A stretch of DNA of 64,000 nucleotides from Candidatus Bathyarchaeia archaeon (GTDB lineage Archaea > Thermoproteota > Bathyarchaeia > Bathyarchaeales > DTEX01): positions 36,667-100,666 of the forward strand of contig JAWCEH010000003.1 of assembly GCA_038859955.1 (NCBI GenBank), read 5' to 3'. The notes under the pieces were generated by a model. That model was not told where the DNA came from and did not search any database. It saw nothing but the letters and a program-made list of their open reading frames with translations. How positions within the stretch are numbered: the stretch's first letter is position 1; the number at the start of each line of letters is the position of its first letter. This document shows positions 1 to 64,000 of this stretch, piece after piece. The position numbers were made by a program, and so were the translations under genes.

Positions 1-327
1 AACTGGTTCATCATACATAAGCCTGCTACTTTGAGCGAATATTCTGGCTTCATCAATTAACACTCGCGCATCGGAGCTTAGTCCGACAACGGCGGCTCCT
101 ATATGTTCATCAACCTCATATATCTTCTGACTAAATTTCGGATTCTGTAGTCTAGATTCAATCTTTTCCTCAGCCCCTATAATAACACCCTCGGGGCACA
201 TTATACCAATAATAGTTGATCCTCTATAAACTGTTTCTAGTGCATACTCAACTTGAAATAAGCGGCCATCCGGAGAGAAAACGGTGATGGCCCTATCATA
301 CGCGCCGGGAACGGCGAACACTGACAT
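1..327 (-). CDS. psmA: Proteasome alpha subunit (5' part; runs off window edge)
   Basis: Manual translation from ATG at 327: MSVFAVPGAYDRAITVFSPDGRLFQVEYALE..., the YDR/FSPDGRLFQVEYA alpha-subunit signature. Confidence 0.95.
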   Translation of the reverse strand, partial: MSVFAVPGAYDRAITVFSPDGRLFQVEYALETVYRGSTIIGIMCPEGVIIGAEEKIESRLQNPKFSQKIYEVDEHIGAAVVGLSSDARVLIDEARIFAQSSRLMYDEPV

Positions 328-422
328 TTTCTATATCACCTCTCCTTTAGCATCAGTTCTACTACTTTTCTCCTTGAGAAGTAAATAAATGAGACTAAAA
401 AACCTTTTGCATATATTTAGTA

Positions 423-680
423 TTAACTGGTTCTCTTCACTGCCAAGAGCGTTCTCTCTGCGGTCAATATGCAACTTAGCAAATCATTGATTGTTGACAG
501 AAGGGTTGCAGTGTTCTCACCCCGGTATTTGATGCTAGTAACAGTTTTATTGTCTAAAGCCCTTGTCTCTATTAATAATCCTTCAGGAGTTTCTAAGTTG
601 TCTGGCGATACCCCACTTGATATAGCGGCAGCTTCTCTCTCATCGCTATATATGAGCGTTATTTCAACCTCAACCTCCAT
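423..680 (-). CDS. pcc1: KEOPS complex subunit Pcc1
   Basis: 85 aa, SPDN motif and C-terminal STINDLL helix; lies after rps15-DHH as is common in archaea. Confidence 0.8.
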   Translation of the reverse strand: MEVEVEITLIYSDEREAAAISSGVSPDNLETPEGLLIETRALDNKTVTSIKYRGENTATLLSTINDLLSCILTAERTLLAVKRTS

Positions 681-2130
681 TTCGCCTCAGCCTCTCAATC
701 TGCTCTTTCACAAGCAAATCAACGTATCTTAGAAATCGCGTCTTCTGCTCATACGGCACTTGAGCTCCTGCAGCAATATCATGTCCACCACCTATGCCGG
801 AACACTTTTCGGCGGCAATACGCAATATCTCCCCGATGTTTACTCCCATCTGAGTTAGCATGTCTGTTGCGCGCGCAGATATTTTAATTACTCCCTCCTT
901 TGGTATAAATGAGTAGGCTATTAATGGCTTATCCGGTTTTGGTAGATTTGTTGATATTATAGTTGATATCGTGCTTATCGCCCGCTCATCAATATCTTTT
1001 TCCCCATGTAGAATGTAAATAAATTCCCACTCCTCAATACGGTCTGGGTTCTCGTCAAGCCATGTAAGATATTTTGTGATTGTTTGCCTATATTCTTCTA
1101 AAATCTTAAGTGCATCTTCGTATGCTTTACCTCTATCGCCCATGCATATAGCCACACCAAGGCCAGGCGTATTCATTCTCCCAGTTGCATTCAAGAGAAG
1201 AGCGTATTCTCTGGCATCTCTAAGCGGCGTCCAAGGCTCTTCTCTTGCAAGAATATATATTGTTCCAAGCAAACTCATGGCAACCTCGCTTCTAAACCCC
1301 TTGGAAACCAGATAATCATGTAAAGCGGAAAATAACCTGCGTTTTTCATCCTGCGATAAGTCTCTTAAAGCTCGCCATCTATCATTCCTTTTTAACTCAA
1401 TATTTAACCCGCTTAGAAAAGCTAGGCTTTTATCCTCCTCGCCGCTTATCCCGGGTATATAAGGGCTTGTCGTATAAGCTAATGCTTTATGTATTGGACG
1501 CGTCTCCCTACCAAAGAATAGTAGGTCTGTTTCAATACTTAAAAACCCGGATTCAACGGCATCCTTAACGATAAGGCCATTAACCCCGCCTAATTTTCTC
1601 TCACTAAATTTATCCTGTAGGTCGCCTAAGGCTCCTACAACGGCTAAACAGGCGAGGTCGATATTTCTCTCATCCAATGATTTAGCTACAAGATATGAAA
1701 TTCCAGCCGAGCTTATCTCTCTGGATCCATCTATTCCATAAAGGTGGGGATTAACTTGTAGGAATAATTCCTTTGGCTTTCCAATAGGTTGATGGTGATC
1801 AAGTATAATCACCCGCTTATCGCCAACTTTGGCGCTTAAAATATCTAGGTATCCGCTCCCCATATCAGTAAAGATTGGTAGCGTTTCTTCTCCACCTTGC
1901 AGGCATACCTCACCTATAACCCTCTCGTCCATCCAACGTTCTATCCGAATAATAAAGTTTGCTCCAGCCCTAAATAGAGCCCTGCCAATTATTCCAGCAG
2001 CAGTTATTCCGTCAGCATCCATATGTGAGACTATAAATATTTTTCTTTTCCTGCTAATGCTATCGAGTATCTCGTCAGCCGCCCTTTTAGACTCATCGAT
2101 AAACTCATTTAAGCGGGTTTCACTCGTCAT
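670..2130 (-). CDS. DHH family phosphoesterase, RecJ/GAN (Cdc45-like)
   Basis: Motifs SHMDADG, FTDMG, LDHH and DHHA1 GGGHDIAAG; adjacent to rps15. Confidence 0.88.
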   Translation of the reverse strand: MTSETRLNEFIDESKRAADEILDSISRKRKIFIVSHMDADGITAAGIIGRALFRAGANFIIRIERWMDERVIGEVCLQGGEETLPIFTDMGSGYLDILSAKVGDKRVIILDHHQPIGKPKELFLQVNPHLYGIDGSREISSAGISYLVAKSLDERNIDLACLAVVGALGDLQDKFSERKLGGVNGLIVKDAVESGFLSIETDLLFFGRETRPIHKALAYTTSPYIPGISGEEDKSLAFLSGLNIELKRNDRWRALRDLSQDEKRRLFSALHDYLVSKGFRSEVAMSLLGTIYILAREEPWTPLRDAREYALLLNATGRMNTPGLGVAICMGDRGKAYEDALKILEEYRQTITKYLTWLDENPDRIEEWEFIYILHGEKDIDERAISTISTIISTNLPKPDKPLIAYSFIPKEGVIKISARATDMLTQMGVNIGEILRIAAEKCSGIGGGHDIAAGAQVPYEQKTRFLRYVDLLVKEQIERLRRNGG

Positions 2131-2141
2131 TAAGATCCCAT

Positions 2142-2582
2142 TTAAGCGATGGAAGCAACTGCAGTCTTATACTCCCAGTTTGGCGGTAATACACCTCTTT
2201 CCTTATAATACTCTGATAAGCGATGAATTCTAGATTCAATATACTGGAGTGCTCTCTTATTACGTTTATCCTTGTTATTTTTCTGTAGATGCGCAGATAC
2301 GCGGACGGCTTTCTTGAGAAGGTTCTCTAAGTCTTCAGGTATCCTAGGCGCTAAACCATTCTCCTTCAATATTTCAACTATGCCCTTACCAACTATTGGC
2401 TTAACAAGCGGGATGCCATATTGATCACGTAATATCATGCCTATTCTACTAGGCGAATTACCCTCCCTAGCAAGCTTAACAATTAAGGCTACAACCTCAT
2501 CTGGAGTGTATTTACACCAGCTTGGAGGTCTTTTCCCAACGGGTCTGATCGAATGTGAGCGTCCCTTCTCCTTCTTAGGCAA
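2142..2582 (-). CDS. rps15: 30S ribosomal protein uS15 (S15P/S13e)
   Basis: KGRSHSIRP, IGMILRDQYGIP, ESRIHRL motifs; likely start is TTG at 2582 preceded by GGAGGA (ORF track extends to 2621). Confidence 0.95.
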   Translation of the reverse strand: MPKKEKGRSHSIRPVGKRPPSWCKYTPDEVVALIVKLAREGNSPSRIGMILRDQYGIPLVKPIVGKGIVEILKENGLAPRIPEDLENLLKKAVRVSAHLQKNNKDKRNKRALQYIESRIHRLSEYYKERGVLPPNWEYKTAVASIA

Positions 2583-2667
2583 GGCTGATCCTCCAGTGAA
2601 CTCTTGAAAAACAAGGTACACGAATATTTAAAAGCTTTGCTCAGCAGCTTTCCCATCCGCTACTGCA

Positions 2668-2675
2668 TTTATATA
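2668..2675 (+). promoter_or_regulatory. Putative TATA box of melA (likely short or no leader)
   Basis: TTTATATA about 25-32 nt upstream of GTG at 2700. Confidence 0.5.
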
Positions 2676-2699
2676 GCGAGTTAACTATCAATTTTTAGG

Positions 2700-3992
2700 G
2701 TGATTTACGTGGCTAAAATAGTATTTATTGGCGCTGGAAGCGTCGTTTTTGCCAGCCGTCTACTCACAGATATTATTTACCATCCAGAGCTTAGAGACTC
2801 GACTGTTGCCTTAATGGACATCGATGCTGAGCGTCTTGAGTTAATAAGCAAGTTTGCACGAGTGGTAGCTTCAAAGTACGCACCCAACATGAAGATTGAG
2901 TCTACGCTTAACCGCAGGGAGGCATTAAAGGATGCCGACTTTGTGGTTATCATGATTCAAGTTGGCGGGTTAGAGGCATTTGAGATTGACATAAACATTC
3001 CCTTAAAGTATGGCGTAAACCAGGAGGTTGGGGACACTATCGGTCCAGGCGGCGTTTTCCGCGGTCTTAGAACTATACCAGTCTTGCTGGATATATGCTA
3101 CGATATGGAGGATCTTTGTCCAGACGCTCTGCTAATTAACTATGCTAACCCGATGGCGATTAATTGCTGGGCTATGAATAAAGCGACGAAGATAAAGAAT
3201 GTCGGTCTCTGTCATAGCGTTCAGGGAACAGCAATGCAGCTAGCAAACTACGTTAATCTCCCCTACGAAGACATTTATTACTGGGTTGCCGGAATAAATC
3301 ATCAGGCTTTCTTCCTGGAATTTAAGTATAAGGATAGAGATGCCTACCCGCTTCTCTGGGAGGCCATGAAAAAGAAGGAAATTTACGAGAAAGATAAGGT
3401 TCGATTCGAAATGATGAAATACCTAGGATACTTTATAACGGAGTCAAGCCACCACCTAGGCGAATACGTACCATACTTCAGAACAACCGAGGAGAGACGA
3501 AAAAAGTATTGCGAACCAAGGTGGTTCTATCTTGAAATATGTAAGGAAGCCTGGAAACCTCATTTCGAGCGAGTAAAGAAACAGATAAGCGGCGAGATAC
3601 CTATTGAGCTAAGTAGATCACACGAGTATGGCGTAGACATAATATACTCGATGGAAACAGGCAAACCTTGCCGAATAAACGGTAATGTTGAAAACAAGTG
3701 GCTGATAACAAATCTACCATATGGATGCTGTGTTGAAGTTCCATGTTTTGTCGATAAAGGAGGTATACATCCATGTCACGTCGGCGACTTACCGTCTCAA
3801 TGCGCAGCTCTCAATAGAACAAATATTAATGTTCAAGAGATGGCTGTTAAGGCGGCTCTAGAAAAAGACAGGACCGCAGCCCTGCAGGCTATAATGTTTG
3901 ATCCGCTAACGTCGGCTATCCTAACGCCTAGAGACATTGAAATGATGGTTAATGAAATGTTCGAGGCTGAAGCAAAATGGATTCCATTTTAG
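2700..3992 (+). CDS. melA: GH4 NAD+-dependent alpha-galactosidase (MelA-like)
   Basis: IGAGS NAD-binding motif, GDTIGPGG, NYANP, GLCHS, GINH. Confidence 0.85.
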   Translation: MIYVAKIVFIGAGSVVFASRLLTDIIYHPELRDSTVALMDIDAERLELISKFARVVASKYAPNMKIESTLNRREALKDADFVVIMIQVGGLEAFEIDINIPLKYGVNQEVGDTIGPGGVFRGLRTIPVLLDICYDMEDLCPDALLINYANPMAINCWAMNKATKIKNVGLCHSVQGTAMQLANYVNLPYEDIYYWVAGINHQAFFLEFKYKDRDAYPLLWEAMKKKEIYEKDKVRFEMMKYLGYFITESSHHLGEYVPYFRTTEERRKKYCEPRWFYLEICKEAWKPHFERVKKQISGEIPIELSRSHEYGVDIIYSMETGKPCRINGNVENKWLITNLPYGCCVEVPCFVDKGGIHPCHVGDLPSQCAALNRTNINVQEMAVKAALEKDRTAALQAIMFDPLTSAILTPRDIEMMVNEMFEAEAKWIPF

Positions 3993-4143
3993 AAATCTTT
4001 CTACGGAATGGCACTAATTCTCTGGTTGAATTGATTAATAACTGTAGCCTACAAAAACCTTTTTATTTGATGCATCTGGGAAAGGTTAAAAGCATCATTG
4101 TACAATATATAACTTGCTTAATATTCTGTATGAGTGGTTGATT

Positions 4144-4647
4144 ATGTGGGATAAAATAGCGAAGTGTTTGGAGGGTTACCCTGAGAGACTTAATGTCGCA
4201 AAGATACTAATTAAGAATGGTTTGAGTGTAAGGAACGGGAGGATTTACTGTGGTGACATAGTTATTCCCGTAGTTAGAATAAGTCGAGTTGCCCGTGTTG
4301 ATAGAAGAACTGTTACTCAGACGATAAGTATGATTGAGAGCAACCCAGAGCTAAAAACAATCTTTAGTGGTATAAGTCCATCCGGGCCGTCGCTACGTGA
4401 AGTGGCAAAATACCTAAACTTTGGCGTTGTTGAAATAACCCCTATCGACGCAAAAACACCCGGTATACTGGCTGCAGCGGCATCCCTAATAGCGCAGAAG
4501 AACATAAGTATTAGACAGGCGATAGTTGATGACCCGGAGCTTACGCCTGAGCCAAAATTAACCCTTATAACTGAAACAAAAATACCTGGTGAACTTATAC
4601 CGGAATTTCTAAAGATAAGGGGTGTATCAAAAGTCTCAGTATATTAA
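4144..4647 (+). CDS. ACT-domain amino-acid-binding regulator (COG2150-like)
   Basis: N-terminal HTH-like VDRRTV segment and C-terminal ACT PGILA...ISIRQ; ATG at 4144 more likely than 4114. Confidence 0.8.
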   Translation: MWDKIAKCLEGYPERLNVAKILIKNGLSVRNGRIYCGDIVIPVVRISRVARVDRRTVTQTISMIESNPELKTIFSGISPSGPSLREVAKYLNFGVVEITPIDAKTPGILAAAASLIAQKNISIRQAIVDDPELTPEPKLTLITETKIPGELIPEFLKIRGVSKVSVY

Positions 4648-4670
4648 TGTAATGTATAGTATTTAAAGAG

Positions 4671-5336
4671 TTGAGAGGAAATCTTTTGCTTGACCTACTG
4701 GGGATTGCATCCTTATCCTTCTTAACAGCTCTTTCTGGCGCCGTTGTTCCGGGGCCCGTCTTTGCGCTTGTAGTTTCAGAGTCTATTAGGAGTGGTAAAA
4801 TAGCTGGTCCCCTGATTATTTTAGGGCACTTCATTATTGAATGGATTATAATATTCATGATCTTCTTAGGACTGGGTCCGCTTTTAGAGCACGAGGGTGT
4901 TAAGGTTGCAGTAGGCTACATTGGTGGTGTTATATTGATATTTATGGGCTTACGGTTAGCTATGGATTCACTGCGCATAAAGATCGTGGAAGACTCATTC
5001 TCCAGAATTGACCAGAAGAGAGGAAGATTGCCTCTATATAATTTAATTGCTTCAGGTTTCTTGGCAAGTTGCTCAAACCCGTATTTCTTTTTGTGGTGGC
5101 TGACAACGGGTGTTCCTGTAATAGTAAATTCGATGTCTATTGCTGGAGCTCTGGGTTTCACGCTTTTCCTAATTGGGCATTCAGCCGCCGATTTGTTATG
5201 GTTTAGCCTCGTAGGCTATTCCATTCATAAGGGCAGAAGAATCTTGAGTAAAAAGTTTATTCAAGCAATACTTTTGGTAAGCGCTTCCTTCCTTATAGCA
5301 TTTGCAGTCTTCATACTCATTTCTTTGCAAGTTTGA
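4671..5336 (+). CDS. LysE family amino acid exporter
   Basis: PGP motif in TM1, NPY..WW motif, about 6 TM helices. Confidence 0.88.
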   Translation: MRGNLLLDLLGIASLSFLTALSGAVVPGPVFALVVSESIRSGKIAGPLIILGHFIIEWIIIFMIFLGLGPLLEHEGVKVAVGYIGGVILIFMGLRLAMDSLRIKIVEDSFSRIDQKRGRLPLYNLIASGFLASCSNPYFFLWWLTTGVPVIVNSMSIAGALGFTLFLIGHSAADLLWFSLVGYSIHKGRRILSKKFIQAILLVSASFLIAFAVFILISLQV

Positions 5337-5449
5337 TGTTAACATGCTAGTTAATATACGTGTGATGGTTAAGCAAAACACTTTTTACTCTAATTTATAC
5401 TTTATTTTATTCTCTAAAATTAATTTGATAAGCACGGTCGGCGATAGAT

Positions 5450-8353
5450 TTGGCGGCTGAGGAAACGCAGCAGATGCAAGTAGCGAAAAAGAATGCCTTT
5501 GATTTGTTAGCGCGCCCCATACGTAAGCTTATTGAGGAGAAGGGGTTCAAGTCTCCAACTGAGCCGCAATCAAAGGTTATACCAAAAATCCTCGAGGGAA
5601 AGAATGTCCTCTTAATATCGCCGACCGCGAGTGGTAAGACTGAAGCTGCAGTCCTCCCGATCTTAAATATGCTTATTCAAATGCCTAAGAGAGAACCAGG
5701 AATAAAAGTTTTATACATTACGCCCTTGAGGGCTCTAAATCGTGACATGCTTGAGCGGCTGGAGTGGTGGTGCAATAACTTAGACGTTAAACTAGCTGTT
5801 AGACATGGTGACACGGATGCAAATGAGCGTTCAAAGCAAGCGAGAAGCCCACCAGATATGCTGATAACAACGCCTGAGACCCTTCAATCTATATTGTCCG
5901 GATGGATCATGCGCCGTCATCTTCAGTCAATAAGATGGGTTGTGGTTGATGAGGTTCATGAGCTGGCTGATAGCAAGCGCGGCAGTCAGTTGGCATTGGC
6001 GCTTGAGAGACTTAGGGCCATAACCAGTAAGGATTTCCAGATAGTCGGTCTCTCGGCAACAATAGGCACACCGGAGAGAGTCGCTCAATTCCTCGTTGGA
6101 AACGATAGGCCCATTGAAATTGTAAGGGTTCCAGTTGCCAGATTAATGAGGTTGCATATACTTTATCCTAAACCTGAAGCCCAAGATTACGAGCTATCAT
6201 CAATCCTATTTACACATCCGGAAGTTGCAGCTCGGCTCCGAATAATGCGTCAGCTCATTGAGAAGCATAATTCAGTCCTCCTATTCACAAATACCCGTAC
6301 GATCTCGGAGATCCTTGCGAGCAGATTTAAAATATGGGATGTAAACTTTCCAATCTCTATTCATCATGGATCGCTGGCTAAACCCTCTAGAATTGCTGCT
6401 GAAAGGGGCCTCAAAGGAGGCGACCTCCGCGGTCTTGTTTGCACTAGCAGTCTGGAATTAGGCATAGATGTTGGCAGAATAGATTTAGTCATACAATATA
6501 TGAGTCCAAGGCAGGTTACCCGCCTAATACAGCGAGTTGGTAGAAGTGGGCATAGAATTGGTCGTATGGCAAATGGCGTAATCATAACAATGGATTCAGA
6601 TGACGCCCTAGAAGCCATGGTTATAGGTAGAAAAGCTTACATGGAAGAACTAGAGCCAGTGGACATACCTGAGAAGCCATTTGATGTATTAGCGCATCAG
6701 ATAGCGGCCTTCCTAATGAAAAGAAAACGCTTGGAATTTAATGAAATATACGAGGTTTACAAAAAAGCGTATCCCTACAGAGACTTAACGATGGATGATA
6801 TAAGACGTGTTCTGGAGTATATGCATAATCGCTTCCCAAGGCTTGCTTGGGTCTCGTTTGAGGATGGCGTAATCCTTAAGCCACGCAGAACAAAAGCGCT
6901 TTTCGAGTACTTCTTCGAGAATCTCTCAATGATACCGGACGAGAAGCACTACCTCGTTATTGATAAGGAGACGGATACGGCTGTCGGCCTTTTAGATGAA
7001 GCATTCGTAGCCGAATATGGTAAGCCTGGAGTTAAGTTCATAATACGAGGTAGTCCATGGAAGATAGTAGGCGTGGATGAGGACAAGATACACGTAAAGC
7101 CTGTTGATGACCCAACAGGAGCGATACCAAGCTGGGTTGGCGAGGAGATACCTGTACCCTTCGAAGTTGCTCAAGAAGTAGGCGCAATCAGAGCTTTTGT
7201 GGAAGAGAAGCTAAAGGCGGGTCTCACCCCGGAAGATATAGCTAAAGACCTTTCTAGGAGGTATCCTGCTGATGAAAAGACAACTCTGGATGCCATAGCT
7301 GAAACTGTTGAGCATGTTAGAAAGGGCTATCCGGTCCCAACCGATAAGCGTATAACCGTTGAGGAATGGGAAGACTTTATCATACTACACTGCAACTTTG
7401 GCTCACTGACTAATAGAGCTCTAGCCCAGCTTATGGGCCATATATTATCCGAGATAACAGGTTATTCCATCGTTGTTCAGCACGACCCCTATAGGATATT
7501 CATTCAAACGATGGGCGAAGCTAAAATTGAAACCGTTCTCAGCATTCTTTCAGATCTTAAAAATGCAAGCGAGGATATAATTAAAGAAACAATGACTAGA
7601 GCCGTGGTTAAAACTGGTATATTCAAAAGGCGCCTAATACATGTCGCTAGGCGGTTTGGCGCAATACAAAAGTGGGTTGACTTCGAGAGTGTAAGCCTTA
7701 GAAACCTGATGAAAAGCTTCGAGGACACAGTAATATATGAGGAGGCTTTGAAGGAAGTTTTCACAAAGGATCTTGATCTTAAAAACCTTGTTAATGTTCT
7801 TGGCATGATGAAGCGTGGTGATATAAAAATTGTTAGAGTTGAAACTCATGGTGAAGCCACTCCAATAGCTCGCATTGGAATAGAACGTGTGAGCATGAAG
7901 ACGGACCTTATACCACCTGAAAAGATGCAAAGAATTCTAATAGAGTCGGCTAAGGCTAGGCTCTTAGATGAGACTAGGACATTTATTTGTACTGAGTGCT
8001 GGGACTACATTGAAATGGTAACTATCAGAGATCTCCCGGAAAAACCATTGTGTCCAAAATGCGGTTCGCCAAAGCTCGGTGTGCTTGAAGCTGAGGAGGA
8101 TGAAGCCTACCCGCTGATAGAGAAGAGGGGCGAAAGGCTGACTAAAAGTGAGGAGTATCTTAAAGAAGAAGCGTTGGAGACCGCGAAATTAGTATCAAAG
8201 TACGGTAAAGCCGCAGCAGTAGCCCTTTCAGGCAAGAGACTTAGATTAAACGATGTTAAAGAAATATTATCAAAGGAGAGTTATCTCACCGACAGATTTT
8301 TTGAGTTAATAATTGAGGCTGAACGTGAAGCATTAAAGAGAAGGTTCTGGTGA
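5450..8353 (+). CDS. lhr: Lhr-family DEAH helicase with C-terminal Zn finger
   Basis: PTASGKT, DEVH, SAT, HHGSL, QRVGRSGH, SMIPD, PSWVGE motifs; C-terminal CTEC...CPKC. Confidence 0.92.
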   Translation: MAAEETQQMQVAKKNAFDLLARPIRKLIEEKGFKSPTEPQSKVIPKILEGKNVLLISPTASGKTEAAVLPILNMLIQMPKREPGIKVLYITPLRALNRDMLERLEWWCNNLDVKLAVRHGDTDANERSKQARSPPDMLITTPETLQSILSGWIMRRHLQSIRWVVVDEVHELADSKRGSQLALALERLRAITSKDFQIVGLSATIGTPERVAQFLVGNDRPIEIVRVPVARLMRLHILYPKPEAQDYELSSILFTHPEVAARLRIMRQLIEKHNSVLLFTNTRTISEILASRFKIWDVNFPISIHHGSLAKPSRIAAERGLKGGDLRGLVCTSSLELGIDVGRIDLVIQYMSPRQVTRLIQRVGRSGHRIGRMANGVIITMDSDDALEAMVIGRKAYMEELEPVDIPEKPFDVLAHQIAAFLMKRKRLEFNEIYEVYKKAYPYRDLTMDDIRRVLEYMHNRFPRLAWVSFEDGVILKPRRTKALFEYFFENLSMIPDEKHYLVIDKETDTAVGLLDEAFVAEYGKPGVKFIIRGSPWKIVGVDEDKIHVKPVDDPTGAIPSWVGEEIPVPFEVAQEVGAIRAFVEEKLKAGLTPEDIAKDLSRRYPADEKTTLDAIAETVEHVRKGYPVPTDKRITVEEWEDFIILHCNFGSLTNRALAQLMGHILSEITGYSIVVQHDPYRIFIQTMGEAKIETVLSILSDLKNASEDIIKETMTRAVVKTGIFKRRLIHVARRFGAIQKWVDFESVSLRNLMKSFEDTVIYEEALKEVFTKDLDLKNLVNVLGMMKRGDIKIVRVETHGEATPIARIGIERVSMKTDLIPPEKMQRILIESAKARLLDETRTFICTECWDYIEMVTIRDLPEKPLCPKCGSPKLGVLEAEEDEAYPLIEKRGERLTKSEEYLKEEALETAKLVSKYGKAAAVALSGKRLRLNDVKEILSKESYLTDRFFELIIEAEREALKRRFW

Positions 8354-8414
8354 AAAAGCGTAAGGTAAAAATAACTCTTTGGCAATTAAACTGAAAATGT
8401 AAGAGGTGGATTAA

Positions 8415-8888
8415 TTGTTCATATCACCCTTCGTGGCATCACCTGAGCCTGTTATACGTAGACTCCTAACAATGGCAGAATTAAAACCTGGAGAAATATT
8501 TGTTGATCTAGGGGCTGGAGATGGTAGACCAGTGATAATGGCTGCTAAAGAATTCGGCGCCTTCGCTATTGGCATAGAGTTAAGGGAGGATTTAGCAAAG
8601 CAAGCAATGAAGAAGATAACTGAATTAGGCTTACAGGATAAAGTTAAAATAATACATGATGATCTCTTCAACGTTAATATAGGAATGGCTGACGTTGTCT
8701 ACTTATACCTTACGACTAGTGCAAACGAGAAGGTAAGACCGAAACTTGAAGCTGAGCTTAAAAAAGGAGCAAGAGTTGTATCACACGATTATGAAATAAT
8801 AGGTTGGAAGCCAGCTAAAGTTGAACGTTTCTCTGAAAGTTCATTCCTAGGGTTCCCAACTCATACGCTATATCTCTACAAAAGATAG
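8415..8888 (+). CDS. SAM-dependent protein-lysine methyltransferase (aKMT-like)
   Basis: PFVASP..V, DLGAGDGR, RVVSHDY motifs resemble the crenarchaeal aKMT family. Confidence 0.75.
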   Translation: MFISPFVASPEPVIRRLLTMAELKPGEIFVDLGAGDGRPVIMAAKEFGAFAIGIELREDLAKQAMKKITELGLQDKVKIIHDDLFNVNIGMADVVYLYLTTSANEKVRPKLEAELKKGARVVSHDYEIIGWKPAKVERFSESSFLGFPTHTLYLYKR

Positions 8889-9069
8889 GAGAGCCATTGT
8901 ATTTTGTATATATAAATTAAAATTAAATTAGAAAATCCAGTCCCATTTGAGAATTTATGGCGGATCTTTTTGGAAAAGGGAAGAAGGCGGTTCTAAGGGG
9001 AAATTAAATTTATTAATTAGTTTTTTCCATTTTCTCCAGAAAAGAGAGGAATTGTTAAGGGAGACATTA

Positions 9070-9597
9070 ATGGTCTTCATACCGTGGAGTCACGTGAATT
9101 CCTGGCGTTGCAACGGATGCGGATTGTGTTGTAAAGAATTTGAGGTAGTTTTAACGTTTAATGAGTGGTTATATATAACGAAGAAATATGGCGTGGGTGT
9201 TACAAAGGCTGGATTAAATAAGTTTTATATGGGCAAGAGATCAGATGGCTCGTGCATTTTCTTATATATGGCTCCAAATGGACAATGGTTATGCGGGCTT
9301 CAGAACAGTAAGCCATTAGCGTGTAAACTCTGGCCTTTTAAAGTGCTCAATAAACCAAGATACGGCAACACTAGCGAGGCCATATTTGAGTATAACGGTC
9401 AGAAATTCTATGTTTATATTGATCCGTTTTGTCCTGGAATACGTTGGGGTCCGCCATCTACAGAGCTAGTCTACAGAGTGGTTCCTGAGTTTATAGAGAT
9501 AGCTATGGGAATTAGACAAAGGCAACTATATTCAACGATGCCGATAACACCGAATTTCTTTATCGTTAAATCAAAAAGGGATTATAGGTTGATTTAA
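9070..9597 (+). CDS. YkgJ family cysteine-cluster (Fe-S/Zn) protein
   Basis: CNGCGLCC...CIFL...C...KPLACKLWPF; ATG at 9070 more likely than 8947. Confidence 0.8.
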   Translation: MVFIPWSHVNSWRCNGCGLCCKEFEVVLTFNEWLYITKKYGVGVTKAGLNKFYMGKRSDGSCIFLYMAPNGQWLCGLQNSKPLACKLWPFKVLNKPRYGNTSEAIFEYNGQKFYVYIDPFCPGIRWGPPSTELVYRVVPEFIEIAMGIRQRQLYSTMPITPNFFIVKSKRDYRLI

Positions 9598-9626
9598 AAT
9601 TTTTAAATTGTTTTTGGAATCCATTT

Positions 9627-11906
9627 TCACTCGATTGATACTTCGCTGAAGAAGTTATGTAAGGCTGATAGAACTCTCGTTTCTCCGACAACTTCGAATT
9701 TACCATTTAGCCTTATATCCTCTGAGGAGCTTCCGATCATAACTTCATACTCGCCCGGTTCAACTACCAGTCTCATATGGCGATCATAGAAGGCAAGTTG
9801 ATCCATGAAGAGCGTGAACTTCACTTTCTTTTTCTCTCCAGGTTCAAGTGTTACTCTCTTAAAGCCCTTTAGCTCCTTTATAGGTCTAGAAACCGATGCA
9901 ACTGGATCACGAATGTATAATTGTACAACTTCATCTCCCCTCATCTCGCCAACATTCTTGATCTCAAAGGTTATTGAGACTTTGCCAGCTGGACCAAGCT
10001 TCTCTGGCGCTATCTCCAGAGATGAATACTCAAATCTTGTATAGCTTAACCCGTGTCCAAATGGGAAAAGCGGCTTGGCGTCCATGAAGACGTAATCTCT
10101 GAAGGATGATGCTCTCCTACTGTAGTATACTGGTATTTGACCAGTATCCTGGGGGATGCTTACTGGCAGTTTGCCTCCAGGATTATAATCGCCAAATAGA
10201 ACGTCTGCCACAGCGTTTCCACCCTCTTCACCTGGGAACCAAGTCTCAATTATTGCCGAGGCATTCTCTACAGCCCACTTTATTGACAATGGTCTGCCAT
10301 TCACAAGGACTAGTACGAGTGGCTTACCCAGTTCTTTTAGCGCTCTGAGGAGTTCCTCCTGAACTCCCGGTAACGAAAGGCTTGACTGATCCCTTCCTTC
10401 ACCGGTTACGGCTGGAAGACGGAACATTCCGGATCTTTCGCCCACAACGGCTACTATAACATCCGACTTTGAAGCGGCATCTAAAGCGTCTCTGAATCCC
10501 TCTTTTGATGGATCATATATATCGCAACCCCTAGCGAAGTGGATTACCGTTTCAGGCGAAACTCTGCTTTTAATAGCCTCTAATATGCTGATTATTCTAA
10601 CAGCGTCTTCTTTACAGTTCAGGTGTAAAGTGTAACTGTAGTCGCCTAAAAGCCCCCTTGTAGTGTCAGCGTTGGGTCCTATAACCGCTATCGCTTTTAA
10701 ATCTTTTCTTAGGGGTAAGATTCCATCGTTTTTAAGAAGAACTATTGATTCCCTGGCAGCCTTTAGAGCTAAAATTCTATCCTCAGGCGTATCAAAAGCG
10801 TTTGCTGCGGCTTTGACATCAACGTAGGGATTATCAAAGAGTCCTAGAAGGATCTTAACCTTAAGAACTCTGGAAACAGCTTCGTTTATTAACGCCTCCG
10901 GGATGGTTCCCTCTTCAACGGCTTCAAGTAATGGTTTACCATAACATCTTATTATTGGTAGTTCTATGTCTATGCCCGCCTCTATTGCTTGGACAGCAGC
11001 CTCCTTCTCGTCAGCTGCAACATGATGGAATGTTTTAAGCATTTCTATTGCGCCGTAATCTGAGACAACATACCCTTTGAACCCCCACTTATACCTAAGA
11101 GTTTCAGTTAAAAGTTCCCTGGAGGATGCGCATGGTATACCATCAATGTCGTGGTAAGCATTCATAAGAGAGTAGGCGCCAGCCTCCCTTATAGCAGCCT
11201 CAAATGGAAATAGAAATACTTCCCTAAACTCTCTAGGAGAAACATGGACTGGCGCACAGTTTCTTCCGCCCTCAGGAAAACCGTGAGCTGCGAAATGTTT
11301 CGGCGTGGCAACAACACCAGAGGATAAAGAGTCTCCCTGAAGTCCCCTAATATACGCCACACCCATGCTTGCAACTAGATACTGGTCTTCCCCGAGAGTT
11401 TCCTCGGTTCTACCCCACCTAGGATCCCTAACGACGTCTAAAACTGGTGCAAGCCCTTGATGTGCTCCAATAGCCCTCATCTGCCTCCTGATGGCTGCTG
11501 TAACATTTTGGACGAGACTCGGATCCCATGTGCTTGCCAAACCGATTGCTTGCGGGAATGTTGTTGCGCCATAAGCCATTAAGCCGCTTAAACACTCCTC
11601 GTGTATTATCGCGGGTATGCCAAGCCTTGTCTCCTCAACCAGAAACCTCTGAATGTCGTTGGCTATAATAGCAATTTTAGCTGGTTCCCTGGGAGAATCT
11701 GGACTACCGGCCAACCTAGTTATCTGTCCAACGCCCTTGCCAATAGTATTCAAGGCTTTTTCACGCGAAAACCTCCCGCCCTCCAGAAGCTCAGATGCTG
11801 GAACAGAACCTAATTGCGCAACCTTCTCCTCAAGAGTCATCTTACCAATCAAGCTTTTAACTTTAAGTTCTAGATCGATTGAATCCATGAAGATCCCCAA
11901 AATCAT
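9627..11906 (-). CDS. GH3 beta-glucosidase/beta-xylosidase with Fn3 domain
   Basis: TLEEK, WGRTEET, KHF, nucleophile VVSDY, LLKN, PFGHGLSYT. Confidence 0.93.
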   Translation of the reverse strand: MILGIFMDSIDLELKVKSLIGKMTLEEKVAQLGSVPASELLEGGRFSREKALNTIGKGVGQITRLAGSPDSPREPAKIAIIANDIQRFLVEETRLGIPAIIHEECLSGLMAYGATTFPQAIGLASTWDPSLVQNVTAAIRRQMRAIGAHQGLAPVLDVVRDPRWGRTEETLGEDQYLVASMGVAYIRGLQGDSLSSGVVATPKHFAAHGFPEGGRNCAPVHVSPREFREVFLFPFEAAIREAGAYSLMNAYHDIDGIPCASSRELLTETLRYKWGFKGYVVSDYGAIEMLKTFHHVAADEKEAAVQAIEAGIDIELPIIRCYGKPLLEAVEEGTIPEALINEAVSRVLKVKILLGLFDNPYVDVKAAANAFDTPEDRILALKAARESIVLLKNDGILPLRKDLKAIAVIGPNADTTRGLLGDYSYTLHLNCKEDAVRIISILEAIKSRVSPETVIHFARGCDIYDPSKEGFRDALDAASKSDVIVAVVGERSGMFRLPAVTGEGRDQSSLSLPGVQEELLRALKELGKPLVLVLVNGRPLSIKWAVENASAIIETWFPGEEGGNAVADVLFGDYNPGGKLPVSIPQDTGQIPVYYSRRASSFRDYVFMDAKPLFPFGHGLSYTRFEYSSLEIAPEKLGPAGKVSITFEIKNVGEMRGDEVVQLYIRDPVASVSRPIKELKGFKRVTLEPGEKKKVKFTLFMDQLAFYDRHMRLVVEPGEYEVMIGSSSEDIRLNGKFEVVGETRVLSALHNFFSEVSIE

Positions 11907-12014
11907 AAAGTAAATTCAACCTATAAAAGACTTATCGGAGATGCCGCTAAACATAAACTTTATAATGAGAAGACACGCAAAAATAATTGACTAATCTTAC
12001 TTCATTGGAGAAGA

Positions 12015-12129
12015 GGGCCGGTCGTCTAGCTTGGTTAGGACGTCTGCCTGACGGATAAAATCCAGGAGGCGCAGAAAACCCGAAAGGTTGTCTGCAAGGC
12101 CGCCGGTTCAAGTCCGGCCCGGCCCACCA
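12015..12129 (+). tRNA. tRNA-Val(GAC) with two introns (12053-12068 at 36/37; 12077-12097 at 44/45), CCA encoded
   Basis: Acceptor GGGCCGG/CCGGCCC, T arm GCCGG-TTCAAGT-CCGGC, anticodon stem TCTGC/GCAGA; both inserts fold as bulge-helix-bulge motifs. Confidence 0.88.
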
Positions 12130-12202
12130 CTTTTAAATTCGAGTTTATTAAGCTCATCAGCGTTTAACGCTGGGTTAACATCACATTTAATCTCCTTTTG
12201 GA

Positions 12203-13201
12203 TTATATTCTAAAGTGATCTAATTGGTCGTCGCTTATTGCAGTTGCTGTGATCTCGCTTTCTTTCCCCTCATATTTATAGAGCACTTTTACTGGTGTAT
12301 TTTTTGGGGCATCTGAGTAGCGCACTGTTATGGCCGCGGCCTTCTCTAAAATATCTAAGTTCACCTCGCCAATAATTAGGGTGATCGGACCTTTATACTC
12401 CTTAACCATTAGGTGCGGTATCTGGTTTTGCTCCGCTATTTCTTGAAGCCTATTGTTTTCATCCATATTCCTTCCAGCTATAACTTTCACTTTATTAATT
12501 CTGAAATGCCGTCCAATCGTTAAGAGAATCGCATCATTTAGAGTTAATTTACCCTCATGCTTCAAGTGATCTCTTATTCTGCGGGCGAATGCGGGATCCG
12601 TTAGTAGGCATCCGCCTGAGGGGGTTGGATAGTCTTTTATGCCGTATTTTGCGGCTAACTCCATCTGCGGCTTTCTACTCCTGCCCCTAATGGCGAATAG
12701 CCTCTCACCGTCAATCCAGCCATTTCTTTCAGCTTCAGTTGGCGGTAGAAGCTTAGCCGATAAAGGTCTAAGGATCTTATCCTCCAATCCTGCCTCCCGC
12801 TCTATCAATTGCATGGCATTTAATCTCTGAGAGAACGGCCTCTCATCTAAAACCTCACCGGTCACGAGAAACTCGGCGCCTATTTTGTCGGCTAGCTCCT
12901 TAGCCTTTTTAAGCATAAGTATTCGGCAATCTATGCACGGGTTCATTTGGCTTCCATAACCATGAGGTGGATTAGTGACTACTTCGAGAAACTCCTGACC
13001 TAAAAAAATTGCGTGAACTTTTATGCCAAATTCTCTAGAGACTCTATCAATAAAATTGCGGTTGTATTTACAGAAAGGTGTTATAAAATGGACTGCTTCA
13101 GCATCGAGGCCCTGATCTAGAATTATCTTTGTGGCGAGTAAGCTATCTAAGCCGCCTGAAAGTAACACTAAAGCCTTAGGCTTAAGGCCGGGCCCTTCCA
13201 T
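12203..13201 (-). CDS. ThiI/MnmA-like PP-loop tRNA sulfurtransferase with C-terminal DUF814/NFACT-R-like domain
   Basis: SGGLDS PP-loop, NPCIDCR, GCLLT, GRHFR; ATG at 13201 more likely than 13306. Confidence 0.78.
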   Translation of the reverse strand: MEGPGLKPKALVLLSGGLDSLLATKIILDQGLDAEAVHFITPFCKYNRNFIDRVSREFGIKVHAIFLGQEFLEVVTNPPHGYGSQMNPCIDCRILMLKKAKELADKIGAEFLVTGEVLDERPFSQRLNAMQLIEREAGLEDKILRPLSAKLLPPTEAERNGWIDGERLFAIRGRSRKPQMELAAKYGIKDYPTPSGGCLLTDPAFARRIRDHLKHEGKLTLNDAILLTIGRHFRINKVKVIAGRNMDENNRLQEIAEQNQIPHLMVKEYKGPITLIIGEVNLDILEKAAAITVRYSDAPKNTPVKVLYKYEGKESEITATAISDDQLDHFRI

Positions 13202-13334
13202 TCTAAATCCCGGGGAAGACTTATCAAGATGTATTATTGCAGAGCCGGGTCTTATAAACATAACATGGTTATAGACTCCCTTTCCTTCAAAACCTAGGGA
13301 AAACATTTATTAATCATATTATGGTGATGAGCGC

Positions 13335-14177
13335 GTGAAGGAGGAAAACGAACCGATGCTAATTGAACATGAGGTTTTAAGATTTAACCAAATTGAAGGA
13401 AATTTTGCAGCTCAAAGAGATGTTATTGCGATTGAAGAGATAACCAATCTTTATATTAATGGCAATCTTTACGCAGTCTTCCATCATCTTCCATCACAGA
13501 TAAAGGAGCTCATTATAGGGCATCTCTTAACAGGTGGCGTAATAGAGAGGTTAGAAGACATCTTAGAAATGAAAATTTCCGAAAAGAACATTTATGTCAA
13601 ATTATCCAAGGAGAATATTCCTAGCATCCCTGGAAAACCTAGGCTACCTAGGCTAATAACCACCTTCTGCAATAGTGATTTCCCGCAACAGATATCAAAT
13701 GCCGCTCAAAAACTAAGGTTTAATAGAGTAAGATTTAGTGCTGAAACCATCTTTAAATCTGTTGAAACATTAAATTCTAAGGCATCAATATTTAGGGCTT
13801 CTGGAGGTACTCACGCTGCTACCTTAATTGACGAGAATAGCGAGATTGTATCTTTTGCTGAGGATATCGGCAGGCATAATGCTATAGACAAGGTTATCGG
13901 CGAAGCCGCGATTAAAGGTTTTAATTTTAGTAAGTTACTTCTAGCATCTACTGGTAGGCTTTCTTCCGAAATCATTATCAAAGCTGTTCAAATGGGAATT
14001 CCAATTTTAGTCTCAATGTCAGCTCCCACAAGCATGGGTATAAAAATGGCGGAGGCCTTCGGTTTAACTCTCATAGGATTTGTCAGGGGAAAACGTTTTA
14101 ACATCTACGCTTCACCGGATAGAATAGAAGAATGGGCTCAGCAATCTACAAAGAAAACCTCTGCAAAAATCATGTAA
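13335..14177 (+). CDS. fdhD: FdhD formate dehydrogenase accessory sulfurtransferase
   Basis: GGTHAA, EDIGRHNAIDKVIG, TGRLS, SAPT, GFVR motifs. Confidence 0.9.
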   Translation: MKEENEPMLIEHEVLRFNQIEGNFAAQRDVIAIEEITNLYINGNLYAVFHHLPSQIKELIIGHLLTGGVIERLEDILEMKISEKNIYVKLSKENIPSIPGKPRLPRLITTFCNSDFPQQISNAAQKLRFNRVRFSAETIFKSVETLNSKASIFRASGGTHAATLIDENSEIVSFAEDIGRHNAIDKVIGEAAIKGFNFSKLLLASTGRLSSEIIIKAVQMGIPILVSMSAPTSMGIKMAEAFGLTLIGFVRGKRFNIYASPDRIEEWAQQSTKKTSAKIM

Positions 14178-14304
14178 AAATGGCTGACATTTATATTTTT
14201 AACTCCTTATGTGACAGGTGTAGTCTCCCTTAATAGTTTCTCTAATTCATGGAGGATTACTAATTTACTACTATAAATTTTTAAATAGTTCAGTTTGTTC
14301 TTAC

Positions 14305-14631
14305 TCACGCTCTTAAGGTCTTCTTCTGTATAGATAGACATAGCTCACAGAATTTTAGCGCCATTTTCTCCGAACTTATTTTCCCAGAAGCTACCTCACT
14401 GGCAAATTCACTTGCAACAGATTGAATCAAAGGTAAAATCTCCTTAAATTGTTCTAAATCTCCAATTCCACGCTTTAAGCGTAGATACTGGCTTATGGCC
14501 GCCTGTGTTGTCCCGAGCTTCTCGGCTACTTCAACCTGTGTGAAACCGTATTTCTCAATAAGCTCCTTGGCTACATGAGCCCTAAAGACTGGGAGGAGAC
14601 GCCTCCCAACGTTCTCGCATGGCAAATACAT
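14305..14631 (-). CDS. XRE-type HTH transcriptional regulator with Cys motifs (COG2522-like)
   Basis: PCE N-terminus, TQ..VA..LG.TQAAISQY HTH, C-terminal CxxC. Confidence 0.8.
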   Translation of the reverse strand: MYLPCENVGRRLLPVFRAHVAKELIEKYGFTQVEVAEKLGTTQAAISQYLRLKRGIGDLEQFKEILPLIQSVASEFASEVASGKISSEKMALKFCELCLSIQKKTLRA

Positions 14632-14776
14632 ATCAATCCGCCCAGGATCAATATAACATACTTATAATTTAAATTTTCATTCAGTAAATACTTGCGCTGT
14701 AAATGGCGCAATTAACCATTTGCGCGTCTTCAAGCACTCTTATTTGATCATTGCAGAAAATTAGTAATGAAAATAA

Positions 14777-16009
14777 TTAGTATTTTAGTATAAGCCATAA
14801 AGACCCCTCAGCGGGCTTCATTGAATTAACTTTGATAAATGGTGCGGGATTATCCAGCGTTATCTTGCCGCAGTTTTCTGGCATTTCTAGACATGTAGCC
14901 ACGTAATCTTCCGAGTTTATTAAGGAAGTAGCTTCGCACATTTCTATCGAAACCTTTGTACGGTTTGCTCCGCTATAAATCAATAAAGCTTTTTTCGCGG
15001 GGCCAGTCCAATACCATTTTCCTGGCAGTTCTCTCTGGCTTTGCACAAAAACCCTATCTTTGAGAACACCATAATTTCTTGGATCAAAAATGGAGTAGTC
15101 TACGTAAACCGCGTAAATCTCATGAACATACCCTTCTCTTCCAGTCTCTCTTCTAGTTGACCAGGTATCTCTAAATGACGCAAATAATATTTTGGGATGG
15201 CCATCCGGTTCAGTCGTATAATGAGGATGCCCAACTTGCGTAAACAAGTCGTCCACCATGAGGTTTGGCAGAATATCTCCTTCTAACAGACCTATCACCG
15301 GTATTCCGCCCTTTGGATCAAGACCCTTAACGTCGCTGAGAGGCGGTCCCATGAACATCTTTAAAACCCATTTACCAAACTCATCAGACTCCGTTATAAC
15401 AGATATTCTGGGCATTAAAAGAAAGTCCAATACGTCATTTCCGCCACCATGCCAAGCAGCTACTCCATAATCTTCCACTCTCGCTCGCTCAAAATCATCC
15501 ACATCCTTAATAGATAGAAGTTTTATTTTCTCTCCGGATGGTATTGATGCTACGGCATCATGGAGATAACCATAAGCTCCAATAGGTTTAAATGGAACGC
15601 CGTGATCGCCTACGCCTTCTAGAATCCGCTTAAAACCAAGCTTATTCCAGCTGGAATCGAACCAGAATACATAGGCTTCTCTATCTTGTGTAACGGTCAC
15701 TATGAACTCGTCTCTCACGGGATTATATATGCCCCTGACAGCGTTCATCGTATAGGTTCCAGGAATCACTCCGGAGGGTAGGATCTTCTTAATCCTATTC
15801 ACATCTATGCTCAAATCTTTCTCTATGGGTGCAACGGCTCCCTCACGTTTCAATCCAACCGGGTCCTTCCAACCAGTAAATAGAAGCCACTTCTCACCAG
15901 TCAAACTGTTAAATATTATATAAGGGGTTCCAACGCCGCCAGAAAAATCTGGAAAATCTCTCTTCAATTCTTGCGGTCTAAGCACAGGTATTACTTTTCC
16001 AAACTGCAT
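14777..16009 (-). CDS. Hypothetical protein, possibly beta-propeller glycoside hydrolase-like
   Basis: 410-aa ORF with RBS (GGGAGGG); beta-rich, repeated P(Y/H)-aromatic and LF motifs; no family recognised. Confidence 0.5.
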   Translation of the reverse strand: MQFGKVIPVLRPQELKRDFPDFSGGVGTPYIIFNSLTGEKWLLFTGWKDPVGLKREGAVAPIEKDLSIDVNRIKKILPSGVIPGTYTMNAVRGIYNPVRDEFIVTVTQDREAYVFWFDSSWNKLGFKRILEGVGDHGVPFKPIGAYGYLHDAVASIPSGEKIKLLSIKDVDDFERARVEDYGVAAWHGGGNDVLDFLLMPRISVITESDEFGKWVLKMFMGPPLSDVKGLDPKGGIPVIGLLEGDILPNLMVDDLFTQVGHPHYTTEPDGHPKILFASFRDTWSTRRETGREGYVHEIYAVYVDYSIFDPRNYGVLKDRVFVQSQRELPGKWYWTGPAKKALLIYSGANRTKVSIEMCEATSLINSEDYVATCLEMPENCGKITLDNPAPFIKVNSMKPAEGSLWLILKY

Positions 16010-16274
16010 TACAATCCCTCCCTACATAAACAAATTTACGTGTAGAATTTAAAAGTCTTCTAGATAGATGGTTTAGAAACTTCTCAAGGAGGCATAAAGA
16101 TTGCAAATGACTTCCCCAAAACAGGAGTGATGCACGTTCTCCTCTAAAAGCGGCTAAATTAAGAGATAACCACTGATGAAAATACTTCTTCCCAAATTAT
16201 GTAAGAGAGAACCCCAGAATTCTCCAGAGATTTATATCTCTGTTTTCATGATTTACATGTGATTTAGAGTCCTG

Positions 16275-16640
16275 GTGGTGAGTTTACTGGAAATTAGCAT
16301 TAAGCCCACTAAAAAGATTATTATTTTAGGCCTAGATCAAAGAGAACCGGAAAATATCGGCTTCTGCGCTGTAACGTTTGGCGCAGGGCGTCTCTTTTGG
16401 GTTGATGGCTACATTTTATGCTTAGAAGTTTATGAAAAGTCACTTGAATATGAAATTGAGAAAGGCGAATTTTATATAAGCCACTTATGCTATGCAAATT
16501 TTCCAAAGTACAATAAAATTTTGGAGATTGAGAAGGGAACCCAAATACCGATAGTAAACGTTTCAGACATGAGAATCTATAGGGAAATAATTAAGGCTAT
16601 ATTAAACTCTAAATCCGAAGAGCAGCGGAAAACATCATGA
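16275..16640 (+). CDS. Conserved hypothetical protein
   Basis: 121 aa with normal composition; LFWVDG and IPIVNVS motifs recall small TACK hypothetical proteins. Confidence 0.6.
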   Translation: MVSLLEISIKPTKKIIILGLDQREPENIGFCAVTFGAGRLFWVDGYILCLEVYEKSLEYEIEKGEFYISHLCYANFPKYNKILEIEKGTQIPIVNVSDMRIYREIIKAILNSKSEEQRKTS

Positions 16641-16973
16641 AAATATTTTGCTTCTTAACCAACCAAAAGGATTCGAGGTGTATTCGTATTTTCAAGATTG
16701 GGCCATAATTCCAAAGGATTTTTCTCTTCCTTTATACTTTTAGATCTTTAGATTTTTAGGCTTCCTTTGACATGTCAAATTTTTCTTACAGCGATTGAAT
16801 GAAAATTTTCAATTAAATCAAGTATCGGCCTGAATTAAAATATATTGTAATTTAAAGGGTAAGTAATTTCCGGGTTCATCAAAAATTAAGCATAAATGTA
16901 CGCCTACGCAAAACTTAAATAACTCGGTTAGGAGCTTAACTATTGTCTTAACATTGAGGGGCTTGTAACACCG

Positions 16974-19900
16974 GTGGTTTGGTTGAGAAAAAGTTTCCAT
17001 GAATCCGGTGTAGTAATAATTATTTTGCTGTTACTAGTTGCGGCGTCTTCTATACCAATTGGTAAGGTGAGTACAGCGGAATTAAATGTTTCTCAAGGCG
17101 TTGAAGTTCCAACTACGCCGCGGGGCTTTAACATAGTTATTAATAACATTAACATGACAAATATAATGGAGCATGTAAAATTCCTTTCAAGTAAATCAAG
17201 ATTTACTGGTTATCCGGGGTTTTTTGAAGCTGCTCAGTACATAGAGTCCAAGTTTAAGGAATATGGGCTTCAGCCATACGGTGAGAACGGAACATACTTT
17301 GAGTATTTTGATATTACTGTTCCAATTGATCATGGTTCCTCAATATCTTTGGGAGATGACAAAGTAATAACAGCCTATATGCTATATCCTAATTATATCA
17401 ACCCCTGCCCCTACGCAAGTCCAGAAGAAGGTGACACATTAATATACTTAGGAAAAGGCGAATACAAAGATTTTAAGGGCTTAGATATCAGGGGTAAGTT
17501 TGTACTTATGGATTTTTCTTCAAGATGGAATTTTTATCAAGCAATAATTGGTGGTGCTAAGGGAGTAATTTTTGTACCCGAAGATCCTGAGTTAATAATT
17601 CGAACTGAGGCCGAACAAAAGGAAGTTTTAATTCCCATATTGTTTCCAAGACTTTATGTAAGATTTGATGATGGTGGCGAAGAGCTAATTAAATTAGCAA
17701 AAGAGAAAGGCTCCGAAGGAGTTAAAGTCCATATAAACGCAAATATGAGCTGGGAAAGTATACGGGTTCCTAACATTGTTGGCTACATTAAGGGTAAAGA
17801 TGACGTTTTATCTAAACAGATAATTGTTATTTCAGCATATTATGACTCATGGTCCATAGTTCCTGCATTGTCTTATGGCGCAACAGACTCTCTAGGTGTA
17901 GCGGAACTGCTTGAAATAGCCAGATTCCTATCTACGCATACTCCCAAGAGATCCGTCCTTATAGTTGCCCTTGCAGGTCATTATCAAGGTTTATGGGGCG
18001 CAAGAGAGTTTGTTGAAAAACGCTTCCCGCATCTACAGAGTGAAATCATCGCATTTGCTGGCATGGATTTATCGAGCGGTTCAACTCAAATAGGCGTTTA
18101 CGCTACTGGCTCAGCCTATCCATACCAGCGACCAGATATACTCTACAATACTAGGTATAGCTGGCTTGTAAATCAATTCTTTCAGCAATACCTTATGGAG
18201 ATGAGAATGGTCCTAGGAACCAGCTATGGTGAAAACTTCGTTGATGGAATATTAGGTAGCCATCCACCCTACATAGGTACGGTTAGACCATATGAACCTA
18301 GAGTTTACGGCTACTTTGGCCAGGTTGGAGCCACAAGCTACCCATATTATTACTCATTCACATATCTCTTTGATTCTGATCCATTTGTTCTAGCTGTGTA
18401 CGGCTGTGGCTTCACATACCACACTTCAGACGATGTTAGGTTATATCAGAGAACTCCAGCGGATACATGGGAGAAAGTAAACTTTGAAAATCTACATCAT
18501 CAGATCATGTTTATTCATTGCACGTTATGGGGTCTCTTAAATGAGAGTAGCTTAAGGCTTACCCCAACAAAATCACGGTTCAGCGATGATTGGGGTTATG
18601 TAACTCTTACAATCAAAGTTTCCGAATACAACCTGCTTACAAGCTGGTATGATCCATTCAACTCAACTAGGCATCCTGAAAGCTGGAATGATGTTATAGT
18701 GGTTTATTATACGGGTGGAGGAACTGGCGCCTCGGGAATAAATATCGTGACTAAAATAAATAAGAATGGCGAAGCGATCATTCATGGCTTAAAGCCATAT
18801 CAAACAGGATTTGTCGATGCATTTGTTGTTGATAGGAAGACAGGTAAGATAACATGGGCCACTGACCTTGGAGTTTGGCAAGCTCCAGGAGGAAAATCTG
18901 TTCCCCTCACTTCGCATCCGCATGAGAAGATAATATCAATTTTTCCATGCGCAAGTATTTCGGTAATTTACGCGTTTAATCCGTCAGACTTTAGACTTAT
19001 TCGGGGGGTTATAATTAATCATGCTACTGCACACGGTTTAATGATAAGACAGAACGCTATTTCCTCAGATATGTTCTATATGGCCTTCGTTATGCCAGAT
19101 ACTCCAACAGAAATAATCCTCACTATGGGAGAAAGATTGCCAGTAGCCGTTCTGAACGATGCTGACCCGTCAAATCCGAATGGAAAAGGCTACATTCTTA
19201 AGCAGGGAGATATGCTGATTTTTGGACCTAACGAAATTATTAGAAACATGAGAACGATTGTGCTAAATAGATACAATAAACTTTATGGCTATTATACTTA
19301 TACGCCCACCACACAACTATTCTATAGTTTTGTTTCAAAATATCTAAGTCTTTGGGATTCATCCTATGAGAAAAATGAAGTTAATAAGTTGCTTGGTTAT
19401 GGCTATTTTGCGTGGACATTTCTTTTGGGTCTATATGGGTCAGTCATGGATTTAACATGGCAAGTTATATTATCACTATCCGTTATCTTCACAATTACAA
19501 TTCCATTCGCTTTAATTGCTGAGAGATTAATTTTCGGTTTCCAAGGCAAGAAAAGGTTTCTTGCCATAGTGATTCTGGCCTTCGTATCAAACCTCATCTT
19601 CTCCTTCTTCCATCCAGGCTTTATAATAGCGAATAGTTCTCCCTTAGTTTTAGTATCAAACTGTTTGCTGATTATTCTGGCCCCGCTTATCCTATTAGTC
19701 ATTAATGAAACACAATCAAGCATCAAAAGCCTAAGGGAAAAGGTAAGAGGTGGTGCACACTTCACTGAAATAAGTCGATCTGGTCTCTTTGCATCATCTA
19801 TGAGTATGGGCATAGAGAACATGAAAAAACGAAAGTTCAGGACTCTTCTAACCCTCCTATCACTGGTGTTATTAGTGTTCGGCATGGTTTCATTATCATC

Positions 19901-21539
19901 AGTTACGATAACTCCCCAATTGATAAGCGGTGTTCAAAGTACAGCTATGCCATCAAGCTTCTCTGGCATAATAGTTAGGGCAACGCCTTGGACTCCCCTA
20001 AATGAGGGAACATATTTCATATTAAAGTCCAGTTACAGTGATGTAGCCGACGTTGTTCCAAGAAGCTTTTTCTATCCTCCGCCTCAGCCGCCGCGCGTAA
20101 CTGTTGGGGCTGCACTGCCATATATTGTATTCTCTCCGAAGATGGAAACCCAGGTATATGGTATGTTAGTCTTATCCCATGAAGAACCCAAAGTCTCAAA
20201 TATTGACGAGCTTCTTGTATTAACAAATCCACCCGGCCGCTGGTTCCTTAAAGATGACATCTTCGCCGTGATATTACCGGATAAAGTAGCTCAAAGTTTA
20301 TCTAAAGAGTTGGGTAGAGATATAGTACCAGGTTCGAAGTTAAACTTATGGGGTTTAACTTTAACGGTTGTAGGACTAGTTGACTCTGAAAAACTTGACG
20401 TCTTCTATAATCCTGACGGAGAAAAAATAACCCCCATAGATCCATCTTCACCAACGACCGCTGTAACCCCTAACCACTTTTACTCAACTAACGTAATCAT
20501 TATCCCCTATTCTCTATTCTCAAGACTGGTTTATCCAACACCATTATCAATGATAGTTATTAAACCTGCTAATAAAACCGTAGAAAATCTTCTACTTAAG
20601 GAGCTCCCATTCCAGACATCCTATCGAATTTACATAGCTGAAAAAGGCGAAGTAGGCTATTACCTGCTCCAGAGACAATGGTTAGGGATGCTTGGATATC
20701 AGTACCTATTAATTCCAATGGCAATAGTCGCGTTTACGATATTAAACTTAATGTTAGGTTTAGTCTACGAAAGAACAAGGGAGATTGCTATTTATAATGC
20801 TATAGGTATGTCGCCACTCCATATATCGCTAAGTTTTATCGTTGAAGCTATTTCACATGCATTACCAGCCATATTTGCAGGCTACCTCGCGGGGATAATC
20901 GTAACTGCAATACTAATAATTCTAGGAGTATATCCGCAGGATTTATACCCCAACTTCTCATCTTACACGGCTCTAATAGCTCTTTTAATAGGCTTTGCTG
21001 TCACTTCTCTTTCAGCGGTTTATCCATCATTATTGGCGGCTAAGCTCGCGGTTCCATCCCGTGTACGTAGATGGCAAAAATCGGTAGCTAAACCTAAAGG
21101 AGACATATGGGAGTTAACGATACCAATAGTCGTTAATACAAAAGAGGAAGTTCTCGGCATCTTCCAGTTTATAAAAGAGTATCTTAGCTTCTCAATGGAG
21201 AGAGAAAGCCTCTTTGCAGCTGAAAAAGTAAGCGTCGAAGAAATCGAAAAAGATGGAGGAGCATTAGAATTGAGACTAACCGCTGACTGCAGAGTGGCCC
21301 CCTATGACTTGGGCATAAAGAGCGACATTATTATAGATGCTGAAAGACTGGACAAGGATTCACCGTTCCTATTCAAGTTAGTTATCCGGAGAACAGCGGG
21401 TTATGCCACGACATGGAGGACCTCATGCCCATACGTTGCGGATGAAGTTAGAAAGCAAATCTTAATATGGAGAACAATATCCTCGGAAGAGAGAAGGAGG
21501 TATATTGAGCTTGCAAGAAGAACAGAGTTCTCAGGATAA
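16974..21539 (+). CDS. M28-peptidase-like (PA insert) ectodomain fused to FtsX/MacB-type permease
   Basis: N-terminal hydrophobic segment; SRFTGYPG, NIVG, SAYYDS, GATD.LGVAELLEIAR, YHTSDD; C-terminal GIENMKKRKFRTLLT and VYERTREIAIYNAIG FtsX motifs with several TM helices. Confidence 0.8.
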   Translation: MVWLRKSFHESGVVIIILLLLVAASSIPIGKVSTAELNVSQGVEVPTTPRGFNIVINNINMTNIMEHVKFLSSKSRFTGYPGFFEAAQYIESKFKEYGLQPYGENGTYFEYFDITVPIDHGSSISLGDDKVITAYMLYPNYINPCPYASPEEGDTLIYLGKGEYKDFKGLDIRGKFVLMDFSSRWNFYQAIIGGAKGVIFVPEDPELIIRTEAEQKEVLIPILFPRLYVRFDDGGEELIKLAKEKGSEGVKVHINANMSWESIRVPNIVGYIKGKDDVLSKQIIVISAYYDSWSIVPALSYGATDSLGVAELLEIARFLSTHTPKRSVLIVALAGHYQGLWGAREFVEKRFPHLQSEIIAFAGMDLSSGSTQIGVYATGSAYPYQRPDILYNTRYSWLVNQFFQQYLMEMRMVLGTSYGENFVDGILGSHPPYIGTVRPYEPRVYGYFGQVGATSYPYYYSFTYLFDSDPFVLAVYGCGFTYHTSDDVRLYQRTPADTWEKVNFENLHHQIMFIHCTLWGLLNESSLRLTPTKSRFSDDWGYVTLTIKVSEYNLLTSWYDPFNSTRHPESWNDVIVVYYTGGGTGASGINIVTKINKNGEAIIHGLKPYQTGFVDAFVVDRKTGKITWATDLGVWQAPGGKSVPLTSHPHEKIISIFPCASISVIYAFNPSDFRLIRGVIINHATAHGLMIRQNAISSDMFYMAFVMPDTPTEIILTMGERLPVAVLNDADPSNPNGKGYILKQGDMLIFGPNEIIRNMRTIVLNRYNKLYGYYTYTPTTQLFYSFVSKYLSLWDSSYEKNEVNKLLGYGYFAWTFLLGLYGSVMDLTWQVILSLSVIFTITIPFALIAERLIFGFQGKKRFLAIVILAFVSNLIFSFFHPGFIIANSSPLVLVSNCLLIILAPLILLVINETQSSIKSLREKVRGGAHFTEISRSGLFASSMSMGIENMKKRKFRTLLTLLSLVLLVFGMVSLSSVTITPQLISGVQSTAMPSSFSGIIVRATPWTPLNEGTYFILKSSYSDVADVVPRSFFYPPPQPPRVTVGAALPYIVFSPKMETQVYGMLVLSHEEPKVSNIDELLVLTNPPGRWFLKDDIFAVILPDKVAQSLSKELGRDIVPGSKLNLWGLTLTVVGLVDSEKLDVFYNPDGEKITPIDPSSPTTAVTPNHFYSTNVIIIPYSLFSRLVYPTPLSMIVIKPANKTVENLLLKELPFQTSYRIYIAEKGEVGYYLLQRQWLGMLGYQYLLIPMAIVAFTILNLMLGLVYERTREIAIYNAIGMSPLHISLSFIVEAISHALPAIFAGYLAGIIVTAILIILGVYPQDLYPNFSSYTALIALLIGFAVTSLSAVYPSLLAAKLAVPSRVRRWQKSVAKPKGDIWELTIPIVVNTKEEVLGIFQFIKEYLSFSMERESLFAAEKVSVEEIEKDGGALELRLTADCRVAPYDLGIKSDIIIDAERLDKDSPFLFKLVIRRTAGYATTWRTSCPYVADEVRKQILIWRTISSEERRRYIELARRTEFSG

Positions 21540-23523
21540 AGGAGAGCCCAAGTTTAAAAATAATTATCAAGGCGAAGAAACATTTAGGGCCCCTCAAAAA
21601 GCCCTAACATGGAGGGTATATTTAGCTTTCCTTTTTGCCACCTTTCTTATCCAGCCAGCCTTCATATATTATAATTTAATTACTAACCAAACCCTTCCTC
21701 TAGCTACATGGATTCCAATACTATTATGGACGGAACTAGCAAACCTCCTTAGATCAAGGCTATATAAACAGGAGATTTTCCTGCTAGTTGCCTTCCAGTC
21801 AATATCGCTTGCATACGCTTTTTTCGCCATCAACTTGGTTAGAAATGTCTATTATTCTTATAGTGAACCAGCAATATACTTTGGCATAGTTGAGTACATT
21901 CCAAGATGGTTCGTTCCGAGAGGGCAAGATTTGATGGAGATTCTAAATAGCTCCTTCTTCTTTCTTCATGCATCTTGGCTCATCCCAATAGGTCTGCAGA
22001 TATTAGTTCTTCTACTAGGCTTAGTAACAGAACTTGTAATCGGCTACTTAAGTTATCAAGTATTTGTCGTAAGTGAGAAACTTGAGTTCCCAGCGGCTAG
22101 GGCACAGGTCGCAACTGTGGAAACGTTAGTTGAAAGAAGCCCTAGCCTAATAAGGCCTCTTTTTCTTTCGGCGCTCGCCGGAATGATTGTTCATTTAGTT
22201 GGAAAATTCTTACCTTTCATGATTGGGCCATTCGCAGTCGGCGGACTGACAATATACACTTATACAATGCCATACTTTGACATAACACCATACTTAGATA
22301 ATATACTCCCTGGAGCCGCCTTCATTATACCTCTCGACCCGGTTTTTTATGTTCCGGGCTTCCTTCTCCCAATTAGAACAGCTCTAATACAATTTATTGG
22401 CGCATTTGCCCTTTATTTTATCGGCGGACGCATAGTCACAATGCTTAATTTATGGCCTCCTGAAAGCCAGTGGACTACGGGATGGGGCTATTGGGCGCTA
22501 CAATATAGGTCACTTCTATATTTCTTCGTTAGCTTCATAATAGGTTTAAGCTTTGCAGCTATGATAGTCCCCTTAGCGTTAAATCCTAAACCGCTAACCC
22601 GAGGTGTTCAGGCTCTAAGAAAATCTATGGGAGCTAGGAAGGGCCTATTTTCGCCTAAAATGCTATTGACCACTTATATTGGTACATCGCTTGGTCTAGT
22701 CGCAATAATCTGGGCATTAACTGGCTTTGAGTTTCCAGTCTGGATACTCTTGTTGTTTGTTGTCGGAGGAACCTTCTTCGCGAATTATATCGCAACAGCC
22801 TCGGCTGGTGTAACTTTTCTCGGAATGAATATACCCTATTTAAGAGAGTTCGCGATATATTACAGCGGTTACACAAAAAGAGACATATGGTTTGCGCCTC
22901 TACCTCTTTCAATATCCGGATCAATAGGATACATAGGTCCAGCCTCAACAATAATGGGAGTCCCAATAGGCGGCTCAACGTTTGCTCAAGGCTTGCTTCA
23001 AGCTGATCTACTTGGGGTTAGACATGGTGAATATATTAAGGCGTTCCTCATACTGCTAGCCTTAACGATATTTAGCAGCTTCTTTTACACAATAATATTC
23101 TGGTTTGTTGCTCGCATACCATCAAGCGCTTACCCAGCAACAGTAGTCGGATGGCCGGTTGACGCTCTTAATTGGGCTAGAATGCAAGTCTGGGTTTGGT
23201 CGGGTTACCTTTTCAATTCAACATGGATTATACTTGGCTTAGGTATAGGCTCGGCGATAGCCGCTGTTAGCAGTTTTCTTAAGATTCCATACTTTCTGCC
23301 AATAATGATTTCTGGTGCCCTTTGGGGAATACCATTCGTTTTTGCTCAGTTAATTGCATCAATAATAGGCGAGAAGTTTATTGGGCCCTCATTTGGTTTC
23401 ACAAACTGGATGCGCTATAGGCCACTAATAGTTATGGGATATACAATTGGTGACGGGTTAATGGAAACAATTAGGGCCATAGCTATCTTAGCAACAAAAT
23501 CCGGCTGGCTTCTTCCATTCTAA
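21505..23523 (+). CDS. OPT-superfamily-like membrane transporter
   Basis: About 16 TM segments; EKLEFPAA loop motif; overlaps the upstream gene end. Confidence 0.65.
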   Translation: MSLQEEQSSQDKGEPKFKNNYQGEETFRAPQKALTWRVYLAFLFATFLIQPAFIYYNLITNQTLPLATWIPILLWTELANLLRSRLYKQEIFLLVAFQSISLAYAFFAINLVRNVYYSYSEPAIYFGIVEYIPRWFVPRGQDLMEILNSSFFFLHASWLIPIGLQILVLLLGLVTELVIGYLSYQVFVVSEKLEFPAARAQVATVETLVERSPSLIRPLFLSALAGMIVHLVGKFLPFMIGPFAVGGLTIYTYTMPYFDITPYLDNILPGAAFIIPLDPVFYVPGFLLPIRTALIQFIGAFALYFIGGRIVTMLNLWPPESQWTTGWGYWALQYRSLLYFFVSFIIGLSFAAMIVPLALNPKPLTRGVQALRKSMGARKGLFSPKMLLTTYIGTSLGLVAIIWALTGFEFPVWILLLFVVGGTFFANYIATASAGVTFLGMNIPYLREFAIYYSGYTKRDIWFAPLPLSISGSIGYIGPASTIMGVPIGGSTFAQGLLQADLLGVRHGEYIKAFLILLALTIFSSFFYTIIFWFVARIPSSAYPATVVGWPVDALNWARMQVWVWSGYLFNSTWIILGLGIGSAIAAVSSFLKIPYFLPIMISGALWGIPFVFAQLIASIIGEKFIGPSFGFTNWMRYRPLIVMGYTIGDGLMETIRAIAILATKSGWLLPF

Positions 23524-23755
23524 AAAGATTATCCTTTGTTCATTGAGCCCCTCTGGAGCGAACGCTAAAAAGCATACGCGGGCAAAGGTTATGTTGCTAT
23601 GAAACCCAATAGATACTCCAATGGAAAGGCTATTTTCCTTTATACATTTCACTAAAGTGGCATTAAATAATAAAAACTTCTTCACCTATAATCTGACGGC
23701 GTGCTAAAATGCTAGAGTAAATCTTATATTTTTAACGGAAACAATTATATCTGGG

Positions 23756-25789
23756 GTGCCGCGCTTGGGGGAAAAAGTTGCTAGCGAGGTTGTGGCCCCA
23801 CGTATATCCACAAAAACATGGATATACGTTATAGTTTACATGGCTATACTAACAGCAGTGATAACTCTTGAGACCCACTTCCTTCCAGCAGCATGGGGTA
23901 CTGGAGGAATAAACATCGGCCCGTCTGGACTTTTGCTTGCAGCAATAGGTCTGCCTTACGTTTTTTCATTCATAATGCTTTTGCTAATACAGTCTATGGG
24001 TATAAGAGTTGAAAGATCCACCTTCGCCCTATTTTACATAGCAACCGGGGTTGCTACCTGGTTCTCTGTCTTTAAGGGCTTCTACACAACTCCAGGCTCA
24101 CTCTTCAACATCCGCGTCTCAACAGCCGAGGTCCACGGATACGCACTACCATACTTCTGGATGCCATCAGCAGACGCAGTAAGAGGCTCATACTACAGAG
24201 GAAGCCTACACAACCTACTCGTAACATACGCCAGCGAATGGACACCAGTAATACTAAACTACATATACTGGTACATAGTGGCTATACTCTTCTTTATGGG
24301 CTGGGCTATAATCCTACGAAGACTATGGATAGACATAGAAGTACTACCATTCCCACACGCACAAGGCTGGGTGATTGGCGAGCTTGCCCTAACCGCCCAA
24401 GAGAAGAAGCCTAGCCGAGGGAGAAAAGTCTTTCTTATCTGTGGGATCCTAGGGTTAATATTCTATATTCCATATATGATATACTCCGCCTACCCAGGCC
24501 TACCAGACTTCTACGGCTGGCTAAAAGGCGCCTACTTCACAACATGGTCCACTGGGCACTACGAGCTCACACACGCCTTTCCATCGATAGCAAATTCTAT
24601 ATCAAATATGGTTGGCATCTCAACTGATCCTCTACGTTACGCGTACTTCTTCATAATTCCCTTAGATAGCCTACTATCTATGACTGTGGCAATATTCGGG
24701 GTTACAATAATACTACCTCAAATCTTAAGCTACTTCGGATACTACAGCGGATTATACGAGTACACATCTTGGTGCGGGTGGACAAAGTGGGGTATGATAT
24801 ACTACGGTGATCCATTGCACATAAAAGACTTCCAGCAGGGAATGATAGTTGGGATTCTAATATTTATGATCTTGATAAACTGGAAATACTTCGCGACAAC
24901 AATTAAACAAGCATTTACTCGACAAACTCCGGCAACCGAAGTTTCATATTCTTTAGGCTACATCTTCATAATAGTGGGCGCAATAGGGTTAATAGCGCTC
25001 TTCATAGCTTCAGGCGTTGAATTTGTGGATGCCGTGGTTGGTCTGCTGATAATATTCATGATTACAGTAGTTCTAGCAAGAATAAGATCCTATGCAGCGC
25101 ACATTTTACACGTTACGGGTGAAGGATACTTCAAGCCTCTTTGGGGTCCAACAATGCCTGCTGCACCTGAATTCCCAGCGGGAAAACTATTCATTGGAAC
25201 ACATGTTTGTAGATGGGGTGTTGGAACAGATACCTATGGACCCTATTACGTTTCGTTAATGGGTACTATGGACTACTTTAAGGTTGGTAGTATGGCTGGT
25301 TTGCATCCAAAACAGACATTCAAACTATGCCTAATAGGCGCAGTAATAGGCGCAATAATAGTAATACCACTAACATTCATAATATGGCACGCATTCGGAT
25401 TCATGGAGATGCCAGTAGCAAAAGAATGGGACTACTTCTGGGAAGGGGACGCTGGAACCTATAATGGAGTGCTTGGAATAAACTCGATTCACGGAGTTGC
25501 AGGAATAATATTTGCGGGCATACTTGCGCTTCTCAGAGCAAGATATATCTGGTGGCCGATAGAGCCATTAGGCTTCACACTGGGCTTGGATGTATGGATG
25601 CCTTGGTCTGGCACATTCGTTCCGCTGATAGTTTGGGTCGTCAAATACATAGTGATCAAGGTTGGTGGAAGAGAACTTTATGAAGAGATCGGTGTTCCCG
25701 CAGCTTTCGGAATAATAGCCGGAGAAATGCTGGGCATAATTTGCGTTAGCGCAATAAACATTATAAGATTCGTGATCTTCGGGGCCTAA
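23756..25789 (+). CDS. OPT/YSL-like transporter (DUF6785/DUF6784-type)
   Basis: Many TM segments; RRLWIDIEVLPFP, WWPIEPLG, K..VIKVGG.ELYE...P.AFG motifs. Confidence 0.7.
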   Translation: MPRLGEKVASEVVAPRISTKTWIYVIVYMAILTAVITLETHFLPAAWGTGGINIGPSGLLLAAIGLPYVFSFIMLLLIQSMGIRVERSTFALFYIATGVATWFSVFKGFYTTPGSLFNIRVSTAEVHGYALPYFWMPSADAVRGSYYRGSLHNLLVTYASEWTPVILNYIYWYIVAILFFMGWAIILRRLWIDIEVLPFPHAQGWVIGELALTAQEKKPSRGRKVFLICGILGLIFYIPYMIYSAYPGLPDFYGWLKGAYFTTWSTGHYELTHAFPSIANSISNMVGISTDPLRYAYFFIIPLDSLLSMTVAIFGVTIILPQILSYFGYYSGLYEYTSWCGWTKWGMIYYGDPLHIKDFQQGMIVGILIFMILINWKYFATTIKQAFTRQTPATEVSYSLGYIFIIVGAIGLIALFIASGVEFVDAVVGLLIIFMITVVLARIRSYAAHILHVTGEGYFKPLWGPTMPAAPEFPAGKLFIGTHVCRWGVGTDTYGPYYVSLMGTMDYFKVGSMAGLHPKQTFKLCLIGAVIGAIIVIPLTFIIWHAFGFMEMPVAKEWDYFWEGDAGTYNGVLGINSIHGVAGIIFAGILALLRARYIWWPIEPLGFTLGLDVWMPWSGTFVPLIVWVVKYIVIKVGGRELYEEIGVPAAFGIIAGEMLGIICVSAINIIRFVIFGA

Positions 25790-25946
25790 AGTGCTAATTT
25801 TCCCTTTTATTTTTTAATCCAGTCTTAAAATGAGTTCTTTGGTATATTGTTGGAGAAATCTTTTTAATGGCAGTATTATAATTAAAAAATAAATCATTAT
25901 ATAAAGACTGCTTCATTTGCATCATTAAAGGGAGGTTTATCGCTAT

Positions 25947-27965
25947 ATGGGCGTTCCATATTTCTTAAAGTTTGGTGTAGATTATTACCCAGAACATTGG
26001 CCTAAGGAGAGATGGCCTAAAGATGCAGAATTGATGGCTGAGCTCGACTTTAACGTTGTGCGTCTCGCAGAGTTCTCGTGGAGTAAGATTGAGCCCAGAG
26101 AGGGCGAATATCATTATGAGTGGCTTAATGAGGCAATAGAAATTCTCTCTAGAAGGGGTATAAAGGCGATAATCGGGACCCCGACAGCGGCACCGCCACC
26201 CTGGCTCATCAGAAAACATCCGAATGTGCTTCGCATAGATCACAATGGCGTTAGAAGCCCAGCGGGAACAAGACGTAACTATTGCCCAAACAATCCAAAC
26301 TATATTATGCATACGAAAAGAATCGTTGAGAAAATGGCTCTTCACTTTAAAGATAATCCCAATGTTATCGGTTGGCAGATTGATAATGAATTCGGAATTG
26401 ACCCCTGTTACTGTGATAACTGCATTGAGGCGTTTAGAGACTGGCTTAAGGAGAAATACAAGTCTCTAGAAAACCTCAACAAGTCATGTGGCTTCATATT
26501 CTGGAGTCAAGAGTATGGAGATTGGGATGAAATTTATCCACCCAGACCGCCCTTAGATATGCAGAACCCTAGTCTATGCTTAAACTGGCATAGATTTATG
26601 AACGACTCGTGGGTAAAATACCAGCAAATCCAAGTTGATGTAATTCGGAGGATTGCCCCACATCATATAATAACACATAATTTTATGGGCTTGTATAAGG
26701 AGTTAGATTACTTCAAGCTTGCTAAACCTCTCGACATAGTCTCCTTCGATTATTACCCAAGGTGGGGTTCAAGCGTTGATTACGCTAGGTCGGCTATGGC
26801 GCATGACGTTATGCGCAGTATGAAAAAGAAACCATACTGGATTATGGAGCTTCAGAGTGGTGCAGTTAAAGTTCATACGGCTCCCATTCCTCTTCCCGGC
26901 GAGATAAGACTATGGACGCTTCAATCCATTGCTAGGGGGGCCGATGGAATATTATACTTTAGGTGGAGATCTTGCAGGTTTGGCGCAGAGGAATACTGGC
27001 ATGGCATACTTGATCACGATGGCATTCCCAGACGAAGATTCTCTGAGGTTAAGAGAGTTTCCGAGGATCTGAGAAAAATTGCACCATACATTGAGGGAAC
27101 AAATGTTAAGCCAGAGGTCGCGTTTGCGCTTGCTTACGATAACATTTGGGCTTGGGACCTTGAGGTTGGCTATGGTGGAAAGAATTATTATGGTTTAAGC
27201 TCTTGGGATCCAGTTCTAGACTTTTATAGAATTTTGTATTCAAGGAATCTGCCAGCGGACTTTGCTGATCCATCCGAAGAGGATTTATTTAGATATAAGG
27301 TTGTTTTTGTTCCCTCATTAATGCTGGTAACCAAGTTAATTGAGGATAGGCTGAGATCTTACGTTAAAAATGGCGGTGTTTTGATCGCAACACCGAGAAC
27401 TGGTGCAAAAGACTGGAATAACGTTATAACCGAGTTAACATTGCCTGGCAGCTTATCAGACGTGTTTGGCATGACAATTGAGGAATACACTGGTTTACCA
27501 GATAATGGGGAAATAAGCGTGGAAACAGTTGAACAGATCTTCGGAGATAAGTTTTCAGGTAAAGGTCGATGCTGGGCTGAGGCACTGCTACCTAAAGAGG
27601 CTGAAGTTTTAGCCTACTATAATACAGGTATCTACGACAGGAAGCCAGCGGTCACAATAAACAAGTATGGAAAGGGAATGGCAATATATGTTGGAACTTT
27701 TCCAGACGAAAAGTTCTATTCAGCACTTGTAGACTGGCTAATTAAGAAGGCAGAGATTAAGCCCATATTATCTCCAGTCGAGGGTCTTGAGGCTGTTGAG
27801 AGAGTTGGCTCAGAGAGTAAGGTCACGTTTGCCCTAAATCACCGTGAAAGCGCCATACAAATTTTCTTGGAAGAAGAGTATCAAGAGATCCTGTCAGGTG
27901 AGAACTTAAAAGGTCAAGTTAAGATTAACGGTCTAGATGTAAAAATCCTCAAACCATCGAGCTGA
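25947..27965 (+). CDS. GH42 beta-galactosidase
   Basis: GVDYYPEHW, acid/base WQIDNEF, CYCDNC Zn site, nucleophile WIMELQ; RBS GGAGGT. Confidence 0.93.
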   Translation: MGVPYFLKFGVDYYPEHWPKERWPKDAELMAELDFNVVRLAEFSWSKIEPREGEYHYEWLNEAIEILSRRGIKAIIGTPTAAPPPWLIRKHPNVLRIDHNGVRSPAGTRRNYCPNNPNYIMHTKRIVEKMALHFKDNPNVIGWQIDNEFGIDPCYCDNCIEAFRDWLKEKYKSLENLNKSCGFIFWSQEYGDWDEIYPPRPPLDMQNPSLCLNWHRFMNDSWVKYQQIQVDVIRRIAPHHIITHNFMGLYKELDYFKLAKPLDIVSFDYYPRWGSSVDYARSAMAHDVMRSMKKKPYWIMELQSGAVKVHTAPIPLPGEIRLWTLQSIARGADGILYFRWRSCRFGAEEYWHGILDHDGIPRRRFSEVKRVSEDLRKIAPYIEGTNVKPEVAFALAYDNIWAWDLEVGYGGKNYYGLSSWDPVLDFYRILYSRNLPADFADPSEEDLFRYKVVFVPSLMLVTKLIEDRLRSYVKNGGVLIATPRTGAKDWNNVITELTLPGSLSDVFGMTIEEYTGLPDNGEISVETVEQIFGDKFSGKGRCWAEALLPKEAEVLAYYNTGIYDRKPAVTINKYGKGMAIYVGTFPDEKFYSALVDWLIKKAEIKPILSPVEGLEAVERVGSESKVTFALNHRESAIQIFLEEEYQEILSGENLKGQVKINGLDVKILKPSS

Positions 27966-27987
27966 AACCCTAACTATGATGCTTTTA

Positions 27988-28515
27988 TTATTTTGAAAAA
28001 TAAATTTCCCCTTTTATAATTTTGTTTTCTGGAACATTCAGTTCTCTTGAAAGTATTCTCTTTATCTCTAAAGCATCTAAACTCGTTTGAAATCTTACTG
28101 GTACTCCACACTGTAAACTTTCCATCCTCGTAGGCACCATCTCCCTGTACTCGTATATGATATTCCCTTGAAGCGCTTTTACACTTAATGCCCCATTCTG
28201 GTGAAATGTAACTAACTCTGCTCCAATACATGCCTCCTTAAAGTCACTCCAGTTTTCACATATAACGCTCACTGGTGCTCTTGCTGCTTTTATCGCTTTC
28301 TCAGCTTCGATTGCTTTAGGTGCTTTTTCAGGTTCTGCAGCTTTTCTCTCAGCTTCCGCCTCTGGAGAAGTCTCCGTTATGGTTGCTGGCAATCCAACAA
28401 CAATCTCTTCAAGTCTTTCTATAAGTGCGTCTAGGTTCTTTTCATGCTCCCTTAACACGTTAATTACGAAGTCCAGAGCGTTCATTTTCTCTGAATCGGA
28501 CATCTCATACACCAT
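27988..28515 (-). CDS. Hypothetical protein: N-terminal coiled coil, A/E/K/P-rich linker, globular C-terminus
   Basis: ORF composition; heptad-like LDFVINVLREHEKNLDALIERLE. Confidence 0.65.
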   Translation of the reverse strand: MVYEMSDSEKMNALDFVINVLREHEKNLDALIERLEEIVVGLPATITETSPEAEAERKAAEPEKAPKAIEAEKAIKAARAPVSVICENWSDFKEACIGAELVTFHQNGALSVKALQGNIIYEYREMVPTRMESLQCGVPVRFQTSLDALEIKRILSRELNVPENKIIKGEIYFSK

Positions 28516-28926
28516 TTTAGCTAATGCTCAGCTGTTTTATAAAATGTTTGTGAAATAAAAGAAAGAAACATTTTTTCATTTCTAATTTATATATCGCGAA
28601 AATCGTTATACAATCCTTCTTATTTCTTTCTAACTTATTTTCTTAACTTCTAAACTATTATAGTGATTAATTGACAATCTATAATAATTCCCCTCACACC
28701 TAGTCAGTCACTTTAGTACGGTATGATAAGAGGTTTTCGTTGGCATTAATACCTACAATCTTAATCACGCATAAAGGCGGATTCCTCCTCTCTGCGGAAA
28801 GTTATGTAGAATATTTCTGCTCACTTAAACGCTTGATAAAGGCCTAAGGGGGTCCTAGAGAGCCAAAAAGTATTTATCATTAATGGTGGTCAATTTTTAG
28901 CAAAAGTGAATGGGAGTGTTTTAGTC

Positions 28927-29121
28927 TTGCCGACAGAGATCTTCAACGTGGAAAAGTTCATAGAATTATCTGAGAAGGCAAGATACTGTGCGATAAAGAG
29001 GCTAAAAGATGCCGTTAAACTGAAGTTGAGAACTCCAAAAATGCTCTATACGCTAAAGGTCGACCCAGCTAAGGCTGAGGAAGTAATAAAGCAAATTAGG
29101 TGTGAGATAAGAGAAGTATAA
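28927..29121 (+). CDS. rpl38e: 50S ribosomal protein eL38
   Basis: From TTG 28927: MPTEIFNVEKFIEL...KLKLRTPKMLYTLKV, the L38e signature. Confidence 0.85.
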   Translation: MPTEIFNVEKFIELSEKARYCAIKRLKDAVKLKLRTPKMLYTLKVDPAKAEEVIKQIRCEIREV

Positions 29122-29231
29122 TTGTCGTGTTATTTTCTCCACGCATAAAAAATCCATACAGATTGTAAACACTTAAGCGTGTAAACACCATAAACTCTTA
29201 TTGTTAGGGTCCCTCTAATGGGAGTGAACAA

Positions 29232-30038
29232 ATGGAGATAAAAGTTACCTTCTCAGAGGCTGTAAGTGCAATTAGAAGGGCTGAAAGTATTGAGCCAAAG
29301 ACGTCAATAGAGATCTCGGCGCTGAGATGGGAGATCTACGCGTCCCTACAAAACATTTTAGATGCGGTTTCGATGATTATAGCCGATCTAAACTTGAGGA
29401 AGCCCGGTTCATACGGTGATCTTGGTAAGATACTCCGCGAGGCTAACTTAATAGGTGAGGAAGCTGAAAACGTTATTAAAATGATCGCCGCGGCTAGAAA
29501 TATACTAGCCCACGCTTACCGAAGAATAAGCGCAGAAGACCTCCAAAGGATGAAGAGTGAGATTCTTCCGAGAGCCGAGGTAGTCATCAAAGATCTTCTT
29601 AGAATAGTTGAGCAGAGGAGTCTAGATCCTGAATCTGCGACAGGTTTTCTAGAGACGTTAATTCAGCCGCTTAAAAAGCATGGGGTTTTATTGGCTTACC
29701 TCTTTGGTTCTAGGGCTAGAGGTACTGCCAGAGTGGACAGCGACTATGATATAGCGGTTCTATTCTCTAGTGAGGAGTCCTCATTAATTGGAGAAATAAA
29801 CTTAGCAGTAGAATTGGCTAGCGCTCTTAACGAACCTGTAGACAAAGTTAACGTTGTCTCATTGAATAAGGCTGATTTAACGGTTAAGGCAAGGGTGCTA
29901 AAGGAGGGGTCGCTAATCTACTGTAGCGATGAGGAGTTTAAACGAAGATGGGAGCGGAAAACTTTAAGAGAGGTGCTGGACAACTCAGACTTATACGCAA
30001 TATACACAAAGAGAATACTGGGGTCCAATCGTAAATAA
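29232..30038 (+). CDS. HEPN (DUF86/HepT) RNase fused to MNT nucleotidyltransferase
   Basis: N-half RNILAHAY (RX4H-x-Y); C-half YLFGSRARG...DSDYDIAV. Confidence 0.85.
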   Translation: MEIKVTFSEAVSAIRRAESIEPKTSIEISALRWEIYASLQNILDAVSMIIADLNLRKPGSYGDLGKILREANLIGEEAENVIKMIAAARNILAHAYRRISAEDLQRMKSEILPRAEVVIKDLLRIVEQRSLDPESATGFLETLIQPLKKHGVLLAYLFGSRARGTARVDSDYDIAVLFSSEESSLIGEINLAVELASALNEPVDKVNVVSLNKADLTVKARVLKEGSLIYCSDEEFKRRWERKTLREVLDNSDLYAIYTKRILGSNRK

Positions 30039-30045
30039 TTGCGCC

Positions 30046-30819
30046 TCAACAAAGCAAACCTAAAACGCCTAAAATGGACTCAAAATTCCTCCTAGAGCGC
30101 TCAACTTTATATGCCCTTAAAGCCTGAATGAGTCCCTCCACATCTATGCGCCCAAACTTTTGGGCAATGGTCTCCGCAACTCTACTTTTAACAAAAAGAT
30201 ATTGGCTTACGGAGGTTACATTGGCCACCTTCCTTTTATCGCTCGCGGTCTCAAAGTCCAATATATGCGCGCTCTCTTCAACATCAACGATTATATGCTT
30301 ATCAGCCCAGCTAAGCTCGCCATGATCTAAACCAGCAGAGTCAAGTCTCCAGCACTGTTCAAGAATATCCTTCAGTACATTGCTGAGTCTTGAGAATACC
30401 CTTTCTTTTTCGCCACTTAACTTTTCAATCCAATCTGGAAAGAGCATTCCCTCAATATATTTCATCATTAAGAGTTTATTCGAATATCCTAGAAGTTGTG
30501 GTCCGACGTTGATGCTGTTGGCAATCTGGAGCATTTTAGCCTCATGAGTTATTCTACTAGGATCCGAGTCGGTTCTATAAATCTTTAAAGCCACTTTATA
30601 TCCGTCTTCAAGAAGCGCGAGAACAACGATACCTGAATATCCCTTGCCTAAAACTGGGACATCTGCGATAGCTTTATTTCCATAGAAGCATACAGCCTTC
30701 ACGCCTAATTTTCTCATCTCATTGACTCGAGTTTCAAGTTCCTTCTGTTCATATCTAGGATAGCATATAATCTGTCCATATTTAGTATTCATAAGATTCT
30801 CCAGCGGAATGATGCGCAT
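30046..30819 (-). CDS. RIO-like Ser/Thr protein kinase (COG2112-like)
   Basis: LGKGYSG.V, VALK, DHGEL, ILDFE. Confidence 0.82.
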   Translation of the reverse strand: MRIIPLENLMNTKYGQIICYPRYEQKELETRVNEMRKLGVKAVCFYGNKAIADVPVLGKGYSGIVVLALLEDGYKVALKIYRTDSDPSRITHEAKMLQIANSINVGPQLLGYSNKLLMMKYIEGMLFPDWIEKLSGEKERVFSRLSNVLKDILEQCWRLDSAGLDHGELSWADKHIIVDVEESAHILDFETASDKRKVANVTSVSQYLFVKSRVAETIAQKFGRIDVEGLIQALRAYKVERSRRNFESILGVLGLLC

Positions 30820-30861
30820 AAGAGAAAATCCTCTACCAACGATTTCATGGAGTGAAGTTGT

Positions 30862-32301
30862 CTAGAAAAGCCAATGCGGCCTACCCTTAAGATATCTTGT
30901 CAAGAAGAATGCGAACTCATGGTTTAAGGAATAAAGGTTCACGACTTCTTCATTCACTAGGATCTCTAGCGAATCTATAAAGGCTTTAGAGACTAGGCTT
31001 GCAACACCAAGCTTTCTCCCACCGTCTTTAAGATTTTCTCTCAAGAGTTCAACGGCGTCAGTGTAGCGCCTGCTCCTCTCAACAACAAGTCTATCGCCTT
31101 CAATCCTAGGACCGGATAGTACAAGATTGGAGCACAAATGTTTTTCTAAGAATCTTTCACAGTCTTCTACCTTCTCGACTGGTGGCCCAATATGCTTCTT
31201 GGCGCTTGGAAGAAAACGCGAAGATAACTCGAGGAGAAATATGTTTACGCTCCTTTCATCGCTCCAAACCTCGCTACGAGTGACCTCAAAATCAAATTGA
31301 TTAAGCAATTTGATAAGCGCCTTCTGCGACCTGAAGAGTTGCCCCCAAAGTATATCTGGAACGGCTCTTATTGGCCCGGTCTTAACGAATATGAATGCCG
31401 AACCCCTAGAGTTCATGGCGCGCAAAAGTTCATCAACCGAATAAGTCTCAGCCACTTCCGGGTAAAAGAACTTTATATCCGGATTCTTAAGGAATATTCT
31501 GGAAGCAATTATGAATTCGCTTAGCCTATCAACCCTGACAGCTGAAGCTACATTCCGACCCTTATCAACCGGGTCAATAACTATTAGAGGCTCGTTCCGG
31601 AATATCCTCTCAGCCTCCTCTGGGTTCCCATAATGCCCCTCGATATCTATGACCTCCCCCCTACGCCATCTTGAAGCAGCCTCCAAAACCTTCTCGAAAG
31701 AGCCATAGTAAAGCGTAAGGAGTTCGCATAAATAACCGCTGAAACCACCAACCTTAATCTCAGCACCATAAACGCCTATGCCGTGCATAAAAGCCTTTAG
31801 TAAGCGTATTTCATCTCTTACTTTCTCACTTATTTTACTCTTAACATAAAGTGTATGGAAGGGTGTCCTATCAACCGAAGACTTAGCCTCACTAGCATCC
31901 TTAACCTTAAAGCATGGAACAAAATTCACGGTGAAACCATCAATATAAGCCTCCAAGTAGGGATGCTCAGCGTAAGCCTCTAAGCAGTTCTCACCCGCAA
32001 CCCTCTTAGCCGCCTCCAAAACTCTTAGAAAAGCCTCTCTACCGCAATCTAAAGGGAGCAGCACAAATATATCTATGTCTTTCTCGCCAGCAAGCCAAGT
32101 ATCCTTAGCTATTGAGCCTTCAATCTGAACATCAGCATCCAATCCATTCCTTAATAACTCGCACTTTAAAGTTTCAACTAAACGTTTGGAAAACTCAAGA
32201 GTCTTTTGGCGTTCTACCTCATTTGGAGTAACCCGGCGAAGCGCTTCTTCACAGACATATTTAATCCTTGCCTTCATTTTAGTTCTCATAACTTCAGCCA
32301 A
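30862..32301 (-). CDS. cca: Class I CCA-adding enzyme
   Basis: GSIAKDTWL...DIDIF, YAEHPY, DRTPFH, GFSGYLCEL, DPVD. Confidence 0.96.
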   Translation of the reverse strand: MAEVMRTKMKARIKYVCEEALRRVTPNEVERQKTLEFSKRLVETLKCELLRNGLDADVQIEGSIAKDTWLAGEKDIDIFVLLPLDCGREAFLRVLEAAKRVAGENCLEAYAEHPYLEAYIDGFTVNFVPCFKVKDASEAKSSVDRTPFHTLYVKSKISEKVRDEIRLLKAFMHGIGVYGAEIKVGGFSGYLCELLTLYYGSFEKVLEAASRWRRGEVIDIEGHYGNPEEAERIFRNEPLIVIDPVDKGRNVASAVRVDRLSEFIIASRIFLKNPDIKFFYPEVAETYSVDELLRAMNSRGSAFIFVKTGPIRAVPDILWGQLFRSQKALIKLLNQFDFEVTRSEVWSDERSVNIFLLELSSRFLPSAKKHIGPPVEKVEDCERFLEKHLCSNLVLSGPRIEGDRLVVERSRRYTDAVELLRENLKDGGRKLGVASLVSKAFIDSLEILVNEEVVNLYSLNHEFAFFLTRYLKGRPHWLF

Positions 32302-32361
32302 AACTTCACAACTCCTACGCTCTCGATAAATAGTTCAGTTAGTATGGTTCTCAAGAAACTC

Positions 32362-32922
32362 TCAGCGGCAAACCTCCCTTAAATTCGAGTATATTGGTCC
32401 TTGCGGTGTCAGAACACTCTTCTTCAACCTTAAGCATCTTGCTTTAACGATGCCGAAATCGTAATTCTCAAAATCCCTAATCATCTTGGCTAATTCATCT
32501 CTTTTCCTGCCAGTTCTAACGCGGGCAATAGTTAAATGTGGGCTAAATCCCTTATCATCCGGTTTTAGGCCGAGCGCTTGGAGATTAGGTTCAAGTTGAT
32601 AATATATATTTCTTAATTCATTCGCTCCTTTTCTTATACCAGCCCAAACAACGTTTATGTGCCTCATGTTTGGGAATACACCTAAACCCTTAATCTCAAT
32701 ATCGAATGGTGAGAAATTAACTTTATTCATCTCGCCATAAACTCCATCAATCATAAAGGATGGAATCTCCCCTAGAAATCTAACTGTTATGTGAATGTTT
32801 TCCGGCTTAACTAGCTTAAGATCCGCTCCAGTTTCAAGAAGGACCGACTGAATTCTTTCTAAATTCTTAATAACATTACTATCATCGATATCAAAGGCAA
32901 TAAAGCTGCGAACCAACTCCAA
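32362..32922 (-). CDS. thpR: RNA 2',3'-cyclic phosphodiesterase (2H family)
   Basis: Two HxT motifs (HITV, HLTI), RSFIA N-terminus, SVLTPQGPIY. Confidence 0.92.
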   Translation of the reverse strand: MELVRSFIAFDIDDSNVIKNLERIQSVLLETGADLKLVKPENIHITVRFLGEIPSFMIDGVYGEMNKVNFSPFDIEIKGLGVFPNMRHINVVWAGIRKGANELRNIYYQLEPNLQALGLKPDDKGFSPHLTIARVRTGRKRDELAKMIRDFENYDFGIVKARCLRLKKSVLTPQGPIYSNLREVCR

Positions 32923-33072
32923 ACCTAATTAACCTCCAAACTAAATCTGTTAAATAGCGGCTGAGAGATAAATCTGTTTTCTCTTTTTCATAAGATGTTT
33001 TAGATAATCTTTGTATCCTCTTAAGTTTTAAATAACCTTCGCGAAATATGGGAAATAAAGTGGTGTTTAAGG

Positions 33073-33642
33073 GTGTCCTCTGCGCAGAGACCACTTATTG
33101 TTATAGGTATAACTGGAATGCCTGGTGCCGGAAAGGATACCGTTAAAGAGATTGTGCGTGAGTATGGTTTCCCGGTTGTGGTTATGGGTGACGAAATTAG
33201 GGATGAGGCCGCCCGGAGAAAGATCGAACCTACGCCTGAAAATTTGGGTAAAATCATGTTGCAGATTAGGGCTGAAGAGGGCCCTGAGGTTTTAGCTAAG
33301 AGGTGTATACCGAAAATTAGGGCTTTGGGCGCGCAAGTTGTTGTGGTTGATGGATTGCGTAGTCCACATGAGGTTAGAGAGTTTAAGAAGGAGTTCTCGA
33401 GGTTTAAGGTTATAGCCATACATGCTTCACCCAAAACAAGGTTTAAGCGTTTACTTAGAAGGGGTAGAAGTGATGATCCAAAAGACTGGGAGACATTTTA
33501 TATGCGTGACCAGAGAGAGTTAAGCGTTGGTATAGGTGAAGTAATAGCTACAGCTGACTACATGATTGTTAATGAAGGTCCAATGGAGCGCTTAAAGCTG
33601 GAGATTAAGCGAACTATAAAAAGAGTGATAGAAGATGAGTAA
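33073..33642 (+). CDS. UPF0200 P-loop nucleotide kinase-like protein
   Basis: GMPGAGK Walker A, DGLRS..E, RGRSDD, RDQREL. Confidence 0.85.
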   Translation: MSSAQRPLIVIGITGMPGAGKDTVKEIVREYGFPVVVMGDEIRDEAARRKIEPTPENLGKIMLQIRAEEGPEVLAKRCIPKIRALGAQVVVVDGLRSPHEVREFKKEFSRFKVIAIHASPKTRFKRLLRRGRSDDPKDWETFYMRDQRELSVGIGEVIATADYMIVNEGPMERLKLEIKRTIKRVIEDE

Positions 33643-34051
33643 GATGGGTGTCAATGTAGAGGTTAGGGTCGAAGTGGAGGTTAATCCAACTGAAGATGTG
33701 GATAAAGTTAGAGTTGCAGTTCAAAAGGTTCTCGGAGATATAAGCCTAGAGCTCGTTGAGGAGGGCGAATATAAGAAACTCGTGGGAAGAGCTGAGGGAT
33801 TAGGGGCTCTAGCAAAATTTCACGATCTTCTCAGGAGAGAGCGCATACTGGACGCCGCGAGAACGGTTCTTATAAGGGGGGTTCAAGAGAAAAAGATAAC
33901 CTTCTATCTTAACAAACAGGTTGCATATGTTGGGCATATATCATTCTCACAACCATATGGTGAATCGCCGCTTGGACCTATACGGGTTGAGATACAATGC
34001 GATGACACACAAAGCCTGATAGATTGGCTAACGCCAAAGACAGCAAGATAA
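33635..34051 (+). CDS. UPF0201/DUF54 putative RNA-binding protein
   Basis: PTED.DKV, ILDAAR, LNKQVAYVG, PLGPI. Confidence 0.85.
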   Translation: MSKMGVNVEVRVEVEVNPTEDVDKVRVAVQKVLGDISLELVEEGEYKKLVGRAEGLGALAKFHDLLRRERILDAARTVLIRGVQEKKITFYLNKQVAYVGHISFSQPYGESPLGPIRVEIQCDDTQSLIDWLTPKTAR

Positions 34052-34085
34052 GCGAAATGCCAAATTATGGGGAGCGCTCGGAAAT

Positions 34086-34871
34086 ATGCGACTGGGTTTA
34101 TCAATGCTCTTCTGTCTCGGAGAACCCTTTTCAGCGGTTATAAAACTACTAAATAAGATTGACGTTGAGCATGTGGAGATCATCGATGAGGGTCCTCACG
34201 CGCTTAACAGTCGAAGAGTTAATGTGCTTAGGAGGGTCATTAGGGCAAGAGATTTACGCTTATCCGTTCACGCGCCGTTTGCTGACATAAATATCGCATC
34301 CACATCGCCAACTATAAAAAGCGCTATAATACGTCGGCTCAAGAAATCAATGAAATTATCAGCGCAATTAAGCCCTGAATGCTGGGTTTTTCACCCAGGT
34401 ATACAAAGCGCTGTGAGCGATGCGATTCCCGGCCTTGACTGGAAAATTAATTTGAATTCCATTCGTGAACTTATTAGGGAGGCTGCGGAATACGATCTAA
34501 AAATAGCTATAGAAAATGTTCCAGATCCGTTTCCCTTTTTAATTAAGAGGTCAAAAGAGTTTGAGATGCTCTATAAGGATTTAGGCAAAGATGGCATAAA
34601 CTTGGGCATAACATTTGATGTTGGGCACGCGAATATAAATGGTCAGGTAAACGAGTTTTTGGAAAAATTCCGCGAGAAGATAGTTCATGCTCATCTCCAT
34701 GACAACAATGGAGATTTAGACGAACATCTTGGCCTAGGTCATGGAAACATAAACTGGCCTAGCGTGATAGAAACTCTAAAAAGAATAAACTATAGGGGTG
34801 CCCTCGTCATAGAATCAAAAAGCAGTGTTGCAGAGAGCATCCAAGTATTAAAGAATCTACTCAACAGATAG
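34086..34871 (+). CDS. Sugar phosphate isomerase/epimerase (TIM-barrel, AP endonuclease 2 fold)
   Basis: VHAP, FHPG, IEN, FDVGH, HLHDN..D.H, VIE. Confidence 0.85.
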   Translation: MRLGLSMLFCLGEPFSAVIKLLNKIDVEHVEIIDEGPHALNSRRVNVLRRVIRARDLRLSVHAPFADINIASTSPTIKSAIIRRLKKSMKLSAQLSPECWVFHPGIQSAVSDAIPGLDWKINLNSIRELIREAAEYDLKIAIENVPDPFPFLIKRSKEFEMLYKDLGKDGINLGITFDVGHANINGQVNEFLEKFREKIVHAHLHDNNGDLDEHLGLGHGNINWPSVIETLKRINYRGALVIESKSSVAESIQVLKNLLNR

Positions 34872-34920
34872 CATGCCATAGAAATAATCGACAGATAAAT
34901 GTTTGCTATAAAAGCTTATA

Positions 34921-35844
34921 TTATTCTTTAGGAAGTGGAATTTCGATTTTTTCTAAGTCACTTGGTATGTAAGTGTTCGGAAAGATTTTTCTAGCCTGCT
35001 CTAATAGGATTTTTGGTTCGCTATATCTTGCACTTACATGCACTAGAACCAGAAGCTTCACGTTCGCTTTTAAGGCTATTTGTGCCGCTTCGCTTGGTGT
35101 AGAATGGCCCTCTTCATTTGCTCTTTCAGCCAATTCATCATCTAATGTTGCTTCGTGAATTAAAACATCCGCATTTTTAGATAATTCAGCTATCCTGTTG
35201 GATGGTCTTGTGTCGCCAGTGTAAACGATTTTTCTCCCAGGTCTAGATGGTCCAAGAACATCCGCCGGCCTAATGACCCTTCCATCAGGAAGCTTAATGT
35301 TCATCCCTCTTTGAAGCGTTGACCACAACGGTCCCCTTGGAACACCTAACGCTACAGCCTTATCCGGATAAAACCTGCCAGGCCTAGGTTTTTCAACTAA
35401 TGCATACGCTAGTGACGGTATTGAATGCTCAGCCCAAACAGCCTGTATCTCGTAATCTCTATCCTGGTAAATTGTACCCTCCTGTTCTATTTCATGGATT
35501 TCTATTGGGAAACCTAGCCAAAATCTCACAGTTCTCATAATTGTATCCATGAAAACTTTCACTCCGCTTGGACCGAAAATTTTAAGCGGTTTATCCCTCC
35601 CGAGAAGAGACATCGTTTGGATCATTCCCGGTAAACCAAGTACGTGATCCCCATGCATATGCGTTATGAAAACCACCATTTTACGGTTAAGCCCGATTCC
35701 GGCTTTAATCATTTGTCTCTGCGTACCTTCACCGCAATCAAACATCAATACATCACCTTCACGTTGTATGACAATTGATGGAAGGGCTCTATCGTCTGTC
35801 GGTATACTCGCTGCTGTTCCTAGAAAGATAACTCTTAAACTCAA
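34921..35844 (-). CDS. rnz: Ribonuclease Z
   Basis: FDCGEGTQ, THMHGDH, GVPRGP exosite, GDT, HEAT, GHST, HVSARY. Confidence 0.96.
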   Translation of the reverse strand: MSLRVIFLGTAASIPTDDRALPSIVIQREGDVLMFDCGEGTQRQMIKAGIGLNRKMVVFITHMHGDHVLGLPGMIQTMSLLGRDKPLKIFGPSGVKVFMDTIMRTVRFWLGFPIEIHEIEQEGTIYQDRDYEIQAVWAEHSIPSLAYALVEKPRPGRFYPDKAVALGVPRGPLWSTLQRGMNIKLPDGRVIRPADVLGPSRPGRKIVYTGDTRPSNRIAELSKNADVLIHEATLDDELAERANEEGHSTPSEAAQIALKANVKLLVLVHVSARYSEPKILLEQARKIFPNTYIPSDLEKIEIPLPKE

Positions 35845-35846
35845 TA

Positions 35847-36905
35847 CTATTCATCCTCAGAACGTTTAAAGACGGCAATCTCGCGCGTAAGTCTTCTGTG
35901 TATGTAAATAAAGTGTGATTCAAGATGCTTAAATCCATATCTCCGGGCAATATCCCGGACTTTTATATCATTTGGCGCCGCAATACATATTATGCCTCCA
36001 ATTTTAGTTAGATTTGCGGCGCTTAAGAAAAATTGCTCTATGAGATCTTTCGCTACAAAACCGTGCGTTGAGGCTGCGGTTCCATAGGGTGGATCCGTAA
36101 CTATGCGATCAACCGTCCTCGGAGACAGTGGTATAAAACGGGCATCCGCAACAGCTAACCCCTCAGGTTCTATACCAAAAAACCTTAAATTTTTTAAGCT
36201 GCCTTCAACCATGCGTCTATCAACGTCAAAGCCTATAACCCGGCATCCTATTAAGCCAGCCTCAATCAATACGCTTCCGGTTCCACAAAAAGGATCTAAA
36301 AGTAGTTCACCCCTCCTCACTTGCGCTAAATTAACCATAAATCTTGCCATCTTAGCTGTAAGGGCAGCTGGATGAGAGAAGATTCTTCTTCTAGGGCCGC
36401 GTTCTATTAAATCTTTGCGTTTCACATCTACAAGTTTCAATCCAAAAAAGAACATTCCGTCGGTTAGCACACCTAAAAAGGTTTTATCTGGGTTCTTGAG
36501 GTTAACTCTTACGTTTCTGGTTTTTACGCTATTAAATATCTTTTCGCCAATTTTTCGCTCTAGCCTGAGACAACTAATATCTGGAGAAGTCCCCCTAATC
36601 CTTAAAACCCTAACAGCAAAGCTTTCTCCATAATCAATAAACCGTGTGAAATCTACTTTTTCAACATTAAGCAAGATTTCATCTAGTGTCGCGTTGCAAC
36701 TAAAAATCTCTAGGCAACAATATTTTGCTAGGGCTGACCTGAACCTTATGGCCTCAGCACATTTAGCTTCAGCCTCAACTCTCAAGAGTTGAGTCAACTC
36801 GCCTAAAACCAGATACTCGTATCCCTCAGCGCTTAATATCGATTTGATCTCAGAAAAAGGAAGCGTTGGATTTTCGCCGGAAATTAAAAAGAATAATTTA
36901 GCCAC
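35847..36905 (-). CDS. THUMP-domain tRNA m2G10 methyltransferase (Trm11/TrmG10)
   Basis: THUMP region, LDPFCGTG, TDPPYG. Confidence 0.85.
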   Translation of the reverse strand: MAKLFFLISGENPTLPFSEIKSILSAEGYEYLVLGELTQLLRVEAEAKCAEAIRFRSALAKYCCLEIFSCNATLDEILLNVEKVDFTRFIDYGESFAVRVLRIRGTSPDISCLRLERKIGEKIFNSVKTRNVRVNLKNPDKTFLGVLTDGMFFFGLKLVDVKRKDLIERGPRRRIFSHPAALTAKMARFMVNLAQVRRGELLLDPFCGTGSVLIEAGLIGCRVIGFDVDRRMVEGSLKNLRFFGIEPEGLAVADARFIPLSPRTVDRIVTDPPYGTAASTHGFVAKDLIEQFFLSAANLTKIGGIICIAAPNDIKVRDIARRYGFKHLESHFIYIHRRLTREIAVFKRSEDE

Positions 36906-36962
36906 ACTAATGTTCCTCTTACCAAGGTCGCGAGCTGTAAGTTAAGCCCATGATTTATTGCG

Positions 36963-38243
36963 CTACTTTCCCGCCTCTTTTCTCTTATACTCTTCAAGAA
37001 GCTCCTTCGCCCTGTCCATTCTGATTTTGCGCTCCTCAACCATGCGCTCAGCTATTAAATCTATTAGATCACCAGTTGCTCCGGCCATTATCGCTATATT
37101 TCTTGCATGTAGCGACATATGTCCCCTCTGTATACCCTCATGTGCAAGCGCCCTTAAAGCAGCAAGATTTTGAACCAAGCCTACTGCTGCCATAACCTCA
37201 CCTAATTCTCGAGCCGATTTAACGCCTAAAATCTTTAGGGCAATCTTGGCTATTGGGTGAACCCTCGTTGCCCCGCCAATTATGCCAACAGCCATGGGCA
37301 TTTCTATCGAACCAACTAAATCGCCCTCTTCATTCTTCTCCCAAACTGAGAGGGGCATATAGCGGCCAGTTCTTGCAGCATACGCATGCGCACCAGCCTC
37401 AATAGCTCTATGATCATTACACGTTGCGAGGGCGACTGCAATTATGCCGTTTAATATACCCTTATTATGAGTTGCAGCCCTATACGGGTCGGCTGCCGCA
37501 AATGCGTAAGCTTCAAGTATACCGTCAACAACTTCTTCGCCGCCAACGGCATCTTTATCAACAATAGTCCATGCTCTAGCAAGCCTCTCTGTTGCAAGAT
37601 TTGAGATTATTCTCAGAAAGACCCTGCCGCCGGTTATACGCTCTATTAACGGCGAAACAGCTTCACACATCGTGTTAACGGCATTTGCACCCATGGCGTC
37701 TCTACAGTCAACTAGAAGTTCAGTTATAACCATTGGACCCCTAATTGTCTCAATCACCTTAACCCTCAAGTCTTTGGCTCCACCACCAACCGAGACGAGC
37801 ATTGGATCCTGCTCATTAGCTTTCTTTAGTATCTCCTCCTTTGCTTCTAATATCGCCATCCTAGCTCTATATGGATCCTTAACCCTGACGGTCTGCACTT
37901 GCCCAATCATTATTGGCTCCGTGCTGCTCGTGAATATTCCACCCTTACTTCTCGCCATTTTGGCACCGTAGCTTGCCGCTGCAACAACCGATGTCTCCTC
38001 GATAACCATTGGGATCATGTAGTCTTTACGGTTAATTAGAAAGTTCACGGCTATGCCCATGGGCATTGGGAAAGTTCCTATAACATTCTCTATCATGCGA
38101 TCCGCTAAGTCTAGACTTAGCGCGCTTGAAGCCTTGAGCATATTGGTCTCTTCTTCAGTTAAATCTGCAAACTCTTTAACAATTTTAAGTCTCTCATCAA
38201 CGCTCATCTTATAGAATCCTGAAATTGCTGACGTCTTCTCCAA
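36963..38243 (-). CDS. mvaA: Class II HMG-CoA reductase
   Basis: ENVIG, DAMGAN, ATHNKG, GIQRGHMSLH. Confidence 0.93.
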   Translation of the reverse strand: MEKTSAISGFYKMSVDERLKIVKEFADLTEEETNMLKASSALSLDLADRMIENVIGTFPMPMGIAVNFLINRKDYMIPMVIEETSVVAAASYGAKMARSKGGIFTSSTEPIMIGQVQTVRVKDPYRARMAILEAKEEILKKANEQDPMLVSVGGGAKDLRVKVIETIRGPMVITELLVDCRDAMGANAVNTMCEAVSPLIERITGGRVFLRIISNLATERLARAWTIVDKDAVGGEEVVDGILEAYAFAAADPYRAATHNKGILNGIIAVALATCNDHRAIEAGAHAYAARTGRYMPLSVWEKNEEGDLVGSIEMPMAVGIIGGATRVHPIAKIALKILGVKSARELGEVMAAVGLVQNLAALRALAHEGIQRGHMSLHARNIAIMAGATGDLIDLIAERMVEERKIRMDRAKELLEEYKRKEAGK

Positions 38244-38306
38244 TCTTTATCACCCAAGCATATTCCACGCGATAAAATATGAATTTAACTAAAAGCAAAG
38301 TTAATT

Positions 38307-38564
38307 TTATTTTTGATATATCCATTGCGCTATATCAGTTTCTTCCACAATCCCCTTCTCTTTTAATCTTCTAAGTGCTTCTACTACCTCCCAGAGGTGG
38401 CAGTTAAGCCTTCTCCATATTGCGGATAACGGCATTGGTCCAGCCTCTCTTAGAAGTCTATAAATCTCGTCTTCAATCTCATTAAGAGGGCGTCGTTCAA
38501 CAAGGTAGTGATGCGGGCCCTTAATAACCCACTCCTTATCCTCTAGGCTAATTTGAGTAGACAT
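38307..38564 (-). CDS. Small winged-helix DNA-binding protein
   Basis: GPMPLSAIWRRL...VVEALRRLKEKGIVE. Confidence 0.65.
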   Translation of the reverse strand: MSTQISLEDKEWVIKGPHHYLVERRPLNEIEDEIYRLLREAGPMPLSAIWRRLNCHLWEVVEALRRLKEKGIVEETDIAQWIYQK

Positions 38565-38633
38565 GAGATCACTTCATATAAATAACTACTCAGTTTCTTA
38601 TTTCTTATAGCTTACTTATAGGATTGCTGTCTT

Positions 38634-38906
38634 TTATTGCTTTTCCTCACTTGTACTACCCTTATCCTCTTCTTCAGGTTTTGGTGGCAATGTTGGTGGA
38701 GTTGTAGCCATCGCCCATCCTATCCAGGCTATGACGAAGAGGAATAAATAAACAAATAATAGAACAGGAATGATTATAGCCCATTCACTAATATAGAATT
38801 TCCAGAGCTTAACGTCTGAAGGCGATAGAAATAGTGCCCAGAAGTATACTATCATCGCTGTAACACTTAGTATGATAAGCATAGTTCCCCACACTACATC
38901 ACGCAT
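38634..38906 (-). CDS. Two-TM small membrane protein (DPM2-like pattern)
   Basis: Two hydrophobic helices, WIGWAMATTPP motif, acidic tail; RBS GAGGGA. Confidence 0.6.
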   Translation of the reverse strand: MRDVVWGTMLIILSVTAMIVYFWALFLSPSDVKLWKFYISEWAIIIPVLLFVYLFLFVIAWIGWAMATTPPTLPPKPEEEDKGSTSEEKQ

Positions 38907-39048
38907 AAGACTTCCCTCTCTTTTAAGGAGACTGCATGTTTACTTAAATTTTTTAGGGATTAACTCCTTTAAACAGTTTAAAGATGCAAAAAGATATAAA
39001 CGCCGTTAGAATACCGAATTTTAAGGTTTAGTTTAGCGGGGTATCTTC

Positions 39049-39342
39049 ATGAAAATTAGAAAGCTGCAGGGAATAGCCGTTGATGTTGAGCGAACTGGCG
39101 AATTTATAACAGATGAAGAAGGCGAGAGATGGGAGAAGTGCATCTTTACTGTTGAGCTGACGGGGTTCTCAAAGCGTACGCCAGAAGAAGTTTTACCGGA
39201 GAATTTGAGGGGAAAGCGTGTAAAACTTATTCGCTATTGCTTATACGATTGGCACTACAAGATCGGCGTGAGAAAGACTCTTGAACCTGAAGAAACTGAA
39301 GCCGTCCTCGCCGGTAAGCCAACGAGCACAGTTTTCTGGTAG
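39049..39342 (+). CDS. Hypothetical protein (beta-rich)
   Basis: 97-aa ORF with normal codon usage, divergent from upstream genes. Confidence 0.6.
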   Translation: MKIRKLQGIAVDVERTGEFITDEEGERWEKCIFTVELTGFSKRTPEEVLPENLRGKRVKLIRYCLYDWHYKIGVRKTLEPEETEAVLAGKPTSTVFW

Positions 39343-39369
39343 AGATATCAAGGTGGCTGGGAATCAAGT

Positions 39370-40560
39370 ATGCGTTTTTATTCCAAGACTCTCCTGGATG
39401 TTGAAAATGAAATCTATGTGGAAAAATGGAAGATAACGAGCGCCGAGTTCGGCGCTGGGAAAGAATGGTGTATAGAGAAACGTAGGCTCTACGGTGGGCC
39501 ATCGGATGGCGTCGATATAATAACGGTTGATAATGGCAGATTATCATTCACTGTTGTGCCAACTAGGGGCATGAGCATCTGGCGGGGCTACTATCAAGGG
39601 ATTTTCTTAGGATGGGTTTCGCCGGTAAAATATCTAGTTAATCCAAAATACGTTAATCTTGAAGAGCGTGAAGGTCTAGGCTGGCTTCGTGGCTTCAATG
39701 AATGGGTTGTTAGATGCGGCTTGGGGAACATTGGTGCACCAGGTATCGATGTAGTGAAAAATAATATGGGTCGTGATATTGAGGCCCTCTTAACTCTTCA
39801 CGGAAGAATAGCGAACACACCTGCAAGTTTAGTCAAACTTAAGGTCGGGCTGGAGCCGCCGTTTGAGTTGGGTGTTGAGGGAACTGTTTACGAGAGCACC
39901 ATGTTTGGCTCAAACCTTAAATTAACAACTTCAATAACAACTTTTCCCGGAGATAATAGCCTGAAAATTTCAGACACTATAGAGAACTTACGTGGGGTTA
40001 GTGATGAAATGCAGATTTTATACCACTGCAATTATGGTAAACCGTTCCTTGAAGAAGGCGCCCGCTTCTTAGCGCCCATTAAGAGATTGGCTCCAAGGGA
40101 TAAAATAGCAATGTTAGATATAGATTCCTTCGATACGTTCGGTCCTCCTGAGAGTGGCTTTATTGAACGCGTTTATTTCATGGAGCTTTTAGGAGATGAG
40201 GAAGGATATAGCGAGGCTTTACTTGTAAATAAAAGCTTAGACAAGGCTGTTTCCCATAGGTTTCTAGTTAAGGAGCTTCCGTTCTTTACGCTTTGGAGGA
40301 ACACAGCTGCTGAGGAAGATGGATATGTTGTTGGATTTGAGCCGGGCACAAGTTTTCCAAATATGAAGCGGTTTGAGAGGGAGCGTGGTAGGGTTATTAA
40401 ACTCGGTCCTGGAGAAAAGTATCGATCTGAACTTATTATAACAGTTTACGCTGATAAAGATGATGTTGAAAAAGCAATTGATCGTATTAATAAGATAAAG
40501 GGCGGCTTTCAACCGATAATTTATAGAAAGCCAATAGAAGAGTTCTCGCCAACAACATAG
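39370..40560 (+). CDS. Aldose 1-epimerase family protein (DUF4432)
   Basis: PTRGM, RCGL, LHGRI, LYHCNYG, GFEPGT. Confidence 0.82.
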   Translation: MRFYSKTLLDVENEIYVEKWKITSAEFGAGKEWCIEKRRLYGGPSDGVDIITVDNGRLSFTVVPTRGMSIWRGYYQGIFLGWVSPVKYLVNPKYVNLEEREGLGWLRGFNEWVVRCGLGNIGAPGIDVVKNNMGRDIEALLTLHGRIANTPASLVKLKVGLEPPFELGVEGTVYESTMFGSNLKLTTSITTFPGDNSLKISDTIENLRGVSDEMQILYHCNYGKPFLEEGARFLAPIKRLAPRDKIAMLDIDSFDTFGPPESGFIERVYFMELLGDEEGYSEALLVNKSLDKAVSHRFLVKELPFFTLWRNTAAEEDGYVVGFEPGTSFPNMKRFERERGRVIKLGPGEKYRSELIITVYADKDDVEKAIDRINKIKGGFQPIIYRKPIEEFSPTT

Positions 40561-40703
40561 CTGGCTTCTTCCATTAAATAGTGGAAGGACACTTAGGAAT
40601 GGCTTTTTCTAGATTGTTGCTGTTGCCATTTTTAATTTAAATCAAAAATAGATTTATGCTTGCAAGAAATCTTTAACTTAAAAATGAGAAATTTATTTTC
40701 TGG

Positions 40704-41756
40704 GTGGCTTGTTCGATGGATGATAAAATCAGAGTTGGTATAGGCGGTCTTGGGAGAAGTGGCTGGAATATTCATGCGGAGATCTTTGAGGCGTTATCTG
40801 ATAAATATCAAGTTATAGCTGTATCGGACCCGATTGAAGAGAGGAGACGCGAGGCTGTTGCAAGATTCGGATGCAAATCTTATCCAGAATTTGAGCATCT
40901 AATTAAGGACGAAGAAATTGATCTCGTGGTTGTTGCAACGCCAAGTCATCTTCATGCATCGCACACTATAATGGCTTTAGAATCTGGCAAAAACGTGGTT
41001 TGCGAGAAGCCTATGGCTACAAGTCTCTCTGAGGCTGATAGGATGATAGAGGCTTCTGAGCGAACCGGAAATATTTTAGTAATATTTCAAAATAGTTTAT
41101 TTGCCCCGGATTACTTAAAGGTTAAAGAAGTTATTCTGTCGGGTAAGCTTGGACGCATAATTCTAGTCAAAATCTATAATCATACATTTAGTAGACGATG
41201 GGACTGGCAAACTTTAAGAAAGTTCGGTGGGGGAGAACTGAGAAATAACGGTGTACATCTCATAGCTCAAGCTCTTGAGATAATTGGCGATAAAGAACCT
41301 GAGGTTTTCTGCGATCTCCAAAGAGCATTAACTTTAGGCGACGCTGAAGATCACGTAAAGATACTCTTAAAGGCGCCAAATTCGCCCCTAATAGATATTG
41401 AGATGACAAGGGCGTGCGCCTACCCGCAGGATAAATGGCTTGTGATGGGAACAAGGGGAGGATTAGCAGGAACATCCAGTTCACTAAAGTGGAAATACTT
41501 TAACCCCGAGACTCTTCCGCCAAGAGAACTCGAAGTTGAACCTACACCGGACCGTAGCTACAACTTTGAGAGTATTCCATGGTTTGAGGAGGAATGGCGT
41601 TTAAGTGAGCCTTATCAATCAAGTGGTATACTCTTCTACAAGGAGTTATATAAGACGTTACGATATGGGGCACCCCCACCAGTTCCACTTAATCTCGCGC
41701 GTAAGATCATGTGGGTTGTAGAGAAATGCTTTGAGATCAGTAAGTTAGCGTGCTGA
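40704..41756 (+). CDS. Gfo/Idh/MocA family oxidoreductase
   Basis: GLGRSG, ATP..H, CEKP, GGGEL...GVH. Confidence 0.9.
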   Translation: MACSMDDKIRVGIGGLGRSGWNIHAEIFEALSDKYQVIAVSDPIEERRREAVARFGCKSYPEFEHLIKDEEIDLVVVATPSHLHASHTIMALESGKNVVCEKPMATSLSEADRMIEASERTGNILVIFQNSLFAPDYLKVKEVILSGKLGRIILVKIYNHTFSRRWDWQTLRKFGGGELRNNGVHLIAQALEIIGDKEPEVFCDLQRALTLGDAEDHVKILLKAPNSPLIDIEMTRACAYPQDKWLVMGTRGGLAGTSSSLKWKYFNPETLPPRELEVEPTPDRSYNFESIPWFEEEWRLSEPYQSSGILFYKELYKTLRYGAPPPVPLNLARKIMWVVEKCFEISKLAC

Positions 41757-41981
41757 GGTTATGTTCAAAATTAAATAGATGTTTATTCAATCATCTAATA
41801 CAATAAAATATACTATGCTCATGTAAATAACGCCCATTTTTTTATTCGCTTTTATACTTAAAAAACAATAAGAGTCTTCTCGGTATGCTCATCAGTCTAT
41901 TAGTTTTATATATGCTTTGATATTCTGGGCGTATTAGCTAGTTTAAACTCTTGATTGAATCAGCCATTTATCTAGCGTTAG

Positions 41982-42638
41982 ATGGTGGAGTGTATGTCAT
42001 CAAAGTTTACTAAGAGATGGGAGGAAGGCGAATTAAGCGGGCTTAAGGCTGCTTTAAGGCCATCTGAACCCTTGAAGACTAAGATTGAATTAGCCATTAG
42101 ACGCGTTGAGGCCCAAATACAATATATCGAGGGTACGCTAAGTCGCCTCAGCGAGAGAGACAAGTATTTATTCTCTAAGATAGTCGAGGCATACTCCAAG
42201 CATCAGATGCAGAGAGCTCGTGTTTTAGCAAATGAGCTCGCTGAGCTGAGGAAGATGGCTAACTTCATGATGAACGCTGAATTAGCATTGGAAAGAGTTG
42301 CACTAAGATTGAGGACGGTAACTCAGCTAGGTAATGTTGTATCAACGTTAGCTCCGGCTACGCAGGTTTTGCAGAGCGTTCGAACCGGGTTAAGCGGATT
42401 GTTGCCGAACGCTGAAAAAGAGCTCGGTCAAATTGGGTCGATGCTTAATGATTTAATCGTTGAAGCTGGTGAAGTTACTGGTGTGGCTCCGGACTTTGAG
42501 GTTGCCAGTGATGATGCGCAAAAGATCCTTAGTGAAGCAGCCTTGATAGCTGAGCAGCGAATGAAAGAGAAGTTCCCTGAGCTTCCATCTCTAAGATCAG
42601 CGGAGGAAACCGGTGAGGATTCAGGGTTCTCGGAGTGA
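41982..42638 (+). CDS. ESCRT-III/Snf7 (CdvB-like) paralog lacking wH domain
   Basis: Helical Snf7 pattern (LANELAELRK, LERVALRLRT, AQKILSEA) and Pro-rich FPELPS tail. Confidence 0.85.
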   Translation: MVECMSSKFTKRWEEGELSGLKAALRPSEPLKTKIELAIRRVEAQIQYIEGTLSRLSERDKYLFSKIVEAYSKHQMQRARVLANELAELRKMANFMMNAELALERVALRLRTVTQLGNVVSTLAPATQVLQSVRTGLSGLLPNAEKELGQIGSMLNDLIVEAGEVTGVAPDFEVASDDAQKILSEAALIAEQRMKEKFPELPSLRSAEETGEDSGFSE

Positions 42639-42651
42639 TTAAGGGAGGTGT

Positions 42652-43326
42652 ATGTTTTTGGAGACTGATATTTTTCCATCCCTGATTGGTAGGAGTTTAA
42701 AGGATGAGAATGGTAGGGAAATAGGCAAGATAGTATCTTTCATAATTGGTTCTTTAGGCGAGGTTAAAGAGGTTTTAGTGGAAAATAAAAGCGAAGAGTT
42801 GATCAGGTTCCCGGCTGAAAGACTGAGGGTCAGTCAGGAAGAAGTCTTTTTAGTTTCTGAGATCGAGAGACGCGTTGAGAAGTTATGCGGGATTTTCCCG
42901 ACGTTAGTGAGAAAGCGTGAAATTCTTGAATCTCTCTTCAAAAATAAGGAGATACTGCCTGAAATTTACGAGAGCTTAAGCGCCGACTTTGATAAATCCA
43001 TAAATGAGATGAAAGTTGAAGCCCAAAATCTCTTAAGTGATATTGAACGTCAGATTCAATTTCAAGAGAATTCTATTAAAATGCTTCATCTCGCTAGGAC
43101 ATTCCTTGAGATGGAGCATGGAATAGGCAATGTGAAGGATGATGCCTTCCGACAATCCCTACTGTCAATTCTCAGGGAGATAAAATATGCTTCCTATAGA
43201 AAAATGAACCTTCTAAAGATTAAGGAGAAAGTCTCTAGCATAACCATTCAAACGAGCGTTGACTTGGCAGTAAGCGATTATGTAAGTCAAAAACCAGTTA
43301 TAAATGTACGCATAACTAATGAATAG
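42652..43326 (+). CDS. cdvA: Cell division protein CdvA
   Basis: N-terminal PRC barrel (IGRSLKDENGREIGKIV), coiled coil, C-terminal beta peptide PVINVRI. Confidence 0.8.
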   Translation: MFLETDIFPSLIGRSLKDENGREIGKIVSFIIGSLGEVKEVLVENKSEELIRFPAERLRVSQEEVFLVSEIERRVEKLCGIFPTLVRKREILESLFKNKEILPEIYESLSADFDKSINEMKVEAQNLLSDIERQIQFQENSIKMLHLARTFLEMEHGIGNVKDDAFRQSLLSILREIKYASYRKMNLLKIKEKVSSITIQTSVDLAVSDYVSQKPVINVRITNE

Positions 43327-43360
43327 CCATGCGTTCTCTCAATAACGCGCGGGGTCTTTA

Positions 43361-44197
43361 ATGATTAGAGATTTTCTTGGAAGGGCGAGAAAACCTTTGA
43401 ATGAAACGCTTTTAGAGGCAATTAGTGAGCTGGGGAAGTATTACTCTAGGCTTGAGCTGGCTCATGCAAAGCTCTCTAGGAGAGATAAAGAGTTATTTGA
43501 TGAATGCGCTTCATATTTAAGCAAAGGAATGAAGAATAAAGCGATAATATATGCTAATGAAATCGCGGAAATAAGGAAATTTATGTCTATTATAGAACGC
43601 GTACAATTGTCTATTGAAAAAGCCATAATAAGGCTTGAGACCTTTAAAGCCGTAACACCAACATTAGAGGATATTAAGGGTGTTTTCAGTGAAGTTAAAA
43701 GTGCGCTTGGAGATGTTGCAAAAGTTATGCCATCCCTAACACCGGAGCTGAATAATCTAATGAGCTCTATAAATGATCTAATAATGACAACGGAGATGAA
43801 TTTAGCGCCACCTGAACCCATAGTTGTTAAGGATGAGGCTACTGAGGCAATACTTAAAGAAGCATCGGACTTCCTTAAGCAGGAGATTGAGAGGAGAATT
43901 CCCGAGCCTCCTGCTGAGCTCCATATTCCTGAGCCAGCTAAGGCAGTGGCAATTAAACCTCGCATTGCCTTAACAATTGACGGCTCAGAAGTTTATGTTG
44001 GCGCAGACGGCTCAATAATTGATGAGAGGAGTAGTTCAACAAACGCTTTAGCAGAAGAGTTAATTCTAGATTACATTGAACGAAATAGCGGCGAAATGAA
44101 TATCTCGAAATGTGCTAGAGAGCTAAATATGTCTCCAAGCAAGGTTATGGAGATTCTTGAATCTCTAAGTAAGAAAGGGAAGATAAGAATTGAGTAG
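43361..44197 (+). CDS. cdvB: ESCRT-III cell division protein CdvB with C-terminal winged helix
   Basis: Snf7 core (YANEIAEIRK), MIM2-like IPEPP, C-terminal wH (ILDYIERNSGEMNISKCA). Confidence 0.85.
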   Translation: MIRDFLGRARKPLNETLLEAISELGKYYSRLELAHAKLSRRDKELFDECASYLSKGMKNKAIIYANEIAEIRKFMSIIERVQLSIEKAIIRLETFKAVTPTLEDIKGVFSEVKSALGDVAKVMPSLTPELNNLMSSINDLIMTTEMNLAPPEPIVVKDEATEAILKEASDFLKQEIERRIPEPPAELHIPEPAKAVAIKPRIALTIDGSEVYVGADGSIIDERSSSTNALAEELILDYIERNSGEMNISKCARELNMSPSKVMEILESLSKKGKIRIE

Positions 44198-44211
44198 GTG
44201 TTGGGGAGGTT

Positions 44212-45345
44212 ATGAGCGCCGCTCAAGAGTTAGAGCAGCTGGCGCTGAGATATGCGGAGCAAGCTGTAACATTGGATCGCCAAGGAAAAAAGGAGATGGC
44301 GATTGAAGCTTACCAGAAGGCTATAGACAGCCTACTCAAAATTGTTAGAATAAACCCAAACTATGAACTTAATAGAATATATTTGCAGAGGGCTGAAGCA
44401 TACAAAAATAGAGTTGCGGCGCTCAAATCCTCCCTATACCTAAGCCCGGCAACCGCTGAAGACACAAGCGATGCAAGAACACCATTTGAAGATTTAATAA
44501 TGAAGGAGCCGCCGAGCGTCACCTGGGATGACATAGTTGGGCTTGAGGACGCTAAGAGGGCGATTAGAGAGGCTATAGTCTATCCATCGCTTAGACCTGA
44601 TCTCTTCCCCTTAGGTTGGCCTAGGGGAATCTTACTCTTCGGACCGCCGGGTTGCGGAAAGACTCTTCTCGCCGCCGCTGTTTCAAATGAGATTAAGGCT
44701 AAGTTTATACCTGTTGATGCCGCGTCAATAATGTCTAAGTGGCTTGGTGAAGCCGAACAGAACGTTGCTAAATTATTTAATTTGGCTAGGAAAGAGGCTA
44801 GAAATTCGCCGGTAATAATCTTTATCGACGAGCTTGATTCATTGATGGGTGTAAGACGATTTGAAGTTGGCGGCGAAACGAGGGTTAGAAACCAGTTTCT
44901 TAAGGAAATGGACGGCATAATAGACAAGAAGAATCCAGTGAGAGTTTACGTTGTCGGCGCAACAAATAAGCCCTGGGATCTAGACCAACCGTTCATAAGA
45001 AGATTCCAAAAGAGGATTTATGTTCCCCCACCAAATTACAATCAGCGTCTAGAAACCTTCAAATTATATACAAAACCCCTTAAGCTGGCGTCAGACGTAA
45101 ATTTGGATGAGCTAGCTAGGCTGACGGAGGGGTTCTCTGGAAGCGACATAATGGACGTTTGCCAATCAGTTCAACTTAAAGTTAATAGCGAAATATTTGA
45201 GAAGTACACAGACTACACTAAAGCCGAACCTAGACCGATCACAATGCGTGACTTCCTTGATGTTCTGGAAAAGAGAAAGCCAAGTATCTCAAAGGAATCA
45301 CTAATACAATACGAAAAATGGTTCAATGAATTTAAGGCTCTATAG
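44212..45345 (+). CDS. cdvC: Vps4-like AAA ATPase CdvC
   Basis: N-terminal MIT domain, GPPGCGKT, SKWLGE, FIDELD, RRFQKR. Confidence 0.92.
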   Translation: MSAAQELEQLALRYAEQAVTLDRQGKKEMAIEAYQKAIDSLLKIVRINPNYELNRIYLQRAEAYKNRVAALKSSLYLSPATAEDTSDARTPFEDLIMKEPPSVTWDDIVGLEDAKRAIREAIVYPSLRPDLFPLGWPRGILLFGPPGCGKTLLAAAVSNEIKAKFIPVDAASIMSKWLGEAEQNVAKLFNLARKEARNSPVIIFIDELDSLMGVRRFEVGGETRVRNQFLKEMDGIIDKKNPVRVYVVGATNKPWDLDQPFIRRFQKRIYVPPPNYNQRLETFKLYTKPLKLASDVNLDELARLTEGFSGSDIMDVCQSVQLKVNSEIFEKYTDYTKAEPRPITMRDFLDVLEKRKPSISKESLIQYEKWFNEFKAL

Positions 45346-45439
45346 CGCACAGAATAAATAATTATTTCCGTTCTCGCTGAAATATTAAGCGTTAAGGTTA
45401 TTACCGGGTTTAATACCTAAAAATTCTTGTCATATGCGA

Positions 45440-45515
45440 AGCCCGGTGGTGTAGCGGACAAGCATAGCGGGCTTTGGACCCGCTGACGAGAGTTCGAATC
45501 TCTCCCGGGCTACCA
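45440..45515 (+). tRNA. tRNA-Gln(TTG), intronless, CCA encoded
   Basis: AGCCCGG/CCGGGCT acceptor, GCGGG-CTTTGGA-CCCGC anticodon arm, GAGAG-TTCGAAT-CTCTC T arm. Confidence 0.95.
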
Positions 45516-45639
45516 ACCAACTTAACGTGGTTATATAATTCATGTATTCCCTGTTTGATTAACGCTTAATTTACTGGTTCTTCTCCCATTATGCGTGGAG
45601 TATTTTAACCTTCATTCTGTTATTCAGGACACTGGCAGG

Positions 45640-46000
45640 GAATTGTAGGAGCAGTAGAAGAGGTCGAGTCTATATGTTAACAACTTCTAAAAGAGTGTGG
45701 CTTCAAATAGACCTTGACTTTTCAAGCGAAACTGCTGTTGATCTTCTACATCTTAGTCCGGTTCTAGCTTCATCCACTCAATTTACATTCATTTGGGCAA
45801 AGGAGAGTTTCTTTCGCCATAGCCATTCAGTATGGCATCAGATTCTCATATCTTGCTCAATCTATGAAAGAATATGTTAACTAAGTCTCAAGCGTGCTTA
45901 AAGTTCTAGTAGGCGATAAAGTTCAAAGTCTAGATGAAGTTGTAAAATGCAATTTTGGCGAGGATAGAGGTGCGGTGCTTAACCTGACTTTCACCTGTTA
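45640..46000 (+). pseudogene. Possible decayed ABC (ECF-type) ATPase fragment
   Basis: Frame with internal stops reads AVEEVESIC*QLLKECGFK*...HPLNLHSFGQRRVSFAIA, resembling the ECF signature HPxxLSxGQxRRV. Confidence 0.3.
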
Positions 46001-46220
46001 GATACCGAAGCTTCCTTGCCGATAAGCGCCCTTGCTTTCACAATTCGTATACAACATGCCAATAGAATTCTCTTCCACTCCTCTAAATGATTATAACTTC
46101 ATAAACTGGGAAAATGTTAAGCCCTAAATTTTGGGCTAACAACACCTCAACGAAAAGACTAAAATAGGGAAGATGAAAATCTCCTTGTGAACATAAAGCA
46201 TTAGGAAGGAGAAAAGCTGA

Positions 46221-46880
46221 ATGAGTTACGATGTTTTAAGTGCTTTGAGAGATGCATTAGTAGAGATGGATATGGTCAGAGTGAATGATCTAGTGAAGGC
46301 AGCTCTCTCTTCAGGTTTTGATCCCATGAAAATTGTTGAGGCGTTGCGTTCTGGGATGGATGAGGTTGGGAGGCGGTTTGAGAGCGGCGAGTACTTTATT
46401 TCCGAGTTAGTTATGTCTGGGGAGATTATGAAGAGGGTTTTGGAGATTTTGAAACCTCACTTGGAAGCTGGGTCTGGAAGTAAAGGTAAAATTGTATTGG
46501 GGACTATAATTGGCGATCTACATGATATTGGTAAGGAGATTATTAAGACTTTGCTTATTTCAGCAGGCTTCGATGTATGCGATTTGGGTGTGGATGTGCC
46601 CCCGGAGAAGTTTGTTGAGAAGGCTAAGGAAATGGGAGCAAAAATTATCGGTATCTCGGCTCTGCTCTCAACATCAATAGTTAATACTGCTGAGGTCGTG
46701 AAAAAATTGAGAGAAGAGGGGCTGCGCGATAAAGTTAGGGTAATTGTTGGCGGAGCAGCGGCTAGACCATGGATGATTGAAGAGTATGGTTTGGATGCAG
46801 CTGTAAATGATGCTGTTAAAGGATTAGAGATAATTAAGAGGTGGGCGAAGGAGGATGAACCCGCGCGAGAGGGTTCTTAA
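46221..46880 (+). CDS. Corrinoid (B12-binding) methyltransferase protein
   Basis: B12 cap domain (VGRRFESGEYFISEL), GDLHDIG, DLGVDV, SALL, VGGA. Confidence 0.92.
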   Translation: MSYDVLSALRDALVEMDMVRVNDLVKAALSSGFDPMKIVEALRSGMDEVGRRFESGEYFISELVMSGEIMKRVLEILKPHLEAGSGSKGKIVLGTIIGDLHDIGKEIIKTLLISAGFDVCDLGVDVPPEKFVEKAKEMGAKIIGISALLSTSIVNTAEVVKKLREEGLRDKVRVIVGGAAARPWMIEEYGLDAAVNDAVKGLEIIKRWAKEDEPAREGS

Positions 46881-47910
46881 GGCGCTGGAGCATGAGGAGC
46901 CGGATAGGGTTCCCCTTGATGAGACGATTGACTGGGCTCATCTCCACCCATGGGTATATGCCGCAAACTATTTGGGAGCTAAAACCTATGAGGAGCTGCG
47001 AAGAAAGCTTGGCATTGACCTAAGAAGGGTCGGCTGGTCAATGCAGGAAGAACTTAAATTGCCTCCAGCTCAAAAGCCGGGTTCAGTCTTTGAGGATGAG
47101 TGGGGGGTTAAGTATGAGATTACCGCTGATGGAGTGCACACGCGTATTGTTTATCATCCCCTCCAGCATATTCCGCTCAGCAGTTTTGAGTTTCCAAGTT
47201 TTGATAGGGTTTTCGATAGAGCTGCGGATTTTGTGAGGATGTGGAGGGGGGAATACTTTGTTCAGGGCGTTATGTACTGTACGTTTTTTGAGATAGCTCG
47301 TTCATTGAGGGGCTTTAACAAGTTCCTTGTGGACCTTTATGAGAATCCGGGTTTTGTTAATGAGTTGCTTGATCGACTTCTTAAATATCGGCTTGAAATG
47401 GGTAAGCGCTTCATTGAGCTCGGCGTTGACTGCATACAATTGGGAGATGACTTCGGTGCGCAGACTAGTATGATTATTCACCCAAATCTATGGAGGAAAT
47501 ACTTTAAGCCCAGAATGAAGACTTTAATAGATGAGCTGAAGAAGCATGGAGACGTCTACATATGGTATCATAGCGACGGCAACATTGAACCCATAATACC
47601 AGACTTAATAGAAATTGGCGTAAACATATTGAACCCAATTCAACCAGACTGCATGGATCCAGCCAAAATTAAAGAGAAGTATGGTGATAAAATAACTCTG
47701 CATGGAACTGTATCAGTTCAAGAAACAATGCAATTTGGATCCGAGGAAGATGTTAAATCTGAGGTTATAAAGAGGATTAAAACCTGTGGATACGGAGGCG
47801 GATTAATAATTGCGCCAGCACATGGGCTACAGCCATCCACACCATTCAGAAATATCATCGCCCTTTATGAAACAGCTAAAAAACACGGTAGATACCCTTT
47901 AACAAAGTGA
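46855..47910 (+). CDS. UroD/MtaA-CmuA superfamily protein
   Basis: EPDRVP, DEWG, GDDFG, YHSDG, LNPIQP, GGGLIIAPAH. Confidence 0.85.
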   Translation: MNPRERVLKALEHEEPDRVPLDETIDWAHLHPWVYAANYLGAKTYEELRRKLGIDLRRVGWSMQEELKLPPAQKPGSVFEDEWGVKYEITADGVHTRIVYHPLQHIPLSSFEFPSFDRVFDRAADFVRMWRGEYFVQGVMYCTFFEIARSLRGFNKFLVDLYENPGFVNELLDRLLKYRLEMGKRFIELGVDCIQLGDDFGAQTSMIIHPNLWRKYFKPRMKTLIDELKKHGDVYIWYHSDGNIEPIIPDLIEIGVNILNPIQPDCMDPAKIKEKYGDKITLHGTVSVQETMQFGSEEDVKSEVIKRIKTCGYGGGLIIAPAHGLQPSTPFRNIIALYETAKKHGRYPLTK

Positions 47911-47916
47911 TGCTGA

Positions 47917-49017
47917 ATGGAGTGGCGAGAGAGGTTCCTGAGAATACTTGAGCATGAGGAGCCAGATAAGCTTCCATTGGATATTTGGGTCTCACCAGCA
48001 TTTACAGTTAAACTCCGCAGTCAACTGAGAAAAGAAGATTTAGCCAAATTCTCCCCCGACCTATGGCTGGGTATCCGAAGCGTCGGGCCAAGCGTTTCGG
48101 AGGATTTCGCTCGTAGAGGTGTAACCTATGAGCCATTCATCCATTACGGCATCGGGGTTTGGGTTGAGCCAGGCGTTATGGAGGATGAGTGGGGAGTAAA
48201 GCGCCGTTTAACTGATGCAGGAACAGAGAGCCGCATAATATACCATCCTCTGGAAAGAGCTGATGAAGACTTTCTAGACAAATATCCATTTCCAGACCCA
48301 GATGCACCAGGCAGATTCAAGATAACTAAAGAGGATGTTGAAAAAATGAAGGATGCGGGATACTGGGTTGTCGGCGGCTTTGGAACAGACACATTCTGGT
48401 GCCAAGCATGGTATCTTAGAGGCTTCAAGCAGCTCACGATCGACCTGTATGTTAACCCAAAGTTTGTTGATAAGCTCATGTCTAAACTGCTCGAGTACTA
48501 TGTGGGGGTTGGTAGGAAGCTAGTTGAACTTGGAGTGGACCAAGTGAATATGTATGACGATATTGCCGCCCAAACTGGAATGATCATAGCGCCTAAATTA
48601 TGGCGCAGGTTCCTTAAACCATACTATAAAAGACTGGTGGATACACTGAGAGTGGGAATAAAGTACATCTACTACCATTCTGATGGAGATCTCCGGTCTA
48701 TAATACCAGACTTGATGGAAATCGGCGTGAATATTCTAAACCCGGTTCAACCTGACTGCATGAACCTAGCCGAGCTGAAAATGGAGTATGGAGATAAGAT
48801 AACATTATGGGGAGGCTTATCTGTACAGGAAACATTACCCCACGGAACACCCACAGAGGTTAAAGAGGAGGTTAAGAGGACAATAGAGATATGCGCTCCT
48901 GGAGGCGGCTTCGTGCTCGGCACCTCCAACAATATTATGCAAGACACGCCCATAGAGAACTTTCTCGCCATGTACGAAGCAGCCAAAAAATACGGCAAAT
49001 ACCCACTGAAAAGGTGA
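47917..49017 (+). CDS. UroD/MtaA-CmuA superfamily protein
   Basis: EPDKLP, DEWG, YDDIA, YHSDG, LNPVQP, GGGFVLG. Confidence 0.85.
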   Translation: MEWRERFLRILEHEEPDKLPLDIWVSPAFTVKLRSQLRKEDLAKFSPDLWLGIRSVGPSVSEDFARRGVTYEPFIHYGIGVWVEPGVMEDEWGVKRRLTDAGTESRIIYHPLERADEDFLDKYPFPDPDAPGRFKITKEDVEKMKDAGYWVVGGFGTDTFWCQAWYLRGFKQLTIDLYVNPKFVDKLMSKLLEYYVGVGRKLVELGVDQVNMYDDIAAQTGMIIAPKLWRRFLKPYYKRLVDTLRVGIKYIYYHSDGDLRSIIPDLMEIGVNILNPVQPDCMNLAELKMEYGDKITLWGGLSVQETLPHGTPTEVKEEVKRTIEICAPGGGFVLGTSNNIMQDTPIENFLAMYEAAKKYGKYPLKR

Positions 49018-49243
49018 GTTCTTTTATCCCCATAAGCGAGACATCAACACATAGTATACCACGTAAAAAAGAAGTAAAGTTAATTCACCTATTTTCCCAG
49101 AATTTTCCTTCTTACTCCATAGAGTAACCTTTTCTTGAACTAATGTGAAGCGTGATTTTCCTCTCTTATGTGCCCAAACGTTAAGCGTCTTCTCTTTCAC
49201 TCTTCATTGAAATTGGTTTAAAGTAGTTCTCTCCATAAACTGT

Positions 49244-49852
49244 TTATGACAAAGCATCAATTATCATTTGGCAAAACTCAGGTAGATCGTCCGGCACTCT
49301 ACCAGTTATTATGTTGCCATCTTTAACGGCGGGCTCATTTACGAAGATGGCTCCGGCGTTAACTAAATCATCTCTGACTGCAACGTAGCTAGTTACCCTT
49401 CTACCCTTTACAAGTCCGGCTGATATTAAAACTTGAGGTCCATGACATATTGCAGCTATAATTTTGCCACGTTCATGCGCTTTTCTAACGAGTTCTAAAA
49501 CTTCAGGCATTATCCTTAAAGCGTCTGGGGAAAAGCCGCCTGGAAAAATTAAGGCGTCGAAATCCTCCAATTCGATCTGGTCTATTCTTCTTACAGCGTA
49601 TCTGCCTCCTTCCTCAAAGACTTCGAGAGGTATAGGTGTTCCATATCGTCCGGTTACAGGTTTACCTTTAACAGACGGTCTTGGGTGAAGCCCTACTTCA
49701 ACTGGAATCACGACTACTTCAGCCCCTTCCTCACTGAGCCTTAGGAATGGATATAGAAGCTCCACGTCTTCAAATTCATGGGCAACTATTATGGCAACCC
49801 TACGGTTTTCAAGCCTACGTTTAGGTCCAACCCGTTTAACATATTTAGGCAT
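49244..49852 (-). CDS. DJ-1/PfpI family protein
   Basis: FEDVE, PGG, AICHG nucleophile elbow, DGNIIT. Confidence 0.9.
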   Translation of the reverse strand: MPKYVKRVGPKRRLENRRVAIIVAHEFEDVELLYPFLRLSEEGAEVVVIPVEVGLHPRPSVKGKPVTGRYGTPIPLEVFEEGGRYAVRRIDQIELEDFDALIFPGGFSPDALRIMPEVLELVRKAHERGKIIAAICHGPQVLISAGLVKGRRVTSYVAVRDDLVNAGAIFVNEPAVKDGNIITGRVPDDLPEFCQMIIDALS

Positions 49853-49906
49853 AATTTAAAATTTGTTTTGGTAAAATATAAGTTTCATCCTTGTTAGGGG
49901 TTTCTT

Positions 49907-51076
49907 ATGGGTTGCGGCATGAGTTCTTGGGAGAGGGTTGTAAGGGCTATGGAAATTTCAACTCCAGATAAGGTTCCGCTCTACGAAATGCATATTCCAC
50001 CCATAATAGCTTCAAGCATACTTAGAAAACCCGTAAACTCAATATTACTTCATAACCCCGATGTAGTTTACCATTTAATGAGCATGGAAAGCCTAGACTT
50101 GGATAAAATAAATAGACATATAGCTAAAGAGCTTATACAGCTTCATGAGAACACGGAAATAGATTGGATAAGAGTGGTTCCGGCTTATACGGCTAAGCCT
50201 AAAGATTTGAGGAAAATTGATGAACATATATGGATTATTAGTGGTAAAAGGTATAAGTGGTCCGGCTGCTCCCTCTGGAACATGGATGAAGAAGCCATCT
50301 ATGACCCAGACGTTATTCTTGAACAATGCAAAAACTCCGGCGTTAAAGTAGATACTAAAATCTTCGATATTCTAAGATATCTCGTTAAACAGGTTAAAGG
50401 AAAATTCTTTCTGTCATTTGATGCTGACGGATCTTGGGGGCCCATCGTCTCAAACCCAAATCTACTTAGGCATGTGCTGGTTTGGATGTATAAGCGCCCG
50501 GACGTCGTAAAAGCCATCATAGACTTTAACACTAAATATGCTTTAGAAGTAGGTGCCTGGGCTATTGATGAGGGTGCGGATGCTATACAAATGTGCGTAG
50601 ATTATGGTAATAAACGTGGACCATGGTTTTCTCCAGAAATGTTTAGGAAATTTGTAAAACCCGCGCTTAAAAAGCAGTGTGACGCTTTTAAGCGTAGAGG
50701 TGCCTTTGCGGTTCTACACTCAGACGGTAACATAACCCCCATACTTTCAGATGTGGTCGAGGCTGGAATTAACGCGTATCAGGGTATAGACGTGATCGCT
50801 GGTATGAGTTTGAGATATGTTAAAGAGAATTACGGCGAAAAGATATGCTTAGTAGGGAATGTTGATCCCAGAATACTTGAGTTCGGTAAGCCGGAAGACG
50901 TTGCTACTGAGGTTGAAAGATGTTTACTTGAGGGTGGCCTCAAAGGATACGTTTTATCTGCTTCAGCGAATATATCTGCCAATACTAACGCGGATAACTT
51001 TTTATACATGATTGAATACGCTAAGAAGCGCGGGGTCTACGCAGATGGAATAACCTTTTTAAGGTTTAAGAATTAA
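49907..51076 (+). CDS. UroD/MtaA-CmuA superfamily protein (divergent)
   Basis: PDKVP, CVDYG, LHSDGN, GNVDP. Confidence 0.8.
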   Translation: MGCGMSSWERVVRAMEISTPDKVPLYEMHIPPIIASSILRKPVNSILLHNPDVVYHLMSMESLDLDKINRHIAKELIQLHENTEIDWIRVVPAYTAKPKDLRKIDEHIWIISGKRYKWSGCSLWNMDEEAIYDPDVILEQCKNSGVKVDTKIFDILRYLVKQVKGKFFLSFDADGSWGPIVSNPNLLRHVLVWMYKRPDVVKAIIDFNTKYALEVGAWAIDEGADAIQMCVDYGNKRGPWFSPEMFRKFVKPALKKQCDAFKRRGAFAVLHSDGNITPILSDVVEAGINAYQGIDVIAGMSLRYVKENYGEKICLVGNVDPRILEFGKPEDVATEVERCLLEGGLKGYVLSASANISANTNADNFLYMIEYAKKRGVYADGITFLRFKN

Positions 51077-51085
51077 TATGATTAT

Positions 51086-51628
51086 ATGAGCGTTATAAAG
51101 CAAATCCTATACTTTAAAGAACCCGGACCGGAAAATACGGATGCCGTTTTAGAAGTTGTCCTTAGAAGAATTAAAGAAGGCGATATCAAGACGGTTGTTG
51201 TCGCAAGTACATCTGGCGAAACTGGTGCTAAATTTGCTAAATCCCTTAAGGGAGTATGTAACGTTATAGTTGTTTCTCATGAAGAAATGAGGCGAGAGTT
51301 TAAAGAGGAAATCCTAAAGTTTGGCGGAAAACCTTTAGATAAAACGCATCTTCCTCTCCATGCGCGCGGAATGGACGCCGTAAGGAATAGCTTCTACACT
51401 CTAGGGCAGGGCTTTAAGGTCTGCGTAGAAGTTGTGTTGATAGCTTCAGACCTAGAGGCATTGAATGCCGGAGAAGACGTTATAGCGGTTGCTGGGACAG
51501 ATAGAGGTTCAGACACGGCTATAGTGGCTAAAGCATGCAAAACCAGTGACATATTTAGTAAGGATAAGTCAAAGAGGCTTGAAATCAGAGAAATATTAGC
51601 TATGCCCCTTAAGAAAATGTGGTGGTGA
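51086..51628 (+). CDS. Pyruvate kinase C-terminal-like domain protein (COG1751-like)
   Basis: YFKEPGPENT, VVASTSGETG, GQGFKVCVE, GTDRGSDTA. Confidence 0.82.
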   Translation: MSVIKQILYFKEPGPENTDAVLEVVLRRIKEGDIKTVVVASTSGETGAKFAKSLKGVCNVIVVSHEEMRREFKEEILKFGGKPLDKTHLPLHARGMDAVRNSFYTLGQGFKVCVEVVLIASDLEALNAGEDVIAVAGTDRGSDTAIVAKACKTSDIFSKDKSKRLEIREILAMPLKKMWW

Positions 51629-51916
51629 AGGCTCAAGCTCGCTAGAACTAGAAATGCCCATTCACGTGACTTTCAAAAAACTCGAGTATGGTACTTTACA
51701 CCTTAAAAAATTCAAGGTAAATTATATTGAAAAACATTGGTTGAATTTTTAATTAATTTTTGTTTTAGAAAATAATATTTTTATTCAATTATAATTCCTT
51801 ATTTTCTCACTAATATGAACCTACCCCTCCCCTAGTAAGGTAATCTAGGCAAACGGGTTTAGGTATAAATATAATGAGCATTTTCAGCCATTATAATATG
51901 AGTTTCCAAAATAATT

Positions 51917-51946
51917 CTTTCAATTCCATCATAGGGATACTATAAG
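51917..51946 (-). CRISPR. Solitary CRISPR-repeat-like 30-mer (no array, no cas genes in window)
   Basis: Minus strand CTTATAGTATCCCTATGATGGAATTGAAAG: 30 nt ending in the ATTGAAAG handle, in an AT-rich intergenic region; only one good copy. Confidence 0.4.
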
Positions 51947-52009
51947 GTTTTATTCAAGCTTAACATTAAAGTGCGATTTTTTACTATACACCCTTGGAAT
52001 CTTAAGTTG

Positions 52010-53314
52010 CTATGGAATGTTTATTCCCGCCCGATTATTGACTCTTTTCCAATTATATCCATATATAATGGGTAATTTACCAAGCTTTATCTTTTCATCC
52101 CATTTATTTGCGAGATTTTCCTCCTCCTTGAAGGCTGATTCCGTAAGCCTATATAGGGTCTTTAGTTCTCCGCTGTTGATCAGCCTATTAGCTTCCATAA
52201 TAATCTTATCTTGTAGCGCATCCCTCTCCCTTGAATATTCCGCTATATAAACTCGGTAACATGTTTGAAACCTCCTATGGAACCTTTCTATCCTCCACCA
52301 ATATGATTTCGAACTATACTTGTTAGTTGGCTTCTCACCAAGATCCGGTAGCCCAGCATCAAAATGAAAGGGCTTAAATATGCTTAGACAAGGGTTTGAG
52401 ACCCCTGTAAACCAGTGTATATGTTTCTTTCCAAAGAGCATTGATATTTGTGAGCTAGCTGTTTGAGAGGGCCTAGTTAGGCCACCATAGTGCATACATA
52501 CGTCTCTCATAGAGCCTCTCTCTGGCCTATAAGGTGAATTCTCATGAGACCTAAGGATCCTAATAATATCCTCCAAGGTTATTTCCCCTTCCTTGTCCTT
52601 CAGCTCCTTAAGCGTGTAGGCTCTTCGCTCCTTACCATGCGCGAAATACGTGTAGAACCTATCTGAGTAGCATTTGGCGAAATTGAAGTCCCCCTCGCTC
52701 TTACACCACTCCATTTCCACAGCGTGCTCTACAAGATTTTTTGAGGATGAGTCCCAGTCGTTTTCTATTGTGAGGGCGTTTGAGATGCTGTAGACACCTC
52801 TGATTCTCTTCCAAGCCCAATATTTTCCAGCGGTCTCTAAAACGTAGGCTTCATTCGGGTCGCATATTACGAAGGAATTATGATATATTTGTTCATGCTC
52901 ATAGCTTCCGCTGCCGCCCTGCCCAAACTCCTTAATAACGGAAATTATAAAATCTAATGCTTCCTTCGATGTTACCGTTCTTTCAAGCGCTAATCTTATC
53001 AAATCCATCCCAAGTATTCCAGTCTTCTGGCGAGGTTCTCTTGTAAAGACGGCCGTATTACCTATTGCTAGGCCGAATTCGTTCACACCCATTTCAGCGC
53101 CCCAGATCCACCATGGACGCGAAATAGCTATCGCGTATGTTCTCTTTACCTGGGGAAAATCCACGTATGTTAGTCGAACCTTATCTTCGGTGTGCTCCAT
53201 TCTAGGTAAATATTCAAGTATCTGGGCTTCATTTGGATCTCTATCACTGTTTTTGGCGAAGATCATGCATCCATTCTTAGTAGTCTCTGGCGTAGCAACG
53301 AGAATATCGCACAT
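52010..53314 (-). CDS. Peptidase C69/secernin-like Ntn hydrolase
   Basis: N-terminal MCD nucleophile, FAKNSDR..NE, WGAEMGVNE, GMDLIRLALER. Confidence 0.9.
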   Translation of the reverse strand: MCDILVATPETTKNGCMIFAKNSDRDPNEAQILEYLPRMEHTEDKVRLTYVDFPQVKRTYAIAISRPWWIWGAEMGVNEFGLAIGNTAVFTREPRQKTGILGMDLIRLALERTVTSKEALDFIISVIKEFGQGGSGSYEHEQIYHNSFVICDPNEAYVLETAGKYWAWKRIRGVYSISNALTIENDWDSSSKNLVEHAVEMEWCKSEGDFNFAKCYSDRFYTYFAHGKERRAYTLKELKDKEGEITLEDIIRILRSHENSPYRPERGSMRDVCMHYGGLTRPSQTASSQISMLFGKKHIHWFTGVSNPCLSIFKPFHFDAGLPDLGEKPTNKYSSKSYWWRIERFHRRFQTCYRVYIAEYSRERDALQDKIIMEANRLINSGELKTLYRLTESAFKEEENLANKWDEKIKLGKLPIIYGYNWKRVNNRAGINIP

Positions 53315-53347
53315 TAATTCTCAGATGTGTGGCTAAACGATATAAGT

Positions 53348-54730
53348 TTATTGTCTCTTCAGTTCTTCATCCTCAAGTTTCATCATCCTCTTCTTTCTGT
53401 GAAGTTCCTCCAACCTTTCCTTTACTAACCTTAATCTTTCACCTGATAGTGGATATTTAATGAATACTAGAATTCCGAGGATTAGTGAAGATACTGGTAT
53501 AAGTGATACTAGAAGTCTTATTCCCAGCACCGCCATTGGGGGTTGCGGTATTAAATCGGGGATATATCCAAAATACGTTAGAACTGCACCAACAATTATT
53601 GCCTCGAGAACTATTGCAGATCTCATGAAGAGTGCCCTTATGCCATAATACATGCCCTCTCTTCTCTTACCGGTATTAAGCTCATCTTCATCGACTATTT
53701 CGGCTAAGATTATCTCCGACACAAGAAGGTTCCCAGCTAAGCCAATCCCAATAAACACGGCTATGATGAGCCCGGTTATAAAATTGTATGCAAACGCTAG
53801 AGGTATTAAGGCTAGAGACAGCGCCATCATGGAGAGTGTGAAGGCCTTCTTAGTGCCCCCTGAAACAGTTATTTTACTCCATAGGGCCAGTGCTGGCAGA
53901 ACAGACAGGAAAGCTGCTAAAAGAAATATCGATGTCTGCACATTGTCAAGCTCAAGAACATACTTCGCATAGAACGGTGTAACTGATGTTAAAACAATGA
54001 GTGAAAACTGCAGTAGAAAGAATGGCATAACGTAGAGTAGGAAGGTTTTATTGGCTAAAGTTGATTTAACAGCTTCTTTTAAAGGTAGGGCTTCCTCACT
54101 AGCAAACTCCGGTCTCTCCCTACTGCCAAAGAGCGAAACTATCAGCGTTAAAAGGGTTAATATTCCAATTATTATTCCAAGCCACTGCCAGCCCAGCATG
54201 CCATATATGAGCGGAGGCAGGGCCATGCCGGCTATGAGCCCAATTACGCCGAAGATCTGCACGTAATTCTCAGCCTCAGCCCTTTCAGTCAGCTCCAGAT
54301 ACATCTCTGGGAAGAGAGCTATCCAGTTTATAATGGTAAAAGTGTAAATCGTGTCAAAGAGTAGAATTGTCAGCGTGAAATAGAGGAATAGTCCAACATC
54401 ACTAGATAATACTCCGAAAGCTGATGGTATCCAAACAAGTAGATAGGAGATTGCTAAAGGAGGCGCTCCAAAGGCTATATACGGTATTCTTCTACCCCAC
54501 CTCGTCCTTGTTCTATCAGAAATATATCCCGCGATAGGGTCATTTATCGCATTCCATAAGCCATAAATGCTCCATCCTAATGATGCAAACTGCACATTCA
54601 ATCTGAGAACATCAACGTAGAAGAAGAACACAAAGGTCACGAAAGACTGATAGGAAACTTGGGCCGCAAAATATCCGACGCCGTACAACACTTTGTGTAT
54701 CCTTTTACTCGCCCATGAATCTAAGCTCAT
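53348..54730 (-). CDS. MFS transporter, glycoside-pentoside-hexuronide (MelB-like) family
   Basis: NDPIAGYISDRTRTRWGRR.PY, D.DEL.TG.RREG.YYG, about 12 TM. Confidence 0.9.
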   Translation of the reverse strand: MSLDSWASKRIHKVLYGVGYFAAQVSYQSFVTFVFFFYVDVLRLNVQFASLGWSIYGLWNAINDPIAGYISDRTRTRWGRRIPYIAFGAPPLAISYLLVWIPSAFGVLSSDVGLFLYFTLTILLFDTIYTFTIINWIALFPEMYLELTERAEAENYVQIFGVIGLIAGMALPPLIYGMLGWQWLGIIIGILTLLTLIVSLFGSRERPEFASEEALPLKEAVKSTLANKTFLLYVMPFFLLQFSLIVLTSVTPFYAKYVLELDNVQTSIFLLAAFLSVLPALALWSKITVSGGTKKAFTLSMMALSLALIPLAFAYNFITGLIIAVFIGIGLAGNLLVSEIILAEIVDEDELNTGKRREGMYYGIRALFMRSAIVLEAIIVGAVLTYFGYIPDLIPQPPMAVLGIRLLVSLIPVSSLILGILVFIKYPLSGERLRLVKERLEELHRKKRMMKLEDEELKRQ

Positions 54731-54868
54731 TATCTCACGCTTCTGGGTACCTATCTATTCTCATTTATCCACCAAATTAGACGCATTCTCAAATGCCGGA
54801 ATACTATATTCACTTAAATTTAAATCTTGAGGGAATGATACTATAACAAACATTTAGGTGAGAAATCT

Positions 54869-57499
54869 ATGGCCTTAAAAAGATCCGAGAAGCCTGAGTC
54901 CACTTTTCTCCATTTCATTTACAGGGCAAATAAAACTAGAGAAATCTCGTTCCCAATTGGCGGGATTGGAACCGGCTGTATTGGATTAGCCGGGAATGGT
55001 AGATTAATAGACTGGGAGATCTTCAATAGGCCTAATAAAGGAAGCATTAACGGCGTCTCTCACTTCGCCATAAAGGCCGAGGCTAACGGAAAGTTGCTAG
55101 ATGCTCGCGTTCTGAACGGTGATCTACCGCCTCCATATACGGGTGAGCTTAATAAGCCGATGTTCCAATCATTCGGTTTCGGTCCGCCCATAGGTTATAT
55201 GGCGGGTTTACCGCACTTTAGAGACTTCGAGTTTGAAGGCACGTATCCAATTGCTAAAATAAGGTTTTCAGATGAAAAGTTTCCTGGAAAGGTTCAGATG
55301 ATAGCGTTCAACCCATTTATTCCGCTAAATGATTTAGACTCAAGTATACCAGCCGCTTTCTTCGAAATAGACATCGAGAATACGAGCGAGAATGATATCG
55401 TATACTCCGTATGCCTTGTTGTCCAGAATCCACTGCCAGCTGGGACGACGGTTAACGTTTACGGAGAAAGGGAAGGAATGCGCTTCATAAAAATGTCATC
55501 AACAAAGATTAAGGAAGACGACCTGGAGTTTGGAGACTTAACTATAGCGACCGATGCTTCAGATGTTAGCTATCAAGAGTATGGGTTCAGGGGAACATGG
55601 TTCGATGGACTCTATATTTATTGGAGGGATTTCACCTCACCCGGAAAATTTAGAAATCGTAGGTACCCTCAGCCTCAGGAAGGAATAAGAGACCACGCGA
55701 TCCTTGCAGTGCACTTAAGCGTCAAGCCTGGAGAAACCGGACGGGCTAAGTTTATAATATCATGGAATTTCCCAAACTGCTACAACTACTGGAATCCGGA
55801 AAAAACCGAGAGACCAACCGTATGGAAGAATTATTACGCCAAGATCTTTAAGGACTCAGTTGAAACAGCCTCTTACTGTTTAAAGAATTGGGACAGCCTC
55901 TATGAAGAGACCGTTGATTTCAGAGACAGCCTATTTACTTCAACATTACCACCCTTCGTGATAGATGCCGTCTCAGCGAATATCTCGATTCTCAAGTCGC
56001 CTACAGTTCTACGTTTAGAAAACGGCTCACTCTATGGATTTGAGGGTTGCCACCCAAACTCTGGCTGCTGCGAGGGAAGCTGCATGCATGTATGGAACTA
56101 CGCATATACGCCTTTATTCCTCTTTCCGAAACTTGACCGGTCAATGTGGGACTTACACTACAAGTATGACCAACGTGAGGATGGGCGCATAAGCTTCAGG
56201 CTCCAGTTACCTCTAGGCAGAGATCAATGGAGCTTTCCGCATGCAGCCGTAGATGGACAATTCGGGAGCGCAATTAGAGCTTACGCCTATTGGAAGTTCA
56301 CTGGAGATGACGAATGGCTTAAATCAAATTGGCAATCGATAAAGAAGTCGATTGAATATGCGTGGGCTGAAACCAATGAGGATAAATGGGACCTTGATAA
56401 AGACGGCGTCCTAGAGGGTCGACAGCACAATACACTTGATATGGAGCTTTTCGGTCCAAACTCTTGGTTAACTGGTCTATATCTAGCAGCCTTAAAAGCC
56501 GGGGGTGAGATAGCTGAGTATTTAGGCGAGATGGAGAAGGCTAAGGAGTATAAAGAGATTTTTAATAAGGGTAAACGCTGGGTTGAGGATAATCTGTTCA
56601 ATGGTGAATACTTCCATCAACTTATTAATTTAAAGGATAAATCGATTCTCGAAAAATATAGTGCCACCGACCCAAGAGTTGTAAGCGTTTACTGGGACGA
56701 CGAGCATGAGGAAATAAAATATCAGATCGGTGAAGGATGCGGGATTGATCAAGTATTAGCTCAGTGGCATGCAAACTTATGCAACCTGGGTAAAATATTT
56801 GATAAGGAGAAGGTTAAGACCGCGCTGAAGTCGATCTATAAGTATAATTTTAAGAGGAGTGTGCGCGACTTCTTCAATCCATGTAGAATCTTCAGCCTGA
56901 ATGATGAAGCAGGAACAATTATTTGCAGTTGGCCTGAAGGGAAACCTAAACCTATTATACCGGTTCCATATGCTGAGGAAACATGGTGCGGAACAGAGTA
57001 CGCTGTTGCGTCGCATATGATCCAAGAGGGGTTAATTGATGAGGGACTGGAGATAGTTAGAGCTGTTAGGGACAGATATGATGGGGAGAAGAGAAACCCG
57101 TGGAATGAGATAGAGTGCGGAAGTAATTACGCTCGCTCTATGTCTTCTTACGCGCTGTTGCTGGCGCTTAGCGGCTTTAAATTCGACATGGTAAGAGGCT
57201 GTATAGAGTTTAATCCGCCGAGGATTATCGATGGAATTTTCAGATGCTTCTGGTCGACTGGAACTGGCTGGGGGACATTTGAGATAAAGGTGAAGGAAAT
57301 ATCAATAGTAGTTAAGTATGGAAGTCTCAAAATCAAAACACTTAATTTACCATTCTTAAGAGACAAGGAAGTTAGGGAAGTGAACGTTTCGGGTAAAAAG
57401 ATTAGATGTGAAAAGGTGGAAGGCGAATTGCGCTTCACAGACCCTGTGGTCCTCAGAAAAGGGGATTACTTAATGATCCTAATATCAACTGCAGATTAA
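54869..57499 (+). CDS. GH116 glycoside hydrolase (GBA2-like)
   Basis: PIGGIGTG N-terminus, YGFEG nucleophile, HNTLD acid/base, ECGSNYAR. Confidence 0.88.
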   Translation: MALKRSEKPESTFLHFIYRANKTREISFPIGGIGTGCIGLAGNGRLIDWEIFNRPNKGSINGVSHFAIKAEANGKLLDARVLNGDLPPPYTGELNKPMFQSFGFGPPIGYMAGLPHFRDFEFEGTYPIAKIRFSDEKFPGKVQMIAFNPFIPLNDLDSSIPAAFFEIDIENTSENDIVYSVCLVVQNPLPAGTTVNVYGEREGMRFIKMSSTKIKEDDLEFGDLTIATDASDVSYQEYGFRGTWFDGLYIYWRDFTSPGKFRNRRYPQPQEGIRDHAILAVHLSVKPGETGRAKFIISWNFPNCYNYWNPEKTERPTVWKNYYAKIFKDSVETASYCLKNWDSLYEETVDFRDSLFTSTLPPFVIDAVSANISILKSPTVLRLENGSLYGFEGCHPNSGCCEGSCMHVWNYAYTPLFLFPKLDRSMWDLHYKYDQREDGRISFRLQLPLGRDQWSFPHAAVDGQFGSAIRAYAYWKFTGDDEWLKSNWQSIKKSIEYAWAETNEDKWDLDKDGVLEGRQHNTLDMELFGPNSWLTGLYLAALKAGGEIAEYLGEMEKAKEYKEIFNKGKRWVEDNLFNGEYFHQLINLKDKSILEKYSATDPRVVSVYWDDEHEEIKYQIGEGCGIDQVLAQWHANLCNLGKIFDKEKVKTALKSIYKYNFKRSVRDFFNPCRIFSLNDEAGTIICSWPEGKPKPIIPVPYAEETWCGTEYAVASHMIQEGLIDEGLEIVRAVRDRYDGEKRNPWNEIECGSNYARSMSSYALLLALSGFKFDMVRGCIEFNPPRIIDGIFRCFWSTGTGWGTFEIKVKEISIVVKYGSLKIKTLNLPFLRDKEVREVNVSGKKIRCEKVEGELRFTDPVVLRKGDYLMILISTAD

Positions 57500-57582
57500 G
57501 TATAAATTAACAATAGACTGGCGATCAAGTTGCCAAAACTTTTTTGTCCGCGGCTAAGATATTCAATATCATGGTGGTTAAT

Positions 57583-58815
57583 ATGAATGTTGAGAAAATT
57601 GTCTCATACGCGCTTGAGAATGGTGAGGGAATTGTTAAACTGGCCCCTGCATGGGTTCCGAGGAGTTTCCTTTCGCCGGGTAAACGTCTCAAACTGGCCC
57701 CCGAAGACGTTTATGCTTTGGGTGCTGAGAGGGGTGGGATTGACGAGAGGTGGCTTGCATCGACAACTAAGGCTGATAATCCAGGGGCGCCTGAAGATGA
57801 GGGCTTAAGCTACATTATCATCCAAAACGGTTCAAGAATAGATAAAGTTCTCCTTAAGGATGCGATCGACGTTTTAGGTGAGAAGTTTCTTGGAAAAGAT
57901 ATTATGCGAAAGTATGGCGGATGGACTGTTTTAGCTAAATTCTTTGATAATTCATGCCCGATACCGCTACATCTACACCAGATGGAAGAGCATGCGCGAA
58001 GGGTTAATAGGCTTCCGAAACCAGAGGCCTACTATTTCCCACCTCAACTCAATGTTATTGAAGGAAAATTTCCATACACCTTCTTCGGTTTAGAGCCAGG
58101 CACGACAAAAGAGGATATTAAAAGGTGCCTAGAGAAATGGAGTATGGGCGATAATGGCATTTTGTATTTCTCTAGAGCCTACAAGCTTAAGCCTGGAACA
58201 GGGTGGTTTATCCCAGCTGGCATCCTTCACGCTCCGGGAACACTTGTAACGTACGAAGTGCAGAAAGCATCTGATGTTGCCGCTATATATCAATCTATGC
58301 TTGAGGATAAGCCCATATCGTGGGATCTTCTTGTAAAGGATGTTCCGAAAGAACATCACCAGGATCTGGACTATATCGTTGAGATGATAGACTGGAGCGA
58401 AAATCTAGATCCCGAGTTTAAGAGACACCATTATATCGAACCTATCCCCGCCATAGATCCAGAAGAATCTAGAAAAATGGGCTATGAAGAGAAATGGATA
58501 ATATATGGATCAAATGAGTTCAGTGCAAAAGAGTTAACAATCTACCCAGGCAACCGTGTAAAGATACTTGATAGAACGGCATACGGGCTCATCGTTATAC
58601 AGGGATACGGGAGAATAGGCAAATTTAAGGTTGAAGCACCAACAATGATAAGGTATGGTGACCTTACAAGCGACGAGCTATTTGTGACGGTTGAAGCGGC
58701 GAAAGATGGTGTGGAAATAGTTAACGAGAGTTCAAGCGAGAACTTAGTCATACTGAAGCATATGGGACCTGAAAATCCAGATGCACCAAAGAAACCCCGG
58801 TCCCTCCGAGATTAG
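57583..58815 (+). CDS. Cupin-fold sugar-phosphate isomerase-like protein (PMI type I-related)
   Basis: ERW, PLHLHQ, KPEAYY, GILHAPG, YEVQ..SD; start probably ATG at 57583 or 57571. Confidence 0.65.
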   Translation: MNVEKIVSYALENGEGIVKLAPAWVPRSFLSPGKRLKLAPEDVYALGAERGGIDERWLASTTKADNPGAPEDEGLSYIIIQNGSRIDKVLLKDAIDVLGEKFLGKDIMRKYGGWTVLAKFFDNSCPIPLHLHQMEEHARRVNRLPKPEAYYFPPQLNVIEGKFPYTFFGLEPGTTKEDIKRCLEKWSMGDNGILYFSRAYKLKPGTGWFIPAGILHAPGTLVTYEVQKASDVAAIYQSMLEDKPISWDLLVKDVPKEHHQDLDYIVEMIDWSENLDPEFKRHHYIEPIPAIDPEESRKMGYEEKWIIYGSNEFSAKELTIYPGNRVKILDRTAYGLIVIQGYGRIGKFKVEAPTMIRYGDLTSDELFVTVEAAKDGVEIVNESSSENLVILKHMGPENPDAPKKPRSLRD

Positions 58816-58834
58816 ATTGCTCGGAGAGAAGGGG

Positions 58835-59839
58835 TTAAACCCCTGCTTTTTTCATAATATTCTCTAAACTTCGCATTAGAGATATCTTATTCTCATCCTT
58901 TATTTCAACTCCAAGATTCTTATATCCCATTATTAATGCGCCTATAACGGGATAACTCACTGGAGGTGTAAAATTGGCGTTAGGCAATCGTTTTGAAACA
59001 TACCCTTTAAAGTACTCCCACACTTTCGGCTCGGCTCTGAAGACTCCGCCTGACGTTCCAACAATTATGCGCTCATTTTTGGCGAAAAGCCTCCTTCCTA
59101 AGGCGACTGCAGCTTGACCTAACTCTTCACCAGATTTCCTCAATATTCTAATTGCTACTTTATCACCTCTCCTAGCGGCTGAAAAAACTATTTTGGATAG
59201 CGGGGCAATTCTAGTTGATGTAGCTTCTTGATAGATTTTTGGAACAATATCCTTAAAATCTTTCACTTTAAACTCTTCCGCAAACATATCTGTTAGAACA
59301 GTCTTTTTGCCCCTGCCGTCATATGCCTTTGCAGCCAAAGCCAATGCTTGCGTCGCTATATAAAATGCGCTTCCTTCATCGCCCATAAGCCAACCCCAGC
59401 CACCTGAGATCATACTCTCTCCTTTGTTATTCATGCCATAGGCTATGGAGCCAGTGCCAGAGACAACAACTATTCCTGGCTCACCATTTGTTGCCGCGTA
59501 AAAGGCGACGACAACGTCATTAACTATAACTCTTTTTTTGGCAACTTCCAAAGGAACCACTTGGCTTGAGATTATCTCATAATCATATAGAGTTGTTAAG
59601 CCACCGATTCCAAAGCATCCTATCTCAGAAATTTTATCCCTTAATTTTTCATCCTCTATACTCAGGTATGCTCGTTGAATCGCTAACTTAACATTTCTGT
59701 GAGCGCCCTCAATACCAATCACATTATAATTACATGGTCCAGCGGCTCCAACACCAATGACTTGAAACTCCTCATCTGAAATTGCGCATATGGTTTTTGT
59801 TGCCCCTCCATCGACACCTAAAATTAATTTTTCTGACAT
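58835..59839 (-). CDS. BadF/BadG/BcrA/BcrD-type N-acetylglucosamine kinase-like sugar kinase
   Basis: GVDGGATKT, VND, SGTGS, GGWG..MGDEGS; next to nagA. Confidence 0.82.
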   Translation of the reverse strand: MSEKLILGVDGGATKTICAISDEEFQVIGVGAAGPCNYNVIGIEGAHRNVKLAIQRAYLSIEDEKLRDKISEIGCFGIGGLTTLYDYEIISSQVVPLEVAKKRVIVNDVVVAFYAATNGEPGIVVVSGTGSIAYGMNNKGESMISGGWGWLMGDEGSAFYIATQALALAAKAYDGRGKKTVLTDMFAEEFKVKDFKDIVPKIYQEATSTRIAPLSKIVFSAARRGDKVAIRILRKSGEELGQAAVALGRRLFAKNERIIVGTSGGVFRAEPKVWEYFKGYVSKRLPNANFTPPVSYPVIGALIMGYKNLGVEIKDENKISLMRSLENIMKKAGV

Positions 59840-60004
59840 TTTTCCACTCTACAGGGCATTATACCAAAAAATATTTCGACTACGCAATAATTTATTTTTA
59901 TTTTTTCTGCATAACTTAAACTAAGGTGGTAAAACCCATCATTCATAATGAGTTAGTTCTCTTTAAAATGAGCACAAAAATTCTCTTATACTTATATGTA
60001 CCAT

Positions 60005-61150
60005 TCATAGAAAAGTGGAATGAATTTTCCCATCCATGTATACTTCTACAACATCTAATTTCTTGTTCAATATCACGAAATCCGCTTTATATCCCTTTGC
60101 AATTCTACCAATATTTTTTAAACCCATGGCACTGCACGGCGTGGAGGTAGCCATTCTCACAGCATATCTCAAGTTTATTCCGAGTTTTACTGCATTCTGC
60201 ACCGCCTTTATAAGTGTTAATGTGCTTCCAGCGAGGGCCCCATCCTCAGTTCTCGCTACCCCATCTTTTATAATCACTTTGTAGGGTCCAAGCGTATATA
60301 ATCCGTCAGCAAGCCCTGCGCCTGATATAGCATCACTAACCAAAATCGTTCTACTTGGACCTTTGCACTTTAACACTAAGTTTATCGTTACTGGATGTAA
60401 ATGAATCAGATCGGATATTATCTCCGTGTAAATTTTTCTTATAGTTAGCGCTGCACCTATTACTCCGGGTTCACGGTGATGATACTCTCGCATACCATTA
60501 AATAAATGCGTTATAATGTTTGCGCCGGCCTCAATCGCCCTCAACGTCTGCTCATATGTTGCATTAGTATGCCCAAGAGAGACTTTAACCCCGAACTTTC
60601 TCACGACATCCCTTATGAAGTCTATTCCGCCCTCAAGCTCGGGTGCAATAGTTATTCGCTTTATAAGTCCGCGACTTACACCATAAAGTCTCTCAAATTC
60701 TTCTAGAGATGGATTACGCAAATGCTCCTTAGACTGTGCTCCGCCTTTTATGGGATTAAGATATGGCCCCTCCAGATGAATCCCCAGAATCCTTGAACCA
60801 TAATTTACCCCCGAGGCCTCACTAACATTTTTGACCGCGGTCTTTATCTGGTCAAACGAGTCTGTAACTGTCGACGGCACATAAGATGTGACACCTGCCG
60901 CGAGCAAATTTTTAGAGAAATCAATTATTTCATTAGTAGTTGAATATGTTAAGTCAACACCAAAGCCGCCGTGAATGTGAATGTCAACTAATCCTGGAAC
61001 AAGAATATAATCATCATACCTATATATTTCCCTTAAATCTTTAGGTTTATTTCTAGAAATTCCAGCTATTCTATCTCCCTCAACTAAGACATAGGACTCT
61101 CTAAGCGCTTCGAATGGAGTTAAAATGATCCCGGATCTTATCGCGAACAT
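60005..61150 (-). CDS. nagA: N-acetylglucosamine-6-phosphate deacetylase
   Basis: PGLVDIHIHG, HLEGP, APE, GHT, THLFNGM, LAGS. Confidence 0.94.
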   Translation of the reverse strand: MFAIRSGIILTPFEALRESYVLVEGDRIAGISRNKPKDLREIYRYDDYILVPGLVDIHIHGGFGVDLTYSTTNEIIDFSKNLLAAGVTSYVPSTVTDSFDQIKTAVKNVSEASGVNYGSRILGIHLEGPYLNPIKGGAQSKEHLRNPSLEEFERLYGVSRGLIKRITIAPELEGGIDFIRDVVRKFGVKVSLGHTNATYEQTLRAIEAGANIITHLFNGMREYHHREPGVIGAALTIRKIYTEIISDLIHLHPVTINLVLKCKGPSRTILVSDAISGAGLADGLYTLGPYKVIIKDGVARTEDGALAGSTLTLIKAVQNAVKLGINLRYAVRMATSTPCSAMGLKNIGRIAKGYKADFVILNKKLDVVEVYMDGKIHSTFL

Positions 61151-61210
61151 TATGAACCTTAAGGCTTTAGATGATATTAAATCTTAGTGTTTCTTCGCAT
61201 CTTTTTAGCG

Positions 61211-61639
61211 TTAGCCTCTGGAGAATAAATTGTACGCTCGATCTATTGATTCAGCAATTTTATAGAGGTTTTCGAATATGCGATTTATGTCACGGTGTGT
61301 TTCCTCAATCGTTGATTTGAGGCTCCTGCCCCTCAGCTTGTATGTTCCCTCATGGTATATTACGAGTCCACTCTTAATCATTCTATTTAAGTGATGCACC
61401 ATTGTGCCCCTTGTTAAAGATAGCTCAGCTGCTAGTTCGTCGCTTGTTAGCCCCTTATTCTCTCTTGTGGCTTCAAGTAACGCCTTAAATATTCGGAATG
61501 CTGTTTTCTTCCTGTCTCTTGGCTCTAGAAATCCTAGGCTTTTGCAGATCCACTCTAAATCCTTTTCCGGATCAACTTTCGATAGTGGACGCATAGCTAA
61601 AATCCTATATTCTGCTAATGCATCCTCATTCAGTGACAT
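61211..61639 (-). CDS. Winged-helix transcriptional regulator
   Basis: LTSDELA..L..TRGTMVHHLNRM..SGLV. Confidence 0.75.
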   Translation of the reverse strand: MSLNEDALAEYRILAMRPLSKVDPEKDLEWICKSLGFLEPRDRKKTAFRIFKALLEATRENKGLTSDELAAELSLTRGTMVHHLNRMIKSGLVIYHEGTYKLRGRSLKSTIEETHRDINRIFENLYKIAESIDRAYNLFSRG

Positions 61640-61701
61640 GTTGACTATTTTCTCCTCTAAATCAATATTAAGTCTTCTTGTTTACAATTTTTAGTTTTAG
61701 T

Positions 61702-61764
61702 AAAACTTATATTTTTCGTTTTAAGTTAATAAATACAAGATTCATTAAAATCGATGTGGAGGAA
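61702..61764 (+). promoter_or_regulatory. Putative BRE/TATA and RBS of thermosome gene
   Basis: AAAACTTATAT at about 61702-61712; GGAGGA at 61758-61763 ahead of ATG 61770. Confidence 0.4.
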
Positions 61765-61769
61765 TAAAT

Positions 61770-63440
61770 ATGGCGTATCTTGCGCAAACAGCATCGGGTC
61801 AACCAGTCCTAATATTGAAGGAGGGTACGGCTAGAAGCCGTGGTAGAGAAGCCCAGCGGAATAATATTATGGCTGCAAGGGTGATTGCTGAGGCAGTTAG
61901 AACAACTCTAGGTCCTCGGGGTATGGATAAGATGCTCGTCGACAGTCTGGGAGACATAACGATAACCAACGATGGCGCCGCGATTCTGAAGGAGATCGAG
62001 GTTGAGCATCCAGCCGCCAAAATGATGGTTGAGGTTGCTAAGACCCAAGATGATATGGTTGGCGATGGAACAACAACGGCTGTTGTTTTGGCTGGCGAGC
62101 TACTTAAGAAGGCTGAGGAGCTTTTAGACCAGAATATTCACCCGACAGTTATCGTCAGCGGCTATCGAAAGGCGGCTCAGAAGGCTGTGGAAATTCTGGA
62201 TAAAATGAGCGTAACGGTGGATTTAGATGATAAAGAAACTCTAAAGAAGGTTGCATTAACATCAATGGGTAGCAAGGCTGTAGGAACGGCGAGAGATCAT
62301 TTGGCTGACATAGCTATCGAGGCTGTTAAGCAGATAGCCGAGAAGCGAGGCGAAAACTGGGTTGCGGACATCGATAACATACAGATAATAAAGAAGGAAG
62401 GTAAGAGCTTACATGATACAGAGCTCGTCAGAGGCGTAATCCTCGATAAAGAGGTTGTCCACGCAGGCATGCCTAAACGTATTGAGGGGGCTAAAATCGC
62501 CCTACTCAACTGTCCACTTGAAGTTGAGAAGACAGAGTTTAGCGCGGAGATCAGAATAAGAGATCCACTGCAGATGAAAGCCTTCTTAGATAAGGAGACA
62601 GAGATGCTGAAGAATATGGTTGAGAAGATTAAAAAGGCTGGTGCAAACGTTGTTATTTGCCAGAAGGGCATTGATGACATGGCCCAGCACTTCCTAGCCA
62701 AGGAAGGCATACTTGCCGTTAGAAGAGCAAAAGAGTCTGATATGGAGAAATTAGCTAGAGCGACAGGCGGCAGAATAGTAACTAACTTGGATGATCTTAA
62801 ACCTGAGGATTTGGGCTACGCTGAGCTTGTTGAGGAGCGGAAGATAGGCGACGACAAAATGGTCTTCGTAGAAGGATGCAAAGACCCACGCTCAGTATCA
62901 ATCCTTATACGCGCTGGCCTAGAGCGTATGGTTGACGAGGCTGAAAGGGCGATGCACGATGCCCTATCAGTGATTTCAGACGTAATAGAAAGGAATAAGA
63001 TTGTTCCAGGCGGAGGCGCCGTGGAAGCAGAGCTAGCTAAGGAGTTACGTAGATATGCTGCTCAGATTGGTGGCAGAGAGCAGCTAGCCATCGAAGCCTT
63101 CGCTGAGGCTCTTGAGATAGTGCCGAAAACACTCGCTGAGAACGCTGGCTTAGAACCAATTGATATAATGGTTGAGTTGAGGGCCACTCACGAGAAGTCT
63201 GATGGATACATGTGTGGTGTAGATGTCTTCAGCGGCAAGATCACTAACATGTATGAGAAGGGCGTAATAGAGCCTCTCGTCGTCAAAGAACAAGCAATTA
63301 AATCCGCAACTGAAGCAGCTTCAATGATTCTCAGAATAGATGACGTTGTTGCTGCATCTAAGCCTAAAGAGGAAGAGAAAGGTAAGGGTGCTGAGAAGAA
63401 AGGAGAAGAGGAAGAAAGCGGGACATCAGAATTTGACTAA
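61770..63440 (+). CDS. ths: Thermosome (group II chaperonin) subunit
   Basis: [32 protein letters not shown]. Confidence 0.97.
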
Positions 63441-63505
63441 CACCTGAAAAACCAATTAATTCATTTTTTCTATTTTTTTCTATATAGTAGTTTTAGGTGT
63501 TTGTT

Positions 63506-64000
63506 ATGGCCGAAATACATGAGATACCTGCTAGTCTTCAACATTTTGAGAGGATAGGGGCTCACACGCATATTAGGGGCTTAGGCCTAGATGAGAATTT
63601 GCGGGCTGTTAAAGTTAAGGATGGTATGGTTGGGCAGGAGAAAGCCCGAGAGGCAGCTGGCCTAGTTGTCCAGATGATTAAGGAGGGTAAGCTTAGTGGG
63701 AGAACGATTATTTTAGCTGGCCCGCCTGGAACTGGAAAAACTGCGATAGCGATAGCAATATCAAAGGAGCTTGGACCTAACGTTCCTTTTATACAGATAA
63801 GTGGAAGCGAAATTTATAGCAGCGAAAGAAAGAAGACAGAGATCCTCATCGAGGCTATGCGCAAATGCATAGGTGTTGAAATACACGAGATGCGAAAGGT
63901 CTACGAGGGTGAGGTTGTAAGCCTAGAGATAAGAACTGCACCGCACCCATATAATCCATACCAAAGGGTTCCTGAGAGCGTAAGATTAACGTTGAAGACA
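63506..64000 (+). CDS. TIP49/RuvB-like AAA+ ATPase (5' part; runs off window edge)
   Basis: Manual translation: MAEIHEIPASLQHFERIGAHTHIRGLGL...GMVGQEKAREAAG...GPPGTGKTAIA...SGSEIYS. Confidence 0.93.
   Translation, partial: MAEIHEIPASLQHFERIGAHTHIRGLGLDENLRAVKVKDGMVGQEKAREAAGLVVQMIKEGKLSGRTIILAGPPGTGKTAIAIAISKELGPNVPFIQISGSEIYSSERKKTEILIEAMRKCIGVEIHEMRKVYEGEVVSLEIRTAPHPYNPYQRVPESVRLTLKT

Follow-up and report, generated by a model that had tools for sequence, protein, structure and literature searches.

Three-gene membrane cassettes of Thermoproteota: a giant subunit of predicted MacB fold, two OPT-like permeases and a possible role in glycan uptake

Introduction

A giant protein that joins a peptidase-like ectodomain to a MacB/FtsX module is encoded beside two OPT-like permeases in a hot-spring archaeon, with no ABC ATPase in the locus. 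How would such a set of membrane proteins be powered, and what would it carry? The three-gene cassette lies in the window (the whole stretch of 64,000 nucleotides analyzed here) on the 101-kb contig C3 of a Bathyarchaeia metagenome-assembled genome. An earlier note on this DNA, made from the sequence alone, described a three-component membrane system without an ATPase in its locus, in which the ectodomain would bind or trim a peptide or glycan. The analysis below retains much of that description, finds candidates for the missing ATPase in another part of the genome, and tentatively favors a capture-and-uptake module for glycans.

Layout and recurrence of the cassette

The coordinates, sizes, shared orientation and 35-nt overlap given in the earlier note are exact in the list of open reading frames, and the domains that it named are present (Table 1). 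The overlap joins the end of gene 1 to the start of gene 2. A GH42 beta-galactosidase gene (Pfam E 8e-137) follows 157 nt downstream of gene 3 on the same strand; its product has no N-terminal hydrophobic segment and no signal peptide. Contigs from two RNA-Seq libraries, both from a single study, match the window almost perfectly across gene 1, at the junction of genes 1 and 2, and in gene 3; this hints at expression of the cassette, with DNA carry-over as another possible source.

Table 1. Positions of the cassette genes, the adjacent GH42 gene and the parts of the giant subunit in the window
Feature	Position	Strand	Basis
Gene 1 (P0001, giant subunit)	16974..21539	+	ORF, 1521 aa; Pfam M28 and FtsX
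N-terminal hydrophobic anchor or signal (aa 12-30)	17007..17063	+	Hydropathy score 2.63
M28/PA-like ectodomain without peptidase residues (aa 31-525)	17064..18548	+	Profile against PDB; residue columns
Variable ectodomain region (aa 526-800)	18549..19373	+	Low identity among paralogues
Three extra TM helices outside the MacB fold (aa 831-910)	19464..19703	+	Hydropathy; long helices in AF2 model
MacB/LolC-type module	19854..21020	+	AF2 model; Foldseek; Pfam FtsX; LolC 7arh by sequence
TM2-TM3 cytoplasmic loop ERTREIAIYNAIGMSP (aa 1266-1281), at the position of the MacB major coupling helix	20769..20816	+	Alignment
C-terminal cytoplasmic alpha/beta domain, family-specific (aa 1362-1521)	21057..21536	+	AF2 secondary structure
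Gene 2 (P0002)	21505..23523	+	ORF, 672 aa; OPT/YSL-fold permease by model
Gene 3 (P0003)	23756..25789	+	ORF, 677 aa; DUF6785/DUF6784 OPT-like permease by Pfam
Gene 4, GH42 beta-galactosidase	25947..27965	+	ORF, 672 aa; Pfam GH42, GH42M, GH42C

The same arrangement recurs throughout the assembly. At 18 loci a P0001-like gene is paired with a P0002-like gene; 16 of these pairs are directly adjacent, often overlapping, and the other two are split by one to three genes. The cassette comprises a giant protein of about 1500 aa, followed by one of about 650 aa, and a DUF6785 protein, the gene for which is found at a minimum of 14 of the 18 loci. Among 20 loci from other families, chosen by their match to P0002, a P0001-like gene is adjacent in 17 and a DUF6785-like gene in 16. 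Relatives of P0002 are present in 54 of 301 genomes of the phylum, and the cassette is found in many families of Thermoproteota, in which it is widespread. Recurrence at 18 loci in one genome and at 17 of 20 elsewhere takes the arrangement far beyond chance, so that the neighbourhood survey proposed in the earlier note upholds the three-gene unit. No publication describing such a module was found in the literature; it is an undescribed, multi-copy module and not a one-off.

Two divergent OPT-fold permeases

The OPT-like character ascribed to both smaller proteins is borne out by different routes. Gene 3 matches DUF6784 (48.0 bits against a cut-off of 26.4, E 1.5e-12) and DUF6785 (36.2 bits against 25.0, E 3.5e-9), and NCBI lists its homologues as ‘OPT/YSL family transporter’ or as ‘DUF6785 family protein’. 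Almost the whole Pfam OPT profile (PF03169) is spanned by gene 3 at 23.5 bits, under the cut-off of 25.8. Gene 2 has no Pfam or NCBIfam match at all, including PF03169, DUF6785 and DUF6784, and its relation to the gene 3 family appears at the profile-profile level only (hhalign probability 99.95%, E 1.3e-38). In a Foldseek search with its AF2 model (pLDDT 86.6, pTM 0.88), the only significant matches were structures of barley Yellow Stripe 1 (HvYS1; 7wst/7wsr, E 8e-8, TM 0.64/0.70). By this model gene 2 adopts the OPT/Yellow-Stripe fold. It is distantly paralogous to gene 3, which is itself placed in that fold through homology to gene 2, the one of the two that was modeled. Both proteins thus resemble the OPT/YSL superfamily in fold or profile, but their sequence likeness to characterized members is below the Pfam cut-off or absent, and the co-occurrence of two divergent paralogues beside a MacB-type protein sets them apart. 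The literature search turned up no paper that mentions DUF6785 or DUF6784.

Architecture of the giant subunit

The gene 1 product is built, in order, of a signal anchor, a pseudo-M28/PA ectodomain, a variable ectodomain, three TM helices, a MacB-type module and a C-terminal cytoplasmic domain, and its homologues are full-length proteins of about 1500 aa. Pfam recognizes Peptidase_M28 at aa 267-376 (E 6e-13) and FtsX (PF02687) at aa 1247-1358, over TM2-TM4 (E 3e-13; 50.1 bits against a cut-off of 25.5). Hydropathy agrees with the roughly three TM helices that had been noted ahead of the MacB/FtsX module: they precede TM1 (aa 961-979), the extracytoplasmic domain (aa 980-1245) and TM2-4 (aa 1246-1349) of the module itself.

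A four-TM module with a large Porter/Sabre-type extracytoplasmic domain between TM1 and TM2 is seen by hydropathy, in the AF2 model (pLDDT 83) and in Foldseek comparisons. The best structural match is MacB (5lil, E 3e-12), accompanied by LolCDE, HrtBA, YtrEF, YbbAP and BceAB; the matches extend to entire MacB and LolC chains as well as to the isolated periplasmic domains 3ftj (TMt 0.59) and 5f9q (TMt 0.62). PF12704 is precomputed on many P0001 homologues, and P0001 itself scores below the threshold of that family. On the strength of the model, the giant protein has the MacB/LolC (type VII ABC) fold. It shares with MacB, LolCDE, FtsEX, HrtBA, YtrEF, YbbAP-TesA and BceAB the four-helix module, the large TM1-TM2 domain, the FtsX Pfam domain and a conserved TM2-TM3 cytoplasmic loop. 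Unlike them, it carries an N-terminal ectodomain of about 800 aa, three further TM helices and a C-terminal cytoplasmic domain of about 160 aa; it is paired with OPT-fold permeases, has no fused or adjacent ATPase, is multiplied into many paralogues within a genome, and lies among catabolic genes.

The variable ectodomain region matches no family in Pfam or the PDB, is only 0.26-0.29 identical among paralogues, and is a candidate specificity determinant. The C-terminal domain has no sequence match in the PDB; its profile matched 1544 cluster representatives (1345 at E<=1e-10), and it sits at the extreme C-terminus in 150 of 150 of the matches listed.

A candidate ATPase encoded in trans

The assembly holds 127 matches to the ABC ATPase family PF00005, of which none lies on C3 or on any other contig of this genome that carries a cassette. 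No cognate ATPase is fused to gene 1 or adjoins it, and candidates occur in trans alone. Elsewhere the genome encodes orphan LolD/MacB-type ATPases, a pair of paralogues 73% identical to each other, which match LolD, MacB and FtsE models best and retain intact Walker A, Walker B, signature, Q-loop and H-loop motifs; no membrane-protein neighbours were found for them. Of 40 relatives, 25 have the FtsX-fusion family, and 21 of these encode an orthologue; none of the 15 that lack the family does. Across the 301 genomes of the phylum, 54 have both ATPase and cassette, 16 the ATPase only, 0 the cassette only and 231 neither. The family's C-terminal domain went undetected in four of five ‘ATPase-only’ genomes tested. 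The ATPase comes physically near the cassette in three lineages, as a pair at about 3.2 kb in family f19 (L050) and as a single gene at about 5 kb in f41 (L051/L055) and at about 2 kb in G121 (L054). The orphan ATPase type also occurs in genomes in which the giant-protein family was not found.

A contact site for such an ATPase may be retained in the giant subunit. All 27 of the aligned relatives share R1267, G1278 and P1281 of the TM2-TM3 loop, as well as E1291 close by. In MacB this loop contacts the ATPase as the major coupling helix, according to PMC5985334.

The statement that the system has no ATPase thus stands for the locus and contig but not for the mechanism: the search for a trans-encoded enzyme that had been suggested uncovered LolD/MacB-type orphans in all 54 cassette-bearing genomes, and the absence probably applies to the locus rather than to the system. 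The invariant loop and the phyletic co-occurrence are indirect evidence for ATP-driven mechanotransmission, which would proceed through the trans-encoded ATPases. A known precedent for sharing is provided by the ‘multitask’ MsiK/MalK-type ATPases, which serve several sugar importers; there, too, one ATPase locus supplies many permease loci that lack their own, but the permeases are canonical type I importers with binding proteins and the archaeal enzymes are a LolD/MacB-type pair.

It is also conceivable, though unlikely, that the capture-and-import machine of the earlier note is ATP-independent, with the MacB-like module, its ATPase lost, as a mere scaffold or passive gate, the C-terminal domain in place of a nucleotide-binding domain, and the OPT pair running on proton-motive force. 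OPT transporters are secondary carriers, the ATPase is absent from the cassette contigs and from beside most of the 20 other loci, and the conserved C-terminal domain ends every family member listed. In addition, no orthologue of the orphan ATPase was detected in four relatives that bear the family and are 93-95% complete (G011, G016, G018 and G022), the last of which carries the closest orthologue of the window's cassette. Against this reading stand the occurrence of the orphan type in 54 of 54 cassette-bearing genomes, its proximity to the cassette in three lineages, and the invariance, in 27 of 27 sequences, of the loop that contacts the ATPase in MacB.

Glycan enzymes around the cassettes

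Genes that flank or interrupt the cassettes encode GH42, GH78, GH106, GH10, NamZ, GHL6/GH42M, a PL22-like lyase, GH5, GH130, GH57, GH18, AnmK, galactokinase and TrmB sugar regulators, the last near three cassettes. In the genome studied here, GH or PL genes make up 7 of 31 flanking or inserted genes against 5 of 147 in 20 random 8-kb windows (one-sided p=0.001, for gene slots that were set after the data had been seen). At the level of whole loci the association is weak because the genome is rich in CAZymes throughout: a GH/CE gene is present at 7 of the 18 cassettes and in 5 of the 20 random windows (p=0.28). Pfam finds a GH/CBM domain in only 4 of the 43 genes that flank or interrupt cassettes in other families, and several cassettes of this genome adjoin unrelated genes, such as those for ribonucleotide reductase, radical SAM enzymes and an rRNA methylase. 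Glycan enzymes are moderately enriched among the genes that flank or interrupt cassettes. As 19 of the 25 glycan enzymes at cassettes have no signal or anchor, their substrates must be imported, and the GH42 of the window is likely a cytoplasmic consumer of such a substrate. The link to glycans suggested in the earlier note is plausible on these grounds. Its more specific proposals, a galactose-containing cargo for this copy and import by an OPT heterodimer, are conjectural.

An arrangement of this kind calls to mind the SusC/SusD polysaccharide utilization loci of Bacteroidota. Both are multi-copy capture-and-uptake gene sets beside glycoside hydrolases in which energy would be passed to capture outside the cytoplasm. 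The proteins, however, are unrelated (no SusC, SusD or TonB-receptor family was present among the Pfam-scanned neighbour proteins, 28, 81 and 124 in three sets), the archaeal host has no outer membrane, and CAZymes are only moderately associated with the cassettes. The two are alike in function alone.

Could the substrate instead move outward? In an envelope or export machine, the giant subunit would extract, expel or activate something at the surface and the OPT-fold proteins would deliver outward, for S-layer or glycan remodelling or for control of surface hydrolases, after the models of MacAB, LolCDE, FtsEX and YbbAP-TesA. Every structural match of the fold is to a system that exports, extracts or signals. 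The known type VII ABC systems are bacterial, and the literature, PMC5985334 included, describes them as expelling, extracting or signalling and not as importing. Some neighbours are secreted as well, with signal anchors on GH18, Amidase_2, GHL10, CBM4_9 and a beta-helix protein. Such a machine is nonetheless improbable: a housekeeping role in the envelope is hard to square with 18 paralogous copies, the neighbouring enzymes are mostly catabolic and cytoplasmic and need an importer, and the cassettes are flanked by TrmB sugar regulators, sugar kinases and sugar-acid enzymes.

An ectodomain that probably binds rather than trims

The M28 homology of the giant subunit is clear (PF04389, 49.3 bits against a cut-off of 21.3). 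Its ectodomain profile finds the PA-containing M28 aminopeptidase 2ek8 in the PDB (E 4.7e-31), transferrin receptor 1 (TfR1, E 1.6e-12) and nicalin (E 2e-9), and also the PA domain of ZNRF3; the matches to 2ek8 and ZNRF3 support the PA portion that had been noted.

The full M28 set (zinc ligands His, Asp, Glu, Asp/Glu and His, plus the catalytic Glu of Glu-Glu), with residue roles as given in the M28 literature, is not present in the family. In gene 1, Y289 takes the place of a zinc His, H336-Y337 that of Glu-Glu, and Q492/R493 that of the last zinc His. Across 101 relatives, the Glu-Glu position is His-Tyr/Trp in 98 and holds Glu in none; the first zinc His column has Tyr in 65, His in 23 and Asn in 8, and the last aligns with a non-His residue. 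Only the bridging Asp of the co-catalytic zinc set is retained. With the catalytic Glu-Glu and two zinc histidines lost, the ectodomain probably binds and does not trim, and the trimming of peptides or glycans once envisaged for it loses its footing. Transferrin receptor 1 and nicalin, which serve as binding or scaffold modules, likewise keep the M28 fold and PA insert without the metal and catalytic residues, but the archaeal domain shares one polypeptide with a MacB-type membrane module. The replacement residues H336 and [Y/W]337 are themselves conserved in 98 of 101 relatives, a hint that a new site was formed and that the change is more than simple decay. The M28/PA core is also the best-conserved region across paralogues (identity 0.39-0.43), and that it, not the variable site, is most conserved suggests a core role common to all copies and not specific to a substrate.

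These residues weigh heavily on the proposal of a peptide or glycopeptide system, in which the ectodomain would still act as an aminopeptidase, through an unusual metal site, and the OPT pair would import the oligopeptides released. The M28 homology and the OPT family name speak for it, as does the possibility that conserved D291, D/E305 and H336 make a different metal site; an Asparaginase_2 gene also flanks one cassette on C83, and the Amidase_2 and NamZ genes of other loci point to peptide-bearing glycans. Given the missing Glu and the two replaced zinc histidines, and with genes for peptidases or amino-acid catabolism not consistently close to cassettes, this system is very doubtful. Least credible of all is a BceAB-like sensor, in which the giant subunit would perceive substrate flux or a surface ligand and signal to regulators while the OPT-fold proteins act as monitored transporters: BceAB is among the structural matches and TrmB regulators lie close to three cassettes, but no kinase or regulator is consistently adjacent, and genes 1 and 2 overlap so tightly that their products look more like stoichiometric subunits than like a sensor and its target.

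A tentative model

The cassette is best explained, at a little under an even chance, as a module that captures and takes up specific glycans and draws its energy from a shared ATPase. We infer assembly of the three proteins, inward transport, a glycan substrate and use of the trans-encoded ATPase from the evidence above. The giant subunit would capture a specific extracellular glycan or glyco-conjugate fragment. The shared LolD/MacB-type ATPase pair, encoded elsewhere, would power mechanotransmission through the MacB module, and the substrate would be handed on to the OPT-fold pair for passage across the membrane. Cytoplasmic glycosidases such as the adjacent GH42 would then degrade it, and the paralogous cassettes would differ from one another in substrate. 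If this is true, the cassette may represent a new route for the uptake of sugar polymers.

Organization of the cassette

The cassette consists of a giant membrane protein gene (gene 1) and two further genes (genes 2 and 3); a GH42 glycosidase gene (gene 4) neighbors it. All four open reading frames (ORFs) lie exactly where the earlier note had placed them (see table), and their conservation rules out chance ORFs or pseudogenes. NCBIfam models returned only weak matches to gene 1, to LolC and MacB. Hydropathy gives its order as an N-terminal anchor, a long ectodomain, three transmembrane helices (TM), a MacB-type TM1, a second extracytoplasmic domain, TM2-4 and a cytoplasmic tail of about 170 aa. 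Neighboring genes in the window are archaeal (L38e, S13/S15, CCA-adding enzyme, Cdv/ESCRT cluster). DNA near-identical to the window was found in hot-spring metagenomes from several studies, and a single-protein scan for related loci returned only three close public loci, labelled 'Candidatus Bathyarchaeia archaeon' MAGs.

In two RNA-Seq metatranscriptomes from a single study, contigs near-identical to the window cover gene 1, the gene 1/gene 2 junction (21245-21635) and gene 3. They are only a hint of expression, being assembled contigs with possible DNA carry-over; they leave most of GH42 and some flanks uncovered and are mute on its expression or co-transcription.

The whole region around the cassette is rich in glycan enzymes, with GH4 and GH3 genes 5-14 kb upstream. 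Elsewhere in the window, an MFS_2 sugar transporter divergent from a GH116 glycosidase forms a conventional transporter-hydrolase pair, after which come a BadF-type kinase and an amidohydrolase. The window also holds a fused toxin-antitoxin-type pair, a cell-division cluster and a corrinoid protein gene with three URO-D-like genes behind it, which may encode methyltransferases for a methyl-compound or methoxy-group pathway.

Features of the cassette, its relatives and their surroundings. Bare positions refer to the window; C numbers are contigs of its assembly and L numbers are fetched loci with their own coordinates.
Feature	Position	Strand	Size	Content
Gene 1	16974-21539		1521 aa	Pfam M28 and FtsX
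Gene 2	21505-23523		672 aa	no Pfam family; 35-nt overlap with gene 1
Gene 3	23756-25789		677 aa	Pfam DUF6784 and DUF6785; OPT match just under threshold
Gene 4	25947-27965		672 aa	Pfam GH42
GH4 gene	2700-3992	+
GH3 gene	9627-11906	-
Fused toxin-antitoxin-type ORF	29232-30038	+	268 aa	HepT-like RNase domain and Pol-beta/MNT nucleotidyltransferase domain
Cdv/ESCRT-III cluster	41982-45345	+		Snf7-like, CdvA-like, Snf7 with winged helix, Vps4-type AAA ATPase with MIT domain
Corrinoid and URO-D-like genes	46221-51076	+		B12-binding protein, then three URO-D-like genes
MFS_2/GH116 pair	53348-57499	MFS_2 -
BadF-type kinase and amidohydrolase	58835-61150
Mid-size FtsX/MacB-type proteins, own genome	C57 (L028:2960-6355), C4 (L022:3049-6084), C2, C10, C11, C78, C210
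Mid-size FtsX/MacB-type proteins	L042:6860-9898; L043:5969-8995; L051:1290-4508
Orphan ATPase pair	C26 (4664-5404 and 5984-6652) and again C13; one more copy on C158		246 and 222 aa
Stand-alone DUF6785-type genes	C24 (L035:3549-5546 and two more on the contig)
Split gene 3 paralogue	C43 (L036:2368-4508)	-	319 and 402 aa	overlapping ORFs
Large proteins without Pfam family	L046:5445-8571, L046:15242-17839, L047:6793-9886, L040:1746-4109, L052:1596-3665		500-865 aa
PAAR-motif protein and neighbors	C20:14893-22892 (L103:745-4805)	-

Conservation and copy number

Full-length relatives of gene 1 carrying both M28 and FtsX regions are numerous, measure about 1450-1570 aa and, where the source is named, come from Thermoproteota, Thermofilaceae, Thermosphaera and Bathyarchaeia. 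In the window's own assembly, tblastn and ORF analysis identified 18 loci pairing a gene-1-like with a gene-2-like gene. The two are directly adjacent, often overlapping, in 16 of these and separated by one to three genes in the other two; a DUF6785-type gene lies upstream or downstream in at least 14 of the 18, and the remaining loci end at contig edges. Gene 1 was matched in 33 of 41 genomes (40 relatives plus the window's own). A phylum-wide sample of 301 genomes yielded relatives of gene 2 in 54, with a concentration in certain families (14/17, 8/8, 5/6 and 3/3). The co-occurrence implied by the three-component system of the earlier note also holds in other genomes: twenty loci from other families, chosen by their gene-2 match, include 17 with a gene-1-like neighbor and 16 with a DUF6785-like gene. 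The loci that depart from this comprise a lone gene 2 and two cases in which genes 2 and 3 accompany a shorter FtsX protein (about 1060 aa). A search for longer proteins fusing the gene-2 domain to another domain found none, which is weak evidence.

Of 1.84 billion cluster representatives, a profile of the gene 1 C-terminal domain matched 1544, and 1345 of these reached E<=1e-10; the domain ends the protein in 150 of 150 cases among the matches listed. Most matched proteins are 1430-1570 aa long, with a minority of about 965-1222 aa and many short fragments.

At about 9 kb for each of the 18 loci, cassettes account for roughly 5% of the 3.39-Mb assembly. The count of 18 may overstate the copies per cell, given an assembly of 3.39 Mb in 233 contigs (congeners, 1.1-1.7 Mb), 7% contamination, and an ATPase locus present twice in copies about 95% identical, one of them 100% identical to that of the compared genome G009. 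The bin may thus merge two related strains and inflate the count.

Several related genes were observed alongside. A second family of mid-size FtsX/MacB-type proteins (about 1000-1130 aa) has no M28 ectodomain and no adjacent ATPase, and some members sit inside cassettes, between gene-2-like and gene-3-like genes. These proteins may share the tail domain of gene 1, their lengths resembling those of the shorter profile matches, and could be heterodimer partners of the giant subunit. Three stand-alone DUF6785-type genes on one contig lack a giant subunit and neighbor GH20, GHL6, a PIG-L deacetylase, a GH109-like oxidoreductase and a DegT aminotransferase. A close gene 3 paralogue (70-74% identity) is split by a frameshift, pseudogenization or assembly error. 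Cassettes of other families contain or adjoin several large proteins without a Pfam family, which could be extra subunits or glycan enzymes that escaped recognition.

The giant subunit

An AlphaFold2 (AF2) model of gene 1 residues 800-1521 (27-row alignment, pLDDT 83) matched MacB, LolCDE, HrtBA, YtrEF, YbbAP and BceAB in Foldseek searches, with E-values down to 3e-12, as well as the isolated periplasmic domains of MacB, LolE and YknZ. The membrane half is thus predicted to adopt a type VII ABC fold. Its cytoplasmic TM2-TM3 loop reads ERTREIAIYNAIGMSP; the loop residues R1267, G1278 and P1281, together with E1291 just beyond, are invariant in all 27 sequences, which are otherwise 25-45% identical. 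In MacB the loop at this position forms the major coupling helix, in contact with the ATPase (PMC5985334). The tail is modeled as an alpha/beta domain of ~160 aa, for which a profile search of PDB sequences gave no meaningful match and the ESM Atlas no usable hit.

The ectodomain family profile matches the PA-containing M28 aminopeptidase 2ek8 (E 4.7e-31), transferrin receptor 1 (1.6e-12), nicalin (2e-9) and glutamate carboxypeptidase II. The earlier suggestion that the ectodomain trims a peptide or glycan is not supported, as the peptidase machinery is gone. The position of the Glu-Glu motif is occupied by His-Tyr/Trp; of 101 relatives, 98 have His there and none has Glu. Where the first zinc histidine is expected, 65 of the relatives have Tyr, 23 keep His and 8 have Asn, and the last zinc histidine aligns to a non-histidine residue. 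These residue columns rule out an active aminopeptidase.

Among gene 1 paralogues the M28/PA core is the most conserved region (identity 0.39-0.43), which argues for a role common to all copies; variation is greatest in residues 401-800 and in the MacB extracytoplasmic domain (identity 0.25-0.33). The dead core may serve for docking to the permeases or S-layer, or act as a gating lid, and substrate specificity more likely resides in the variable regions.

An OPT-fold pair

The AF2 model of gene 2 (38-row alignment, pLDDT 86.6, pTM 0.88) has a single significant structural neighbor, barley Yellow Stripe 1 (E 8e-8, TM 0.64/0.70). Profile-profile comparison finds the gene-2 and gene-3 families homologous over 539 columns (probability 99.95%, E 1.3e-38); searches of both family profiles against PDB sequences gave nothing meaningful. 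The model match and the homology together indicate that both genes encode OPT-fold permeases, in agreement with the two OPT-like transporters first guessed.

Candidate ATPases in trans

The absence of an ABC ATPase from the locus is borne out, as none of the assembly's 127 ABC-ATPase matches falls on the window's 101-kb contig. It probably does not carry over to the mechanism, for which sequence comparison offers a candidate pair in trans. Of the assembly's 28 FtsX-domain genes, a single one adjoins an ATPase, a canonical 421-aa LolC/E-like permease on contig C14; none was found beside a giant or mid-size FtsX protein. The assembly also encodes LolD/MacB/FtsE-type ATPases without a membrane-protein neighbor. 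They form a pair, mutually 73% identical and present more than once (see table), and show no variation at the Walker A and B, Q-loop, signature or H-loop residues.

Of 40 relatives, 25 carry the FtsX-fusion family (E<1e-20) and 15 lack it; an orthologue of this ATPase (at least 68% identity) occurs in 21 of the former and none of the latter. The four carriers without a detected orthologue (G011, G016, G018 and G022) are each 93-95% complete, and G022 holds the closest orthologue of the window's cassette. Of 301 genomes of the phylum, 54 have both ATPase and cassette, 16 have only the ATPase, none has only the cassette and 231 have neither, a pattern covering more than a dozen families; the genomes are related, not independent, and Fisher values overstate its significance. 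The link is one-directional. The C-terminal domain of the gene 1 family was not found in four of five 'ATPase-only' genomes tested. The genes can also be physically close: an ATPase pair lies about 3.2 kb from the cassette in family f19, a single ATPase about 5 kb from a gene 2/gene 3 pair in family f41, and an ATPase about 2 kb from the cassette in genome G121. The orphan ATPases, the phyletic pattern and this proximity suggest one ATPase pair shared in trans. Complex prediction for the MacB module and tail of gene 1 (residues 929-1521) with the 246-aa ATPase (alignments for both) gave a score of 0.18 (mark, 0.32) and counts neither for nor against binding.

Glycan context

Genes flanking or inserted in cassettes include GH42, GH78, GH106, GH10 and a GH10-like gene, GH130, two GH57, a heparinase II/III-like protein and a GHL6/GH42M protein between genes 1 and 2 of one cassette. 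Others form groups: NamZ with a BadF-type kinase and a SIS (MurQ-like) protein, a PL22-like lyase with three GFO/IDH/MocA oxidoreductases, GH5 with a GlcNAc-2-epimerase-like protein, and GH18 with Amidase_2, AnmK and GHL10. CBM4_9, galactokinase, UxuA, transketolase and three TrmB sugar regulators complete the set. An N-terminal hydrophobic segment is absent from 19 of 25 cassette-neighbor enzymes, GH42 included, so that their substrates must be imported.

The glycan link is real but moderate. In the window's own genome, 7 of 31 flanking or inserted genes are GH/PL, versus 5 GH/CE of 147 genes annotated in 20 random 8-kb windows (one-sided p=0.001, with gene slots defined after seeing the data), whereas whole-locus CAZyme enrichment is not significant (7/18 cassette loci versus 5/20 windows, p=0.28). 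In other families only 4 of 43 flanking or inserted genes have a GH/CBM match, many being large proteins without a Pfam family, and some cassettes stand among unrelated genes. One control window carried, unexpectedly for an archaeon, a PAAR-motif protein adjoining an Amidase_2 and a CarboxypepD_reg protein, which might belong to a contractile-injection-like or cell-wall-attacking system.

Proposed mechanism and alternatives

The favored reading, held at slightly below an even chance, is a substrate-specific capture-and-uptake module. The giant subunit would bind a glycan or glyco-conjugate on the outer side of the membrane, mechanotransmission through the MacB module would be powered by the shared LolD-type ATPase pair, and the substrate would be handed to the OPT-fold pair, imported and degraded by cytoplasmic hydrolases, such as GH42 at the window's cassette.

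A machine driven by pmf only, its ABC module decayed, is unlikely; the ATPase-free loci and the four carriers without an orthologue are consistent with it, and the invariant loop residues and the phyletic pattern argue against it. Just as unlikely is an export or envelope machine resembling known type VII systems, to which the structural matches of gene 1 point and with which enzymes dependent on imported substrates sit poorly. A peptide or glycopeptide system with an unusual active site would retain the M28 ancestry and has little probability beside the lost catalytic residues. A sensor is the least probable of all.

A more specific proposal for the capture-and-uptake module is possible though doubtful: the cassette would be a new class of hybrid transporter, in which a type VII ABC mechanotransducer with a shared trans ATPase pair is physically coupled to an OPT-fold heterodimer, and a dead-peptidase ectodomain captures extracellular polymers and feeds the permease.

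Significance

Each component of the cassette is from a known superfamily. Literature searches found no described counterpart of the combination (a pseudo-M28 MacB-type protein with a new tail domain, an obligatory OPT-fold pair, trans-only ATPases and many paralogues), though supplementary tables might list the genes as peptidases or transporters; they also found no paper on DUF6785 or DUF6784 and nothing relevant on FtsX with M28 in archaea. In the available parts of the Tardisphaera paper (PMC12542729), the transporters mentioned are ABC transporters and porters only, and in those of PMC10116835 and PMC9123169 M28 is mentioned for other taxa only. Public labels for the parts ('FtsX-like permease', 'antimicrobial peptide transport permease', 'M28 family peptidase', 'OPT/YSL family transporter') suggest the wrong physiology.

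Almost everything inferred about the carbon acquisition of Bathyarchaeia and related Thermoproteota, which are abundant heterotrophs of sediments and hot springs, comes from annotation. If the hybrid-importer reading is true, the labels 'extracellular M28 peptidase' and 'oligopeptide transporter' assigned by automatic annotation would wrongly cast Bathyarchaeia as protein degraders. The cassette would then be the archaeal equivalent of the polysaccharide utilization systems of bacteria, spread over more than a thousand sequence clusters, with up to about 18 copies in a genome, each specific to a substrate. If its function is not glycan uptake, it would still be among the phylum's largest uncharacterised membrane families. 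If it is, the module would be the first type VII ABC system used in import, would give the OPT fold its first partner and its first non-peptide, non-metal-chelate role in archaea, and would provide a handle for predicting substrate range from genomes.
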